Shown here: positions 1 to 64,000 of the stretch, one piece after another
How positions within the stretch are numbered: the stretch's first letter is position 1
How the letters are laid out: the number at the start of each line of letters is the position of its first letter
Origin: Pseudomonadota bacterium
GTDB lineage: Bacteria > Bdellovibrionota_B > Oligoflexia > Oligoflexales > RGVZ01
Assembly: GCA_041178085.1 (NCBI GenBank)
Contig: JBEGVZ010000043.1
Coordinates: 39,381 to 103,380 of the forward strand
DNA: 64,000 bases
Direction of reading: 5' to 3'
Notes under the pieces: generated by a model
What the model was told of the DNA's origin: nothing
What the model saw: only the letters and a program-made list of their open reading frames with translations
The model's database searches: none
Position numbers and translations under genes: made by a program

Positions 1-285
1 CGGCTCACGGGTTTCGGAATACAAGCTGTAAATGGGAATTCCGCTGCGCCCATCCCTCTGGTGGGAGGTCTCGATCATGTTGTCCTGGGCTGTCCCATAA
101 AATCCATGTTGTGGTCCGAACAAGGCAGACAGACCGCGACCATTCAGATCCTTGAGGGCTTCCCAGGCAGGAATAAAATCCTTTGTAACGGAAGCCTGAT
201 TGCACAAAAGGGCACAGCGACCCCAGCCACGAGCGATCTGCGGCCTGGCAAGCAAAGCCTCCAGGCCAGTCAAAAATGATGACAT
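1..285 (-). CDS. NamZ/YbbC (DUF1343) exo-beta-N-acetylmuramidase family protein, N-terminal part (runs off window start)
   Basis: Not in the ORF track. Manual translation from ATG 285: MSSFLTGLEALL...ALLCNQASV...ALFGPQHGFYGTAQDN...IPIYSLYSETREP, matching the LF(G)P(E/Q)HG and SLY motifs of DUF1343. Confidence 0.8.
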   Translation of the reverse strand, partial: MSSFLTGLEALLARPQIARGWGRCALLCNQASVTKDFIPAWEALKDLNGRGLSALFGPQHGFYGTAQDNMIETSHQRDGRSGIPIYSLYSETREP

Positions 286-306
286 GATGGACTGCCTTTA
301 ATCAGC

Positions 307-606
307 TCAGGTGTGGCGACCCTGGATGCGCTCAATCAGGCCGACCAGACACTCGTTCAGCGTGCGACCGCTAACAGACTCAACAAAAGTGTTGCGATCG
401 GCCGAGTGCTCGCCGTGTCCGGTGAATGAGCCATCTGAATACTCATCAATTTCAAGATGGTAAGTGCTGCCCTTCACCATGAAGGTAAAGGTGTGCGACT
501 TGAAAAGTTTTGCCCCAGGGGGAACCTTGATGTTTTTCCATTCCACTTGCCATTCTCCCGCAGGTCTATTGACCGGCTGCTCGAAGTCCTGAGGAGATTC
601 TAGCAT
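307..606 (-). CDS. hypothetical protein (99 aa)
   Basis: Compact ORF co-oriented with its neighbours; protein-like composition. Confidence 0.65.
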   Translation of the reverse strand: MLESPQDFEQPVNRPAGEWQVEWKNIKVPPGAKLFKSHTFTFMVKGSTYHLEIDEYSDGSFTGHGEHSADRNTFVESVSGRTLNECLVGLIERIQGRHT

Positions 607-623
607 GCACAGTGATGGGGATG

Positions 624-1046
624 CTATGCGGCGCCCTCTGAACCCTCGCTCGCCTGGCTGGCCTGGCGCTGTTGTTCCGCGTAAAGCTTGTCAAGAAACC
701 CACGCAGGACGTTTTCAAACTTGGCGTCAATCTGGACAATCTTGATGCCAATGCCCGGACCGGTTTCTTTTGACGCCGGATCCTCTGGCTGAACGACACG
801 AGCCACCTTGCCGTTGAAAAAGATCGAAGTTCCGTCCGGGAAAGTTAAGCGGACCTCAAGGATGGAAGCTGGATTGAAGGGGAATCGTGACGGGCGGTCG
901 TATTGCAGGAAAAAACCGGTTTGCGAAATGTTCCTGGTGGAAGTCTCGTAAGCCACCATGTCACCCATGGAGTTGATCGAGACTTGCAATGGATCCTTCA
1001 GGCGCATCCTTGCTGTGCGCCGGTTTTCCTTGGATGCTGCAGCCAT
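624..1046 (-). CDS. PilZ domain (c-di-GMP receptor) protein
   Basis: RxxxR (ENRRTAR) and NISQTG motifs, GKVARV, GIGIK. Start placed at ATG 1046. Confidence 0.8.
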   Translation of the reverse strand: MAAASKENRRTARMRLKDPLQVSINSMGDMVAYETSTRNISQTGFFLQYDRPSRFPFNPASILEVRLTFPDGTSIFFNGKVARVVQPEDPASKETGPGIGIKIVQIDAKFENVLRGFLDKLYAEQQRQASQASEGSEGAA

Positions 1047-1171
1047 AAAAAAAACCTCCTGATCCTGGGCCTTCGTGTCGGCAGTCAGATCAGGAGGTTT
1101 ACTCGCAAGAATCAAACCGGAAGCAAAAGGCCTGCAGTTCAGCAGTCTGAACAGCAGCTTGCGGCTCCCGA

Positions 1172-2275
1172 TCAGCCCCTCTTCCTGGAGGCAAGTTCGT
1201 CTTCGATCACGCGACGGAAATCCGCGAACGGAACCGCACCGGGCAATTTCCGGCCATTGATGAAGAACGCGGGCGTACCATTCACACCCAAAGCCATCCC
1301 TGATTTCATGTTGGCATCAATCTGGGCTTCGATTTCACCCGGGTTCTTGATGCATGCCTGCCACTGCTTCATGTCCACACCGGACTTCTTTGCATGCTGC
1401 TCAAGATCCGCGTCAGCCAGTTTTTGCTGGTTATCGAAGATGATCTTGTACATCTGCCAGTACTTGTTCTGCTTTCCTGCGCAGGTTGCCGCGATTGCTG
1501 CTGGGCGGGCACGGTCGTGGAAGCTGAGCGGGAAATCGCGGACGATCCACCTGGCCTTACCCTTGTATTCAGTCATGACCTGCTCTGCCGCTGCCAGTGT
1601 GCGCTTGCAGAACGGGCACTGAAATTCGGAGTACTCGACGATCGTGACAGGGCATTCGTTGCCTGCACAACCTTGCGGGGCAGTTGGATCAATGCCGTCT
1701 TTGATCGCGGCGTAACGCACCTTGTCGTCACTATTGACGGTGATGTTGAAGACCGGCTCCTTGGGGGCTTGCACCATGATCACCAGCTCCTTGGACTTGC
1801 GGCCGGCGTCAACGATCTTCTCAATCGCTTCTTCTTCCTTGCGGCCCCGGAGGTGGTCTCTGACTTGCTTTTCCTGGTCCGCCTTTGGCATCTTGGAAAG
1901 CTGAGGGTGGTCCTTGAACTGCTCAAGAAAGGACTTTAATTCTGCGTCAGATACGACGGCGTTCTTCTCAAAGTGCTCTGCTTTGACCGCCGCCACCGAC
2001 TTCTTGGCTTTCTTGGCTTCTTTCTCCCAGTAATACTCCAGGTACTTTTCGCGAGCCGCCTGCTCAACAAGGCCAAATTTTCTTTTCTCGAGTTCAAAGA
2101 ACTCGCCCTCGTTGGCTTTCTTGACTTCCTTCATGGTCACGACTTTTCCGCCAACCTTGAATGCCGCGTCAGAGTCAGCGGCCAGAGCCGGGCGTACGGA
2201 AGTTAACAGCGCCAGTGTCAGGAACGGCAGCGAGAAGAATAGCTGGAATCGGGACAGTTTTTTTGTTCGGGTCAC
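1172..2275 (-). CDS. DsbA-family thioredoxin-fold periplasmic protein with N-terminal helical domain
   Basis: EYSEFQCPFC active site, DFPLSFH, GVNGTPAFFING; signal peptide after a probable GTG start at 2275. Confidence 0.85.
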   Translation of the reverse strand: MTRTKKLSRFQLFFSLPFLTLALLTSVRPALAADSDAAFKVGGKVVTMKEVKKANEGEFFELEKRKFGLVEQAAREKYLEYYWEKEAKKAKKSVAAVKAEHFEKNAVVSDAELKSFLEQFKDHPQLSKMPKADQEKQVRDHLRGRKEEEAIEKIVDAGRKSKELVIMVQAPKEPVFNITVNSDDKVRYAAIKDGIDPTAPQGCAGNECPVTIVEYSEFQCPFCKRTLAAAEQVMTEYKGKARWIVRDFPLSFHDRARPAAIAATCAGKQNKYWQMYKIIFDNQQKLADADLEQHAKKSGVDMKQWQACIKNPGEIEAQIDANMKSGMALGVNGTPAFFINGRKLPGAVPFADFRRVIEDELASRKRG

Positions 2276-2516
2276 CGGAATTACTCCTGTAGCTAAAACT
2301 TGATGAAAGAGCGCAACACCCAGCATAGTATCAGGAGTCTCGGACCTTTCTAGCCTAAAACTTGCCCGTCCCACCCTGAGCAACCGACCCTCAACCCGCC
2401 AATGAAACCCGGGAAGATCTCGTTTTTTTGGTTTTTGCCAAAAAAAAATTTCTAAAAATGAAACCGCATTTGCCGACTCCTCCTGTGCCCGGCTTGCTGG
2501 GCAAGGAGGCAAAATT

Positions 2517-3290
2517 TTGAACAGGCTCCTGAAAATTCAGGCACTCACATTGGCCCTGCTAGGGACCCCTTGCACGGAACTGTACGCTCAAAGCGCCCCC
2601 AGTTGTACCGGGATCCCGGTTGACGACCCGGCCCCCCCGGTTCTTGTTTGCGAGTTCCCGGATCGCTACCTCTTCCGCATCGCCGGTGAACAGCACGTTT
2701 ATGACAAGGCCGAATGGCGTGCGCGCGCCCGCAGACTCATAACGGACTATGGCGAGGGTGCGGGAATCCCCGCATCAAGCATGGCTGATGGACATGTTAC
2801 CTTCTGGCTTTCTGTGCCGGAATCCGCGCCTGGGGACGCCCATGGGCGGGCCATCGTGACCGCTGGAAAGCACACCTTTGTCGTCAACCTTCCCATCGGG
2901 CTCGACCTCGACCTGGTATCGCGCCAGCAGGTGGCAGATCTGGACACTAAGGAGTATCCGCAATATCTGGGCCATCGCGTCGGCTCGATTCTGGTCAAAA
3001 AAGCTGGGGGATCCAGCGAACAGGAATTCACCCGCTACCTTCAGCAGTGCGGGGCCACCGGCATGGGGGAAACAGCCGGAGGATGGACAAGCGTCTTGAC
3101 GAGGGATTTTGATGAAAACCGGGTCTTGCGCAACCTGACCAAAGATCCACATGGAAAACAGCACGTAGCCGGTGCTACCCTCAACACCATATTTGAATGG
3201 ATCGCCTGGCGGGAGCCTGTCTTCGAGTTTTCCCTCGGAGAAAATCCGGTTCATGTCGAACCAGTGACCCAGGCGGATGACGGGAATTGA
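2517..3290 (+). CDS. secreted hypothetical protein; C-terminal region resembles an S8 protease prodomain
   Basis: Signal peptide; GSILVKK...LTKDP...ATLN pattern; 3 bp gap to orn. Confidence 0.6.
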   Translation: MNRLLKIQALTLALLGTPCTELYAQSAPSCTGIPVDDPAPPVLVCEFPDRYLFRIAGEQHVYDKAEWRARARRLITDYGEGAGIPASSMADGHVTFWLSVPESAPGDAHGRAIVTAGKHTFVVNLPIGLDLDLVSRQQVADLDTKEYPQYLGHRVGSILVKKAGGSSEQEFTRYLQQCGATGMGETAGGWTSVLTRDFDENRVLRNLTKDPHGKQHVAGATLNTIFEWIAWREPVFEFSLGENPVHVEPVTQADDGN

Positions 3291-3293
3291 CTG

Positions 3294-3866
3294 ATGAACG
3301 ACGCCCAGAAGCCGACCGCCGAATCGCACTCCCCGCTTGTCTGGATCGACATGGAGATGAGCGGCCTCGACCCGGAAAAGGATGTCATCCTTGAGGTCGC
3401 AACCATAATCACCAACGAGGCCCTTGAGGTCATTGCAGAAGGTCCAGACTTTGTCTTGTCCCACAACCTGGAACGACTCAAGTCCATGGACGACTGGAAC
3501 CGGGAGCATCACAAGAAGTCTGGCCTCTGGGATGCGGTGCTCGCTTCACAGGTTTCCCTGGCCGAGGCCGAGGAGAAGACCCTGGACTTCATCCGCCAAC
3601 ACACACAGCCGCGGAAAAGCCCTTTGTGCGGCAACTCGATCTGGCAAGATCGCCGTTTTATTTCACGCTACATGCGCCAGATTGACCACCACCTGCACTA
3701 CCGCATGATCGATGTCAGCACCGTCAAGGAGCTGGCCCGCAGGTGGCATCCTTCCATTCTTGATAAAAAAACAAAAAAATCTGGAAACCACCGTGCTCTT
3801 GACGACATACGGGAGAGCATCGAAGAACTGCGATACTACAAAGACCACCTATTTGTTAAACTGTGA
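3294..3866 (+). CDS. orn: oligoribonuclease
   Basis: LVWIDMEMSGLDP, GNSIWQDRRF, HYRMIDVSTVKEL, HRALDDIRESIEELRYY. Confidence 0.97.
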   Translation: MNDAQKPTAESHSPLVWIDMEMSGLDPEKDVILEVATIITNEALEVIAEGPDFVLSHNLERLKSMDDWNREHHKKSGLWDAVLASQVSLAEAEEKTLDFIRQHTQPRKSPLCGNSIWQDRRFISRYMRQIDHHLHYRMIDVSTVKELARRWHPSILDKKTKKSGNHRALDDIRESIEELRYYKDHLFVKL

Positions 3867-3867
3867 A

Positions 3868-4052
3868 GTGGGGCTGGAATACGCCCCATGGACCAGCGGT
3901 CCAGGAAAGGAGGTGGTGCTCATGGGTCAAGGTTGTTGTTCCTGTAGCACGGAGGTGACGGTCTTCTAAATGATTTGACCGTGCCTCCAGGTTCCAAGAC
4001 CGGCCTCCCTCCTTTCGAGTTCGTGTTTGTGGGGGCCGGTTCCTCGATTCAC
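3868..4052 (+). ncRNA. candidate structured RNA (~185-nt imperfect fold-back; 6S-like or regulated micro-ORF mRNA)
   Basis: Nested pairings: 3905-3913 gaaaggagg / 4008-4016 cctcctttc; 3951-3963 / 3977-3988; gccccatggac / gtttgtgggggc; ggaat / gttcc. G-U pairs favour the + strand. Confidence 0.4.
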
Positions 4053-4177
4053 CCGACCACTGCCTCCACCACCCTGAAACCCAAAATCCCAGCAAATTCC
4101 CGGCGAAGCTTGCGTTAGCGTCTTGCCAAGTTGAACAAAAACGGCAAAAACAGCAAGGACCACGGGAGAACCAGACA

Positions 4178-5524
4178 GTGAACAGGAACCATCAAAACCA
4201 GAGTGCCTCCGAATCGACAATCCTATCGCCAATCGATTATCGCGCCCGCATGGAGCGTTGCCTTGAGCTGATTCCGGGTGGCGCGATGCTTGTCCTTTCC
4301 CAGCCTGCCGCCCTGCGCAACAGCAACGTCGAACATCCGTACCGGCAAGATAGCGTGATGCATTACCTCACCGGGTTTGAAGAAGCGGAATCCGCAGTGC
4401 TTCTCCTGTCGAAGGGAGCGCCTGGGGAACGCATGATTCTTTTCTTGAGGGAGAAGGACGCACTCGCGGAATTGTGGGAAGGCCTTCGCCTTGGCACCGC
4501 GGCGGCGCCAGCAAAAATCGGGGTCGACAAGGCTTTCCCCATCAACCAGCTCTGGGAAATGTTGCCGAAGCTGCTCGGAGAATCCGAAACCCTTTATTAT
4601 CATTTTGGCACCAGCCCCCACGATGATGAACAAGTGATCCAGGCAGTGGCCAGGCACAAAAAACTGATCGGCCGGACGCGTGGCTGGCAACTGCCCGTGT
4701 TTGATTCCTGGGGAATTGCCGGGCAATTGCGCCTGCGCAAGACCGCCGTTGAAGTGGAACGCATGCGCGCTGCCGCAGCCATCACCCGGACCACATTCAA
4801 CAAGATTTACGAGACCGTACGCCCCGGCCAGAACGAGCGGGACGTACACGGCCTGATTCTTGGTGAGTTCCTGCGCAATGGCGGCGACATGGAGGCTTAC
4901 GGTTCCATCGTTGCAGGGGGGGCAAATGCCTGTGTCCTGCACTACCGAAGCAACAACATGCCCCTTGCAGAAGGCCAGTTGCTGCTGGTCGATGCCGGCG
5001 CACAACTGCAATATTACGCTTCGGACGTAACGCGAACTTTCCCTGTTGGCAGGCGTTTCACTGCGGAGCAAAAGGCATTGTACGAGATTGTTCTGGCCGC
5101 CCAGGCCGCCGCACTGGAAACAGCAAGGCCGGGCTCCACATTACCCGCAATTCATGAAGCTGGGCTTGATGTGCTCGTCGACGGACTACGCGAAATTCGA
5201 CTCCTCGACGGGTCACGGGATGAAATCAAAACGAAACAAACTTACAAGCGATTCTTCCCACACAACACCAGCCACTGGATCGGCATGGACGTCCATGATG
5301 TCGGGGACTACACCTTGGAAGGCAAGCCCCTGCCGCTGGAACCGGGAATGTACTTCAGCGTCGAGCCCGGACTTTACGTTGATCCGACCGACATGGCTGC
5401 ACCGGAAAGTTTCAGAGGCATTGGCATCCGGATCGAAGATGATGTCCTGATCACTGCGGCAGGACATGAGATCATTACGGCCGGGATTGCCAAATCTGTC
5501 GCTGAACTTGAGAACCGGTATTGA
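4178..5524 (+). CDS. pepP: Xaa-Pro aminopeptidase (M24B)
   Basis: YRQDS..YLTGF N-domain; LHY, DAG, SDVTRTFP, HWIGMDVHDVG, EPGLY, GIRIEDD. Confidence 0.93.
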   Translation: MNRNHQNQSASESTILSPIDYRARMERCLELIPGGAMLVLSQPAALRNSNVEHPYRQDSVMHYLTGFEEAESAVLLLSKGAPGERMILFLREKDALAELWEGLRLGTAAAPAKIGVDKAFPINQLWEMLPKLLGESETLYYHFGTSPHDDEQVIQAVARHKKLIGRTRGWQLPVFDSWGIAGQLRLRKTAVEVERMRAAAAITRTTFNKIYETVRPGQNERDVHGLILGEFLRNGGDMEAYGSIVAGGANACVLHYRSNNMPLAEGQLLLVDAGAQLQYYASDVTRTFPVGRRFTAEQKALYEIVLAAQAAALETARPGSTLPAIHEAGLDVLVDGLREIRLLDGSRDEIKTKQTYKRFFPHNTSHWIGMDVHDVGDYTLEGKPLPLEPGMYFSVEPGLYVDPTDMAAPESFRGIGIRIEDDVLITAAGHEIITAGIAKSVAELENRY

Positions 5525-6948
5525 TGACCGGAACCGCCAGGTTCGCCGGAAATCCGTGGTTCAAGACCGGCGCATGCTGGCTCGCCCTTTCAGCTCCTGC
5601 CATGGCAAGCCCGCGGGCCAGTCAGAATGGTCCATCGTTTATTCTCCAGACCGCTGCGCAAGATTCACCCCAGCGGCCTGCCCTGTCTGCCGCGGGGCTT
5701 CAGGCGTGGGTGAAGACGGAGCATGGATGGCAAGAGGTCCCCGTCCAGGTCGATGAGCGGGACAAGAACGGTGATTACGTCCTTGAAAATGGAATTCCTT
5801 TTACCGCGCACGGGGGCGATGGCCTGCTCAACGGCAGCGATGAAATCGTCTTCGCGTTGCCAGCAGGCAGCATCGATTTTTCCCAAGATCAGGCGATAAA
5901 AAAATTGCAGCAGGCGGGCGCTGGCCTTGAGGGTCGCCGCGCCCTGACGGGCTGGACCGTAAACTTACTCAGCTCGACCTCGGGAGCCAGACAACGCTCA
6001 TTCCAGGTCCTGATCACCAACAATCCCCAATCGCGAAGCCTTCCCCGGCCGCAAGTGACCTTCGATCCAGCAGCACATACCGTGACCACCAGCTCGTACC
6101 GCTATACTTTCAATTCAACGAACCCCGCGGCCGTCGGGGAACTCTCTTTAACACGTTCCAGAACAGAGGGCGGATCAACCAAGGGACAACCGGAATTGCC
6201 TGCAGGCGGAATCAATCAGGGCGGTGGCTTCGCTGTATGGTTGCGACCGCCTTGGGGTTTCCCGGCCCTGCATCGAAGTGATCGTGACCTGAACGGCGCC
6301 ATCGAAAGCTGGCGTGCGGGGCCTGTCAGAGCGATCGTGGCGGTGGGCAGCAGATATTCAGCCTTATGGAGCACGATCAACGCCCATTTATTCAGTGAAC
6401 TGGTTTTCTACCGGGACCGCTTCCAGATTCCGTCGGTGATCGACATCACGTTTTCGCCTGATCGCCTTCTGGGTCATGGTAGTGGCTTCGCTTACGGCAT
6501 GAAGCTGGCAAACTCAGAAACCACCGGTATCCAGCTCAACAAGCGATTCCCTGGCGAGATCAGTGCCCGCCACCCTTCGGGCCTGGTCTTGAGGGCCAGG
6601 ACGGATCCTGCACTTGTCGCGGCGGGGGTGGCGCCAGCGGTGTGGATCGACCCGGGGAAAACCATTTCTGGGAGGCAAAACGTCGGTGACCCGGAGCAGG
6701 ATATTCCTGCGGAAGTAGCTGCCTGGTTTCGGCAAACTTCCGCAAACATAGGGTTTTTTGTGGACATCAGCCGGATGAAGAAAGGCCGCTACGATTTCTC
6801 CCTTGACTTGGAAAGCCAGGGTGAGGCAAACCTGCCCCATACTGATTTCCTGATCTGTAAGTCAGTCTGGACGCCGCTTGATTCCATGAAATCCGCCAAA
6901 ACGGTCGCTCCAGTCCCGAAGCAAGAGTCTAAAGCGCAGCACAAATGA
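5521..6948 (+). CDS. secreted hypothetical protein
   Basis: Signal-like N-terminus; VPVQVDERD...DGLLNGSDEIVF acidic motif; overlaps the pepP stop. Confidence 0.7.
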   Translation: MMTGTARFAGNPWFKTGACWLALSAPAMASPRASQNGPSFILQTAAQDSPQRPALSAAGLQAWVKTEHGWQEVPVQVDERDKNGDYVLENGIPFTAHGGDGLLNGSDEIVFALPAGSIDFSQDQAIKKLQQAGAGLEGRRALTGWTVNLLSSTSGARQRSFQVLITNNPQSRSLPRPQVTFDPAAHTVTTSSYRYTFNSTNPAAVGELSLTRSRTEGGSTKGQPELPAGGINQGGGFAVWLRPPWGFPALHRSDRDLNGAIESWRAGPVRAIVAVGSRYSALWSTINAHLFSELVFYRDRFQIPSVIDITFSPDRLLGHGSGFAYGMKLANSETTGIQLNKRFPGEISARHPSGLVLRARTDPALVAAGVAPAVWIDPGKTISGRQNVGDPEQDIPAEVAAWFRQTSANIGFFVDISRMKKGRYDFSLDLESQGEANLPHTDFLICKSVWTPLDSMKSAKTVAPVPKQESKAQHK

Positions 6949-6995
6949 AAGCCGGCACCCCACAGTGCCCGACACCAGGAAATCTGAGGTAATCC

Positions 6996-7505
6996 ATGCC
7001 CAGCAGGTCCAAAAAGGACGCCAAACCAATGTCCAGTGACGAGGAAAATGTGCACCAGGAAACCCACGCGACCGAATCTTTTTCAGCCCCCGCAACTCCC
7101 AGCGAATCAGACGGCCTGAGCCTTCAGGTATCCAAGGCATTGCGCAAACGCCTCGAGCTCAGCGCACGTGAAGAGGGCGTCAGTGTGGAAGATCTCGCCT
7201 CCGAGCTTCTCGCCGAAGGCCTTGTGCTCCGCGCCTGGGAAATTGTCGAGCGTAAGAGTGCAATGCGCGGCGGCGGCAGCGGCCAGCAGCAACATCAGCA
7301 GCAGCAACGCCAAGGGAACACCCGCCAAGGTCACCAAGGCCACGGCGGAGGAAACAACAAGCAAGGCCACGGCGGAGGCGGCAACAAGCACGGCGGCGGT
7401 CGCATGAACAAGCGCCATGCAGCCCACGCGACGTCCCTGAACCTGATGGAAGACAAAGCGGCGTTTCTGGAATACGTTCGCAACCAAGAGCGCAAGCAGC
7501 GCTGA
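6996..7505 (+). CDS. hypothetical protein with ribbon-helix-helix-like region and G/Q/N/H-rich low-complexity segment
   Basis: RBS gagg upstream; LSLQVSKALRKRLELSAREEGVSVEDLASELL looks like an RHH domain. Confidence 0.75.
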   Translation: MPSRSKKDAKPMSSDEENVHQETHATESFSAPATPSESDGLSLQVSKALRKRLELSAREEGVSVEDLASELLAEGLVLRAWEIVERKSAMRGGGSGQQQHQQQQRQGNTRQGHQGHGGGNNKQGHGGGGNKHGGGRMNKRHAAHATSLNLMEDKAAFLEYVRNQERKQR

Positions 7506-7531
7506 TTCATCTCAAACCAGCTTTCGCACAT

Positions 7532-7566
7532 AAAAAAAACCAGGTCTCGCGACCTGGTTTTTTTTT
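7532..7566. terminator. bidirectional rho-independent terminator
   Basis: A8-ccaggtc-tcgc-gacctgg-T9 between convergent genes. Confidence 0.9.
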
Positions 7567-7584
7567 CCCAAAAGCAACAACTTG

Positions 7585-7995
7585 TTAGTTGTTTGCTTTT
7601 TCCTTGAGAGTCTTCAGCGGGCGAATCTTGACAACGTTGCGGGCCGGCTTGGCCTTGAACATTGTTTCTTCACCGGTGAAGGGGTTGATGCCTTTGCGAG
7701 CCTTGGTTGCCGGCTTGTGAACGCGGGTAACCTTCATGAGGCCTGGGATCGTGAACACGCCCGGACCTTTTTTGCCAATGTCCATTCCCATCATGTCCGT
7801 GAGGGTCTGGAACATCTGGCCGACATCTTTACGGCTCAAGCCGGTTTGAGCGGAAATAACGCTCATGATGTCGCTCTTGGTACGAGCACGAGAAACGCTC
7901 GGGATCGGGCCAACCTTGACAGGCTTTGCAGCCGGTTTCGCCTTACCCTTGGCAACAGTCTTTACGGCCGTCTTCTTCTTTTTCTTTGCCGCCAT
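7585..7995 (-). CDS. HU-family DNA-binding protein with Lys/Ala-rich N-terminal tail
   Basis: TKSDIM...TGLSRKDV, PGLMKV, ARKGINPFTGE...KPARNVVKIRPLKTLKE; ggagg RBS. Confidence 0.92.
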   Translation of the reverse strand: MAAKKKKKTAVKTVAKGKAKPAAKPVKVGPIPSVSRARTKSDIMSVISAQTGLSRKDVGQMFQTLTDMMGMDIGKKGPGVFTIPGLMKVTRVHKPATKARKGINPFTGEETMFKAKPARNVVKIRPLKTLKEKANN

Positions 7996-8078
7996 CTTTT
8001 TTTCTCCTCCATGGATTCAGATGTACGTGATTTAGAAAAGATAGGGCGCAAATATCGAAAAATCAAGGAGCAAACTGA

Positions 8079-9266
8079 TCAATGTGCAGATTTTCCAGAC
8101 GCAGCGCTTTGCCAAGAGGACGGGTGTTCAATCATGAAGCGCACAAGAACGTGACCCAGATGCGTGTCAAACACCTCTGGCGCAAGCCTTTGCTGCATAT
8201 CGCGGATCATGCTGCGGCCCGCTGGATCGAGTGACTCGAAGTATTTTTGCTTCAGCCTGTGGTACTGGCCACTACCGCCTGCTCGCATTTTTTTCAGCTC
8301 ATCCGCAGCCACGAGCCGCATTTTCGCGTGCAAGGTTCCATTCGCTTGTTCAGGGAGGGATGCTTCAACGCCAACATCGGACGCAATCACTGGCACGGAA
8401 AGCACAGGCGGGATAGTGGTCGGAGCCTGCGCACGCTGGGACTCGATCTCCCCGGGGATCTGCCCAGCCCGGGACGGATGCATGGTCCAAAGCACACGCA
8501 GGCACGGAGCGGAGCCACCCGCGCGCGGATGAAAAAGCACCGCACCATCATCGACAGAAGAAGTAATCACGCCGTGCCGGATGAGGCTTCGTCCAAGTCC
8601 AGCCAGGCATTTCAATACACCCGGCAGGGATTGTCCGGACTGCAAAGGAAGATCCATCTGCACGCAACCGTCCAGGCGTACCCAGTTGAATTGCCATCTG
8701 GCGGACGCTTCAAGCACCAGAAGCCAAGACCTTTCCGCTGCGCCCAGTTCCCGCCACAAGGCCGCGGGAAACGTCAGGGCCGGGTGTTCAACACCAGCGC
8801 CTCCAAGAAGGATGCGGTCCATTCCATTTCCGGCAACAAGCCGTGCGCAGTAGCCACTGCCAATTGACTGCGTCCGTTTGAGCAAAATCTCACCCGTGAA
8901 AAACGGCTGGACGGGCTGGGCTTCCAGCGAACCAGCGTGTCCCTCCCGAGACATGAGTCGCAGCCCGAACGCGTGCGCACAAAAGTCGCCTGCCACGTCC
9001 CGCAACTCATCCGGCAGGATGCTCCGCAAGGATGCAAGGTCCAGATGAAACTGCTCCGGACTTGATGGATCACGAGCCCAGGTCCCGATCACCCAGGGCA
9101 GCAATTGAAGCTCGGTTTGGGAAAGCCCCACAGGAGCAAGGCCGCAGGCATATGGGGACAGAATCTCAGCATGACCTGGCACGCATGCGAGGGACGCCGC
9201 AAGCCATGCGGGGATGACCACATTTCCCGGAGGAAACGGCAGATTTGGAACCTGGTTCTCGGACAT
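8079..9266 (-). CDS. hypothetical protein (395 aa)
   Basis: Long ORF in a co-oriented run; no recognised family. Confidence 0.65.
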   Translation of the reverse strand: MSENQVPNLPFPPGNVVIPAWLAASLACVPGHAEILSPYACGLAPVGLSQTELQLLPWVIGTWARDPSSPEQFHLDLASLRSILPDELRDVAGDFCAHAFGLRLMSREGHAGSLEAQPVQPFFTGEILLKRTQSIGSGYCARLVAGNGMDRILLGGAGVEHPALTFPAALWRELGAAERSWLLVLEASARWQFNWVRLDGCVQMDLPLQSGQSLPGVLKCLAGLGRSLIRHGVITSSVDDGAVLFHPRAGGSAPCLRVLWTMHPSRAGQIPGEIESQRAQAPTTIPPVLSVPVIASDVGVEASLPEQANGTLHAKMRLVAADELKKMRAGGSGQYHRLKQKYFESLDPAGRSMIRDMQQRLAPEVFDTHLGHVLVRFMIEHPSSWQSAASGKSAH

Positions 9267-9310
9267 GGCGCAAGGAAAACACAGCCGTGCCCCACCGTCA
9301 ACGCCGAGCC

Positions 9311-9997
9311 TTAACCACCTTTGCCAGAACCTGCAGGGCGCTCAAGGGTGGCAGACAGGACCTCTCCACAACGTCTTGTTTCAACACCGGATTCACGCTT
9401 GAGAAGGCGGGCGGAATCCTGCAAGGCCATCTCGTACTGGTCCCGGGGGAACAGGACCAGAACATGGATGTTGTAGACATATCCTGCCTTGACAACCCTT
9501 TCGTTGCCGGAATCGGGTGCTTCAACCTTCTCGTAATAAATGTCCGCAACCCGGGCGGTCGCACCGAACTGTTTCTTGACGGAAGAGCCGACCACTTCAC
9601 TGATACGAGTGTTGCCGGGCTGCGAGAGGTCCAGTTTGCAGGATTCAGCGACCCGCTTGCGGGCGGCTTCGATGATTGCCACCTCACTGAGCTGGGTGGC
9701 GGATAGCTGGGCTTTCTTGACGCCAAGGGGCAGGTCCATTTCGTCAATCAGGACGCCGTGAAACTGGTAACCAGTCTCCTGCCAGGTCAGCTGGGAGGGC
9801 TTGACCGACACCCATGGCGGGGTCTGTTCCTTGCTCTTCTCAAGCACCCGCGGACCAAAGAACCCGCTGACCGAGAAGCAGCCTTGAAGGAAGCCTCCCG
9901 ACAAAGCTACCAGCAATCCCCGCTGAGCTGCGGACTTCAATGTTCTCAATGTGCAACGCAACATCCAGTCAACTCCCCGGAATCTTTCCGACATCAC
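9311..9997 (-). CDS. putative lipoprotein (LPP20-like)
   Basis: Lipobox FLQGC followed by PPWV. Confidence 0.65.
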   Translation of the reverse strand: MMSERFRGVDWMLRCTLRTLKSAAQRGLLVALSGGFLQGCFSVSGFFGPRVLEKSKEQTPPWVSVKPSQLTWQETGYQFHGVLIDEMDLPLGVKKAQLSATQLSEVAIIEAARKRVAESCKLDLSQPGNTRISEVVGSSVKKQFGATARVADIYYEKVEAPDSGNERVVKAGYVYNIHVLVLFPRDQYEMALQDSARLLKRESGVETRRCGEVLSATLERPAGSGKGG

Positions 9998-10194
9998 AGC
10001 TTGTTCATCTTGCGGATGGCCTTCATCTTGTCCAGGACACGCTGGCGAAGGGACGGATTCTCGTCAAGGATCAGTTTCAAGATCTCGACTTCGTCCTGGG
10101 TGCCACGGTCCTTTTCAGCAACCAGGCTTCTGCCAAAAGACCTGTTTTTTTTCTTGTCGTTTGTCGAATCAGCCACGGCTTCCCCCTTGTTCAC
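9994..10194 (-). CDS. small hypothetical protein (start may be GTG 10176)
   Basis: Fills the gap with 4-bp overlaps to its neighbours. Confidence 0.55.
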   Translation of the reverse strand: MNKGEAVADSTNDKKKNRSFGRSLVAEKDRGTQDEVEILKLILDENPSLRQRVLDKMKAIRKMNKL

Positions 10195-10970
10195 ATCAAA
10201 TGATAGACCAGCCCGGCACCAATCCAGCGATCGTATCGCTCAAGCGAGGCATTGACCGGCTTGCCCTCTGGGCTGCGCGGCTTACGGTACTTCTGGTACC
10301 TGTCATGGTACCCGGCACGGATGGCAAGCGGCAGGGATACAAAGATGTCCATTGCGGCAGCCACTTCATAGGACTCCATCGTCATGGATATCTCGACATC
10401 CTGATCCACACCGTCCGACTCGACGAGGCCATCGTATCTTTCTAGATTGACGCCGCCGGACAAAAGTCCACGAACCGCTGGGGAAAAGTTGTAGACGAAG
10501 CCAGCGACCAAACCCGGATAAATGAAGGAAGTCGGTGGCTTGACAGGCTCTGAGCTGCCTGTCCTGGTGTATGTAGCTCCCATGCTACTGCCGAGGAAAT
10601 AGCCGAAACCTTCGTAAATCTGCAGGTGGTAGGTGTATTCCGCCCGGGCCCAAGCGCCGTCGTCAGCGACCGTGCGATCCTTTACCGTGCCCATGGAGTG
10701 AACATTCCAGCTACCACGGGTGTAACCGCTGGTGGCGGCAAAATTGTGCTCCCGGCGAAAGCCACGAACAACCCTTTCCCATCGTGTAAAGCCGGGATTT
10801 GCCAGATCGATCGTGTCAAAACCGGAAGCGAGGTCATCCCCCCCAACCACGGATGCCGGCGGGGGCTGAGCCAAGGCCAGACGGGGTGCCGAACCGGTAA
10901 AAAGCGCTAAAACCAGCAAGCACCGGCCGGGCAAAACAGAGGCTTTGACAATTTCGGGCATCCAGAGCAA
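10191..10970 (-). CDS. putative outer-membrane beta-barrel protein
   Basis: Signal peptide, alternating aromatic beta strands, C-terminal GAGLVYHLM. Confidence 0.65.
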   Translation of the reverse strand: MLWMPEIVKASVLPGRCLLVLALFTGSAPRLALAQPPPASVVGGDDLASGFDTIDLANPGFTRWERVVRGFRREHNFAATSGYTRGSWNVHSMGTVKDRTVADDGAWARAEYTYHLQIYEGFGYFLGSSMGATYTRTGSSEPVKPPTSFIYPGLVAGFVYNFSPAVRGLLSGGVNLERYDGLVESDGVDQDVEISMTMESYEVAAAMDIFVSLPLAIRAGYHDRYQKYRKPRSPEGKPVNASLERYDRWIGAGLVYHLM

Positions 10971-11022
10971 TGAAGTATCCGCGTGGAATCTTGATGACCA
11001 TTATAACCGGAAAGTCGCGAAC

Positions 11023-12171
11023 ATGCAGGGAAATGAGACTTCGACCAGCCAAATGGACCCGATCGCCGTCCTGATCAACGGAGACCCCTTCCTTGCGATC
11101 CTGGTCGCCGTGGCAGTCCTGTTGGCACTGGTGGCAATCACCGGACTGCTAATCCGCCGCGCAAGGATGCGACACGACGAAGCAGATCTGTCAGAGGCAA
11201 TGCAAAAAGACTTTATCGCTGCGCCGGCACCGCCTGCCAGCATGCCGGTTACAGCAGCTGCTGAAAGCTGGCAGGACCGCCTGAGCTCCGGGCTATCAAG
11301 AACCCGCGCCGCACTTTCGGCCACCCTTTCTGCTTTGTTCCCGGCGGGAGCAAAGCTGGGCGACGCTCTGCTGGAACAGGTACACGAGGCACTTTACCGG
11401 GCAGATCTTGGCGTCAAAACCACGGACCTGCTGGTGGAGGAACTGCGCCGCGAGTTCGGCGGCAAACAGGACGCCGGATGGGACTCGGTCAGGCCATTCC
11501 TCGTTGACCGCATGAAGTCTATTTTTGCAACCGCTCCAGCCGCTGATTCGGTGCCAGAAGTCCACCCCAAGGTAATCCTCGTGGTCGGCGTAAATGGTGC
11601 CGGCAAGACCACAACCATCGGTAAACTGGCAGCCTGGTACAGCAGTCACGGGAAAAAAGTACTGCTCGGCGCTGGAGATACCTTTCGCGCAGCAGCCATT
11701 GAACAATTAGAGAAATGGGCGGAGAGAACGGGCTCAGACCTGGTCCGGCAGCCTGCCGGTTCCGATCCAGCGGCGGTGGCCTTCGATGCGGTCAAGGCGG
11801 GCAAGGCACGGGGAGCTGACGTGATCATCATTGACACGGCGGGTCGCCTGCACAGCAAAGAAGACCTGATGGCCGAACTGGGTAAAATCAACCGCAGCAT
11901 CGGCAAGGAGATGCCTGGGGCTCCGCATGAAACCCTTCTCGTGATCGATGCGACGACGGGGCAAAACGCAGTCCAGCAAGTGCGCGCATTCAGCGAAGTG
12001 GTGCCTCTGACGGGGCTCGTGGCCACCAAACTGGACGGTACGGCGAAAGGTGGTGTGCTGGTTGGCATCGCGCACCAGTTCAAGGTCCCGGTACGCTTCA
12101 TCGGCATCGGCGAAAAAACGGACGATCTGCGCCCGTTTGATGCTGGTGCATTCGTCTCCGCGATTGTCTGA
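11023..12171 (+). CDS. ftsY: signal recognition particle receptor FtsY with N-terminal transmembrane anchor
   Basis: GVNGAGKTTTIGKLA, DTFRAAA, DTAGR, TKLDGTAKGG, GIGEK. Confidence 0.96.
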   Translation: MQGNETSTSQMDPIAVLINGDPFLAILVAVAVLLALVAITGLLIRRARMRHDEADLSEAMQKDFIAAPAPPASMPVTAAAESWQDRLSSGLSRTRAALSATLSALFPAGAKLGDALLEQVHEALYRADLGVKTTDLLVEELRREFGGKQDAGWDSVRPFLVDRMKSIFATAPAADSVPEVHPKVILVVGVNGAGKTTTIGKLAAWYSSHGKKVLLGAGDTFRAAAIEQLEKWAERTGSDLVRQPAGSDPAAVAFDAVKAGKARGADVIIIDTAGRLHSKEDLMAELGKINRSIGKEMPGAPHETLLVIDATTGQNAVQQVRAFSEVVPLTGLVATKLDGTAKGGVLVGIAHQFKVPVRFIGIGEKTDDLRPFDAGAFVSAIV

Positions 12172-12373
12172 CGAGGACCGCAGTTTACCCGGAAGTAAAT
12201 GAGGACCGCAGACAAGGAACAACGCAGCAGATGACCCTTAAGACTCAAAAGCCGGATGCTGAGATAGGGTCAGATGCAAGGCGTGACGTTGTCGAGGACC
12301 GCAGTTTACCCGGAAGTAAATGAGGACCGGAGACAAGGAGCAACGCCGCAGATGACCCTATCTCGGCATCCGG
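12172..12373. repeat. REP/MITE-like palindromic element: one full copy (12252-12373, 21-bp terminal inverted repeats) plus a partial direct copy (12172-12238)
   Basis: TIRs ccggatgctgagatagggtca / tgaccctatctcggcatccgg (1 mismatch). The 67-bp direct repeat 12172-12238 vs 12293-12359 has 3 mismatches. Confidence 0.85.
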
Positions 12374-13153
12374 TCAGGATTCAAAGGACTCGGTCTTGAA
12401 ATGATCCCCGGCCACCCCATTGGCCAACGCATGCGCACGAGCCATGTCCATCATTTGCTGGGGACCACAAGACATGAAGGTGGTGGAGGCATATTCGCCA
12501 CCAATTGCTTCCCTGAGCATCTCCTCACTGATGCGACCATAAAGGAAACCTTCTTTTTCCGCGTGCTCCCGCGATAGCGACACGAGCACCCGGCAACCAG
12601 GGAAAGTCTTTATCTCCTGCAGGGCATCCCAGCAGATCAAATCCTTGGTTGAGCGGTAAGAGACAAGCAGCGTCATACGCTCAGGTGCGCCCGGCTTGCC
12701 CAGATTGTTGGAAAATTCGCGCATGATGCTGACAAACGGGGTGACGCCACTGCCAGCAGCGATCATGAACAAATGCTTCATGTCATGCTCCGGGTCATAG
12801 CAAAAACGCCCGATCGGACCGCGAGCGCGCAGGATGCTCCCTTGGCGGACATTGTCACAGAGCCAGTTGCTGATCAGGCCCTTTTCGACCCGCTTGACAG
12901 TGAAAGCGATGTGATCTGCCTGACAGGGTGAACTGGACATCGTGTAACTGCGAACAACCGGCTTGTCCCCGACATTGTCAAAGCGGAAGGTCAGGTACTG
13001 GCCAGAGATATAATCGAAAGCGCGAACACCATCTTCGGCGTCCACCATCAAGAAAGTGTCCGTATCCGGAGTCTCGTGGATGACATGCGTAACCCGGAGG
13101 TTCATCCAGCCACGCTTCACGCGGCGTTCCGTTGACGGTGCAAAAATATTCAA
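12374..13153 (-). CDS. ferredoxin-NAD(P) reductase family FAD/NAD-binding oxidoreductase (no 2Fe-2S domain)
   Basis: GQYL, RSYTMSS, GLISNWL, AAGSGVTP, CGP...M, C-terminal ESF. Confidence 0.88.
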   Translation of the reverse strand: MNIFAPSTERRVKRGWMNLRVTHVIHETPDTDTFLMVDAEDGVRAFDYISGQYLTFRFDNVGDKPVVRSYTMSSSPCQADHIAFTVKRVEKGLISNWLCDNVRQGSILRARGPIGRFCYDPEHDMKHLFMIAAGSGVTPFVSIMREFSNNLGKPGAPERMTLLVSYRSTKDLICWDALQEIKTFPGCRVLVSLSREHAEKEGFLYGRISEEMLREAIGGEYASTTFMSCGPQQMMDMARAHALANGVAGDHFKTESFES

Positions 13154-13193
13154 GGCAAGACTCCCACAGGAAAAATTAGGCAGCGCGTTGCGT

Positions 13194-14144
13194 CTAAAGT
13201 CTGGACTGCAATGTTTTCACAGCCATTGCATATTCGTTTTCAAGCCGGGCCACAAGATCGGCACAGGTCGGGACATCCCGGACCATTGAACAAGCTTGAC
13301 CGATTTCCAGCTCCCCACTGGACATGTCACCATCGAGCATCCCTGCCTTGGCGCGCCCTTTGCCCAGGTGAGCCGCCAGCTCCTCTGGACTCGCGCAGCG
13401 GGACTCCAAGGCACGGACTTCCTCATAAAACTGGTTTTTCAGCAATCTGACCGGGACCAGCTGCTTCATCATCAGAAAAGTTGAATCGGGTCGCGCACTG
13501 ACGATCGCCCGCTTGAAATTTTCGTGTGCGCTGGATTCCACAGTGGCAGCAAATCGGGTGCCAATCTGGACTCCCCGGGCGCCCAAGGCCATGGCCGCTG
13601 CGATTCCGCGACCATCGGCAATGCCGCCTGCTGCGATGACCGGGATCTTCACGGCATCGACTACCTGCGGGATCAGGACCAGAGTGGTGATCTCGTCACG
13701 ACCGTTATGTCCGCCGGCTTCAAAACCCTCTGCAACGACCGCATCGCACCCTGCGTCCTCGCATTTTTTCGCCAGGTCGGGCGTTGAGGTGACGTGGACC
13801 ACGACGCAGCCATGGCTTTTCAGCATCGGGGTCAATTTTTTAGGGCTGCCAGCAGACGTGAAAAAAATTCGCACGCCGGCATCCAGCGCAACCCTCACCT
13901 GATCCTCGACCCCCGAATAAAGCAAGGGCAGGTTGATGCCAAAAGGCTTTTGCGTGAGCGCCTTGCACTTCTCAATGTGATGCTTGAGCAGGTCAGGCTT
14001 CATCGAACCGGCACCGATCAAACCCAGAGCCCCTGCGTTACTCGCTGCGGCCGCGAGCTTGCCCCCAGAAACCCAGACCATGCCTGCCTGGACAATCGGC
14101 AGGCGCGTGCCCAGGAGGGAGTTCAAGGCACTTGTGTCATTCAT
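13194..14144 (-). CDS. nitronate monooxygenase / FabK-like flavin oxidoreductase
   Basis: PIVQAGM, EGFEAGGH, AAGGIADGRG, GVQIGTRF. Confidence 0.9.
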   Translation of the reverse strand: MNDTSALNSLLGTRLPIVQAGMVWVSGGKLAAAASNAGALGLIGAGSMKPDLLKHHIEKCKALTQKPFGINLPLLYSGVEDQVRVALDAGVRIFFTSAGSPKKLTPMLKSHGCVVVHVTSTPDLAKKCEDAGCDAVVAEGFEAGGHNGRDEITTLVLIPQVVDAVKIPVIAAGGIADGRGIAAAMALGARGVQIGTRFAATVESSAHENFKRAIVSARPDSTFLMMKQLVPVRLLKNQFYEEVRALESRCASPEELAAHLGKGRAKAGMLDGDMSSGELEIGQACSMVRDVPTCADLVARLENEYAMAVKTLQSRL

Positions 14145-14258
14145 TCGAAGCCCTCACAATAAAATCACATGAAATTCGTATAAAATAGTCGCCGCAAGCG
14201 GGCCTATGAGATATTAAACAGGCCCGTTGATTGGTGCCAACAAACTACCGGACCGGAC

Positions 14259-15173
14259 GTGGAAAAACCAGCCCGTCAAACCTCAGAAAACGCTTATAAA
14301 TTGCTGGACTGCGGCAATTTCATGAAGCTTGAACAAGTCGGCCCGTGGCGCATCGCGCGTCCAGCAGCCCAGGCCGTCTGGCGCCCGCGCTTGCCAGAAA
14401 GCGACTGGCGGCGGGTCGATGCCAGCTTTGAACGCTTCAAGGGAGGGGACGGCAAATGGACCGTCCACAACCGGAAGCTTCCAGCGAACTGGCTGCTGCC
14501 TTGCGGACCCGTGACACTGAACGTCAAGCTGACGGATTTTGGCCACCTCGGGATTTTTGCCGAGCAAGACCGCAACTGGCCGCGCCTCGTAGAATTGGTC
14601 GAAGACGGGATCCGAAAAGGCAAACGGGACGCCGCGAAACCCTTCCAGGTCCTAAACCTCTTTGCCTACACGGGTGGATCAAGCCTCGCCTGTGCGCGGG
14701 GAGGCGCTCATGTGGTGCACGTTGACGCATCAAAGACCAGTGTCGCCTGGGCGCGCGAAAATGCCGAAGTTTCGAAGCTTTCCGACCACCCCATCCGGTG
14801 GATCGTCGATGATGTGCGGAAATTCGTCCAGCGTGAAGTACGCCGCGGATCGCGTTACCACGGAATCATCCTGGACCCCCCGACCTACGGACGCGGTGCT
14901 AAGGGAGAGATTTGGCAGATTGAAGAACACCTTCCCCCACTTCTTGACGACCTTGAGCAGATCCTTGCAGAAGATTTTACGTTCGTCATGCTGTGCGCAC
15001 ATTCCAACGGTTACACGCCGCTTGCGCTCAAGAACCTTGTGCAAGACATGCTGAAGGGCAGAAAGAACCTTCGCTGTGAACACTTCGCGGAGGAAATGGT
15101 GATCGAGGAATCACAATCCGTCCCCCCGCGCATGCTGCCCAGTGGTGCAATGTGCCTGACCGTATCGAAGTAA
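14259..15173 (+). CDS. class I SAM-dependent methyltransferase (RlmI/RlmK-like)
   Basis: VLNLFAYTG, HVDAS, IILDPPTYG. Confidence 0.88.
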   Translation: MEKPARQTSENAYKLLDCGNFMKLEQVGPWRIARPAAQAVWRPRLPESDWRRVDASFERFKGGDGKWTVHNRKLPANWLLPCGPVTLNVKLTDFGHLGIFAEQDRNWPRLVELVEDGIRKGKRDAAKPFQVLNLFAYTGGSSLACARGGAHVVHVDASKTSVAWARENAEVSKLSDHPIRWIVDDVRKFVQREVRRGSRYHGIILDPPTYGRGAKGEIWQIEEHLPPLLDDLEQILAEDFTFVMLCAHSNGYTPLALKNLVQDMLKGRKNLRCEHFAEEMVIEESQSVPPRMLPSGAMCLTVSK

Positions 15174-15997
15174 TCACCAGCCCTCAAAACGCAAAGTTGA
15201 AGGCCCTCGCGGCCTTGCGCGAACGCAAGGAACGGACTGCAACCGGTCTTTGCCTGGTGGAGGGGGCGCGCGAAATCCTGATGGCGGCGGCCGGGGGTTA
15301 CGACATCGAGTCCCTGTTTTTCTGCCCCGCTGAAATCGAGCCCGCAAGTGACGCCGAAAAAGTCCTGACAAAAACCGCGCAGATTGCCCGGCAACGCTTT
15401 GAGCTTTCCCCGGTTGCCTTCGCCAAGGTCGCCATGCGAGAAGGGCGGGACGGCGTGATTGCCACTGTCCGCACCCGGACTTGGACCTGGGATGAGGTGT
15501 TTGGAGGCGCACCGGCTGATGAAAAAAAACCAGCGCTGATCCTTGCTGCCCAGAATGTCGAAAAACCCGGGAATCTTGGCGCACTGCTGCGCACTGCGGA
15601 AGCAGCCGGCTTGAATGCATTGGTCACCCTGGATGAAGCCGTGGACGTGTGGAATCCCAATGCGATTCGCGCGAGCCTTGGCTGTGCGTTCAGGGTACCC
15701 GTGCTGCAACTTTCCTCTGAGGAATTTGTGCGGAAGTGCAGGGCGACAGGATTGAAGACGGTCGCCGCCGCACTGGCGCCAGGTAGCAAGCCACATCACG
15801 ATATCGACATGCGTGAGTCCGTTGCGATTGTCATGGGCGCAGAGGCTTCTGGACTTTCACCATGGTGGCTCGAAAATGCAGATGTGACAGCCGTAATTCC
15901 GATGCTTGGAGAGGTCGATTCCATGAACGTCTCCGTCGCCGCAGGAATCATGGTGTTCGAAGCTCTACGCCAACGCAGACAACAGCAAAAACAATAG
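15152..15997 (+). CDS. TrmH/SpoU family RNA 2'-O-methyltransferase
   Basis: EKPGNLGALLRTA, GAEASGL, IPMLGEVDSMNVSVA. Confidence 0.92.
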   Translation: MPDRIEVITSPQNAKLKALAALRERKERTATGLCLVEGAREILMAAAGGYDIESLFFCPAEIEPASDAEKVLTKTAQIARQRFELSPVAFAKVAMREGRDGVIATVRTRTWTWDEVFGGAPADEKKPALILAAQNVEKPGNLGALLRTAEAAGLNALVTLDEAVDVWNPNAIRASLGCAFRVPVLQLSSEEFVRKCRATGLKTVAAALAPGSKPHHDIDMRESVAIVMGAEASGLSPWWLENADVTAVIPMLGEVDSMNVSVAAGIMVFEALRQRRQQQKQ

Positions 15998-16157
15998 AAC
16001 CAATAATATCGATATCTTAATCCCGCGCACAGGACGCGACACTAAGACCTTTCAAGCTTCGTGTACCTTCGGCCGATCTCCCCTGTGCCATCCCTGCCAA
16101 GGGAAACGGACGATGGCACTGTCTGGGCTGGGGGCAATGCCGGTCAGCTGGAAGTCA

Positions 16158-17198
16158 TCAACACTTGAAACGACCGACGATGGCGGCCGCGACGAACTGC
16201 GCCGCCGCATGACCTGAGACCCACGCGCCTTCAATCCTGGCTCCACTGAATGCATCACCAGCAAGGTGCAAGGAACGGCCCGGGTCCAACGTCACAAAAC
16301 CATCCATTACTGGATGGATCGGTGTCGCATAACGCCACTTTTTCAGCTGCCAGATTGCAGGCAACACTTTTGCGGGGAGCCCTGAGGCGTCAAGCATCAT
16401 GCGCGTAACGGTTGCAGGATCAGCATCGAAGTGTTGCAGGCTGAACGCGGGAGACGCGTGCAAAGTTATCCCGCCTGGCAACGGTGATACTCCTTTGCGG
16501 TGATTGTCCGCACCCCACGACAACACCTCCCCGTCGTAGCGACGTGCACCGGGAGCAGGAAAAACCGCCGCCGCAATATCCGGATCAATCACCAGCATCA
16601 AGGCAAGGCATGGATCGAATCCAATTGAGGCGGCATGCTTTTCACAGGCATTGCTGATCGCAGCATCCTTGAAAAGAGGGACCGCCTGCACCACCGGAAC
16701 CGTCACCAGCACCTGCCTTGCGGCAAGGGATCCGTCACCCTCACAATCAATCGACCAGAGCCCATCGATGGAACGGATTGCGGAAACCCTTTGATCCAGC
16801 CGCAAAGCGCCGGCTGGCAGACGTGCAGCCAGATCCTTGGCTAGGGCGGTCATTCCGCGCGGACAGAAATACCGCGGATGGCCATCTGAAAATCCCACGG
16901 AATCGCCCGGATCAGCGGATCCGCCACCGGGAAAACCACGACACCACTCTTCAACGATCCCGGCGCGATTCCATGTTTCGACCTGGGCACGGAATTCTTC
17001 CGACCGGACGGTAAAAAACTGCGCCCCGTGATCGAAGACATGCCCCTCAATCCTCCGGGTGGCAAGACGCCCTCCCGGCGCACGGCCTTTGTCCAACAAG
17101 ACGATTTGCTTTCCAGCTGCACGCAAAACGGGCTCAAGATGAACCGCTGCAGATAATCCACTGAGCCCCGCACCGACAATGGCCACGTCAAACATCAT
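16158..17198 (-). CDS. renalase-like NAD(P)/FAD-dependent oxidoreductase
   Basis: GAGLSG, GGRLATRR, FDHGAQFFT, WRYA, GD...IEGAWVSG. Confidence 0.88.
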   Translation of the reverse strand: MMFDVAIVGAGLSGLSAAVHLEPVLRAAGKQIVLLDKGRAPGGRLATRRIEGHVFDHGAQFFTVRSEEFRAQVETWNRAGIVEEWCRGFPGGGSADPGDSVGFSDGHPRYFCPRGMTALAKDLAARLPAGALRLDQRVSAIRSIDGLWSIDCEGDGSLAARQVLVTVPVVQAVPLFKDAAISNACEKHAASIGFDPCLALMLVIDPDIAAAVFPAPGARRYDGEVLSWGADNHRKGVSPLPGGITLHASPAFSLQHFDADPATVTRMMLDASGLPAKVLPAIWQLKKWRYATPIHPVMDGFVTLDPGRSLHLAGDAFSGARIEGAWVSGHAAAQFVAAAIVGRFKC

Positions 17199-17247
17199 TT
17201 GTTACGATCTCCCCGCGGAAAACACTTTACGCGGGAAAGATCACTTC

Positions 17248-18000
17248 ATGCAAACCTACAACCTGTCGGATCGCGTCTACGTCATCACAGGAGCTGCCGG
17301 CGGTGTCGGTTCAACGCTCGCCCGTCACCTTCGTTCTTGCGGCGCCCGCCTTGCTCTGGGCAGCCGGAACCCCGAAAGTCTAAATGCACTGGCCGCGGAA
17401 ACGGATTCGATTGTCGAGCGGTTCGACGGGGCGGATTTCGCCTCTGCCGAAACCCTCGTCAATGCCGCGCTGGAAAAATATGGCCAGATTGACGGTGCCA
17501 TTTGCTGTTCCGGATCCATCTTGCTCAAGCCCGCCCATCTGGTCACGGAAGCCGAATACAACGCCACGATGGCGGCAAACGCGTCCGCTGCATTCGCTTT
17601 GGTGAGAGCCGCCGCGAAACCCATGATGGCGAAAGGGGGATCCATTGTCCTGTTCGCCTCAGCGGCCTCAGTCGCAGGACTTTCCAACCACGAGGCAATT
17701 GCGGCGGCAAAAGGAGCCGTGATGGGGCTGACTTTATCTGCCGCTGCGACCTACGCGCGCTACGGAATCAGGGTCAACTGCGTTGCGCCTGGGCTGGTTG
17801 AAACACCACTCACCGCGCGCATCACCGGCAACGAGGCATCACTGAAGGCCTCCCAGGCCATGCACGCACTTGGGCGCATAGGAAAACCAGAGGACATCGC
17901 TGCAGCGGCGACCTGGCTGCTGTCTGATGACAGTTCCTGGATGTCTGGAAATACCTTGAGCGTGGATGGTGGTCTTGGTCACCTGCGGAGCAAGGCATGA
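17248..18000 (+). CDS. SDR family oxidoreductase
   Basis: TGAAGGVG, NCVAPG, LGRIG.PEDIA, VDGG; the catalytic Tyr is replaced (IAAAK). Confidence 0.88.
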   Translation: MQTYNLSDRVYVITGAAGGVGSTLARHLRSCGARLALGSRNPESLNALAAETDSIVERFDGADFASAETLVNAALEKYGQIDGAICCSGSILLKPAHLVTEAEYNATMAANASAAFALVRAAAKPMMAKGGSIVLFASAASVAGLSNHEAIAAAKGAVMGLTLSAAATYARYGIRVNCVAPGLVETPLTARITGNEASLKASQAMHALGRIGKPEDIAAAATWLLSDDSSWMSGNTLSVDGGLGHLRSKA

Positions 18001-18863
18001 GCCGGGCTATCAAAAAAATCGTGGTCACCGGCGCTTCTGACGGCATCGGCAGGGTAACGGCCCTGCGACTGGCACAGGCCGGAAACCATGTGACCATTGT
18101 CGGACGCAGCGCCGAAAAAACAAAAAAAGTTGCCGATGAAATCACGGCCAGCATCCCTGCCGGCACCCAGGGCTCGCTCGACTGGCTGGTAGCCGACCTC
18201 TCGCGCCCCGCTGAAGTGAGGCGCCTTGCGGATGAATGGCTGGCGCGTCACGACCACCTTGACGTTCTGGTCAACAATGCCGGCGCCATGTTTGAAAAGA
18301 ACGAGGTCACGCCGGACGGGTTTGAAAAGACCTTCGCACTCAACCACTTGAACTATTTCTTGCTGACGGATCTTTTGATGCCTGCCATGCGCAAGGCGCC
18401 GGCCGCGCGGATCGTCAACGTGGCCAGCGAAGCCCATCGCGCCTGCGACCTTGATTTTGATGCGCTCGAGCAAAGGCATTCGGGAAAATACAACGCATGG
18501 CGCGCTTACCAGCGTTCGAAACTCGCCAATATCCTGTTTACCCGGGAGCTGGCCCGACGCCTTGAAGAAACAGGCATCACTGCGAACTGCCTGCACCCCG
18601 GCCTGGTCGCGACTCGCTTCGGGCACAACAACCAAGGATTCTGGGGCATCGGGATGAAGCTGGCACAGCATCTGTTCGCCATCGACGAGGAAGCAGGCGC
18701 CAGCACGTCGATCTTCCTGTCGCTCGATCCTTCTGTGACCGGCAAGACGGGCGGCTACTACATCCGCTGTAAGCTCAGAAATCCGTCTTCAGCGGCACGG
18801 AACGAGGAAAGCGCAAAACGCCTGTGGACAGTCAGCGAAACCTTGCTTGGACCATTTCGCTGA
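17997..18863 (+). CDS. SDR family oxidoreductase (retinol dehydrogenase-like)
   Basis: TGASDGIG, NNAG, NHL..FLLT, YQRSK, HPGLVAT. Confidence 0.9.
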   Translation: MSRAIKKIVVTGASDGIGRVTALRLAQAGNHVTIVGRSAEKTKKVADEITASIPAGTQGSLDWLVADLSRPAEVRRLADEWLARHDHLDVLVNNAGAMFEKNEVTPDGFEKTFALNHLNYFLLTDLLMPAMRKAPAARIVNVASEAHRACDLDFDALEQRHSGKYNAWRAYQRSKLANILFTRELARRLEETGITANCLHPGLVATRFGHNNQGFWGIGMKLAQHLFAIDEEAGASTSIFLSLDPSVTGKTGGYYIRCKLRNPSSAARNEESAKRLWTVSETLLGPFR

Positions 18864-19361
18864 TCAAATGATCATCAAAACCGCGACCAGGCCTTTTGCG
18901 AGCCAAGCCACCGTGCGCAGCCAATTGGTCACAACCAGGCGCCGGATCGCTGGAAGGTCGTATCGCTTGGCAAGGATCGCATGACAAGGAATGCTGAATA
19001 GCGCAGTTGCCCCGAAAATGAAAATCACCAGAGAAATGTTCCAGACAGCAAGACTGCCGTCGAGCAAACGCTCACCGTTGGGCGTGGTCAGCCAGACCAG
19101 CAGGCACGCCGAGAGCAGCGCTTCAACCACCATGGGAGGTCCGACGACAATGCTGGTCAACCACTGGTTGCGTTCACTGTATTCGGCGAACCCGTCCGGA
19201 CCGATGTCCCGGAACAAAGGATAGTGAACAACCTGGACAAACAGGATCACGCCAATCATGTACCAGCTGGCAATGGCGTTGATGATCAAGGCGCCCCGGA
19301 TATGATCCGGGCTGGCAAGGCTGGCGATCCAGGCATCAAACATGGGAAGCTCCCCTGTCAT
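18864..19361 (-). CDS. hypothetical membrane protein
   Basis: Four hydrophobic segments; VQVVHYPLF and NWLRT motifs. Confidence 0.75.
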   Translation of the reverse strand: MTGELPMFDAWIASLASPDHIRGALIINAIASWYMIGVILFVQVVHYPLFRDIGPDGFAEYSERNQWLTSIVVGPPMVVEALLSACLLVWLTTPNGERLLDGSLAVWNISLVIFIFGATALFSIPCHAILAKRYDLPAIRRLVVTNWLRTVAWLAKGLVAVLMII

Positions 19362-20256
19362 TGCTGGTCACGAGAGAACCATAGCCGTCACGATAGCCTG
19401 GGAATTTCCAGGAAAAACCTGTGGAAGCGAGCAATCCGTTGCGCACGCGCTTGTTCGTCTCTGGCAAATCCTTGTGTGCCAAGGGCATTCCGTCTGGCCC
19501 AGTGAAGACCACGCTCAATGGCTTCAGTCCGAGTTGCTGCCGTAACCAGACGATAATCTCGTGCTGCGGAGCCGGATCTGAATCGGTCACACAATAAGTC
19601 CTCGCTGGATTTTGAAGCTCAAGGCAATGCACGACAGCGCGGGCGCCATCTTCCACATGAATCCGGTTGGTATAAGCAATTTCCCTCACGGTCATGGGAT
19701 CCTGGGCATCGCGAGCAACATTCAGCATCCTGGTCCGCCCAGGACCATAGATCCCGGAAAATCGCAGAACGAGCGAATTGGAGCGTTCATTGACGAATTG
19801 TTCCCCGGCCAACATCGCTCGCTGCGTCGGGGCTACCGACTCTTCATCGATCTGATGGAATTCGTCCACCCAACGGCCATCATCCTCTGGATAAACTCCT
19901 GTACTGGAAACAAACACCAGCCGCGCCGTCGCGGGCAGAATCGAAATCACATTGGCCAGCCCATGCTGGTAAGCGTCACGGTATGCGTCGACGGAGGGTG
20001 TCCCTGCGGACACACAATAAACGACGGCATCGAAGGAATGCGCGAAGCTGTCAATCGCCGTACGAAGATCGTCGATCTTCAAGACATCCATTGATAGCCA
20101 GGCAGAGAAACCGGGAACCGGAGAACTGCCATCCGGAGCATTGCGTCGCGCACCCACTACCCGCCAACCGGCTGCAGCCGCCTCAGAGGCGACAGCTTTC
20201 CCGAGGTAACCGGCCCCGATAATCAGGACTGATTTTTGTTGGCGTCGGCCAGACAT
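19336..20256 (-). CDS. NAD-dependent epimerase/dehydratase (atypical SDR)
   Basis: GAGYLG, SSTGVY, RFSGIYGPGR, NRIHVED. Confidence 0.85.
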   Translation of the reverse strand: MSGRRQQKSVLIIGAGYLGKAVASEAAAAGWRVVGARRNAPDGSSPVPGFSAWLSMDVLKIDDLRTAIDSFAHSFDAVVYCVSAGTPSVDAYRDAYQHGLANVISILPATARLVFVSSTGVYPEDDGRWVDEFHQIDEESVAPTQRAMLAGEQFVNERSNSLVLRFSGIYGPGRTRMLNVARDAQDPMTVREIAYTNRIHVEDGARAVVHCLELQNPARTYCVTDSDPAPQHEIIVWLRQQLGLKPLSVVFTGPDGMPLAHKDLPETNKRVRNGLLASTGFSWKFPGYRDGYGSLVTSNDRGASHV

Positions 20257-21521
20257 CGCTCAATCATCCCTTCCAGCAACGGGCGCCCATCAATCCTTGC
20301 TCCAAGGTGGGAAAGGAAGACAAACACCCCGCCCAGTTTGCGATCAAGGAACAGTAATTCCCGCGGGGGCGAAGGCAATTTTTGTTCTACCACAAGCTTC
20401 AAGCCAAGGGCCGTCGTCCGCCGCGGCAGCTCATTCGCACGCCAATCATACTTGCCGCCCGCAAAAGGTTCCACGACGGCAAGACACAACTCAACAAAGA
20501 CCTGTTCCATGACTGGCGGTGCATCAAGAGGCAGTATGCCGAGCCGCTTGCCTGCAGACGCGATGGCGGCTGGATCGGAGTCCAGGGCAGCCTTTACCAT
20601 TCCGGCATATTTGCGCACGAAATCAGCTGGAAACTTGCGCACCGCACCGAAATCGAGCAGCACCAGCTGGTCCGGGGAACCATCCTTGCCTGGACGAATG
20701 CGGTAATTGCCAAAATGTGGATCTGTCTGGACAAAATTCCAGGAAAAATATTCGTTAAAAAAGAGCTCAAGAAAGTTTTCTGCCAACTGGTTGCGCCGGT
20801 CAACCGACAGGCGAGACACTTTGGGATCCTCGACATCCAGGCTCTCGATCCAACGGGTAGCAAGGATCTTGCTGCCGGAAAACTCCTCGAAGACATCAGG
20901 GACAAGGTACCTTGGATCATCCCCCGCGAGCCTGCGATATTCACGCGTCGCCAGCAGTTCCTGTCCGTAATCAACTTCGCGCCGGAGCATGTCGCGGACT
21001 TCCGAGAAAATAATCCGCTCATCGATCTCAACTGGCAGGACACCAGCCATGCGCAACACCATGCGCAGGTTGCGCAGGTCGCCCTCGATCGCCTTGGCAA
21101 CTCCCGGGTATTGGATCTTCAGGCAAATGCGTTCACCGGAATTTTTAATCGTCGCGAGGTGCACCTGGCCCAGGCTGGCCGCGGCCAGCGGGGTCGGCTC
21201 GATTTCCAGCAAAGCCAGCTTCGCCGGACCAAGGCGCCGGCGCAGGGTCCGTTCCATGACTGGCCAGTCAACGGGTTCCGACTTGGCATTCAGAGTCCTG
21301 AGAACTGCGTTAATTTCCGGGGGAAAGAAATGTTCCCCCGCGAGCCCGAGCAGCTGCCCAGCCTTCATCATGCTGCCCTTCATCTGCCCGAGGACCTTGG
21401 CCAAGGCCTCCGCCTGTTGCAAGACGGTGCGAGTGCGCGTTACCGCAGTGATTCCACTCTGGATCCCGAAGCCGATCACGCGCAAGGAACGTTCGATGGC
21501 GGATGCAGGTATACGCTTCAT
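20223..21521 (-). CDS. AarF/ABC1/UbiB atypical kinase (canonical, COQ8-like)
   Basis: KAGQ, AAASLGQVH, KIQYPG, QTDPHFGN, LLDFG. Confidence 0.92.
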   Translation of the reverse strand: MKRIPASAIERSLRVIGFGIQSGITAVTRTRTVLQQAEALAKVLGQMKGSMMKAGQLLGLAGEHFFPPEINAVLRTLNAKSEPVDWPVMERTLRRRLGPAKLALLEIEPTPLAAASLGQVHLATIKNSGERICLKIQYPGVAKAIEGDLRNLRMVLRMAGVLPVEIDERIIFSEVRDMLRREVDYGQELLATREYRRLAGDDPRYLVPDVFEEFSGSKILATRWIESLDVEDPKVSRLSVDRRNQLAENFLELFFNEYFSWNFVQTDPHFGNYRIRPGKDGSPDQLVLLDFGAVRKFPADFVRKYAGMVKAALDSDPAAIASAGKRLGILPLDAPPVMEQVFVELCLAVVEPFAGGKYDWRANELPRRTTALGLKLVVEQKLPSPPRELLFLDRKLGGVFVFLSHLGARIDGRPLLEGMIERCLADANKNQS

Positions 21522-21727
21522 GGGGAAGATTTCGATTTGGCAGGCACCGCCGGATAGGGACAATGACGGCAACCGTTGCCACAGCAATATCCCCTGCGCG
21601 CCAGGAAGGACGAAGTAAAAACCATGAAACCAGTGTCGGGATCGATATAGTAATCGGGCTCAGAACTGGACGACTTGCGATCGCCCTCCTTTCGTTCTGT
21701 ACCCTTAATCCCTGTTGTAGTGCTCAT
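21518..21727 (-). CDS. small Cys-rich protein (DUF5522-like)
   Basis: DYY...G.MVFT...RGYCCGNGCRHCPY; ATGA overlap with the kinase gene. Confidence 0.8.
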   Translation of the reverse strand: MSTTTGIKGTERKEGDRKSSSSEPDYYIDPDTGFMVFTSSFLARRGYCCGNGCRHCPYPAVPAKSKSSP

Positions 21728-22031
21728 AACGTTCAGGTTCCGCCTGCCACGGAGTGTACTCCCACTCTTCGGACAGTGGAATCGTCAAGGTGGCCAGTCC
21801 TACCGCAAGGATGGGAGGCAGAAGCGAAGTCCAATGGCTGACCATGCCTGTGAGCAGCGGATAAACCAGCAACCCCAAAAACATGCCCGCACCGATACAC
21901 CAGGTCAGCAAAGAAGCTCTGCGCCGAAGATAGACCACCATGTGCGCGTAACGCAACTTGGGGTCCTGTTTCGACTTGTCCCCTGCAGCAGCTTTTTTAT
22001 CAGTCGACATGATCAACTCCCGCTTGTCCAA
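21705..22031 (-). CDS. hypothetical membrane protein (2 TM)
   Basis: Two hydrophobic helices; overlaps the downstream gene. Confidence 0.65.
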   Translation of the reverse strand: MDKRELIMSTDKKAAAGDKSKQDPKLRYAHMVVYLRRRASLLTWCIGAGMFLGLLVYPLLTGMVSHWTSLLPPILAVGLATLTIPLSEEWEYTPWQAEPERYEHYNRD

Positions 22032-22062
22032 TAAAAGTCAAACTTTGAAGGCCAGGCTGAAA

Positions 22063-22422
22063 TCACTTGCTGGGCTTGACGCCCTCTTTACTTTTGGCGG
22101 TCTTGACCACCACCTTGACCTCGTTGCCACCCAACCGGAAGCGCACGAGCGCCAAACTGCCGACGAGAAGGCAGAAAAACAGCGTGTAAAGAACACCCAC
22201 ACCATGGAGCCACACTTGCGGGACAGCGATCACGGAAGTCACGCCGGCGGCCGTTACAGCGATTGCGTAGTTGAGCCCGGCGAATTCGTCGCTATGCTCC
22301 ACTCCATTGAAGGGCATGAAAAGAATAATCAGGAGGGTGATCACACCGACGCCTGTTGCAACGGTCCCAGTCAACCCCCAGGATTCAATCAGAGCCTCAA
22401 CCTTGTTAAACCAAACCCACAT
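22063..22422 (-). CDS. hypothetical membrane protein (3 TM)
   Basis: Hydrophobic ORF with gagg RBS. Confidence 0.65.
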   Translation of the reverse strand: MWVWFNKVEALIESWGLTGTVATGVGVITLLIILFMPFNGVEHSDEFAGLNYAIAVTAAGVTSVIAVPQVWLHGVGVLYTLFFCLLVGSLALVRFRLGGNEVKVVVKTAKSKEGVKPSK

Positions 22423-22567
22423 CGGAGTACCTCTCGGGAGTCAGTTCCCATAAGAGTGGTTTCGGTGATCCCGGAATGGACTGAAGTGGGAAAAATTTGC
22501 CCGCAAAAACAGCTTCCGGGTCCGCCCTTGTCCGGTATAAGATTACGAAATTGCAGCCATTTCGTAA

Positions 22568-23704
22568 GTGTCGATGGGAGTCAAAATGCACCAAGGAAAC
22601 GCGCTTCCAGTCAATGTTTCCCGTCGGTTACCTGCCCGGGTGGCATGGTTCCACCTGATCGCTGCCGCACTATTTCTGGCCCCTGCAGGTCAGCAGGCAC
22701 TGGCGACAGACCAAAAAGACGAAAACGGCGAAAGCGATACCCTGGTCAAAACAGCCCGTCAGGTACACCTTGGACAGATTCGGTTTGAAGACAGCTCTCA
22801 CGACTTCGGCAGGGTAAAGCGCGGCGAAAAGCTGACGCACCGCTTTGCTTTCCGCAACGAGGGCAAAGGACCACTCAAGGTCTACGGCGTCCACGCGGCC
22901 TGTGGATGTACTGCGGCAGAAGTCGCCTCGGGCAAAGAATACGCACCCCAGGAAACTGGTGCCATCGACGTCACGTTTGACACCACGGACTTTGATGGCA
23001 GCGTGGTCAAGACCATCACGGTCATGACCAACGAACGCCATGTGTCGGATCGCACCCTGTCGCTCCGTGCCACCGTGATCGGCGAATTTGAAGTGAACCC
23101 GCCATTGGCGGACTTTGGCGAAACCCTCATCCGGGATGGCGGCATGCAGCAGGTCGTGATCAAGCCCCAGCCCGGCAACAAGTTCGTGGTGGACAAAATC
23201 AAGTTCAATGCCGAGACCCTTGATGTTTCGTCGGTCGCAAAAGACGGCGGTTACGTCATCTCAATTCAGCTGAAGAAGGATATTCCGACCGGATTCCTGA
23301 AGGAAACCGTCTACGTCAGGAACAATTCCAAGAGTCTGCCAGAACTGCGCATTCCGGTCCGTGCGACCATCCGCGGCAACATCGAAATCGAGCCCAAGTA
23401 CATTGAGTTTGGCGCCATATCACCAAGCGACAAGAGCAGCCGCTCGATCACACTTAACGGCCTCAAGGAATTCGACATCAAGAATGTCCGGATGGACCTC
23501 AACCTCAATGGCGCCAAAGTGAGCGACTCGGCCGATCTGTTAAAGGTGAACCCGGTAAGCACGGACAAGCAAAAGAAATTGATTGCAGTCGACTTGCTAA
23601 ACAAGATCGACAAGGCCGGTAGCGTCCATGGCCGCCTCTTTATCGAGACTACTGATCCTCAGCAAAAAGAAATCCCGGTCGACTTTTACGCGTTCTTCCG
23701 GTGA
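22568..23704 (+). CDS. DUF1573 (Ig-like) domain secreted protein
   Basis: HDFG, F.F.N.GKGPL, ACGCT, K.ITV.TN; repeated DFG/EFG Ig modules. Confidence 0.85.
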   Translation: MSMGVKMHQGNALPVNVSRRLPARVAWFHLIAAALFLAPAGQQALATDQKDENGESDTLVKTARQVHLGQIRFEDSSHDFGRVKRGEKLTHRFAFRNEGKGPLKVYGVHAACGCTAAEVASGKEYAPQETGAIDVTFDTTDFDGSVVKTITVMTNERHVSDRTLSLRATVIGEFEVNPPLADFGETLIRDGGMQQVVIKPQPGNKFVVDKIKFNAETLDVSSVAKDGGYVISIQLKKDIPTGFLKETVYVRNNSKSLPELRIPVRATIRGNIEIEPKYIEFGAISPSDKSSRSITLNGLKEFDIKNVRMDLNLNGAKVSDSADLLKVNPVSTDKQKKLIAVDLLNKIDKAGSVHGRLFIETTDPQQKEIPVDFYAFFR

Positions 23705-23718
23705 TGGAGGCAGAAACC

Positions 23719-23889
23719 ATGGGTTCCGAGACTGTTTTCTGGGCTCTTTATACGATTTCAGGGCTGAGCCTGTTGATAGCTTCCACAATGTATTGGATCA
23801 GCCCAACCGATCATTTGGAGAACGCAGACCAACAAGGCGCTGATGCGCAACTCGGGCCTTCGGCGAATGGAACCGTCAGCACTGAATGA
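23719..23889 (+). CDS. small single-TM protein
   Basis: ggagg RBS at 23706-23710; one hydrophobic helix. Confidence 0.45.
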   Translation: MGSETVFWALYTISGLSLLIASTMYWISPTDHLENADQQGADAQLGPSANGTVSTE

Positions 23890-23966
23890 GATGCGTTACA
23901 GCCAGACTCAGGCGTAACTCTGTGTCGACTGGCGCCAACGCGAAAAGTATCGTCATCAAAGTTAAC

Positions 23967-24623
23967 TTAAAGGCTTATCTGGCCAGCTTTTTCTTTCATT
24001 CGCTTGGAATTGATCCGGTTCAGCGTCTCTCGCGTCACGCCAAGGTAGGAGGCCAGGGCGGCCTGAGAGACCACCCCGACCAGATCACGATGAGATTTGT
24101 AGAGGCATTCCAGCTTTTCCGTGGCATTCCGGCGGGACACCGCATCCATGCGGCGATGCAAGGATCCGACATAATCGTTGGCAAGAATTAAAAGCACTGC
24201 TTGCAGCTCATGGTTTTCACCGGCCAATTGCTGCAGTTTTTGCAAGTCAAACACCCATCCAGAAAGATCCGTCAAGGCTGTCCAGTAATGCTGGAGTGGT
24301 TGGTCGCCTGAGAACTCGGCCCATGGACTCGCGAAACTGCCTACGCTGAAGAACTGAGACGTCAGCTCCCCGTCAATCGCATCACGACGCCAAACACGAA
24401 TTGCACCGTGACCAATCATGAAAGCACGAGTTGGACGGTTCCCGGGTACAAAAACGCTATCACCTTGCGGCACTGAAATACGCCGTGCGCACGTGGCTAA
24501 CTGCTTCCAGGAAGCCTCCTGCAGGTTCAAACGGCTGCGCAGGGCCATACGCAGAAGGGCGTCTTCTGTTTGCGATAATTCAGACCTTTCAGTCGTCTTG
24601 AATGCATCTTGAGTCGTCGCCAT
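23967..24623 (-). CDS. Crp/Fnr family transcriptional regulator
   Basis: cNMP-binding-like N-domain and C-terminal HTH SQAALASYLGVTRETLNRI. Confidence 0.85.
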   Translation of the reverse strand: MATTQDAFKTTERSELSQTEDALLRMALRSRLNLQEASWKQLATCARRISVPQGDSVFVPGNRPTRAFMIGHGAIRVWRRDAIDGELTSQFFSVGSFASPWAEFSGDQPLQHYWTALTDLSGWVFDLQKLQQLAGENHELQAVLLILANDYVGSLHRRMDAVSRRNATEKLECLYKSHRDLVGVVSQAALASYLGVTRETLNRINSKRMKEKAGQISL

Positions 24624-24930
24624 AAAATACCGCCCCTTTCCTGTCGGCTGCATGGGCTGGAAGCCCGCGCCATGAAGCCTGGATGAGCAGAAAATGGACC
24701 AACCACAACGGGGGATAGAAATCCCGGGAATGACTGACAAAAATCACAGGGTCTATGACGCGGTGAATTCGCGGCGCAGCGAGAAAAACCCGTAACCCAA
24801 TGAAAGCGCACCACTTTCCACGAGCCGTGACTGCGCCTTCGCAGACACGGTCCCGACTTCAAGAAACGGAAGGTGAATCAGGGGGTTGAAGCGGTGCCAA
24901 GGCGTTTCTCTGAAACCAGATGACGATCCT

Positions 24931-27228
24931 TCAGGATTTTGATGTCCCATGCTCATCGACTTCGCGCACCAGGCGATACCAGTTAGCCGTTGTCCCCATG
25001 CGTCCAAGCATCGAGTAGAACGAGCCAAAAAAATTCACGATCGCAAGGTTTGGCTTGCGGGGCAACGAGCCCCGTTTGGTACGTCCCTCCCGGACGGCTT
25101 CACGTGCAACTTTGGCAGCATATTCCTGAGTGAAGGTAAACTCCGCGTCCACAAGGAAAGGTCGCATGTACAAAGTCCGGTGCAGATCAAGGATCCGCGA
25201 CCATTCGGCATCGGACGGAAAGAAACCCGTTTGCTGTTGAAGAGCGATCGCATCATCATCCCGCCCCTCACGAAGGGCGCGAATCACCTTCGGCAAATAC
25301 AAAACATCACCGTCTACCGGTGATACGCATGCGCCGAAATCAAACATCCAGACGTCGGTTCCGTCGAATAGATAGTTACCCGGATGAATGTCATTGTTGA
25401 AGTATCCGTTCAGCATCATCGCCCATATGCTTCGCATCAACTTGCGTCCAACAGCGTCACGGTCCGCAGCCGGGGCCTCGATCATGCTTTGCTCCAGGAT
25501 TTCTCCCTGCACCCACTGCTTGACGAGAACACGGGCGCCACATACCGATGGTTCAACTGCCGGGATTCTGACCTTCTCCCCAGGGAGACTCTCCAGGATC
25601 GCCCGGCAGGCCTCCTGGGATTGGCGCTCCCTGACGTAATCGCATTCGTTGAGGATAAATTTTGCCAGATGATCCAAAAGTCCTTGCCACTGGACCTCGG
25701 GAAAAATTCCCCGCATCAACCAACTAAGATTTTTAAGGGATGCAAATTCAGAGCGGATTCCTGACTCGACCCCAGGATAACGCACTTTTACTGAATACGT
25801 TCCAGATGGTCCAAGGGCCCGATGAACCTGACCAATCGCACCAAAAGCGAAGGGCGTCGTATCAAGTTCCGTGAGAGTCTCGCGCCAATTGGGCGCGGTT
25901 TCATCAAGGATCTTCACAACGTCCGCGGGAGATATACGTCGCCCTTGGACCGATCTCGGATGCAGTCGTTCGATCAGATCTGAAGGAACAAGACCGTCAA
26001 CTGTGGCAGCGTTCTGAATCAACTTTTGCAGGATGCCGTGCCCGCGCTGGCAATGATCATTGATCACCCGCGCGATTCCAGCGATAGATTCTTCTCTTAC
26101 TTTTCTGGATTGGTCACTCGAAGTGAACGCCTGCTTCATGCGCGATACGACAATCCTGGCAGAAAGAGCCACACCCATGGAAATAAGCCGGGGACGCTGC
26201 TCAAGAAGGGATGGATCATTCGCGTCGGTATCAAGAAGATGCAAAATATCGCCACTGGCCCCTGCTGAGCATGTCGACGAACGTTCACCAATCCGTCGCG
26301 ACGCTTCACCTGTGATCCACTTGAAGCCCGCCAACCGCGCCAGCTGGAACACTGAATACAAGGTCAACATTTCCAGCTCGAATGAGTGGAAACGGGATGC
26401 ATTGTTCAGCAGATCACGAAGGTGGGCGGCTGCTGATTCAGCATCAGGTTTTCTGGATTCAAATTGCTGCAGAGCATTGGCCAGTTCGTAAAGTTCACGA
26501 AGCCAGGTAGGCGATTCTGCAAGGATGAACCCCGACTTTCTGACACTGGCTGGCAACGGCAAGCGAGCGCGCAAGTCAAATACGCCAAATGCAGTCATCC
26601 AGACAAACGTCCGGAGCTTCTGCTCGGGAGTGGATTCCGAACCGCGTCTGGTCGTGAGCCGCAAGAGAGGCAACCAATCACCAGATGTGATTGATTTCGC
26701 CAGGGTCAATTGCCATTCAGTCCCGCGTTCCCGACCATCCAGATTGCCCGCCTCGGTTGCGGCCAAGACTTCTTCATGGCGCCCGGCCACCATCAGCCAG
26801 GAAATGCGCTCCTGGTAATCCGGCAATCTTTCAAGACCATCCGGACTGCCATCACGTAAGCGCAGGCGGACCTGGACCAACTCATGCCGGGCCCGTTCCT
26901 CAGGATCAAAACCTGCCGCGCCACGTTCAAGGAAATCAAGCAACTGCCGCGCCCGCTGCCATGGCCCATGACGGACCGCCACTTCCGCACTGGCTAAAAT
27001 CGTCGCAGCCCTGAGCCGCGCCAGGGCACGGACTTCCTCTGACCCAAGGAAAACCTGCACGTCGGAAATGAAGCTGGCAGCTTCATCGGGTAAGAATTCC
27101 GCGTCCCTGAGCAGACGAAGTCCAGCCCCGGCCGCAGCAAGGCGTTTTGAGCTGGCCTTGGTGTCGAGCGATGTCTCCAGCTCATAAAAGAGCTGAGCCT
27201 CATTGCGCCAATCTTGGTGCAAGTCCAT
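24931..27228 (-). CDS. AarF/UbiB-family kinase with long N-terminal helical extension
   Basis: C-terminal FAFGAIGQVHRA, KVRYPG, ECDY, NDIHPGNY, FDFG. Confidence 0.8.
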   Translation of the reverse strand: MDLHQDWRNEAQLFYELETSLDTKASSKRLAAAGAGLRLLRDAEFLPDEAASFISDVQVFLGSEEVRALARLRAATILASAEVAVRHGPWQRARQLLDFLERGAAGFDPEERARHELVQVRLRLRDGSPDGLERLPDYQERISWLMVAGRHEEVLAATEAGNLDGRERGTEWQLTLAKSITSGDWLPLLRLTTRRGSESTPEQKLRTFVWMTAFGVFDLRARLPLPASVRKSGFILAESPTWLRELYELANALQQFESRKPDAESAAAHLRDLLNNASRFHSFELEMLTLYSVFQLARLAGFKWITGEASRRIGERSSTCSAGASGDILHLLDTDANDPSLLEQRPRLISMGVALSARIVVSRMKQAFTSSDQSRKVREESIAGIARVINDHCQRGHGILQKLIQNAATVDGLVPSDLIERLHPRSVQGRRISPADVVKILDETAPNWRETLTELDTTPFAFGAIGQVHRALGPSGTYSVKVRYPGVESGIRSEFASLKNLSWLMRGIFPEVQWQGLLDHLAKFILNECDYVRERQSQEACRAILESLPGEKVRIPAVEPSVCGARVLVKQWVQGEILEQSMIEAPAADRDAVGRKLMRSIWAMMLNGYFNNDIHPGNYLFDGTDVWMFDFGACVSPVDGDVLYLPKVIRALREGRDDDAIALQQQTGFFPSDAEWSRILDLHRTLYMRPFLVDAEFTFTQEYAAKVAREAVREGRTKRGSLPRKPNLAIVNFFGSFYSMLGRMGTTANWYRLVREVDEHGTSKS

Positions 27229-27349
27229 TAAATCCGATGAAGATCGTTACTGTCTGTTTATCAAGCCGTTTGAAATATGATGCCCGTAATGAAAGGAAAT
27301 GGAAACCCTGCAGACAGCATCGCAGCGTGCGATTCCACTAAAAGTGCGT

Positions 27350-27829
27350 TCAGCCGCCTGAAAAAATGATCTGGTAGTTGATGATTTTCCACATCTCACC
27401 TTGCTGCACCCGGATCTGGGAGAAAGGCAGACGCGTGGTCTTCAGATCGGGACTGGTGAGATCGAGTGTGCCAGTAATGTAAAGCAGATCGGGCGCAACT
27501 AGACGGGCATACTCCACGCTGTTGACCACCGCGAATCCACGTAAACCCTGCACCACCTTGAACCAATTGCGAAGTTGCTCCTCACCCCGGTAAATAAGGA
27601 TCTCAGGGGGAGCAGAAGATTTCAGGGTTTTTGTAACCAACTCACCATCGGCAACAAATTGACCAGCCACGCCCACATCATCGCCAAGGGCAACCATGGC
27701 CGCACCAGCTGTCAGGACCTGCCTTGCAATGGATAGCGCAGCCACATCCAAGGGCTCGGGCTGAGCGTGCGTCAGACTTCCAAACAAAAACATGCCGCCG
27801 GTCAGGAAGATGATCTTTAAATTATTCAT
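27350..27829 (-). CDS. secreted NTF2/SnoaL-like protein
   Basis: Signal peptide; F..DG, GEEQLR..F, C-terminal WKI. Confidence 0.6.
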   Translation of the reverse strand: MNNLKIIFLTGGMFLFGSLTHAQPEPLDVAALSIARQVLTAGAAMVALGDDVGVAGQFVADGELVTKTLKSSAPPEILIYRGEEQLRNWFKVVQGLRGFAVVNSVEYARLVAPDLLYITGTLDLTSPDLKTTRLPFSQIRVQQGEMWKIINYQIIFSGG

Positions 27830-27892
27830 GCGGAGTCCCCCATTGAACGTCACGGGGGACATTGCAAGAACTGGAGCCTCGTCAAAAAATCG

Positions 27893-29263
27893 TCAGAGCT
27901 GACCGACGAGCGCGGTTTTGTTGGCTCCGGTGATGAGCACGGACAGACATTGACCAGTGAGGGGTTCGCTGGATTCGACCCGAGTCAGGCGGAAATGCTC
28001 CGTCCGGCCGTAGTAAACGCCAGGAGTCTTCTTGCTCTCATAGAGGAAGAGAACATCGCGAGTACGACCAATCTCTGCCTCATTCTGACGAATTGTGATC
28101 GCGTCTTGAAGCGCATTCAAGCGGGCAAGGCGTTCTTCCATCACCGCCTCTGGCACCTGAACCGGCATCCTTGCAGCTGCCGTGCCTTTGCGTGGCGAAT
28201 ACTTGAACGCGTACACAAAACTGTACTGAACCTCTTCAACGAGCCTCAGGGTGTCTTCGAATTCAGCGTCAGTTTCTCCCGGAAACCCGACGATCAAATC
28301 CGTAGAAATCGCCATGTCGGGAACTGCCTCGCGCAACCAGCGGATGCGTTCGCGGTATTCTTCCACAGTCACCTTGCGACGCATGACTTCAAGGATACGG
28401 TCGTTCCCACTTTGCACAGGCAAGTGCATATAACGACCCATTTTGGGGTTCGCAGCGAAAAGTTCCGCCAGAGGTTTGGTGAAATCGTGGGGGTTGCTGG
28501 TAGTGAAACGAAGACGCTCCAACCCCGGCAAATCTGCGACCGCCGCAAGAAGCTCAACAAAGGGCCCGCGGTCCCCAGGTTCAAGGAGATCCTTGTCGAC
28601 CAGATCAAGGCCGTAGGAATTCACGTTCTGGCCCAGAAGCATGATTTCCCTGGCGCCACTGGCGAGCAGCTTGCGGCATTCGCCGAGGATGTCCTCTGGC
28701 ATGCGGGATATCTCCCGGCCCCGCGTAAACGGCACAATACAGAACGTACAGAAGTTGTTGCACCCCTGAATGATGTTCACAAAACGCGAAACTTCATTTT
28801 TGCCCGTGAGCGTTGGCGGGACCACATCCGGCGCAGGGTCTGCGGCAGGCGTATCTTTCGCATCGATTTCCGGACTTTTGAACCCGGTCGCCATGGATGG
28901 CGCGCCAGAATCCAGGCTGCGATTCAACAGGCTGGGCAATTCGTCAATCTTGCCTGGCCCCAGAAGCACATCAATTTGCGGTGCTTCGCGCAGCAGCTTT
29001 GCGCCTTCCGCCTGCGCCACACACCCCGCCACGGCGATTTTCACGCCGGGGCGCTGTTTCTTCATTTCGCGCAGGACGCCCAGGCGGCTGACCACTTTAT
29101 GTTTAGCTTTTTCGCGAATGTGGCACGTATTGAGCAGGAACAGGTCAGCTTCCGATTCGTCCTCAGTCAAAACGTAATTCATGCCATGCAGCAGGCTCAG
29201 CATCTTCTCGCTGTCCGCCACATTCATCTGGCAACCCCACGTTTCTACATGGACTTTTTTCAT
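27893..29263 (-). CDS. miaB: tRNA-2-methylthio-N6-dimethylallyladenosine synthase
   Basis: GCQMNVADSE, NTC, GCVAQ, CNNFCTFC, GQNVNSY, YSPRKGT, TRAM domain. Confidence 0.96.
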   Translation of the reverse strand: MKKVHVETWGCQMNVADSEKMLSLLHGMNYVLTEDESEADLFLLNTCHIREKAKHKVVSRLGVLREMKKQRPGVKIAVAGCVAQAEGAKLLREAPQIDVLLGPGKIDELPSLLNRSLDSGAPSMATGFKSPEIDAKDTPAADPAPDVVPPTLTGKNEVSRFVNIIQGCNNFCTFCIVPFTRGREISRMPEDILGECRKLLASGAREIMLLGQNVNSYGLDLVDKDLLEPGDRGPFVELLAAVADLPGLERLRFTTSNPHDFTKPLAELFAANPKMGRYMHLPVQSGNDRILEVMRRKVTVEEYRERIRWLREAVPDMAISTDLIVGFPGETDAEFEDTLRLVEEVQYSFVYAFKYSPRKGTAAARMPVQVPEAVMEERLARLNALQDAITIRQNEAEIGRTRDVLFLYESKKTPGVYYGRTEHFRLTRVESSEPLTGQCLSVLITGANKTALVGQL

Positions 29264-30849
29264 CGGCGATTCTTTTTCCTGGCGGCCTTTGCGGCCTTCC
29301 TCATCTTGCGCAGTTTGTCGCGGTCCACCTGGCGGGGAGCTGCCTCAGGAGCCCCTCCACCGAAGAGGTCGCCCATAGCACCAAAGCCCGGCATCCCGCC
29401 ACCTAAACCTGGGAAACCACCGCCCCCTCCACCGCCCATAGCACCCATACCGGCCTGTTTAGCGAGGTTACGAAGTTGGTTTAGCTGGCCAAGGGCCTTG
29501 CCGCCCGGGATCTTGCCGAGCAAGCCCATGCCCTGACCAAGCATGCCCATCATTTGGCGCATCTGTTTGAAACGCTTGATCAAGTCAGAAACTTCCTTGG
29601 ACTGGCGCCCGGACCCAAGGGCGACCCGCTTGACCCGGCTGTCGTTGAAGCAGCCAGGATCAAGGCGCTCCTGCTCGGTCATCGAATCGATCATGGCCTT
29701 GATTTTGACCAGTTCACGGTCATCCAGGTTGAGGTTTTTGGTGTCCAGACCGGGTACGTTGCCGAGCGGCAACTTGCCAAAAACATCTTTGAGCGACCCC
29801 ATCTTCTGGATGGTAGAGAGTTGCTCGTAAAAATCGCGAAAGTTGAATTGCCCCTTGAGCATCTTCATGGCTTCCGCCTCGCGGTCACCCGTCGAGACGC
29901 GGTCGAAGTCCTGCATCAGGCCAACGATATCGCCCATACCCAGGATCCGGCTGGCAAGACCCTCCGGCCGGAACTCTTCAAGCCGTTCAAGGTCCTCTCC
30001 CATTCCCAGGAACTTGATGGGCTTTCCTGTCACTTCCTTGATACTCAGGGCGGCACCACCGCGGGCATCGCCGTCAAGTTTGGTGATCACCACCCCATCG
30101 ATATTCAGGCGGTCGTTGAATACTTTGGCCGTTGCGACCGCGTCCTGACCCATCATCGCATCGCAAACGAACAAGATGTTGTCTGGACGCGTGGCGCGCT
30201 TGATATCTTCAAGCTCTTTCATCAAGGGCTCGTCGATCGCAAGGCGGCCAGCGGTGTCGAACATGATCACGTCTGCACCCTGACCAGCCGCCGCATCGAG
30301 CGCCTGACGGCAAATGTCGACCGGATTTGCACCCGCAGGAAGCGAGAACACTGGCACATCCAGCCGCTGACCAAGGACTTTCAACTGGTCAATGGCCGCG
30401 GGGCGATAAACGTCAGCCGCCACCAACATGGGCTTGCGTCCGGATTTCTGCAGAAAGCGTGCAACTTTTCCCGTCGTTGTCGTCTTGCCACTACCTTGCA
30501 AGCCGACCATCATGATCAGGGCTGGGCGCGATGACGGCAGGTTGAGTTGCGAGTCGACCGGGCCCATGAGGGCTTCAAGCTCTTGACGACAAATTTCAAC
30601 GAAGTGATCGCCGGGGCGGACTTTCAACCGGCTGTCGCCGGATCCGGCCTTGAGTTGCACCGATTTACCAAGGGCGCTGTCCTGGACGCGCTGCAGGAAC
30701 GACTTGACCACGCCATACTCGACATCCGCATCGAGCAAGCTCTGACGGACTGCGCCGATGGCATCCTTGAGGTTGTTTTCGGTTAGGGTCGAGACCCCTT
30801 TCAACTGGTCGCGAGCCTGCTTGAAGCCATTGGACAAAATTTCCAGCAT
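29260..30849 (-). CDS. ffh: signal recognition particle protein Ffh
   Basis: GLQGSGKTTT, DVYRPAA, DTAGR, TKLDGDARGGAALS, RILGMGD, M domain. Confidence 0.97.
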   Translation of the reverse strand: MLEILSNGFKQARDQLKGVSTLTENNLKDAIGAVRQSLLDADVEYGVVKSFLQRVQDSALGKSVQLKAGSGDSRLKVRPGDHFVEICRQELEALMGPVDSQLNLPSSRPALIMMVGLQGSGKTTTTGKVARFLQKSGRKPMLVAADVYRPAAIDQLKVLGQRLDVPVFSLPAGANPVDICRQALDAAAGQGADVIMFDTAGRLAIDEPLMKELEDIKRATRPDNILFVCDAMMGQDAVATAKVFNDRLNIDGVVITKLDGDARGGAALSIKEVTGKPIKFLGMGEDLERLEEFRPEGLASRILGMGDIVGLMQDFDRVSTGDREAEAMKMLKGQFNFRDFYEQLSTIQKMGSLKDVFGKLPLGNVPGLDTKNLNLDDRELVKIKAMIDSMTEQERLDPGCFNDSRVKRVALGSGRQSKEVSDLIKRFKQMRQMMGMLGQGMGLLGKIPGGKALGQLNQLRNLAKQAGMGAMGGGGGGGFPGLGGGMPGFGAMGDLFGGGAPEAAPRQVDRDKLRKMRKAAKAARKKNRR

Positions 30850-30899
30850 GATTACCTGACCCCACTGCGAGTAGACAACAGGGCGGTATATCTGAAAAT

Positions 30900-32543
30900 T
30901 CAGGGTCTGTCGCGGTTTTGCTGGGTGGCCGACGCCTCAGAAATGATGGGGCGCGGCCTGGGGGGGGTCCACTCAATTTTGCCCTCGGCGATCGGCGCCG
31001 CTGGCATGGCTGAATCCTCTGGAGACGAAGGGGCCTGCTGCAGGACCTGAACCGTGTAGGAATAGGTACCGGTCGGCAGGCGCAGGGTCTTGGTTTCGCC
31101 ATTGGTTACAAGGAATTCCGTGTCGCTGGTGATGCTTTCGGCGACATATTTCTGGGGTGACCAGTTAAGGTCGGATATGGTCCCGCTTCCCGGTCCCTCG
31201 CGCCCCGTGCACGACTCCGCCGGTGCTGCCAGCCCGAGTTCTTGGGCGACTAGAAGCCGCTCGTGGGAGCCATCAAACAGGGGATTCCAGCATGCGTAGC
31301 CAAGGACGGCCGCAGGGTCTGCCGCAACGTCTGACGCGACTCCTGGCGCTAAATCGGGCGGCTGCACGGAAGCCCTGCGACGGAGGGCTTCACGGCGGGC
31401 ATTCTGACGTTCCATCAGTAACGCCTGGGTGAACTTTGCCAACCCGAGAACGACATCCTCTTCCGGACGCAAGGTAACTAGAAGCGGCGAGCCGTTTGAC
31501 TCGGTCTGGGTAAAACTAACGGTCAGCGCACCGAGCTTGCTGGTGTTTTCAAATACCCGACGCAACGAATCCGCTTCGTTGGCGATCTTCGCCACGACGA
31601 TCGCGCCAATGGCCTTGCGAATTTCGTCAGGCCCTTCACCGCACAATGAGTCCACAATCCGCGGATCATCCAGCACAAGAGGCAACTCAGGCTTCAAAGA
31701 GCGCTTGATGATGACACAGGGTTTTTTCATGGCTTCCATCACGCTCGTGCCCGTCGAGACTTCCTGCAGCGCATCTGCCAGTGTGATGCCGATCGCGACG
31801 CGCCGGGCCAGCAAGTAAGGCTGCCGCGTCCAACCTGAAATCATCGTCTGCCGGGTTTGCTGCAATGACATTTCGGAAGTCATGGCGGATGGGGACGCAA
31901 AATCGCACTGCCACGCCAGCGTCTTGTCCCCAGGAGCATCCTTGGCCTGTTTTTCCGGAGAAACATCTGGAAAGGCCGCACGGCAATCCGGAGCGAACCC
32001 CGACAACCAGGACTTCAATGCGTCAGCAACCTCGGCATTCGCCTGCACACTGGGGGCCGGCCCCGATCCCGAGATATGCGCACAAGCCGACGTCATCCAG
32101 CCATCCGGCACGCCGGTCTGGGAAATGAATTCTGTCGACTCCTCGCCAACAAATCCGCGAACCAGAACCTTCATCCCATAACGGCTAACCGTAAAACGAA
32201 TCACCCGACGGCCAAGGAGCGTATCAAGGTCTATTTCCCAGCGGGACAAGAATGGGGTGGCCCCTCCCGTTTCAGCCGGAGACTGGCAGCTTGAAACCAT
32301 CAAGCGGGCAATCTCGTGCTTGCCAGACGCAGCGTCCGTGACAAAAGCAACGGGCTCGGGACGGAACCAGTCCTTGGTCACCTGTCTGCGCAGACTGCGA
32401 TCCTGCTCCGAGAGTTCGAGCGATTTTCTCTGCGACTGACCTGGAGTTGATTCGGAAGATTTCTGCTGCGTCGTCTTACATGCTGGCAGCCCAGCCATTG
32501 CAGCAAACGCCAGAATTTTCAGGGGAATCAGCGGCCTATTCAA
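30900..32543 (-). CDS. hypothetical Cys-containing lipoprotein
   Basis: Probable TTG start at 32543 with GGGAG upstream, overlapping the upstream stop; lipobox-like LPAC. Confidence 0.7.
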   Translation of the reverse strand: MNRPLIPLKILAFAAMAGLPACKTTQQKSSESTPGQSQRKSLELSEQDRSLRRQVTKDWFRPEPVAFVTDAASGKHEIARLMVSSCQSPAETGGATPFLSRWEIDLDTLLGRRVIRFTVSRYGMKVLVRGFVGEESTEFISQTGVPDGWMTSACAHISGSGPAPSVQANAEVADALKSWLSGFAPDCRAAFPDVSPEKQAKDAPGDKTLAWQCDFASPSAMTSEMSLQQTRQTMISGWTRQPYLLARRVAIGITLADALQEVSTGTSVMEAMKKPCVIIKRSLKPELPLVLDDPRIVDSLCGEGPDEIRKAIGAIVVAKIANEADSLRRVFENTSKLGALTVSFTQTESNGSPLLVTLRPEEDVVLGLAKFTQALLMERQNARREALRRRASVQPPDLAPGVASDVAADPAAVLGYACWNPLFDGSHERLLVAQELGLAAPAESCTGREGPGSGTISDLNWSPQKYVAESITSDTEFLVTNGETKTLRLPTGTYSYTVQVLQQAPSSPEDSAMPAAPIAEGKIEWTPPRPRPIISEASATQQNRDRP

Positions 32544-33024
32544 CCTCAACTCCCTGGACGGCGAGCTCGATGCGCTCATGGAATCCGCCAGAGGAGAGTG
32601 CGGCAGCTTCAACCGACCACGAAACCGGCTGGCATGACTTCAGAATGTAACGCGCAATTTCATCGCCATCGCGATTTTCCATCACGATGTTGATGTCCTT
32701 CAGGCCGGTGCGCTCGCGCATCGTGTTCTTGGCCCAAAGATACAGGGACGGATCGGTTACGAAATCGCGCTGCAACACCACGCGACGAACATAGCCATCC
32801 TCTGCTGCCCCTTCGACGCCATCTTCGATTCCAATGACACCGTCAAACAGGCCGTAGTCGGTCCCGTCAATCTCAACGTGAGTGCGTACAGCGTGGTTGG
32901 AAAAACCTGCGGGAAGTTCCGGGGAGCCTGCCACGTAGGCGAGCATTGCTGGCAAAACAAAAAAGATCCCAGCCCGGACTCTGCGAACGAGCGATGGGAG
33001 CTTTGAGCTATTGAAGACAGTCAT
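32536..33024 (-). CDS. phage tail tube-like protein (T4 gp19/Afp1-5 family) with N-terminal hydrophobic segment
   Basis: VEIDG...F..V.G, VVLQRDFVTDPSLYLW, KDINIVMENRDGDEIARY, QPVSW, ERIELAVQGVE. Confidence 0.72.
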   Translation of the reverse strand: MTVFNSSKLPSLVRRVRAGIFFVLPAMLAYVAGSPELPAGFSNHAVRTHVEIDGTDYGLFDGVIGIEDGVEGAAEDGYVRRVVLQRDFVTDPSLYLWAKNTMRERTGLKDINIVMENRDGDEIARYILKSCQPVSWSVEAAALSSGGFHERIELAVQGVEVE

Positions 33025-33147
33025 CCTGTTGTCCCGGCGGAACGCCTCTGACGTCCCTGCCTAAGCTTTACGTTCAAAAAACCAGTTGACTTTCCATAAG
33101 GTTAGCATGAACCAGATGCGGCCGCCAACCCTATTGTGGATGTCGGC

Positions 33148-33543
33148 TCACAGCCCGGACAAATTTACGATCGCCTCAATTTCAACCCTCACATCGCGCG
33201 GCAGACGGGCCACTTCGACCGTGGCGCGCGCCGGGAATGGAGCCTCAAAGAAGGTTCCGTAGACTTCGTTGACCTTCTGAAAATCATCCATGCTTTTCAG
33301 GAAGATTGTTGTTTTGACAACTTGGCCCATCTTGGCGCCGGCCGCTTCGATGATGGCCCGAAGGTTTTTCAAGACCTGAACCGCTTGTTCCTCGACCCCG
33401 CCCCCGACCAGCTGGCCAGATGTCGGGTCAAGGGGGATTTGGCCAGAAACAAAAAGCATATTCCCGGCAACGACTGCCTGGGAGTATGGGCCGATCGCTG
33501 CTGGTGCCGCGCTGGTCTGGATCACTTTTTTCGTGGTGTTCAT
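33148..33543 (-). CDS. RidA/YjgF/UK114 reactive-intermediate deaminase
   Basis: APAAIGPYSQA, SGQIP, FPARATVEVARLP, VEIE. Confidence 0.95.
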   Translation of the reverse strand: MNTTKKVIQTSAAPAAIGPYSQAVVAGNMLFVSGQIPLDPTSGQLVGGGVEEQAVQVLKNLRAIIEAAGAKMGQVVKTTIFLKSMDDFQKVNEVYGTFFEAPFPARATVEVARLPRDVRVEIEAIVNLSGL

Positions 33544-34523
33544 GACTCACTCCTGACTGGGGTGGCTTGTGATTCTTCAAGTTCCGCAAACAGTGCAGGC
33601 AGAATACCGTCGCGAACCTGCGGCGGAAGTCCGTCCATGCCTGAAAGGTCCTCAAGACTGCCTCGTGCATCGGCAAAACGGTTGGCCGCAAGCTGAGCCT
33701 GGGCCAGGTGCAACTTGAGCTTCCAAGAAAGCGGCTTGCCCGGCACTGCGACATCAGCGCGCCAGATTGCCGCGGGGATCCGATCGTAGAGTCCACACTG
33801 TCCAAGCACGGCTGTATATTCGACCAAAAAACCCTCGGACGTTGTGCCGGCGGCATAAAAGTCCTCGAGCACGTTCAACTTGCGCTCAGGTTCGTCCGGG
33901 GCGACGAGATCCATCGCCAGAGACAGGCCAGCCCAGGAGTTTTTCTGGCGGGCAATCTGTTCGACCGTCTTGGCATGGCCGGGAACTTCTTGCTGCCTGA
34001 GCGTCCAGGCCAGAAGTTCCCATAAACCGAAATGGTTGGGATCGACATCGAGTCCGGAATCAATCCAGCGCCGCGCTTCGTCAAAGCGGGCATCGTAAGC
34101 CAGCAGCTGGGCCATGTTGACGTAGGGCGCTGTCTCTGCCGGAACCAACCGCTGCGCCTCGGAAAAAGCCTGTTCTGCAAGGACCAGACTACCCGCAAGC
34201 ATGGCGGCGTTACCAAGGTGGAATTGAGCGCGGAAATCTGCGGCTGGGAAAATTTCCCGGTGCGCCTCGTAGAGTTGCAAGGCCGCAACCGGCACGTCCA
34301 TCGTCACCAGCTCTTCAAGGATGTCAACAAGCTGGGAGCCATCCACGAGAGGATGGTCGGACGCATGGTCGATCAGCGCACGTGCAAAGGCCTCGACAGC
34401 CTCATGCGGGACTTTGCCTGCAAGTTCCCCGCGGTAGCCGTCGGACACACCGAGGTATTTCCTCAAGGCCGGGCCCATGGGAAAAGACCGAAAATCAAAA
34501 GCAGCAGAGAAACCGTTATTCAA
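33540..34523 (-). CDS. tetratricopeptide repeat protein
   Basis: TPR-like helical repeats; overlaps both aspS and ridA. Confidence 0.75.
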   Translation of the reverse strand: MNNGFSAAFDFRSFPMGPALRKYLGVSDGYRGELAGKVPHEAVEAFARALIDHASDHPLVDGSQLVDILEELVTMDVPVAALQLYEAHREIFPAADFRAQFHLGNAAMLAGSLVLAEQAFSEAQRLVPAETAPYVNMAQLLAYDARFDEARRWIDSGLDVDPNHFGLWELLAWTLRQQEVPGHAKTVEQIARQKNSWAGLSLAMDLVAPDEPERKLNVLEDFYAAGTTSEGFLVEYTAVLGQCGLYDRIPAAIWRADVAVPGKPLSWKLKLHLAQAQLAANRFADARGSLEDLSGMDGLPPQVRDGILPALFAELEESQATPVRSES

Positions 34524-36360
34524 GGCGATGAACCCTTATGTGCAAATCACGAAGCTGGTCGAGGGACACCTCACCGGGCGCGCCGGTCATCAGGCACGTA
34601 CCCTTCTGGGTCTTCGGGAAGACAATGACATCGCGGATTGCATCGCACCCTGTCAAGATCATCGTCAACCGGTCCAGGCCAAAGGCAATGCCTCCGTGGG
34701 GCGGCGCGCCAAATTTGAGGGCCTCAAGCAGAAAGCCAAACTTGGCCTCGGCCTCCGCATCACTCAGGCCGACCGTTGAAAATACCTGCTTCTGCACCAA
34801 CGGATCGTGAATCCTGACGGAACCACCAGCCACCTCATTGCCATTAAGGACGAGGTCATAAGCCGAAGCCTTGACGCGGGCCGGGTCGGTCGCAAGCAGC
34901 GGAATGTCCTCCGGTCGCGGTGAAGTAAACGGATGATGCTTGGCAATCCAACGGTTGTTGTCGGGATCTTTCTCCAAAAGCGGAAACCCAAGGACCCAAA
35001 GGAAGTTGAGCTGCGTCGGGTCGTACAGTTTAAGGCGAGCACCAAGGTTGTTGCGCAGCGCACCCAGCGATGCCTTCGTCTGGTCGTAAGAACCTGCGCC
35101 AAACAGGACAAGATCGCCCGCCTTCAAGGACAACTTGCTGTCAATCGCGTTGACCGTCTCGTCACTCAGGAACTTGGCCACTGGCGACTGCCACGAAGCT
35201 ACCCCGGATCCGTTTTGCTTCTTCGCCCACGCCAGGCCCTTGGCCCCGTATTGGCGGACAAACTCAGTCAGTTCGTCAATATCCTTGCGGCTGAATTCTT
35301 CCGCCCGCCCCGGCACGACGATTGCGTTGACAATTCCGCCTGTGCTGATGGCCTCGGCAAAAACCTTGAAACCGCTGGTAGCCACGACGCTGGACAAGTC
35401 ATGGAGCTTGAGTTCAAAGCGCGTGTCCGGCTTGTCGACGCCGTATGACTCCATCGCCTCGTCGTAACTCATACGCGGGAAGGACGGGATCTCCTTGCCA
35501 TCGAAAAAATCCGAAACAGCGGAGCGGATCACGCTCTCGAAGGTTTTGAGAATCGCTTCCTCGTCGACAAAAGACATCTCACAGTCGACCTGCGTGAATT
35601 CAGGCTGGCGGTCGGCACGAAGATCCTCATCCCGGAAGCACTTGACCACTTGGTAATAGCGGTCGAATCCAGACACCATCAGCACCTGTTTGAATAGCTG
35701 GGGGCTCTGCGGCAGTGCATAAAAATGCGAGGGGTGAATACGCGAGGGCACGAGAAATTCGCGCGCGCCTTCCGGCGTGGACTTGTAAAGAAATGGCGTT
35801 TCAATGTCGAGGAAACCATGCGCCTCAAGCGACTTGCGCATCGCCTTCACAAACTTGATGCGCTTGAGAATGTTGTCCCGCAGGCGCGGACGACGCAAAT
35901 CGAGGTAGCGGTACTTCAAACGCAAGGTTTCGCTGGATTCCGCTTCATCAGCGACGGGAAATGGCAAAACATCGCATTCATTGAGGATCCGCAGGTCGTT
36001 GACGAGAACTTCAATCGAACCCGTCCCCAGGTGCTTGTTCACCATTCCCTCAGGGCGTTTATTGACGACACCTTTGATGGCCAGAACGAATTCGTTGCGG
36101 ATCCCTGATGCGTGCTGAAGTATCTCCATGGGCGCGTGGGCAGGATCGACCACAACCTGGGTCAACCCGTGACGGTCACGCAAGTCGATAAAGATCAGCT
36201 GTCCATGATCACGCCGTCGATGCACCCAGCCCATCAGAATCACTTCCTTGCCGGCATGGGATGCGTTCAACTCGCCAAGGTTGTGGCTGCGCTGCCACCG
36301 CGAGGCGCCCGTACCAAGGCCTTGGCGGGTCGGGTTGCCGGTAGTGTTCTGGGTTGTCAT
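34516..36360 (-). CDS. aspS: aspartate--tRNA ligase
   Basis: GWVHRRRDHG, RLKYRYLDLRR, LPQSPQLFKQ, FRDEDLRADRQPEF, GGSVRIH, PPHGG. Confidence 0.98.
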   Translation of the reverse strand: MTTQNTTGNPTRQGLGTGASRWQRSHNLGELNASHAGKEVILMGWVHRRRDHGQLIFIDLRDRHGLTQVVVDPAHAPMEILQHASGIRNEFVLAIKGVVNKRPEGMVNKHLGTGSIEVLVNDLRILNECDVLPFPVADEAESSETLRLKYRYLDLRRPRLRDNILKRIKFVKAMRKSLEAHGFLDIETPFLYKSTPEGAREFLVPSRIHPSHFYALPQSPQLFKQVLMVSGFDRYYQVVKCFRDEDLRADRQPEFTQVDCEMSFVDEEAILKTFESVIRSAVSDFFDGKEIPSFPRMSYDEAMESYGVDKPDTRFELKLHDLSSVVATSGFKVFAEAISTGGIVNAIVVPGRAEEFSRKDIDELTEFVRQYGAKGLAWAKKQNGSGVASWQSPVAKFLSDETVNAIDSKLSLKAGDLVLFGAGSYDQTKASLGALRNNLGARLKLYDPTQLNFLWVLGFPLLEKDPDNNRWIAKHHPFTSPRPEDIPLLATDPARVKASAYDLVLNGNEVAGGSVRIHDPLVQKQVFSTVGLSDAEAEAKFGFLLEALKFGAPPHGGIAFGLDRLTMILTGCDAIRDVIVFPKTQKGTCLMTGAPGEVSLDQLRDLHIRVHRLE

Positions 36361-36466
36361 GTGCCCTCCGGAGTCAAAAACTCGTGGAACATCAGGAATT
36401 TGCTACGATCTTAATAGCAGGATGATGGTCGAACGAACGACGGCGGAATTAAAACAGAATCTGGAC

Positions 36467-38347
36467 ATGAAGTCGAACAACCTTTTAATCCACGAACGCC
36501 TTGCCGGCATTGCCCTTGCCGCGGCGACCGGAGTTGCCGGGGCACTGGGCGTTTCACCGGCGATCACCGACATGGACGGCGGCGAGTTCGCGTTGATTGC
36601 CGCGCGCGGCGGCATAGCACATCCGCCCGGCTACCCTCTTTACAGCGCAATTTTGCGTGCATGGCACGAACTGATCGCCCGGCCCTTCACAATCACCCCG
36701 GAAATCACGTCCCCCCCTGCCCTTGCCTCGCTGTCGGTCCTCATGTCAGTGGCAACGGCATGGCTGGCATGGCGGGCCTTTTTGAAAATTTCGCCGAACA
36801 AGACCCCGGAACTGGTCTGGCGGGCGGCATTCGCCAGCGGACTGGTCATGCTCACCTTCCCCGTCCTGCGCGCCAGCACGGCCATTGAACCGTTCGCAGC
36901 CAATAACCTCATGGCAGCTGCGCTAATGCTGGTCGCGGCAAGGGAATTGGCTGGCAAGGAAAAAACCTCAAGGACCGGGCAAGACTGGTGGACTTGGAAC
37001 GGGTTCGCAACCGGGCTCCTGTTTGGGCTGGCGTTCTGCAACCACCATTCCCTCGCATTTGCGGCGCCAATGGCGCTCGCCATGTTCCCCTTGTCCCGCA
37101 AGCAACTCCGAGGATTGGCCGTTTCCATCCTGGCCGGATTTACGGCAGGTTGCCTGCCCATGGTCTGGTTCGCTGTCGCCGCCACAAATACATCGGGTCT
37201 CATGTGGGGGGACTGGAGCAACTTTGGCAACCAACTTGTGCGACACCTCTTCCGCCTGGGGTATGGCACTTTTCGGTTAACCGCAGAAGCATCTGGAACT
37301 TTTTGGAGCGGGCCCTGGTTCATGATTCAGGTCCTTGGAAGGTCTCTGGGAGGTTTAGCGGTCCTCGCAGCTGCGGGGGTTGTGATCGCTAGCCAGCAAG
37401 GCTTCGGGCTGGGCAAACCGGGCAAAAAATTTGCGCAGATCACTTTTGCCTCTTTTTTGGGCAGCGGACTTTTGATGCCCGTATTGTTTCGACTGAATCC
37501 AGCGCCCGACACCGCCGAGGTCATGGCTCGCTTCGCTGCGCTCCCAGTGATTTTCCTGATCCCGCTGGTGGCGTTCGGTGTCGCCCCACTGACCAGCCGC
37601 GCACTGAGGAGCAGTCTTAGAAACCAAACGATAAATACGAAGCGCTTTCTTGCCTTGGCCGTGGTCACGGGCGTCGCCGTAATGATCGCGGGCGCGCTCA
37701 ACGCGCCGAAGCTACCAGTCCGGTCTTGGGGCGGCAGGTCTGGCGAGACTCTGACAAACCTTCACTTGGACAAAGCCGCAGAAGCCGCGACGTTGCCGTC
37801 CGCAACCAGACCTCCGGTGATCGTCACAAATTCGGATCTGGACTACTTCGGCAACCTTTACAAGGCGGCACGACAGATCCCGGGACGCCCGCCTGCAGTG
37901 GTCATCCAGTCGGGACTTTGGCCAACACGCTGGCACCGTGAGGCTGTCCTGCGCGACCTCGCCAAGACCGGATTTAATTTGCCCGCCACGTGGGTCACTT
38001 CGGGACAGGAATTTATGGAAATTGAGGATTCTTTCCGGCTGCTTGCAGCGATCTTGACGCACCTGTCAAAGGCAACGCCAGTCAACCTTGCAACAGGAAA
38101 CTTTCCCGGCATGGCCCCGCTCCTCGCCTCAAGCTACCCGCTGGGCCCCTTCGTCAGGATCCTCGCCGCCGAAGAAGCGATCCCACCGCATGAGGAGGTG
38201 CTGCGCCTCAATGAAGACTTGTCGAAGGCGATCCGGGCCTGGACAGCGAGCCACCGTCCCGCAACCGCATGGGAAAATCACGCGCTGGAAGGCTGGCGTC
38301 GCAGCTGGACAGCTCTTGGACTTCCTGCAGTCCCCGAAACCCCCTGA
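36467..38347 (+). CDS. DUF2723/TMEM260-like (GT-C) membrane glycosyltransferase
   Basis: DGGEF...GIAHPPGYPLY, GLAFCNHH, multiple TM helices. Confidence 0.8.
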   Translation: MKSNNLLIHERLAGIALAAATGVAGALGVSPAITDMDGGEFALIAARGGIAHPPGYPLYSAILRAWHELIARPFTITPEITSPPALASLSVLMSVATAWLAWRAFLKISPNKTPELVWRAAFASGLVMLTFPVLRASTAIEPFAANNLMAAALMLVAARELAGKEKTSRTGQDWWTWNGFATGLLFGLAFCNHHSLAFAAPMALAMFPLSRKQLRGLAVSILAGFTAGCLPMVWFAVAATNTSGLMWGDWSNFGNQLVRHLFRLGYGTFRLTAEASGTFWSGPWFMIQVLGRSLGGLAVLAAAGVVIASQQGFGLGKPGKKFAQITFASFLGSGLLMPVLFRLNPAPDTAEVMARFAALPVIFLIPLVAFGVAPLTSRALRSSLRNQTINTKRFLALAVVTGVAVMIAGALNAPKLPVRSWGGRSGETLTNLHLDKAAEAATLPSATRPPVIVTNSDLDYFGNLYKAARQIPGRPPAVVIQSGLWPTRWHREAVLRDLAKTGFNLPATWVTSGQEFMEIEDSFRLLAAILTHLSKATPVNLATGNFPGMAPLLASSYPLGPFVRILAAEEAIPPHEEVLRLNEDLSKAIRAWTASHRPATAWENHALEGWRRSWTALGLPAVPETP

Positions 38348-38425
38348 TACCGGTTGGATTACAATCACTTGCGTGCTAACTTCTTGGGGCTAAACAGGCA
38401 AGCAGCCACCGGGGAGTACCAGTCC

Positions 38426-40147
38426 ATGCCGGCTTCGCAAGATGCAAGCAACCGAAGTTTTTTTGAAACCTTGGCGCGCGATATCGGATCGAAGGTCCAG
38501 GGTTCCAACCTCAAGCACGTCGCACACGAAAAGCACGCGGATGAGGATGTCTTCCACGTCGACGCGAAATCGATCAAGGATGTCACAGCAGCGCTCAAGC
38601 CGCACTTTCCGTATCTGCTGGATGTCGCCGGTGTTGACTACCCGGAGCGGGAAAAGAGACTCGACGTCGTCTACCATTTTCTGAATCCGGATACGAATCG
38701 CCGCCTGCGCGTCAAGGCGCAGCTGGCCGACGGTGAGACGATTGATTCAGTAACGCCCGTGTACCGCGGCGCCAACTGGTTCGAGCGTGAAGCTTTCGAC
38801 CTGTTCGGAATCAAGTTCGACGGACACCCGAACCTGCGGCGCATCCTGTGCCACGAGGATTTCGTTGGCCATCCGTTGCGCAAGGACTACCCGGCAGACG
38901 GCAACCAGGAGCTGCGGACCCCACTGCATCACTCGTTCGAAAAAGACCGTGCGCGCATGATGGCGGAGAGTGAGGATCACTTGTCCGACCGCGTGTGGCT
39001 GAATATCGGCCCAGCTCACCCGGCAACCCACGGGACACTGCGTTTCATGGCAGTTCTGTCCGGCGAAACCATCGAAAAAATTGACGTTGAAATCGGGTAC
39101 CTGCACCGCTGTTTCGAAAAGATGTGCGAGACGCACAACTACAACCAGATCATTCCGTACACCGATCGACTCAACTACTGCTCAGCGCCGATGAATAACC
39201 ACGCGTGGTGCCGGACGATCGAGAAGATGCTGGGCATCGAGGTGCCGCCGCGGGCCCAGGCCATGCGCGTGATCCTGGATGAATTCTCGCGAATCATCGA
39301 CCACTTCGTGTGCATCAGCACCAACGCGGTTGACCTTGGCGCACTGACCAACTTCTGGCTCGGCTTCCAGGCGAGGGAAAAGGTTTACGACTTGTTCGAG
39401 GCCCTCTGCGGTGCGCGCCTGACAGTTTCACTGGCGCGGGTTGGCGGGATGGGCTTTGACCTCCCAGACGGCTGGGTTGCCAAGGCATACGAGACAATCA
39501 AAGCGATCGAGCAGGCGCACTCCGAGATCGACACACTGCTGACCAAAAACCGCATCTTCGTCAAGCGAATGGTCGGAGCCGGTGCCATCGACAAGGAGCG
39601 CGCCATCGACTGGGGCTTCACAGGGCCTTGCCTGCGCGCAGCCGGTGTGCCGCTCGATATGCGCCAATACAATCCCTACTACGGCTACGACCAGCTCGAG
39701 TTTGATATTCCAGTGGGCGAGCGTGGCGACTCCTACGACCGCTACATGGTTCGCATGGAAGAAATCCGCCAATCGCTGCGGATCATCAAACAAATGCTGA
39801 AAAATATCCCGTCTGGACCGATCGAAGTTGACGATCCGCGGATCACCTTGCCCGCAAAGCAGGATGTCTATGGGAACATCGAAGGCCTGATGAACCAGTT
39901 CATGCTGGTCATTCACGGAATTCAGCCCCCGCCCGGAGAGATATACAGCGGCTACGAAGCAGCCAACGGTGAGCTCGGCTTCTACGTGGTCAGCGACGGC
40001 AGCGGACGCCCCTACCGGGTCAAGTGCCGTCCACCGTGCTTCGCAATCTTCCAGGCCTTCCCGGAAATGATGGAAGGACAAATGATCGCCGACGCGATTG
40101 CGGCACTTGGCAGCGTGAACATCATCGCGGGCGAACTCGACCGCTGA
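38426..40147 (+). CDS. nuoCD: NADH-quinone oxidoreductase subunit C/D fusion
   Basis: ANWFEREAFDLFG, GHPLRKDY, NIGPAHPATHG, GYLHR, DRLNY, GELDR. Confidence 0.95.
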   Translation: MPASQDASNRSFFETLARDIGSKVQGSNLKHVAHEKHADEDVFHVDAKSIKDVTAALKPHFPYLLDVAGVDYPEREKRLDVVYHFLNPDTNRRLRVKAQLADGETIDSVTPVYRGANWFEREAFDLFGIKFDGHPNLRRILCHEDFVGHPLRKDYPADGNQELRTPLHHSFEKDRARMMAESEDHLSDRVWLNIGPAHPATHGTLRFMAVLSGETIEKIDVEIGYLHRCFEKMCETHNYNQIIPYTDRLNYCSAPMNNHAWCRTIEKMLGIEVPPRAQAMRVILDEFSRIIDHFVCISTNAVDLGALTNFWLGFQAREKVYDLFEALCGARLTVSLARVGGMGFDLPDGWVAKAYETIKAIEQAHSEIDTLLTKNRIFVKRMVGAGAIDKERAIDWGFTGPCLRAAGVPLDMRQYNPYYGYDQLEFDIPVGERGDSYDRYMVRMEEIRQSLRIIKQMLKNIPSGPIEVDDPRITLPAKQDVYGNIEGLMNQFMLVIHGIQPPPGEIYSGYEAANGELGFYVVSDGSGRPYRVKCRPPCFAIFQAFPEMMEGQMIADAIAALGSVNIIAGELDR

Positions 40148-40170
40148 TTTATTTGGAGAACGAGCAGGAC

Positions 40171-40689
40171 ATGCACGACCATCACAAACCCAATACAAAA
40201 AGTGAACCGGCACCAGCCTTCACGCCGGCCTTGCGCAAGAAGATCGAAGGTTATTTGACCCGCTACGAAACCAAGCGCTCCGCCATCCTGCCGGCACTCC
40301 ATGCCATCCAGGACGAGCTGGGCTGGATTGCCGACGAGCATGTCGAGATCCTGGACAAGGACTACGGTCTGCATCGCGTTCAGGTCCGGGAAGTCCTGAC
40401 CTTTTACACCGCGTACCGTCAGAAGAAGCCGGCCAAAAATCCGATCATGTTTTGCAACAACATTGTCTGCTGCATGCTTGGGGCCAACGAAGTGATCGAC
40501 AAAATCAAGGGCCACATCAAGAAGTACGAAGAGCGCGGAATGGAGGCGCCCTTCAGCGTGGAAGGTGTTCCTTGCCTGTGCGTTTGCGACGGGGCACCGG
40601 CCATGATCGTGAACAAAGACCGGCACCTGAAAGTGACCAAGGACAACGTTGACGAAATCCTGGAACGTTACGCTGAACTGCCGCGCTAA
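40171..40689 (+). CDS. nuoE: NADH-quinone oxidoreductase subunit E
   Basis: SAILPALH..Q, TFY, CNNIVC, CLCVC..AP. Confidence 0.92.
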   Translation: MHDHHKPNTKSEPAPAFTPALRKKIEGYLTRYETKRSAILPALHAIQDELGWIADEHVEILDKDYGLHRVQVREVLTFYTAYRQKKPAKNPIMFCNNIVCCMLGANEVIDKIKGHIKKYEERGMEAPFSVEGVPCLCVCDGAPAMIVNKDRHLKVTKDNVDEILERYAELPR

Positions 40690-40718
40690 GGCACCAAACC
40701 TGAAGAGGGCGTCTGAAG

Positions 40719-41993
40719 ATGGGCGACACACTCAATAAAGTTAAAATCACGACTGCGTTTGAGGGCAAACCGAACGCACGTGCCCTGAAAACCTACGTCG
40801 ACAATGGTGGCTACACGGCCCTTAAAAAGGCTTTTTCCATGCAGCCCGCGCAGATCATCGACGAGGTCAAGGCGGCTGGACTGCGTGGACGGGGCGGCGC
40901 TGGATTCCCGACCGGGATGAAGTGGGGCTTCGTGCCGAAGGACGACAAAGGCCCGAAATACATTGTCTGCAACAATGACGAAGGCGAACCAGGAACCTTC
41001 AAAGACCGTTACATTGCAGAATGCAACCCGCACATGCTTATCGAGGGCATGATCATCGCCGGATTCGCGATCGGCGCCAACAAAGGGTACATCTACACGC
41101 GGTTTGAGTTTTTTGAAGAAATCCGCTGGCTGGAAATCGCAATCAAGGAAGCCTACGACGCTGGTTTCCTGGGCGACAACATCCTTGGATCCGGTTTCAA
41201 GTTCCACCTGGATCACTACACGGGTGCTGGCGCATACATTTGCGGTGAAGAAACCGGTTTGCTGTCTTCGCTGGAAGGTAAAAAAGGCCAACCAAAATTG
41301 AAACCACCGTTCCCGGCCGTTTCGGGCTACCTGCATCGCCCAACCGTGGTCAATAACACGGAAACGCTGGCAACTGTGCCATTCATCATCAACAACGGGG
41401 CCGCAGCCCACAAGGCGATTGGCACGGAGAAATCTCCAGGGACCAAGCTTTTCTGCATCTCGGGACGGGTGAAAAGGCCGGGCGTTTATGAGCTGCCCCT
41501 TGGTTACCCGTTCGAGAAACTGCTGAACGAAGACGCCGGCGGAATGTTGCCGGGCTATACCCTCAAAGCTTGCATCCCGGGGGGGTCGTCCGCGCCGATC
41601 CTGACGCCAGAAGAACTCAAGGGGCTTACTCTTGATTACGAAGCAATCACCGCCAAAGGGTCGATGCTGGGATCGGGCGCAATCATGATCATCGACAACA
41701 CCATGAGCATGGTCGAGTTGCTCAAGGTCACAGTGGACTTTTACCACCACGAAAGCTGCGGCCAATGCACGCCATGCCGTGAAGGCACCGGTTGGCTGGC
41801 GAATATCATGGGTGGCATTGCGGCGGGCGAAGGCAAGAAGGACGACATCGAGCGGATGAACGAAATCTCGGCCAGAATGGGTGGCCGGACCATCTGCGCG
41901 CTGAGCGATGCAGCTGCCATGCCTACCATGTCGATCGTGAAGAAATTCGGCGCCGAGATCGCCGACTACATCGAGAGAGGAATACGCGCGTGA
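40719..41993 (+). CDS. nuoF: NADH-quinone oxidoreductase subunit F
   Basis: GLRGRGGAGFPTG, DEGEPGTFKDR, GAYICGEET, ESCGQCTPCREG. Confidence 0.97.
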   Translation: MGDTLNKVKITTAFEGKPNARALKTYVDNGGYTALKKAFSMQPAQIIDEVKAAGLRGRGGAGFPTGMKWGFVPKDDKGPKYIVCNNDEGEPGTFKDRYIAECNPHMLIEGMIIAGFAIGANKGYIYTRFEFFEEIRWLEIAIKEAYDAGFLGDNILGSGFKFHLDHYTGAGAYICGEETGLLSSLEGKKGQPKLKPPFPAVSGYLHRPTVVNNTETLATVPFIINNGAAAHKAIGTEKSPGTKLFCISGRVKRPGVYELPLGYPFEKLLNEDAGGMLPGYTLKACIPGGSSAPILTPEELKGLTLDYEAITAKGSMLGSGAIMIIDNTMSMVELLKVTVDFYHHESCGQCTPCREGTGWLANIMGGIAAGEGKKDDIERMNEISARMGGRTICALSDAAAMPTMSIVKKFGAEIADYIERGIRA

Positions 41994-43492
41994 GCGAGAC
42001 GGTAACATTCAAACTCAACGGCAAGGACGTGACGGTTCCCAAGGGAACCACGGTCATGGAAGCGGCGCGCCGCGAAAAGGTAGAGATCCCTCACTTCTGC
42101 TGGCATCCGGGACTTTCCGTGGCCGGTGTGTGCCGCTTCTGCATGGTCAAGGTCGAGGGTCGTCCAAAACTGGAAATCGCCTGCAACCTGCAGGCAACAG
42201 ACGGCATGGACGTCAAGACCAGCACCGACGACACGAAAGCGGCTCACAAATGGGCGCTTGAGTTCCATTTGATCAACCATCCACTGGACTGCCCGATCTG
42301 TGACCAGGCAGGTGAATGCGGCCTTCAGGACTATTACATGTCCGTTGGCAAGTACCACAGCCAGATGACCAGACCCAAAGTCCTGAAACCCAAAACCCTC
42401 GACGTAGGCAAGGATCTTGTCCTGGATACGGAGCGCTGCATCTTGTGCTCGCGCTGCGTGCGCTTTGAGGAAGAAGTCACGAAAACGGGCGCTCTCGGCA
42501 TCTTTGACCGCGGCGACCGGGCCATCGTTGGAACTTATCCAGGCACTAAGATCGAGCACAGCTATCAGACAAACCTCGTCGACATCTGTCCTGTGGGGGC
42601 ATTCACTTCGCGCGACTTCCGCTTCAAGCAGCGGGTGTGGTTCCTGAAGGACAAGCCGGCCACTTGCCCTGGCTGTTCGACAGGCTGCAGTGTCGATGTT
42701 TTCGGCAAGCCGGAAACCCGGACCTACTACCGGGTGAAGCCACGGCAGGGCGAAGCTAACGGTCACTGGATGTGCGACAAGGGCAGGGACACCTACAAGC
42801 ATCTGAACCAGGAAAACCGCCTGCGCACTGCGCTTGCGAGCGATGCCAAGGGCAAGGTCTCGGAAGCGACCTTTGCCGATGCGATTGCCGATCTGGGTAG
42901 CCGCCTGGCTGCAGTCAATCCGGCCCAGGATGTTGCACTGCTGGTTTCTGCACAGCACACCAGCGAGGAGTACAAGTCGCTGTTTGACTTCTTTGTGCGC
43001 GAACTCGGCGTCAAAAAGGTCTACCAGTGGCGCGAGCCCGGCGAGAAGACAGATGCTTTCGACGGCCTTCTTCTGCGCGGCGACCACAACGCAAACACCC
43101 GCGGGCTTCAGGACGCACTCAAGGAAGCCGGGCTGCCTGGCGGCGTAAAAAATGAATTCGACGCCGTGGCAACGTCTGGTGCGAAGATTGTCATCGCCGT
43201 CACACCGGAAATCCCGTGGACCTTCCCGTCCCTTGAACGTCAACTGGACAGTTTATCTGAGCTGGGATTTGTATCCTTCTGGAGCGTTGCTGGTTCCTTG
43301 ACCACCCGGAAGAAGGTCAAGCATGCCTTACCGCTAAAGGGTTTTGCAGAGAAGAAGGGTACTTTCGTCAATCATGCCGGCAAGGCGGCGAAACTTGAAC
43401 ATCCTTTCCCGTGTACAGTCAAAGATGGACGGGATGTGACAGAGATCGTAGCTGCGCTCAAGCAGTGGAGGCAAAATCATGGCCGTCATTAA
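41990..43492 (+). CDS. nuoG: NADH-quinone oxidoreductase subunit G (short form, ~500 aa)
   Basis: IPHFC, CRFC, HPLDCPICDQAGEC, CILCSRC, CPGCSTGC; GTG start overlapping the nuoF stop. Confidence 0.9.
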   Translation: MSETVTFKLNGKDVTVPKGTTVMEAARREKVEIPHFCWHPGLSVAGVCRFCMVKVEGRPKLEIACNLQATDGMDVKTSTDDTKAAHKWALEFHLINHPLDCPICDQAGECGLQDYYMSVGKYHSQMTRPKVLKPKTLDVGKDLVLDTERCILCSRCVRFEEEVTKTGALGIFDRGDRAIVGTYPGTKIEHSYQTNLVDICPVGAFTSRDFRFKQRVWFLKDKPATCPGCSTGCSVDVFGKPETRTYYRVKPRQGEANGHWMCDKGRDTYKHLNQENRLRTALASDAKGKVSEATFADAIADLGSRLAAVNPAQDVALLVSAQHTSEEYKSLFDFFVRELGVKKVYQWREPGEKTDAFDGLLLRGDHNANTRGLQDALKEAGLPGGVKNEFDAVATSGAKIVIAVTPEIPWTFPSLERQLDSLSELGFVSFWSVAGSLTTRKKVKHALPLKGFAEKKGTFVNHAGKAAKLEHPFPCTVKDGRDVTEIVAALKQWRQNHGRH

Positions 43493-44087
43493 AGTCGCGC
43501 GTCCACCGGAAGACACCAACATCTTCTCCGCTGGCTGGGGTTACATCACCACAATCAGCGTCGGCATGTGGAAGACTCTGGTGATTTTCCTCAAGCAGCT
43601 TACGCGGATCGAAAAGACCAACACTCTGGAATGGCCGGAGCAGCCGGCAACCTACGGCGACCGCTTCAAAGGCAAGCATTTCCTGACGTTGCGCGATGAT
43701 GGCGAAGTTCGGTGTACTGCCTGCTTCTTGTGCGCCACAAACTGCCCTGCAGAGTGCATTCACATCGAAGCGGGCAATCATCCCAACAACGAGCTGGAAA
43801 AATTCCCGGTCCGCTTTGAGATAGACATCCTCCGCTGCGTATTCTGCGGTTATTGCGAGGAAGCATGCCCAGTTGACGCGATCCGCCTTGGTCCGGAATA
43901 CGCAATGACCGGACCGACAGGCGGCAAATGGGTTTACACGAAGGAATACCTTGCGGAACGCAAACAGCTTTCGGGTGGCATCGTCAGCGTGAAGGATGAG
44001 AACGAAAAGCATCCTATCGTAGAAGCCCCCAAGGAAGCCCGCTCTCCGAAGCAACTCAAGAGCTACGTCCGTCACGGACTCCATTGA
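43479..44087 (+). CDS. nuoI: NADH-quinone oxidoreductase subunit I
   Basis: CTACFLCATNCP and CVFCGYCEEACP. Confidence 0.93.
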   Translation: MAVIKVARPPEDTNIFSAGWGYITTISVGMWKTLVIFLKQLTRIEKTNTLEWPEQPATYGDRFKGKHFLTLRDDGEVRCTACFLCATNCPAECIHIEAGNHPNNELEKFPVRFEIDILRCVFCGYCEEACPVDAIRLGPEYAMTGPTGGKWVYTKEYLAERKQLSGGIVSVKDENEKHPIVEAPKEARSPKQLKSYVRHGLH

Positions 44088-44451
44088 CGACCTGCAGGGC
44101 CTGGTCGAGGATCGACCGGGCTCCGGACGACTTGTCGACGAAAAGTCGCACGCACTTGGGCCAGTTCCGACGCTGGGCGTGGATGTCAGGCCTGCTGCTG
44201 ACGATCACGACCGGAATATCAGCGAAGAAAACGTCCACATATTCAGCAATCTCAGCGCCTGTAAACTTTTCAAGAAAGTAGTCCAGGATTGCGCCGTCAT
44301 AGCCAGAGAGCTTCCCGACCCGCCCAAGGGACTCAAGGGATGGAGCCCAATCGCAGCCCACGCCACGCACCTCCGCAAGAGCCTTCATGATCTTGCCAAA
44401 GGCGGGGTCATCATCAATGACAAGGATCTTTAGCGCCTTTGAGGCCACCAT
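44056..44451 (-). CDS. single-domain response regulator (receiver)
   Basis: ILVIDDD, ILDY, VVIVSS, FVDK. Confidence 0.8.
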   Translation of the reverse strand: MVASKALKILVIDDDPAFGKIMKALAEVRGVGCDWAPSLESLGRVGKLSGYDGAILDYFLEKFTGAEIAEYVDVFFADIPVVIVSSRPDIHAQRRNWPKCVRLFVDKSSGARSILDQALQVVNGVRDGRSS

Positions 44452-44618
44452 AAAAGCCTCCCGGGTTGGTCAGGACACTCCATGGTGTGCTGCAGTTTTC
44501 CTGCCAAAGATCGCCCCGGCCGATGAACAATTCCTCCGCTCCAAAGACATGGCAGGCGCGCCCAAGAGGCCGCTGAGGTGTCCTTGACAGCCCCCGCCTG
44601 CAGGAGTAGGAACCCCCT

Positions 44619-45761
44619 ATGAAATTTGACGTTTTTCACTCCATCGGACGCATCGACTCCCTGCCGGTCCGGCTGACTGACCGACAGGTGTTTGACGGCT
44701 TCTTTGAGCAGTTACCCCTCGCTGATGAGCTCGGTTTTGGCACCATGTGGGTCGCGGAAACGCACTTCTCAAGCGAAGTACAGAAGCGCCACACCAAGCC
44801 GGTCATCCCGCATTACCGGGGTGAAATCGGAATCAATTGTGATTCGCCACAGCTTTTTCACGTGATGACTTCCCGCACCCGGCGGATTGGATTCGGCACA
44901 GCCATCTACAATATCGTTGGCGGATCGGGCGGACCAATTGCCGCAGCGGACAGGATGCGTTCGCTTGCCTTCCTCAACCAGTTCGCAATCCAGCCTAGAC
45001 GCCTTGAGATCGGTTTTGCATCAGGTCGCTTTCCGTTCATCAATCGACCCTTCGGCATTGTCCCGCGAGACGACTTCGAAGTAGCAAACTGGCAGGAATG
45101 CAGCCGGTTGATCCTGTGCGAGGCGACCGAGGTTTTCCTGCGCCTTGTTGCAGGGGAATCCATCAGCTCTGAACAGATCACGTCACGATCCTATGCAAAT
45201 GGCACACCTTACAAGCCCAGGTGGAATTTTGAAGAATTGATGCTGGTTCCGGCCTTGGCTCCCGAAGTCGCTGAGAGGATGAGTTTCGTCCTCGGCTCGC
45301 ACGATCCGGCAGCCCAGGAAACCGCCCTGAAGTGGGCCGACTGCGATATTTTCAACCTGAGCTTCACCGCACCTGACCAGATCGATGCTGTTCACGCTGC
45401 CATGCAAAAGCGTTACGAGAATACAGATCGCCACTGGGGCCGGCACAGGATGCCCAGGACTGTCTTGATCTTCATCGACGACACAAGCAAAAAGGCTCAC
45501 GAACGCGCAAACCATTGTTTTGACACATACATCGAAGCCATGCGCGGGACTGCAGCAGTACCAGACAAGTCTGTACTGATGGAGCGCGCCCTGATTGGTG
45601 ACCCGCAGGAAATTCTGGCACAACTGTCCCCGGACAATCCTCGGCGACTGCACAGGGATGACCGACTGATGCTCTGGTTTGAATTCAACCAGGCGGACAG
45701 CCATGACATCTGCCGGCAGATGAAGTTGTTCTCTCAACAAGTGATGCCCCATGCTCCATAG
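44619..45761 (+). CDS. LLM-class (luciferase-like) flavin-dependent oxidoreductase
   Basis: ADELGF..MWVAETHF, TRRIGFGTA, RLEIGFASG. Confidence 0.85.
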   Translation: MKFDVFHSIGRIDSLPVRLTDRQVFDGFFEQLPLADELGFGTMWVAETHFSSEVQKRHTKPVIPHYRGEIGINCDSPQLFHVMTSRTRRIGFGTAIYNIVGGSGGPIAAADRMRSLAFLNQFAIQPRRLEIGFASGRFPFINRPFGIVPRDDFEVANWQECSRLILCEATEVFLRLVAGESISSEQITSRSYANGTPYKPRWNFEELMLVPALAPEVAERMSFVLGSHDPAAQETALKWADCDIFNLSFTAPDQIDAVHAAMQKRYENTDRHWGRHRMPRTVLIFIDDTSKKAHERANHCFDTYIEAMRGTAAVPDKSVLMERALIGDPQEILAQLSPDNPRRLHRDDRLMLWFEFNQADSHDICRQMKLFSQQVMPHAP

Positions 45762-46725
45762 GCTGCCGACGGTCTTCATGTTTTCGCGGAAGCAAGTACC
45801 CGAAGTTGCCGTGCAGGGGCTGGTCGCGCTGCGGCAACTGGATGGCGGAACGTTCTCAAACGCCCCTACCAACCTTCAGTTTGTGACTCGTTCACTCCTG
45901 AAGCCCTGGCAATACCTGGCAGCAGATGTTGGTAATCGTGAACCGTTCTGGGCCCTTGCTTTTGCCAGCCACTCTGCACAACCGCCGCAAATCGATGCCT
46001 TGCAAAAACTTGCTTCAGAAGCTGGCGTCAATGAATCAAGCCTGATTTGTCCAAGGGCGTGGCCTCTTGATGCGATGGCGGCGATGGCGATGCGGATGAA
46101 AGGCGAGACTCAGACGCGTCTTCTGCATCCATGCTCAGGCAAGCACCTTGCTCTCCTTGCCGCCTGCCGTCATCACGGCCATCCAGTGGAACAATATTTC
46201 AGTCCGGATCATCCGGTGCAAAAGCGACTCTACAACCTGGTTGGCCGCGAAGCCGGAGAAAGACTTGAATGGCTGACGGACAGCTGTGGACTTCCGGTCG
46301 CCGCAATGTCGGTCGACGGGTACCTTGGACTTTGGGACAAGCTGGCAAAATCAAACGAACCGCGGGTGCAGGACTTGAAGGCACTTTGGCTGGCAAATCC
46401 GCGCCTTGTTGGAGGCGTCAAGCGCTTTGACTCCGACCTGATGGAGGCTTTCCCCGGGCGGCTGCTCGCCAAGGAGGGGGCTGACGGCCTATTGGTGGTG
46501 CATATGCTACCTGTCGGGGGCGAGGGGCCAGCTACCTGTTTCGTCAAGGTTTCGGCCGGATACAATCAATCCCATCTGGCGCTGGCATTGCTCAGCCTGC
46601 TGCAGCAAAGCCAACGTAACCATCCGCTTGGAAAATCGCTGGGCGACCTGAACGAGTACTTGCGTTCACGGCAAGATGAATGGATCCCAGGCGATCAGAA
46701 CTTGTCACTGGCCCCATTCGCGTGA
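45751..46725 (+). CDS. L-asparaginase II (Rhizobium etli-type) family protein
   Basis: RSLLKP, ASH, CSGKH, HPVQ, DSCG, KEGADG. Confidence 0.8.
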   Translation: MLHRLPTVFMFSRKQVPEVAVQGLVALRQLDGGTFSNAPTNLQFVTRSLLKPWQYLAADVGNREPFWALAFASHSAQPPQIDALQKLASEAGVNESSLICPRAWPLDAMAAMAMRMKGETQTRLLHPCSGKHLALLAACRHHGHPVEQYFSPDHPVQKRLYNLVGREAGERLEWLTDSCGLPVAAMSVDGYLGLWDKLAKSNEPRVQDLKALWLANPRLVGGVKRFDSDLMEAFPGRLLAKEGADGLLVVHMLPVGGEGPATCFVKVSAGYNQSHLALALLSLLQQSQRNHPLGKSLGDLNEYLRSRQDEWIPGDQNLSLAPFA

Positions 46726-46732
46726 TCGGCCA

Positions 46733-47704
46733 ATGAACAAGCTCCGCTTCAAGGTAAAAGACGGCTTCTCAGGCACGCGCCTGGACCAATTTATCTCCCT
46801 TCAGGGGGTTGAACTTTCAAAGCGCAAGATCAAGGAAGTGATTGACGCTGGTGGCGTCTATATCAACGGCAAACGCGCACGGATCGCGTCACGTCCGGTC
46901 AATGACGGTGACCTGATCGAGATGCAATACAATCTTGAGACGTTGAAGAAGATCAAGCAACGCGAACACGAACTGGAAGACAAGGATGTGCTCTTCCATG
47001 AAGGGGACGTCATCGCGGTAAACAAGCCGCCGGGACTGCCCACCCAGGCGACCCGTGACCAGGCACTGGTGCATCTTGAGGCTGCGGTGAAGAAGTACCT
47101 TGCGCGGAAGCCTGGATCTCCAAATGCTCAAAAGCAGGCTGCAATTCATCTGGTGCACAGGCTGGACAAGGAAACCAGTGGAGTCGTCCTGCTTGCTTCA
47201 TCGACCGCAGCGACGACTTTTCTGACGGAGCAATTCCGGCAGCGGACGGTGAAAAAAGAGTACCTCGCGATCTGTTCAGGAATTCCGGATCAGAAGAAGT
47301 TTGTCGTCGAATGCTTTTTGTCACCAATCGACCGCAAGACTGGCAACGTTTCCGTCGTGCGCTCGGGTGGAAAACCGTCCAGGACAAGTTTTGAAGTTCT
47401 CAAGACAAATCCGGCACTGAAGCTTTCACTCATCCGCTGTCTGCCAGAAACAGGCCGCAGTCACCAGATCCGTGTCCACCTTGCGCATGCCGGGTTTCCA
47501 ATCATCGGGGACAAACGTTACCTGCGCGGGAAAATCAAATTACCCGTCGCTTTGGAGGCCCTCGCTGCGGAACATCACTTCTTGCACGCCTTGCGACTGA
47601 CTTTTGCCCCGGCCGCCGGTGCACGGGAAGTAACTGTTGAGGCAAGCCTGCCGCCTAATTTCACCGGATTCCTTGAAAACAGCTTGTTAACAGATAAACG
47701 ATAG
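46733..47704 (+). CDS. RluA-family pseudouridine synthase with S4 domain
   Basis: RLDQ S4 domain, NKPPGL, HRLDKETSG, TGRSHQIRVH, GD..Y, LHA. Confidence 0.93.
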   Translation: MNKLRFKVKDGFSGTRLDQFISLQGVELSKRKIKEVIDAGGVYINGKRARIASRPVNDGDLIEMQYNLETLKKIKQREHELEDKDVLFHEGDVIAVNKPPGLPTQATRDQALVHLEAAVKKYLARKPGSPNAQKQAAIHLVHRLDKETSGVVLLASSTAATTFLTEQFRQRTVKKEYLAICSGIPDQKKFVVECFLSPIDRKTGNVSVVRSGGKPSRTSFEVLKTNPALKLSLIRCLPETGRSHQIRVHLAHAGFPIIGDKRYLRGKIKLPVALEALAAEHHFLHALRLTFAPAAGAREVTVEASLPPNFTGFLENSLLTDKR

Positions 47705-47905
47705 TTCTGCGGCCCGGGCAAGCTGAAGGCGGAATGTAGGCAGCTGAGCTTTAGTCATGCAGCGGTTGTTGCCTCTTGGACCGAGACACTACGACAATAA
47801 TGAGCAACCAGCAGATATTGCAGGATAATCAGGCTTTTCTTTAAAGCAATCCCGGATTGTCCCGATCTACCCGTTGGAACGACCCGACACCGCGCGGAGA
47901 CCTTC

Positions 47906-49543
47906 ATGCGCCCCGGCACACAGATCCTCGTGCTCCTTTTGAACCTGTGCGTCTTCGCACTGGCGGGATGCTTGAAGAGAACTTCGCCAAGCTCCGGGGG
48001 CTTGAAGTCGACCACTGAAACGATCTCACAAAAGTGCCAGGCAGATCCTTTCGAATGTTCCGCTTTCCAAATGATGGTCCGGAGCGGTTACATGACCAAC
48101 TGCGCAAAACTCTGGCAGGACACTGGCGCTGAAGTCTATGCATTTGATGAGTTCGACAATGTGCATCACAAAGTCCAGCCTGTCATGAAGGACACCAAAA
48201 CCAGATTGACCACAATCGGGCAATATGTCGACGACGCCAGGACTGCGCTCATGTCAGCAGAAAACGTCGACCAGATGATGACAAACATGGCGAGATCGAA
48301 TAGCGTCAAATTGAATTGGCGCGACATTCCCGTTGGTAGGCGGCCCACTATCATGGGCGGCTCCACGCCTGTTCCGGTAAAATTTTATGCACTCCGAGTC
48401 GATAATAAGCTTCTGAATAAAAAAGAATGGGTCATTTTCCGCACCTTCGTTCCCCCGGAGGTCAAGCGCTCCTTCAGATATTCCAGCGACATCCTGGATC
48501 TGGCCACGGAAGAGTTTTCCAGACAGTGCTATCCTGCGCGTCCGCACAGCGCCGACGATAGCGCTGCATCGATTTCCGAAGTCATCCGGACATTAAATGA
48601 TGCAGACCGTTACCGACGCCAGGCTGAAAATCTCGATGCCCTGTACAAGGGTATGGTCACCTTTGTTGAGGCTGCACCTGGTACGGGAGAAGTCGCAAAG
48701 ATTTACCGTGGATGCTACCTGAAGGAGTCCAGCTGCCTGCGAGCAGCTATTGTGGTAACCGCAAATGTGGCCACCTACGTTGTGCTTGCCCCCGCGACGA
48801 CTTCAGCGGCATTGGGCGCCAAAGGCTACTTGATGGTCACGACCATCGGGGCTGCCGCCAATGCGGCGGAGGGTGGAATTCAAACAACAGAAGCGATCCA
48901 GCAGGGACGAAATGGCCATTGGGGCCTGGCGGCGCTTCATGGCGCCGGCGCTATCCTTCGGTTCACTGCAGCCACAGGGATGGTTCTGGAAGCAACGAAA
49001 GCAGTCACTGAAATGGTGCCCAGCAAGGTTGGTGGCCAAATGCCTGCCCAGCAAGCCACCACTCCCGCAGTTACCGACACCACGATCCAGGATTTTTATC
49101 AGGCCGCGGCATCGTCTCCTGTTTTCAAAAAGAAACTATCCCTTGCAAATCTGCTCTCTGGCGGAAAAAAAGTGACGGTGGATGAGATCCTGCTCGAACT
49201 GCAGCAAAATGCAAAGTTCACGCGTATCGATAGTCTTGCCGGCGCAAGAGTAGACATCACAGATGCCGGGACCTTCGTATTCCAACACAGCGCTGATACC
49301 GGAATTTTTTCGCGCGCCACGGCCCATCACGAGCTTCTGCACTTGGCCCAGTTTCTGCGAAATCCAGCGCTCAAAGTGGAGGCCAACCAATTGTCATTCA
49401 TTGCGCGCCAGGCATACGAACCCATTCCAGCATTGATTGGATCACCGGAAATATTTGGTGCGCCCACCCTGATTGTTGCCGGGGAGGCTGTCTATCTAGC
49501 ATACCAATCTGCAGGCCTGATTTTTAAAGCACTCGATCGATGA
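47906..49543 (+). CDS. hypothetical lipoprotein with hydrophobic central region and C-terminal HExxH motif
   Basis: Lipobox LAGC; HHELLH near the C-terminus. Confidence 0.7.
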   Translation: MRPGTQILVLLLNLCVFALAGCLKRTSPSSGGLKSTTETISQKCQADPFECSAFQMMVRSGYMTNCAKLWQDTGAEVYAFDEFDNVHHKVQPVMKDTKTRLTTIGQYVDDARTALMSAENVDQMMTNMARSNSVKLNWRDIPVGRRPTIMGGSTPVPVKFYALRVDNKLLNKKEWVIFRTFVPPEVKRSFRYSSDILDLATEEFSRQCYPARPHSADDSAASISEVIRTLNDADRYRRQAENLDALYKGMVTFVEAAPGTGEVAKIYRGCYLKESSCLRAAIVVTANVATYVVLAPATTSAALGAKGYLMVTTIGAAANAAEGGIQTTEAIQQGRNGHWGLAALHGAGAILRFTAATGMVLEATKAVTEMVPSKVGGQMPAQQATTPAVTDTTIQDFYQAAASSPVFKKKLSLANLLSGGKKVTVDEILLELQQNAKFTRIDSLAGARVDITDAGTFVFQHSADTGIFSRATAHHELLHLAQFLRNPALKVEANQLSFIARQAYEPIPALIGSPEIFGAPTLIVAGEAVYLAYQSAGLIFKALDR

Positions 49544-49594
49544 GCCACCAGCTAGCTGGCATTTTGATTCGACTGAGGCTTTTCAATGAATCAC

Positions 49595-50701
49595 TCAGCT
49601 AAAGCGTGATCCGATACCATCAGCCTCTTTAATCGCTTCTGCGACCATCTTTGCATCTACCCTGAACGGCTCGTTGTGGATTGTTTCTCCTGGCTGGCAG
49701 GTACGCTCGCCAATCAAGAGAAGATCCGCGGGTAAAGGGTTTAAGATTCCAATTTGGCGAAGACTGGTCGGCAGACCGACGGAGCGGCTGAACTTTAGCA
49801 CTTCCTCGATTTCCTGCATGGGCGCAGATTCGAGAACCAGCTGGACGATTACACCGAAGGCGACTTTTTCCCCATGATAAAAGTCGTGAGTGGCCGGCAA
49901 CGCTGTCAGGCCATTATGAACTGCGTGAGCTGCGGCCAGACCAGAAGACTCAAAACCCAGGCCGGATAGTAGCGTATTGGCCTCGATCAGACGCTCAAGG
50001 GAAGCATTTGACTTTTGGTTCAGGACGGCGGTTATGGCCGCTTCGCCGTCCGACAAAAGAGTCTTGTAACATAGCTCCGCCAGGGCAAGGGCCGACATTG
50101 TGCTGGCGCCCCCTCGCATGTTCCTGACTTTGTTCGCTGCACAAGTCCTTGCCTCAAACCAGGTCGCCAGCGCATCTCCCATGCCGGCCACCAAGAGCCT
50201 GGATGGCGCACGCGCAACGACATCCGAGTCGACCAGAACAAGATCGGGGTTGCGGCGCAGGATTCGATATTCAGACACTTCGCCATTAGAGTGATAGACG
50301 ACCGAGAGGGCGCTGCACGGCGCATCACTGGATGCCAAGGTCGGCGCGCTGCAGAAACCAATTCCCAAAGATGCCGCTGCCGCCCGGGCAGCGTCCAACA
50401 CCTTGCCTCCACCGCTGCCCACGATCACGTCAGCGGCCTGCTGCCTGGCGCGGAACTCGATCGCAAGAATTTCTTCCGCGGTGCATTCCCCACTAAAGGC
50501 ATGTACTTGAAACTTCAGTCCCGCGGCAGCGAAGGTCTTCTCCCAAATTGCTGATAGCAACCTGGCAGCACTGCTGCTGGCAACAATCAGCACCGAACCC
50601 GAGAATCCGAGATATTTGAGTTCCCCGGCGAGAAATCCAGTGGCTCCTGGTCCCTGGACATAACGGGACGGGGAGGAAAAAACAGAAAGACCTGATGCCA
50701 T
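49595..50701 (-). CDS. gldA: glycerol dehydrogenase
   Basis: SPSRYVQG, GGGKVLD, DAPCSALSV, GMGDALATWFEA, GFESSGLAAAHAVHNG, HGEKVAFG. Confidence 0.92.
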   Translation of the reverse strand: MASGLSVFSSPSRYVQGPGATGFLAGELKYLGFSGSVLIVASSSAARLLSAIWEKTFAAAGLKFQVHAFSGECTAEEILAIEFRARQQAADVIVGSGGGKVLDAARAAAASLGIGFCSAPTLASSDAPCSALSVVYHSNGEVSEYRILRRNPDLVLVDSDVVARAPSRLLVAGMGDALATWFEARTCAANKVRNMRGGASTMSALALAELCYKTLLSDGEAAITAVLNQKSNASLERLIEANTLLSGLGFESSGLAAAHAVHNGLTALPATHDFYHGEKVAFGVIVQLVLESAPMQEIEEVLKFSRSVGLPTSLRQIGILNPLPADLLLIGERTCQPGETIHNEPFRVDAKMVAEAIKEADGIGSRFS

Positions 50702-50886
50702 GATGCCTCCATCAACTGCCCCCACCCAGTGGTGACGGCTTGCAGGTAACATCGCACAATTGCTTGCGAAATGACGGATTACACTACCACAGCCCGTGGA
50801 ATACACCTGTTCATGATGCAACTACCTGATTCCAGGGAACAAAAACACCATCCATGCACAACGGATGGGGGCAGTTGAAATTCGGC

Positions 50887-51297
50887 TCATGGAGCTCCGC
50901 AATTCAACCATTCTCGGAAAAGCGCCCTCTCGGAGGGGGACACTGGAACAGACGGCGGCATGGAGCCATTCTCCGGCGCCGCGACACGTAGCATCACCAC
51001 ACGCTGGGTGAGGGCGTCAGACGCTGAATCGAAATTGACGCCTTCGGGAGCGCCAAGTCGGGCTGCACCGGTCAACGATGCCGAATGGCAGGAGGCACAG
51101 TATTTTCGGGTATATGCACGACCAAAATTGCCCCACGAAAGCGAAGTCCCATTGGGACATTCGAGGTTTACTGGCACTTTCACCGGCGTGTTGGAACCTG
51201 ACGCCTGGGGTTCAGGATCCTCAGGGCTCACTTTACGACCACAGTTCGTCGCAACCAGAGCGGCAAGAAAAAAAATCGAAAGAGCCGTGCGTTTCAT
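50887..51297 (-). CDS. c-type cytochrome lipoprotein
   Basis: Lipobox ATNC, CASCH, MPP distal ligand, W..CGAP. Confidence 0.85.
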   Translation of the reverse strand: MKRTALSIFFLAALVATNCGRKVSPEDPEPQASGSNTPVKVPVNLECPNGTSLSWGNFGRAYTRKYCASCHSASLTGAARLGAPEGVNFDSASDALTQRVVMLRVAAPENGSMPPSVPVSPSERALFREWLNCGAP

Positions 51298-52541
51298 CGT
51301 CCACCCTCAAGTATCCCGGAGATCGGCTGGGCCGACGTCCAACGCCGGTAATCGACACCACCCAGGACCAGCATTGCAGCCCAGGCGTTGGCTGGGGTAA
51401 CGCGAATCAAGTCACCCGTTGTGTAGCCGAAACGGGGATCAATCTTGACTCCGCGCCCATGATCGTCAAAGGCACCGACCTTCCCCATCTTGATCCCGTC
51501 GCCCCAGACCAGGATGCTGCCATAAGGCCAAGGATCTTTTCCGCTGCGTGAATTCAGCCATGGAGTCAGACCGGTATTGCCAGAGACCACGACGACAAGT
51601 TCAGATTGGATCCCGAGTGCGTAAGCATCCTGAACGATCTTGTCCAGTCCGCTAAAAAGAGACTGAAGCAAGGCCGACTGCCCGGTGAAGTGATTGGCCC
51701 TGGTGGCAAACTCCATCGATCCGCCCACTCTGATCATGGCGGCGAGGCTCTTGCCCTGGGCAAACATTCTGAGAGCCGCCCGTGCCTGGCTCACAAACAA
51801 TGGATCACCAGCGGAGTACCCGCCGCTCCATGCGCCAGGAATGCTCGCAGCAAAAACCTGCTGGAAGCGGAACTGACGGTCCATCACGCGGGCGTCCAAC
51901 TGGTCGGCGCTGCCGCTTCGCATCGTCACTCCAAGCGCCGTGAAGTCCTTGCGCAAGTCGCGGAAGATTCGGTCGGTGACCGACACCGGGAGGGTTGGGG
52001 AAGCGGGGCTTGTCGACAAGTATTGCGCAGGAACCCGGCCGATCAGAGATTCGTCCTCGACATCGCCTGACGCGTTCGTTCCTGGGAACGCCAAAACCGG
52101 CACGGGCCGTCCCTTGCCGATGTCCTGGGCATAAGCCGCCAGCCAGTTGCGGGGCTTCCTGTTTTTCAGGGACACAAGATTCGTATTCGATAATCCACGG
52201 GCAAAATCCCCGCCTGTCGCTGGATCGAATCCAATTCCGTTCAGCGCTGAAGTCTTCGCGCCCCATTGATCAAAAAAAGCATCGACCGCGGAACGGGCGG
52301 GATTCGATACATGAGAAAACCCTGACGCGGCAACACGGGCAGCACTCCCTGCTTCGACTGCGAACACTCCCGAAGCGCCTTTCCAATCCACAACCATCGA
52401 TGGATCAAAACCACCTTCGCAGATCAAGTGCAGAAAAACCTTCGGCCTTACTGCCAGGGATTGGGAGGCTGGCATCCAAAGAACCAACACGATCCACAAT
52501 GCAGCAATTTTTCCGATTTGATTTCGCATGAGACCTTGCAC
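51294..52541 (-). CDS. DUF1501-like exported protein
   Basis: GGFDP motif, TPWLN..GKDPWP, GAFDDHG; context next to cytochrome c and a DUF1588-like protein. Confidence 0.7.
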   Translation of the reverse strand: MQGLMRNQIGKIAALWIVLVLWMPASQSLAVRPKVFLHLICEGGFDPSMVVDWKGASGVFAVEAGSAARVAASGFSHVSNPARSAVDAFFDQWGAKTSALNGIGFDPATGGDFARGLSNTNLVSLKNRKPRNWLAAYAQDIGKGRPVPVLAFPGTNASGDVEDESLIGRVPAQYLSTSPASPTLPVSVTDRIFRDLRKDFTALGVTMRSGSADQLDARVMDRQFRFQQVFAASIPGAWSGGYSAGDPLFVSQARAALRMFAQGKSLAAMIRVGGSMEFATRANHFTGQSALLQSLFSGLDKIVQDAYALGIQSELVVVVSGNTGLTPWLNSRSGKDPWPYGSILVWGDGIKMGKVGAFDDHGRGVKIDPRFGYTTGDLIRVTPANAWAAMLVLGGVDYRRWTSAQPISGILEGGR

Positions 52542-52581
52542 CGATGGCCCTTTCGTTCACATCATCTGGCAACCAGTCAAT

Positions 52582-55554
52582 TCAGTAAGCCAGGAAAAGT
52601 GGGCTCACAATCAAGGATGCCAGCATGGCGGTCAACCCGTCCAATTCAGGCTGAACAGATGAGGAAGCCGCGATTGCCTCCGCGTACAACGATTCAAGAT
52701 CGGACCGACGCGCGCTTGTCGGAGTGTTGCCTGTCCATTTTTCCCAGATCGTTGCCATTGCAGCTGCGCCCGAGGCTGCGTCGATCGTCGCAGGATCCGA
52801 AATCGACGAGAAAACGCCGCGCTGCCCCTGGGTCACTCCCGGTGCAAACTCTGCTGCGACAATCGCCGATGCTGCGCCCACCCCGTATTCCCAGACATCT
52901 CCCGCGTAGTCGATGCGCAGGGGGTAACTGGACGAACTGGATGAAAAACCGCTATTGACGGATGCTTTGGCCATCATTGAATCCAGAGCCGGCGCAGCCA
53001 GGGGGGCTTGTTGCCGGAGGGCCGTAAGAAGTTTGGCCGGATCTCGCCACCGTGTTTTTCGCACCGCGGCCTCGGCGGACGATACCTTGCTGTTCGAGAG
53101 TGTCGCACCAGCAGTGTTTGCTGGGGATTTGACGATCCCGCCAAACCATTCCGCAACAGAACCATCACCCGCCATTCCGTAGGCCGCAATAATGGACATG
53201 CGCGCGCCGTCCCGTTCGGGGTTAGCCGGTCTTTGAACAAGCGATTCCAGAACACGTTGCGAAAGGCAGGTTCGCAACGCCTCGTCGGCAAACAAGTTTG
53301 CCGAAAGTTCGCTCCATGAAGCCGTCGCAGAACCGAACCAATGCGCCGGGAAATTACCTCCGGCTGAGCCATCAAAACTCCTGTATGCAGCCATGCCGCC
53401 AGCGTTTGCCGTGCCAAGAAGCAACTTTCCTGCAGCCTGAACAGGCACGTGACACCCGCGACAGGATGAAGAGGACGTCTTCAGGGCAGCCAGACCCGAG
53501 GCCGAAAGAGAACTGGTATCCAGTGCAGAAAAATCATGGGCGTCCGCAGCTGACATGGATGTGCAGCGAAGCTGTTCAAGAATCCTCGCACCAGGACGAT
53601 CTTCTGGATGATCCGCGGCACCACCAAGAGTCCCGCCAGAGGCGACAAACGCCTGCGTCGACAGAATTCCCATCGCCGGCCTGCCATCCGCATAATTGAA
53701 ACCTACTTCACTCCGCCCAGGGAACGACGGCGCACCTGCTGTCTTCCCCCACAGCGTCACAACGGACGGATCGGCAACGGAGGAAGATCCCCGAAAAATT
53801 TCGTTCAAGTCGCGCTGGTCATCGCGCAGCAAGACCTCAAAGAACAAATTTGCCTCGGCGGCAATCATGGATTTCATGGCTGGGGTAAGCGTTGAGGAAA
53901 GCCCCGAATCCGTCAGGGCAAGATGATCAAGATCGGCCAGAGCATTGCCTCGAACGCCCATTGCCGCGGCCAGATACCGGGACGCCGCCTGGGGAAACCG
54001 CGGCGACTGCATGGCTATGTTGACCCCGGCTGCCGTTCCCGAGGCGGCGATGACAGCCTCAATGGCAGTCGATTCAAGGGAGTCATTCAGATCGAAAGCG
54101 AGGCGGCGAGCCAATGGCTTTGCACCCAGCACATCAAGGCTCGCAAAAGCAGGCGCATAGGGCGGCACAAGATCAGGATTCTTCGGCTTCTCCGTTATCG
54201 GGACTTCGCCCTTCCGCCCGCAGGATATGAGTGAGCCACCAAACACACCCGCCAGCGGCAAGAACATCAGCAGGAAAAGTCCGAGTTTGACCAGAGACCC
54301 TCGCGGCTTGGCATATTTCGGATCGATACGTTTTGGGGGAGTCTTGCCAAGCCCGTCTTTGGAACAAATCAGATAGCTGAAACCAGGTGGTGCCTTCTTG
54401 CCGCCGCGCCCCGCTGGAGCCGTCGGCTTTCCCACCACCACAGAAACATCGGCCCCAAGTGCGGGAGCGCGCCGGAACAACTTGCGTGCCAATTCAGGCG
54501 ACGCCATCACGAACAGGGCTGAATTCAACTTCGTGTGGGCAATCCCGGTCGCGGACTCAATCTGGGCGTACGCCACGGGCTTGCGCCAAGCACCCTCACT
54601 GAAGCACCAGTCGCGACGCGGTTGGTGTCCCGCCGACGGTTCGGCCAGCATCGGACACTCTGTAACACTTGGCGAACATGGATAAAGGCTGACCCACCCT
54701 TCACGACAAAGCGAGTCACGCAGCTCCATTGCCCCCCAGGCCATCTCATCTGTAGCGGGCTCGGCCAGCAACAACAATGCATCCTTGCTGCTACGCGCAT
54801 AGTCAACGAGCCGGTCAAAGACACGTTTTTTGGCTCGAGGATCCAGAACCAACTCGTTCCAGACGTAACCCAGGATACAGACATCCAGGGTTGCATTGCC
54901 TTTTCGTTCTGGCGTACGCGCCGCATGATCGGCCGTTGCCTGGTGGGATTCAAAAAGATCGAAATCAATCTGGTCAAGCATGCCGGGAACTGCGTCGACA
55001 TAAACTGATGGCGAGGCAGCTCTTGACGCAAAACTCTTCTTCACGCGCGCGATGCCTTCGGCTGCGATTGCCAGCAAGGAGTCACTTGCGTCGATCAAGT
55101 GGACGGAATTTCGCGCCAGCTGCAATTCCGACAACCAAACCTGGGACCATGCACCAGATCCGCACCCCAGGTCGAAGATCCGCTGGTGTTGGAAATCCGC
55201 TGCGAACAGATCCGCAAGCCGTTTGACTCCGGCACGCTGAACAAGTCGCCTCACCAGAAGCGTTGCCCTTGCAGCATTCGGCAAGTGAAAGCCGGTCAGG
55301 TAGGCTTCCGCATCGCGCGGGTCTGCCAGCAGCTCGGCCGTGATCTGGTCCCGCCGCGAGGTGAAAATCCTCCAAAGCTCCTTGAAACGGGTCTGATTGC
55401 GGCGCATCCGGGCCTCATCCCCCACCCCCGCCAAATCCCGCCACGCCGCCAAAACAGGTGGCGGGATGTCGACGCTACCGCCACCAACCGACCTGCGCGA
55501 AATGGCAACATCCCGTTTTTTATCAATATTTCGGTTTTTTTGAGGTTTCGTCAT
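52582..55554 (-). CDS. fusion: Rsm22/METTL17-like SAM methyltransferase + TM/lipobox + DUF1588-like CxxCH domain
   Basis: AYL..F..PN, DLGCGSG, EPA, YPC.....CP, WCF, LIC; then a hydrophobic stretch ending LISC; RRLAFDL, GILSTQAF, CRGCH. Confidence 0.75.
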   Translation of the reverse strand: MTKPQKNRNIDKKRDVAISRRSVGGGSVDIPPPVLAAWRDLAGVGDEARMRRNQTRFKELWRIFTSRRDQITAELLADPRDAEAYLTGFHLPNAARATLLVRRLVQRAGVKRLADLFAADFQHQRIFDLGCGSGAWSQVWLSELQLARNSVHLIDASDSLLAIAAEGIARVKKSFASRAASPSVYVDAVPGMLDQIDFDLFESHQATADHAARTPERKGNATLDVCILGYVWNELVLDPRAKKRVFDRLVDYARSSKDALLLLAEPATDEMAWGAMELRDSLCREGWVSLYPCSPSVTECPMLAEPSAGHQPRRDWCFSEGAWRKPVAYAQIESATGIAHTKLNSALFVMASPELARKLFRRAPALGADVSVVVGKPTAPAGRGGKKAPPGFSYLICSKDGLGKTPPKRIDPKYAKPRGSLVKLGLFLLMFLPLAGVFGGSLISCGRKGEVPITEKPKNPDLVPPYAPAFASLDVLGAKPLARRLAFDLNDSLESTAIEAVIAASGTAAGVNIAMQSPRFPQAASRYLAAAMGVRGNALADLDHLALTDSGLSSTLTPAMKSMIAAEANLFFEVLLRDDQRDLNEIFRGSSSVADPSVVTLWGKTAGAPSFPGRSEVGFNYADGRPAMGILSTQAFVASGGTLGGAADHPEDRPGARILEQLRCTSMSAADAHDFSALDTSSLSASGLAALKTSSSSCRGCHVPVQAAGKLLLGTANAGGMAAYRSFDGSAGGNFPAHWFGSATASWSELSANLFADEALRTCLSQRVLESLVQRPANPERDGARMSIIAAYGMAGDGSVAEWFGGIVKSPANTAGATLSNSKVSSAEAAVRKTRWRDPAKLLTALRQQAPLAAPALDSMMAKASVNSGFSSSSSSYPLRIDYAGDVWEYGVGAASAIVAAEFAPGVTQGQRGVFSSISDPATIDAASGAAAMATIWEKWTGNTPTSARRSDLESLYAEAIAASSSVQPELDGLTAMLASLIVSPLFLAY

Positions 55555-55640
55555 TGCTGGACCTGGACCGCCGTACATGCTAACAGGTTGGATTACCTGT
55601 AGGTTTTGAGTTTGCGTACCCCAAGCTTATCAAAATTCAT

Positions 55641-56564
55641 GTGAGGTTGGCCTTGTCTCAATTGCCGGAACAGCAAGAACCGCTGCACATAAAAAAGCCA
55701 GCATGGCTGAAGACGCCGATTCCGGGTGGCGAGACATACTTCAACATCAAGCGGGATCTGCGCGACCGCAAACTCTTCACCGTCTGTGAAGAAGCAAAAT
55801 GTCCCAACATCTCGCAGTGCTGGAACACCAACACGGCGACCTTCATGATCCTGGGCGATACCTGCACACGCGGCTGCCGCTTTTGCAATATCAAAACCGG
55901 GAACCCGGGTGGCTGGATTGATGCCAACGAGCCAGCACAGGTTGCTGAAAGCGCACGCCTGATGAAACTGAAGTATGTTGTCATCACCATGGTCGACCGG
56001 GACGACCTTGCCGATGGTGGTTCCGCCCACGTGTGCAAGGTGATCGAAGCGGTGAAGGAAGCGAACCCAGGTATCGTGACTGAACTTCTTGCCGGCGACT
56101 TCCGCGGCGACGACGCTTCATTGATGCGTATTCTTGGCGCCCAACCTGAAGTCTATGCGCACAACATCGAGACCATCGAACGCCTTACCCCGCGTGTCCG
56201 CGACGCCCGTGCTGGATATCGCCAGTCGCTCGCAGTATTGAAACGCACCAAGCAACTCGCCGATTATCCGGTACTGACCAAGAGCGCGCTGATGCTTGGA
56301 TTGGGCGAAGAGATTGCTGAAGTCGAAGCTGCCCTGCGGGACCTTCGCGAGCACGATGTGGATCTCGTGACCATCGGGCAATACATGCGACCGACCAAAA
56401 AACACCTGTCGATCAAAAGGTGGGTGACGCCAGAGGAGTTCAATCACCTGGCGGACTATGCTCGCGCAATCGGCTTCAAAGCTGCAGTATCTGGCCCACT
56501 GGTGCGTAGCTCGTACCGTGCGCGTGAGTTCTACGAGGACGCCACAGGAAGCAAACTCGTCTGA
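55641..56564 (+). CDS. lipA: lipoyl synthase
   Basis: KPAWLK, TVCEEAKCPNISQCW, CTRGCRFC, HNIET, GQYMRP, VRSSY. Confidence 0.97.
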   Translation: MRLALSQLPEQQEPLHIKKPAWLKTPIPGGETYFNIKRDLRDRKLFTVCEEAKCPNISQCWNTNTATFMILGDTCTRGCRFCNIKTGNPGGWIDANEPAQVAESARLMKLKYVVITMVDRDDLADGGSAHVCKVIEAVKEANPGIVTELLAGDFRGDDASLMRILGAQPEVYAHNIETIERLTPRVRDARAGYRQSLAVLKRTKQLADYPVLTKSALMLGLGEEIAEVEAALRDLREHDVDLVTIGQYMRPTKKHLSIKRWVTPEEFNHLADYARAIGFKAAVSGPLVRSSYRAREFYEDATGSKLV

Positions 56565-57439
56565 TGGCTATCATCTTTCGCGTGCTGATAACTGTCCTCG
56601 GGGCAATGCCGGCTTGTGTCGCTGAGTGTCTCGCCAGCGGAATCGGCTGGCTCAGCACCCGGTTACCGTCAAAGCGACTTCGCTTGATGAAACGCAACGT
56701 CGATCAAGTCCTCGGGCTGGCACCGCATACTTCATTCGCACAGACTTTTTACGCGCAGGTTTTTTCCTCGCAAATTCGTTGCCTGATCGACACCTGCCGC
56801 GGTGTCATCTGGCCAGGTAGTGTGCAAATTGAGGATGGCAATGACTGGGTTGACCTGGTCCGTCGCCTGGAAAGCGATGGTCGTGGCATCATCTTCATGG
56901 CTGCACACATCGGTTCCTGGGAACTAGCGGCCAACAAGATTGCTGCGACTTGTTCCCGCCACGTGCGTGTGCTGGCCAAACGCCCCAAAGTTCCCGGTGG
57001 AGCTGCAGCCCTGGAATGGCTACGTGGAAAGTCCGGGGTCAGCGTCCTTTGGAGCCACAAGAAATCCTTGGTGAAGGATATGATGAGCGCCCTGCGCAAG
57101 GGTGAACACCTGGGCATGGTCGTCGACCAGAAGCCCGAGGGACGGGTCGGCGATACCGTCCAGTTTTTCAACCGTCCTGTGGCCTTCGTAACCGGGCCTG
57201 CCTCCATGAGCCTGCGTTGCGATGCAGTGATTGTCTCCGTTGCGGTGGTCCGTACGGGAATGCGTCGCTTCAGGTTGATGGGGCGTCTGGTCTTTGATCC
57301 GCGATCTGCGCGTGATTTGAGCGGCGAACAGGAAGCCGTCCATGTCTCCCAACTCTGCACAGACGAAATAGAGCAGTGGATCCGCTTGTATCCAGAGCAG
57401 TGGACATGGGAATATAAGCGCTGGATTTTCAACACCTGA
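56564..57439 (+). CDS. lipid A / lysophospholipid acyltransferase (LpxL/HtrB family)
   Basis: HIGSWE, DQ, FF, PEQWTW..KRW. Confidence 0.88.
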   Translation: MAIIFRVLITVLGAMPACVAECLASGIGWLSTRLPSKRLRLMKRNVDQVLGLAPHTSFAQTFYAQVFSSQIRCLIDTCRGVIWPGSVQIEDGNDWVDLVRRLESDGRGIIFMAAHIGSWELAANKIAATCSRHVRVLAKRPKVPGGAAALEWLRGKSGVSVLWSHKKSLVKDMMSALRKGEHLGMVVDQKPEGRVGDTVQFFNRPVAFVTGPASMSLRCDAVIVSVAVVRTGMRRFRLMGRLVFDPRSARDLSGEQEAVHVSQLCTDEIEQWIRLYPEQWTWEYKRWIFNT

Positions 57440-57452
57440 CGGAAGCCACCCC

Positions 57453-57971
57453 ATGTTCTTGCGCTACCTTGCCCAGGGCCTTGCACTGGCCGCCGTTTGC
57501 CTGCCGCAGGCATCGGGACCGGCATTTGTCGCAGGCTTTTTGGTTATGGTCAGTGCGCTCATGGTCCATATTTTCTTCGAATGGGTTCGGCCCGATGAAG
57601 TTGACTCCGGGGATTCCTCAAGCCAATCAGGTAAACTACAGGCTGCCACTGCCACCCGTTATCCTGACCTTGCTTTCGCGTTTGTCTTCACTTCGGGCGC
57701 TTTGATCGCATGTGCTGCGACGTCCTATTCCCTCGCCGCGTTCCTGACGATGTTCATCGCCTGGCAAATTGTCCGGGGCAAGGACCATATCCACGGACCT
57801 GCTGACTTCCTGCCTGATCCTGCGGCATTGCTCCACGGAACGGCCCAGAATTTAACAGCAATAGTGAAGCGACAGCGTAGGATCACTCTGCCCAGCACTT
57901 TTAAAAAATGGCTGCCGTGGCTTGTGCCACTGGCAACCTTGATCATTCCCATTGCCAGAAAGGTCGCCTGA
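57453..57971 (+). CDS. hypothetical membrane protein
   Basis: Several hydrophobic segments; lies within the operon. Confidence 0.6.
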   Translation: MFLRYLAQGLALAAVCLPQASGPAFVAGFLVMVSALMVHIFFEWVRPDEVDSGDSSSQSGKLQAATATRYPDLAFAFVFTSGALIACAATSYSLAAFLTMFIAWQIVRGKDHIHGPADFLPDPAALLHGTAQNLTAIVKRQRRITLPSTFKKWLPWLVPLATLIIPIARKVA

Positions 57972-57972
57972 A

Positions 57973-59169
57973 ATGAAATTTACCAGGACTCGCCCCCAAG
58001 GATCGCCAAATCCAGATTTTGCAGGTTTTGAGGCCCTGCTTACCGAAGAGCAGAAGATGCTCATGCAAGCAGTCCGTTCTTTCGTCAAAAAAGAGGCTGA
58101 GCCACTGATTGCAAAAGCCTATCTGGACGAAGACTTTCCACGCACGCTTATCCCGAAAATCGGTGAACTGGGAATTCTGGGCGCCAATCTTGACGGTTTC
58201 GGACTGCCTGGCGTCGACGAGATCGCCTATGGCCTCGCCATGCGGGAATTCGAGCGCTGTGACTCAGGCCTGCGCAGTTTTGTCTCGGTGCAAGGTGGCC
58301 TGGTCATGTTCCCGATTCACCAGTTCGGATCCGAAGAGCAAAAAAAAGAATGGTTGCCAAAACTGCACCGCGCCGAGGCCATCGGTTGCTTTGGCCTGAC
58401 GGAATCCGATGGTGGTTCCAACCCCGGCGCCATGAAGACTCGTGCCGAGGACAAGGGAGATCACTGGCTTCTCAACGGTTCCAAGATGTGGATCACCAAC
58501 GGTAACCTGGCCCAAATCGCAATCGTGTGGGCACAGACGGCTCAAGGCATCCGGGGCTTCATCGTGCCGACCAACCTGCCAGGTTTCACGGTCCGCCAGA
58601 TGAAGAACAAGCTGTCGCTGCGCGCCTCGGTGACTTCTGAACTTTATTTCGACAACGTCAAGCTACCGAAATCGGCGATCCTGCCCAAAACTGAGGGATT
58701 GAAGTCGGCTCTCGCGTGCCTCACAACCGCACGTTACGGGATCGCATGGGGCGTACTTGGTGCTGCCGAAGCCTGTTTTGACGAAGCCATGGATTACCTG
58801 AAAACCCGTAATGTGTTTGGGCGTCCCCTGACTGCCTACCAGCTGGTTCAACGCAAACTGGCCATCTGCCTGACCCGGATCACGACCGGGCAACTCCTGG
58901 TCCACCGGCTTGGTCAGCTCAAGCAAGAGGGCAAACTGCATTTTGCTCAAGTGTCAATGGCCAAGCAAAATAACTGCGAGCTGGCCCTGGAAGTGGCAAG
59001 AACCTGCCGCGACCTTCTGGGAGGCAACGGAATCATGATTGAATACAGGACCATGCGTCACATGTGCAACCTCGAGACCGTCTACACATACGAAGGGACC
59101 AATGACATACACTTATTGATCGTCGGAGCAGAGATCACGGGCATTCCTGCGTTCGGACAAACTGTGTGA
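57973..59169 (+). CDS. acyl-CoA dehydrogenase (glutaryl-CoA dehydrogenase-like)
   Basis: ERCDSGLRSFVSVQ, GCFGLTE, NGSKMWITN, SLRASVT, LGGNGI, TYEGT.DIH. Confidence 0.92.
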   Translation: MKFTRTRPQGSPNPDFAGFEALLTEEQKMLMQAVRSFVKKEAEPLIAKAYLDEDFPRTLIPKIGELGILGANLDGFGLPGVDEIAYGLAMREFERCDSGLRSFVSVQGGLVMFPIHQFGSEEQKKEWLPKLHRAEAIGCFGLTESDGGSNPGAMKTRAEDKGDHWLLNGSKMWITNGNLAQIAIVWAQTAQGIRGFIVPTNLPGFTVRQMKNKLSLRASVTSELYFDNVKLPKSAILPKTEGLKSALACLTTARYGIAWGVLGAAEACFDEAMDYLKTRNVFGRPLTAYQLVQRKLAICLTRITTGQLLVHRLGQLKQEGKLHFAQVSMAKQNNCELALEVARTCRDLLGGNGIMIEYRTMRHMCNLETVYTYEGTNDIHLLIVGAEITGIPAFGQTV

Positions 59170-59228
59170 TAATGGTCATTGGAGCATAGATAAACCGAAG
59201 CTCACTCATCGCAAGACAGGGAGTCAAC

Positions 59229-59765
59229 ATGCGAATCAATAAGATTGTCACCGCCGTCGCAAGCATCGTCGCAGTCACTGGGCTTTTAGCCACCAGCGCC
59301 TTCGCTGCCAAGATTGCACCATCGTCCTTTCCATGGATGAACGCAGGCCAGGCCGGGACCACCTACAACATGGCAGACCATGCCAACGCCGTGTTTGTGT
59401 TCGAGGCATTCAGCCTGAATTGCAGCTGGTGTAACAAGAACGCCGAAAATGTCGACGCCCTGGCGACCAAGTTCAAGGACAACCCGCGCGTTCAGGTGGT
59501 GGACCTCGGCCTTGACACTTCTGACAGCTACTACAGCCGCTGGATTGCCACCCACAAGCCAAACCATCCCGTCGTCAAGGATGTTGGTCGCAAGGTCTAT
59601 AGCGCCCTCCAGGTAGAAAACGGGATTCCTCAGGTGTTCATCGTGAACTGCCGCGGAGAGCGTGAAGAAGTCGTCGTCGGCTACTGGGGAGAAGCGGAGA
59701 AAGCCCAGGTGGAAGCTGCGGTGAACCGCGCGCTGCAAACCACGTGCGTGCCTACTGCTCTTTGA
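59229..59765 (+). CDS. exported redoxin/TlpA-like thioredoxin-fold protein
   Basis: Signal peptide, CSWC, GIPQVFIVN. Confidence 0.8.
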   Translation: MRINKIVTAVASIVAVTGLLATSAFAAKIAPSSFPWMNAGQAGTTYNMADHANAVFVFEAFSLNCSWCNKNAENVDALATKFKDNPRVQVVDLGLDTSDSYYSRWIATHKPNHPVVKDVGRKVYSALQVENGIPQVFIVNCRGEREEVVVGYWGEAEKAQVEAAVNRALQTTCVPTAL

Positions 59766-59787
59766 TTTTTAAAGACCTCTGCAAAAC

Positions 59788-59819
59788 AAAAGCCCCCCGG
59801 CAATTGCCGGGGGGCTTTT
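59788..59819. terminator. bidirectional terminator (perfect 32-bp palindrome)
   Basis: aaaagccccccggcaattgccggggggctttt between convergent genes. Confidence 0.88.
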
Positions 59820-59856
59820 CATTTATCTTGGCTTCGAACTGACGCTCTTGTCTGGA

Positions 59857-60693
59857 TCACTCGAACAGGATCAAAGGCAGGTGATCTGAATATCCGGAAA
59901 CAGGGCCACTGCGGAAAGGACGCCGGTCACGCATCAGGAAATGATCATCCATCCGGGCAACCTGACCGCAACTGTTTGAATAGATCTTGTCGTAATGACG
60001 CCAGTCGCCCTTGTAGTAATACGCTGGCTTGGCCTTTGCCGAACAATCGCTCAAAGAATCATCGCTCAGGTAGTCTTCTTCCATGTTGAAGTCGCCACCG
60101 ACAATGACGCGTCCAGCGGACAGAGAAGCGATGTCCTCCTTGAGGGCCTCAATGGCGTCCATCCGCAAGGATTCACCGCCATCCCGCTTTGACTTGAGGT
60201 GGACTCCGTAAACCGTCAGTCCATCCGGGAATGAAGCGCGCAAGTGGGGCCGATAGGTTGTCTTCACAAGCTGTGTGCTGACTCCCCGTATCGAAGTGAA
60301 TAAGGCAACGCCGACATGCATGGATTGATCTGCGTTGGCGCTGGTGGCCTCGTAACCGCACTTTCCCGCTGCAGCCGCGATCATGTCTGCGGCGCGCTGG
60401 TTCTCCACTTCAGAAGCCATGACGATTTTAGGACATCCCGCCGCCACAAGCACTTCGGCCACACGCGCAGCCTTGTCGCGCGCTTGCTCAGGTGACCATG
60501 TGCCGCGCTCAATTGAAAAATCTTCGTATTCGGTTCCCTGATCCTCATCATCAAAGGCGTTTTCGACGTTCATCGACATGAAAAGAGGCGTGACTCCTGC
60601 AGGTACCGTGCCTGAAAGCTCTGCGACAGCAAGGCCGTTGCCCTTGCAGGAGACGACAGAGATCAGTAGTAAACCCATCGATAATTGACGCAT
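59857..60693 (-). CDS. endonuclease/exonuclease/phosphatase family lipoprotein
   Basis: Lipobox VVSC; NVEN, EVEN, HLKSK, GDFN, GYSDHLP. Confidence 0.85.
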   Translation of the reverse strand: MRQLSMGLLLISVVSCKGNGLAVAELSGTVPAGVTPLFMSMNVENAFDDEDQGTEYEDFSIERGTWSPEQARDKAARVAEVLVAAGCPKIVMASEVENQRAADMIAAAAGKCGYEATSANADQSMHVGVALFTSIRGVSTQLVKTTYRPHLRASFPDGLTVYGVHLKSKRDGGESLRMDAIEALKEDIASLSAGRVIVGGDFNMEEDYLSDDSLSDCSAKAKPAYYYKGDWRHYDKIYSNSCGQVARMDDHFLMRDRRPFRSGPVSGYSDHLPLILFE

Positions 60694-60746
60694 AAAACCC
60701 CCTGACGTGAAAATACGGTTCCACGGACGATCCGGCTTTGACCGGA

Positions 60747-61331
60747 TCAATCGCGTCCGCTTGCCGTTAAATCAACCTGACGAGATGGCTCTTTTGTTGG
60801 AGATGCTTCGCAGGTCAATTCGTAGGTATACGAACCGACGACCGAACCTTTCACTCCGTAGGTACCCTTCAGCTTGTGGACCGTGCGTCCGCCCACCTTG
60901 TCCTTGCCGACAAGGCGCAGATTCAAGTTGTCACCACGACCTGACAGGGACTCACGCGTGACAACTTTACCGTCTGAATAAAGCGGACCCATATACCAGG
61001 ACTCGCCAAACGGGCCCTCGGAATCGGGTATATCCGCGTCCCGTTGGAAGTACCTGTTTTGGACTTCCAGGCTATCTACCCAGCGACCGTCCCGACGTTT
61101 CGATTTAAACGACTGGAATTTCATCAAAATTCCCTCGTAATCAGGATGCATACCCGCGGGTTTCGATTTGATCAGACCAACGCAAACCATGGGCTCCACA
61201 AGGTAAGATTTCACCTGATCAGGGCGGCGAGTTGCAGCCGTCAATGCACCCTGTCCGTGCTCAGCAGAACCAGAAAAACCACATGAAATCAGGGTCATGA
61301 CGGTGCAAGCTGCAAAAACAAGACGCTGCAT
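60747..61331 (-). CDS. hypothetical lipoprotein
   Basis: Lipobox LISC; gggg RBS. Confidence 0.7.
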   Translation of the reverse strand: MQRLVFAACTVMTLISCGFSGSAEHGQGALTAATRRPDQVKSYLVEPMVCVGLIKSKPAGMHPDYEGILMKFQSFKSKRRDGRWVDSLEVQNRYFQRDADIPDSEGPFGESWYMGPLYSDGKVVTRESLSGRGDNLNLRLVGKDKVGGRTVHKLKGTYGVKGSVVGSYTYELTCEASPTKEPSRQVDLTASGRD

Positions 61332-61573
61332 TAGGAACCCCTTAAAACCAATTCATTATCTATATATTCATTAAAAATTGATGGCCATTTATTATTAAAT
61401 TCTATGCGCATGTCAATCAGAAAGTACGATCCACGGCCGGACGGACGCAGTGTGACAATGGAGAAATCACAATTAATTCGGGTGGTTGATCTAAGTGGGA
61501 AGCTGGGACTGTGCGACTATGAAAACATCCTCGCACGCAACAGACCTTCTATTTCTTGGTCAAGGCATTGGCC

Positions 61574-62515
61574 TCACAGGGAACCCTGACAACAGCCGGC
61601 GTGACTGACGGGAATCAAATAACTGACCGGAACAATACGTTCACCTGCCCCTTCGTCGTCCCCGCGGCGGATCGATTTTCTGCAGTCCCCATCGGCCGAG
61701 AAGTCCTTGTCACCGAAAACAAAAACCCCGACCAGAGACAGATCGTGGGCACGGAAAACTGGCGAACCCGAATTGCCCACAAACCCGTCCAGGTTGGACA
61801 ACCAGAACTGGTTGCCTGCGTCATCTTGTTCAGGACTGCGAATGACCGTCCTCTCATCTCCCGTCACCTTCAACGGCAGGCCAGTCGGATAGCCCATCAT
61901 CAACAGCCGGTCGCCAGGCGCAGCTTCCTTGCCATTCAAAGCAACAGGCTCACGTCCCTGCACTGGACGGTCCAGGCGGATCACAGCAAGGTCCATATTA
62001 TTAACACCAGGATTTCTCAGTGCGAGATGTTTGATCTCGGCGCAACGGTATACATCCTCCGCCTTGGCTCGGGACAAGTCCTTATCCTTTTCGTCCAGCA
62101 TGAATCCAAACACCCAGAGCTTCGACTTGCAAAAATCGAGATCACGGATGCAATGTCCAGCTGTCGCCAGCAAATCGGGTCCGATCAGGAAGCCACTGCA
62201 ATTTCCGACGAGAGGCTGGCTGGCAAATCGCTCATCAGCGCAGACCTTATAGAGGTCACGAAATGTAGTCGGAAGCAGGTTAAAGGAACCATCTTTCTCT
62301 AGCTTCACCCCAGACTCGCTCACACGGATCGCGGTCGCATCCGCAAGTTTACGCGCACGGGAGCTAAGATTTGCCTCGTACACATCCTTGCGGCCATCCT
62401 CGCCATAAATCCCCTTGGGATCAGCGGGAAGGTGGGCAGTTGTCCTGCACGACCCGCAAAGCAAAACAAAACTCACGACAAACGTGAAAGGAATCTTGGA
62501 CTGAAATACCGCCAT
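61574..62515 (-). CDS. trypsin-like (S1) serine protease, lipoprotein
   Basis: IYGEDGR, CSGFLI, TAGHC, DLAVIRL, GYP, GNSGSPV. Confidence 0.9.
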   Translation of the reverse strand: MAVFQSKIPFTFVVSFVLLCGSCRTTAHLPADPKGIYGEDGRKDVYEANLSSRARKLADATAIRVSESGVKLEKDGSFNLLPTTFRDLYKVCADERFASQPLVGNCSGFLIGPDLLATAGHCIRDLDFCKSKLWVFGFMLDEKDKDLSRAKAEDVYRCAEIKHLALRNPGVNNMDLAVIRLDRPVQGREPVALNGKEAAPGDRLLMMGYPTGLPLKVTGDERTVIRSPEQDDAGNQFWLSNLDGFVGNSGSPVFRAHDLSLVGVFVFGDKDFSADGDCRKSIRRGDDEGAGERIVPVSYLIPVSHAGCCQGSL

Positions 62516-62529
62516 AGCAGATCCCCTCT

Positions 62530-64000
62530 TTAAAATTCTTGCTTGCGTATACAAACCATCTTTCCGTCCAGGGCTTCGCAAGAAGCCGAATCCCTGGTCC
62601 ACAACTTGAATCGATCACGGAATGAGTTTGCTACAACATACACTGTATCACGTTCAAGCACCCCGTGACGCAGACGGGTCATGAAGTCCTCGCAGTACTT
62701 TGCTTCCGAGGCGCGCGGGGGACGAGCCCGCGGACCACTATTGATGGTCATGCCCTGCTGGCTCGCAAATAGCGCAAAAGGCGCATAATAAGTCGTCGGA
62801 TATTCGACAGCATCACCACCACAAATCCCCTCCTCAAAGTGCGGAGGAACCAATGCAACATGATTGAATGCGCCGCCGAGCTGATCCCATCCCGGGGCAG
62901 AGAGCTCGATAAAATCTTCCGATTTTTCCAGGCGTTGTGCGGATGCAATCACAGGGTATTGATCGATCACCTGACATACAAATGCAGCGAACATTAAGAC
63001 CATTGCGGTGGATCCCCAGCGCTTCTGCATGCGGATCAGGATGCCCGCGAAAAGAAGGTAATAAAGCGGCCATACAAAACGCCCCCCCGAGCGGAACGGA
63101 CCGGTCAAGAAAGAGAGCGGCTCGTAAAACCACTCCAGTTGGAAGATCCAATTACCCCAAACCCGCACGTTGGAACCAAGAGCAAAAAGAGCCATCAGAA
63201 GACAAATCAGAACCAGGCTCCTGTGGCGGGATTTGCGTACCAAATTGATCAGGGATTCCCCGCGCCGAAACAGATCAAGTAACTCCAGCAGGAGAAGGGC
63301 GCACATCCCAGCACCTAGCCAGGCAAAGCCCTCGTACTGCCCTGCTCTCGTTGGCCCCCGAAAAAAAACCGACCGGTCGTGAGGATTGAAAAAGGCGAGA
63401 ATATCGGTCGCAAAGTAGTGAAAGCCAGCATCCTGGTTTGACCGCGAATTTGTCAGGTATCCAAAAAGATACAACGGCAAGATTGATGCAAGCATCATTG
63501 CCGTACAACGCATTGCCACCGTGGACAGCTTGCGCCCGGAATAAACCAGCGCAATCGGCAGGACCATGGCGCCAAGGTAAGGATGGCTCGACCAGGCAAG
63601 AAACAACAGGAACACCCACCCTGTCACCGGTGCGTCACCCTTCGGGAATTTTGCAGCAAGCCACAACGCTGCCAGCACACACCAGTGAGCGCAAAGGGAT
63701 GCATGGCCGGCGTCGAATCGGAACAGGAAGACTGGACTCGTGACGAAAAAACATGCGGCGGCAAAAGTGGGCAACACCCGCCCCCCAAGAGATCGCACCA
63801 ACAAAAATCCGAAGACTCCCTGCAAAACAAAGTTCAGCAACATCCAAAGCCCAACAACCTGGGCTTTGGCTGGTAAAAACGGAGATACAAACTTCATCAA
63901 GACGGCAAACCAGGGGAATGTGTCATTGAACGCGATCGAAGAACCAATGGGATAGTTATAATTGGGGATGCTACCCAGAGGGATGCCCCAGGGCGCGGAT
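62530..64000 (-). CDS. DUF6311-like multi-TM membrane protein (putative GT-C glycosyltransferase), 5' end outside window
   Basis: Frame is open to the window edge: WGIPLG..PNY.YP.GSSI.FND..P, H.SL.AHW, HPYL, YEGFAWLG, FRSGGRFVWP. Confidence 0.75.
   Translation of the reverse strand, partial: SAPWGIPLGSIPNYNYPIGSSIAFNDTFPWFAVLMKFVSPFLPAKAQVVGLWMLLNFVLQGVFGFLLVRSLGGRVLPTFAAACFFVTSPVFLFRFDAGHASLCAHWCVLAALWLAAKFPKGDAPVTGWVFLLFLAWSSHPYLGAMVLPIALVYSGRKLSTVAMRCTAMMLASILPLYLFGYLTNSRSNQDAGFHYFATDILAFFNPHDRSVFFRGPTRAGQYEGFAWLGAGMCALLLLELLDLFRRGESLINLVRKSRHRSLVLICLLMALFALGSNVRVWGNWIFQLEWFYEPLSFLTGPFRSGGRFVWPLYYLLFAGILIRMQKRWGSTAMVLMFAAFVCQVIDQYPVIASAQRLEKSEDFIELSAPGWDQLGGAFNHVALVPPHFEEGICGGDAVEYPTTYYAPFALFASQQGMTINSGPRARPPRASEAKYCEDFMTRLRHGVLERDTVYVVANSFRDRFKLWTRDSASCEALDGKMVCIRKQEF

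Follow-up and report, generated by a model that had tools for sequence, protein, structure and literature searches.

A conserved Oligoflexales gene with a phage tail-tube fold and a predicted export signal that overlaps the gene of a predicted lipoprotein

A tail-tube gene in the core genome of Oligoflexales

Bacteria of the order Oligoflexales (class Oligoflexia) carry a near-universal, single-copy gene for a protein of the phage tail-tube fold, which is vertically inherited and under purifying selection and whose product begins with a predicted export signal. In the stretch of DNA analyzed here (64,000 nucleotides of contig JBEGVZ010000043.1, assembly GCA_041178085.1, forward-strand positions 39,381 to 103,380; hereafter the window) this gene overlaps that of a predicted lipoprotein. 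Phage-tail tube proteins are parts of injection devices that are assembled in the cytoplasm.

The best explanation is that a former injection-system tube gene became a fixed core gene of the order, its product having been recruited by an older lipoprotein family in the order's ancestor. The gene overlap would couple translation, such that tube and lipoprotein are made together. The tube protein would be exported to the periplasm with its signal cut off, and the mature protein would close into a single Hcp-like, non-stacking ring. The lipoprotein would hold this ring at the outer membrane through a surface carrying the motif FVTDPSLYLWA, taking the outer helix surface which a sheath would cover. 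The ring may serve an envelope structure as collar or carrier, mainly in motile, free-living cells. The whole chain, from co-production and export to a non-stacking ring held by an outer-membrane lipoprotein, is given a probability of roughly 0.4.

Identity and fold of the tube protein

The tube-fold gene occupies positions 32536..33024 on the minus strand and encodes 162 amino acids with the gp19/eCIS inner-tube fold (PF06841), an assignment based on Pfam score, an AlphaFold2 model and structure matches. The tail-tube motifs by which a preliminary description had recognized it (VEIDG, KDINIV.ENRDGDEIARY, PVSW and ERIELAVQG) are all present in this reading frame, and the profile comparison that the description had proposed, together with a fold comparison, supports the identification. 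The product scores 32.7 bits against the PF06841 profile (gathering cut-off 28.2) and falls under the TIGR02241 and CIS5 cut-offs. An AlphaFold2 model built from 81 homologues (mean pLDDT 86) consists of a beta-sandwich with a flanking helix. Its best Foldseek match is the AlgoCIS chain 7aeb_Y (E 4e-7), and eCIS tube chains span E 4e-7 to 1e-4. By Z score, Bacteroides Hcp5 (7yw0; 11.8, rmsd 2.2 over 98 residues) and the PVC tube (6j0b; 11.3) tie as the nearest structures, the next standing at 11.2. Co-variation within the chain, from 267 sequences, agrees with the tube fold, with the L84-L154 contact at z 9.7. The tube profile found no significant match among the sequences of solved structures, and a PHROGs search gave none. 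Mature tube proteins are net negative in 44 of 47 orthologues, as tube lumens are.

The motif FVTDPSLYLWA (residues 88-98; 32731..32763, minus strand) consists of invariant or nearly invariant alignment columns and leads into the flanking helix, which spans residues 93-104 in the model. It is specific to the Oligoflexales tube family, and its surface is a candidate site for partner binding. An assembly or frameshift artefact was ruled out, as four public sequencing runs have no indel in the parts that they cover, the junction between the two genes included.

Absence of injection machinery

The genome, 96% complete, contains one PF06841 gene, and no sheath was found in it. Baseplate J (PF04865), GPD hub (PF05954), base_V spike (PF04717) and PAAR (PF05488) domains are likewise absent from this genome, with positive controls detected, as are Hcp (PF05638) and TssC (PF05943). 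The CIS_tube profile found no match in the genome, but its control was not detected either. Thirty further long ORFs in the window matched no phage-tail family at E 1e-5. The preliminary description had found no sheath, baseplate or spike gene within 64 kb and had suggested a genome-wide check for eCIS and T6SS loci; the absence holds and extends to the whole genome. None of the marks of an eCIS (a sheath; a baseplate, hub or spike; a full-length loop; a signal-less tube) is found in this gene or genome, and the Hcp, TssC and VgrG/PAAR set of a T6SS is missing from the genome. Phage neighbors, patchy spread and decay, the marks of a prophage or tailocin remnant, are not seen either; the neighbors are housekeeping genes.

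Distribution and descent

In a profile search of 95 genomes of the order, 90 contained the tube family, as did 57 of the 58 high-quality ones. The gene forms one locus per genome, although two genomes show two adjacent pieces. Named records of the family are mostly from Oligoflexales and include Oligoflexus tunisiensis, which has both the tube and the lipoprotein gene (L062). Among 36 genomes of the class outside the order, a single weak match to the tube profile was traced to the ordinary tube of a complete eCIS locus (L080). No relatives were found in a search of viral contigs.

Trees of the tube, the lipoprotein and Ffh, built from the 29 loci holding all three, show no conflict between splits supported at 0.9. 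Across four clades, the mature tube has a dN/dS of 0.05-0.10 and the lipoprotein one of 0.10-0.23, at dS of 1-3 and with saturated pairs left out. This distribution, the congruent trees and the dN/dS values indicate that the tube gene is a vertically inherited core gene and not a remnant.

That the gene might be a decaying eCIS or prophage remnant, as the preliminary description had allowed, or might serve a sheath encoded elsewhere, is barely credible. A sheath gene (PF04984) scores over the cut-off in 11-12 of the 95 genomes, and the family descends from eCIS-type tubes. However, the tube occurs in 90 genomes with intact frames, low dN/dS and congruent trees, no sheath was detected in 83 of the 95, and an export signal would part the tube from a cytoplasmic sheath.

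A predicted export signal

Residues 1-39 of the tube protein (32908..33024, minus strand) form a predicted Sec signal peptide, with signal-peptidase-I cleavage predicted after L-P-A39 from the alignment pattern. The basic and hydrophobic N-terminal segment noted in the preliminary description is present here and kept across the family: a basic n-region and hydrophobic core were scored in 57 of 58 orthologous tube loci and are visible in the 58th too. This conservation rules out a wrong start codon, with the true start downstream of the segment. Ala39, at position -1, is invariant in two alignments of tube orthologues (81/81 and 47/47), which have members in common, and all of these sequences have S, L, I or V at -3. 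From the predicted cut it is 13 residues to the first strand (I52) in 81/81 and 46/47 of them. Ala at -1 with S, L, I or V at -3, at a set distance from the fold, is the signal-peptidase-I pattern. Sec export with a cut after Ala39 is thus very likely.

Alternatively, the N-terminal helix might be an uncleaved inner-membrane anchor, such that tube and outer-membrane lipoprotein together bridge the envelope. The model does contain a 23-residue helix at positions 11-33, and the partner's homologue in a sister family (below) often starts with a membrane helix in place of a lipobox. This is very unlikely, however, given the invariant Ala at -1, the restricted -3 position and the fixed distance from the fold.

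The stacking loop and oligomeric state

The beta2-beta3 stacking loop (residues 66-81; 32782..32829, minus strand) is shortened, poorly conserved and devoid of the Y.EG...PG pattern. Its median length is 17 residues in 40 family members, compared with 28.5-29.5 in four other tube groups, and against the eCIS tube of L080 it lacks 12-13 residues. This difference of roughly 17 against 29 residues confirms an impression of the preliminary description. The loop is also the least conserved segment of the protein.

A review describes the long tube loop as essential for axial polymerization; in phage YSD1 the loop restrains ring formation and the N-terminus is needed for self-assembly (PMC9022992). 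In phage P74-26, as another paper reports, loop deletion abolished assembly, and the loop also makes contacts within the ring (PMC10034513). Axial stacking of the Oligoflexales protein therefore appears unlikely from its loop. At the presumed ring interface, co-variation among the 267 sequences (z 2.5, against 2.2 in a random region) does not rise above noise. The short loop may even mean that no ring forms at all, because loop deletion abolished assembly in P74-26. On balance, the prediction leans slightly towards Hcp-like ring closure.

Gene order and the overlap with the lipoprotein frame

All genes of the run lie on the minus strand. Upstream of the tube gene are aspS (34516-36360), a gene for a TPR protein (33540-34523) and ridA (33148-33543); downstream of the lipoprotein gene are ffh (29260-30849) and miaB (27893-29263), the order given in the preliminary description. 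Overlapping genes are common in this run, both in aspS-TPR-ridA and in ffh-miaB. Among 58 tube loci, the ridA cluster is a neighbor in 49, the TPR gene in 42, aspS in 26, the ffh cluster in 31 and miaB in 29. The lipoprotein gene lies directly 3' of the tube gene in 54 of the 58; three of the other four end at a contig edge, and at L075 the tube is followed by murD, with no lipoprotein there.

The tube and lipoprotein frames overlap by 44 nt (32536..32579, minus strand). An ATG arises from the tube codons His149-Glu150, and TTG at 32541-32543 is a second candidate start, so that in this genome both ATG 32579 (559 aa) and TTG 32543 (547 aa) exist. The preliminary description had placed the lipoprotein start at a TTG overlapping the tube stop. 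The overlap stands and TTG 32543 is plausible within the genus, but the start conserved order-wide is the ATG 44 nt inside the tube gene. Residue 149 varies (His, Asn or Tyr), and its codon has T as the third base, forming the ATG with the next codon, in 50 of 57 loci, against a background of 51% for such codons in neighboring genes. The overlapping frame is without stops in 54 of 57 loci, versus 39 expected under synonymous recoding; these counts are to be read as patterns and not as p-values, because related genomes are not independent. The seven loci without an internal ATG comprise two with TTG at -7, one with TTG at -28, three with separated partners that have their own ATG, and one contig end. 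A Shine-Dalgarno role for the Gly146-Gly147 codons is not claimed, the enrichment being weak (GGT/GGA at Gly146 in 34 of 57 loci, against a 48% background). A promoter and terminator scan gave results at chance level. The overlap would couple translation, with tube and lipoprotein made in matched amounts.

The pair is kept where flanking genes change (e.g., L040, L069, L074, L076 and L092). The correlation of tube and lipoprotein distances drops to 0.25 after removal of the Ffh distance. The two genes are not inseparable, since the tube lacks a detected partner in 7 of 90 tube-bearing genomes and the sister-family homologue lacks a nearby tube. At somewhat better than even odds, the two proteins bind each other. 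The proposal in the preliminary description of a domesticated tube working with the lipoprotein thus stands in part: the tube is domesticated and independent of an injection locus, its export-type signal is conserved, its loop is short and the two genes are tightly coupled; the ring and its binding to the lipoprotein are predictions.

It has a low probability that the genes merely share an operon and their products act apart, the tube as a stand-alone periplasmic ring or binding protein. The partnerless tubes, the tube-free homologue in the sister family, solitary signal-bearing tubes in other lineages (L117, L118 and L140) and the frequency of overlaps in the surrounding run are all compatible with separate action. 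However, the pair stays joined when its flanks change, and the 44-nt overlap is in register order-wide.

The partner lipoprotein and its sister-family homologue

The partner gene (30900..32579, minus strand) encodes 559 amino acids from the ATG, or 547 from the TTG, and belongs to no known family; no Pfam family matched it. Its lipobox Cys lies at 32478-32480. This Cys is present in 55 of 57 orthologues and follows G, S or A in 54 of the 55, and the protein is predicted to be lipidated. Beyond the lipobox Cys the protein has eight further Cys, and seven non-lipobox Cys are kept in 56-57 of 57 orthologues. The lipoprotein occurs in 83 of the 95 genomes of the order.

A model with pTM 0.82 consists of an alpha/beta domain, a helical bundle and a beta-sandwich. 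Comparison of the whole chain with PDB, VIA and viral libraries gave no clear fold match; the best values are Z 8.8 on the helical bundle and about 6 for CBM41/CBM20-type sandwiches, and an atlas search returned low scores only. Foldseek rows against TssJ are weak (E 0.11-0.84) and cover one beta-sandwich of the 559-aa protein only.

A distant homologue (hhalign 96.7% over 251 columns) is found in 33 of 33 genomes of a sister family in the same class, which we take to be Silvanigrellaceae. It has about 620-650 aa and often begins with a membrane helix, not a lipobox. Its longer N-terminal region resembles DUF3108/DUF6134, with atlas scores of 0.90-0.92 that serve as a lead. A search of 14 loci of this homologue for tube-like ORFs was negative at E 0.5; ridA is nearby in eight of them and a flgF-type rod gene in five. 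Since the sister homologue exists without a nearby tube, the lipoprotein family is likely the older component, preceding its pairing with the tube.

The main alternative is that the exported tube is a monomeric accessory subunit, docked one-to-one on the lipoprotein, that takes the place of the larger N-terminal domain of the sister homologue. The longer DUF3108/DUF6134-like region in a protein with no tube nearby would suit such a replacement, as would one-to-one translational coupling, the abolition of assembly by loop loss (reported in PMC10034513) and a ring interface with no co-variation signal. Against it, the N-terminal region of the sister homologue does not resemble the tube in a profile comparison (hhalign 0.4%), and the tube of L075 is under selection with no partner following it (dN/dS 0.13-0.15). 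The hhalign value excludes the split-gene form of this reading, in which the sister-family protein would be the fused form. The accessory subunit as such is unlikely, if not strongly so.

Links to motility, pili and predation

FliF is missing from 16 of the 95 genomes. The partner is missing in 9 of these 16 as against 3 of 79 FliF-bearing genomes, kin not being independent, and the tube in 4 of 16 as against 1 of 79. Several FliF-less genomes are small or incomplete, so the joint loss of partner and FliF may reflect general reduction. Both tube and lipoprotein are retained in 7 of the 16, and in a FliF-less family a comparison of L074 with L076 gives a dN/dS of 0.11 for the tube and 0.17 for the partner. 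A strictly flagellar role is thereby ruled out, and partner loss follows flagellum loss only loosely. A link to Tad pili was rejected on the rarity of the Tad secretin domain PF13629 (10 of 95 genomes). The type IV pilus profile PilM_2 matches all 95 genomes, but also related actin-fold proteins, and is thus uninformative. A role of the pair in predation has no direct support.

The association with FliF is also what would be expected if the exported protein polymerized on the cell surface as a tube or filament that has no sheath, is anchored through the lipoprotein and makes contact with prey or surfaces. The tube fold itself, the conserved sheet strands, the fixed mature N-terminus and the full-loop signal-bearing tubes of other lineages fit this alternative as well. 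It has only a small chance of being correct, however: the loop on which axial stacking depends is variable and lacks 12 residues, the genome holds no gene for a hub, spike or cap, and the Tad secretin domain is found in just the 10 genomes noted.

Known systems and a wider class of signal-bearing tubes

The Oligoflexales tube protein can be compared with two known families. Tubes and tube initiators of eCIS (PVC 6j0b/6j0n, Afp 6rao/6rap, AlgoCIS 7adz/7aeb; PF06841, TIGR02241) have the fold in common with it at Z 10.5-11.3. The sequence pattern VEIDG..YG.F..I.GL is recognizably common to both (hhalign 95% to the eCIS tube of L080), and the family derives from eCIS-type tubes. Unlike these, the Oligoflexales tube has a predicted export signal, a loop 12-13 residues shorter and a core-gene spread, with no sheath, baseplate, spike or cap. 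The fold is likewise common to T6SS Hcp/TssD proteins, including Hcp of Bacteroidota (7yw0, 6bdc, 8gra), and the top Z score belongs to a compact Hcp. Unlike in T6SS, however, the tube does not match PF05638, and no TssC, PAAR or VgrG-type domain occurs in its genome. Hcp is not known to carry a signal peptide, and it offers the precedent of hexameric rings that are free and transport cargo.

Particles of eCIS are described as forming in the cytoplasm and leaving the cell when it lyses (PMC8894135). In marine Myxococcota, a predatory lineage, highly expressed gp19 (PF06841) genes of eCIS loci have been linked to hunting; unlike the Oligoflexales tube they adjoin a sheath in eCIS clusters, and the available passages of that paper mention neither a signal peptide nor the Oligoflexales tube (PMC11937823). 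A literature search, with most subscription papers and supplements outside its scope, turned up no publication that describes a sheath-less tube with an export-type signal or the present tube-lipoprotein pair.

Searching 1.84 billion representatives with the tube profile retrieved 247 proteins at E 0.001. Among the 150 matches listed, at least about 28 (counted by eye) are tubes not of the Oligoflexales type with export-type N-termini; the profile included signal columns and so favors signal-bearing tubes. These tubes of other lineages (the P0222-P0286 set; L117, L118, L122 and L140) mostly keep a full loop, with a median of 29 residues, and DUF5667, Kazal or Ig domains are fused to some of them. 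A subset of the matches was used to fetch 80 metagenome loci, 47 of which hold a signal-less tube beside a sheath. Around the signal-bearing L117, L118, L122 and L140 no sheath was found within 1-9 kb, and L117, L118 and L140 are solitary tubes. The lipoprotein was found in 0 of the 80 loci. In a weakly supported FastTree tree, Oligoflexales tubes form one long-branched clade and the other signal-bearing tubes are scattered among ordinary ones.

Doubtful as it is, a bolder reading sees here a new Oligoflexales envelope machine: a ring of exported tube protein would be clamped by a lipoprotein that is class-specific, rich in disulfides and of a fold not yet described, and would form a periplasmic conduit or collar used in prey contact or surface motility. 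On this reading gp19 domains would repeatedly have acquired export signals and parted from injection machines, a broader trend whose fixed end-point would be the machine of this order.

Significance

This analysis adds the conservation of the start inside the tube gene, the sister-family homologue that has no tube nearby, and a loose association with the loss of flagella. The tube is a member of the tube fold family and possibly part of a new envelope module. The pair offers two concrete proteins in a poorly studied lineage with cultured members, and the gene of the lipoprotein, for which no fold match was found, is marker-like in most of the class. Signal-bearing tubes scattered over other lineages suggest that a PF06841 match need not point to an injection system or prophage. 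An exported, sheath-free tube fixed throughout an order, if true, would mean that an injection fold has been re-used for ordinary envelope biology.

Other genes of the window

Beyond the tube gene and its partner lipoprotein gene, the window encodes a DUF1573 Ig-like protein (22568-23704, plus strand). This gene is convergent to miaB in 23 of the 58 orthologous loci, and two small genes, conserved but unknown, come after it; in the window itself, Crp-like and ABC1-kinase genes stand between it and miaB. Several long open reading frames of the window (5521-6948, 8079-9266, 47906-49543, 51294-52541 and 52582-55578; 395-998 aa) matched no Pfam family at E 1e-5.

Relatives of the tube and partner

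Many PF06841 proteins from outside the Oligoflexales, among the matches listed (P0222 and P0244-P0286), combine an export-type N-terminus with a stacking loop of full length. In some, the tube domain is joined to DUF5667 and Kazal domains (P0250, P0266 and P0280) or to Ig/DUF4214 domains (P0281), and others carry tube domains in tandem (P0222 and P0286). No sheath was found near the signal-bearing tubes in the four loci viewed (L117:1294-1815, L118:7001-7402, L122 and L140). Lone eCIS-type tube genes lacking a signal also occur (L147, L150, L170, L179 and L192), with sheath genes absent from the approximately 13-14 kb of DNA fetched around them. An eCIS locus that looks complete is found in a sister-family genome (L080:932-11645), comprising sheath, two tubes, CIS_tube-LysM and baseplate J.

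The sister family f19 also encodes a distant homologue of the partner, a membrane-anchored protein of unknown family (570-700 aa; L081:6168-8093, L082:511-2451 and L105-L116). It is present at one locus each in all 33 f19 genomes, and a solitary flgF-type rod gene comes after it in 5 of 14 loci.

Flagellar genes and divergent tubes

Two FliF-less genomes encode divergent tube-family members. One is a 244-aa tube carrying a long insertion, for which no partner was detected (L087:5505-6239); the other belongs to a tube-partner pair (L088:5519-7151) whose partner is cut down to 382 aa, with no evident lipobox. In the window's own genome, the FliF match (contig C93, near 29644) is just a 110-aa frame (E 1e-7), which may mean that the assembly is interrupted there or that the gene is broken; despite this short frame, seven flagellin-like genes and rod genes were found.
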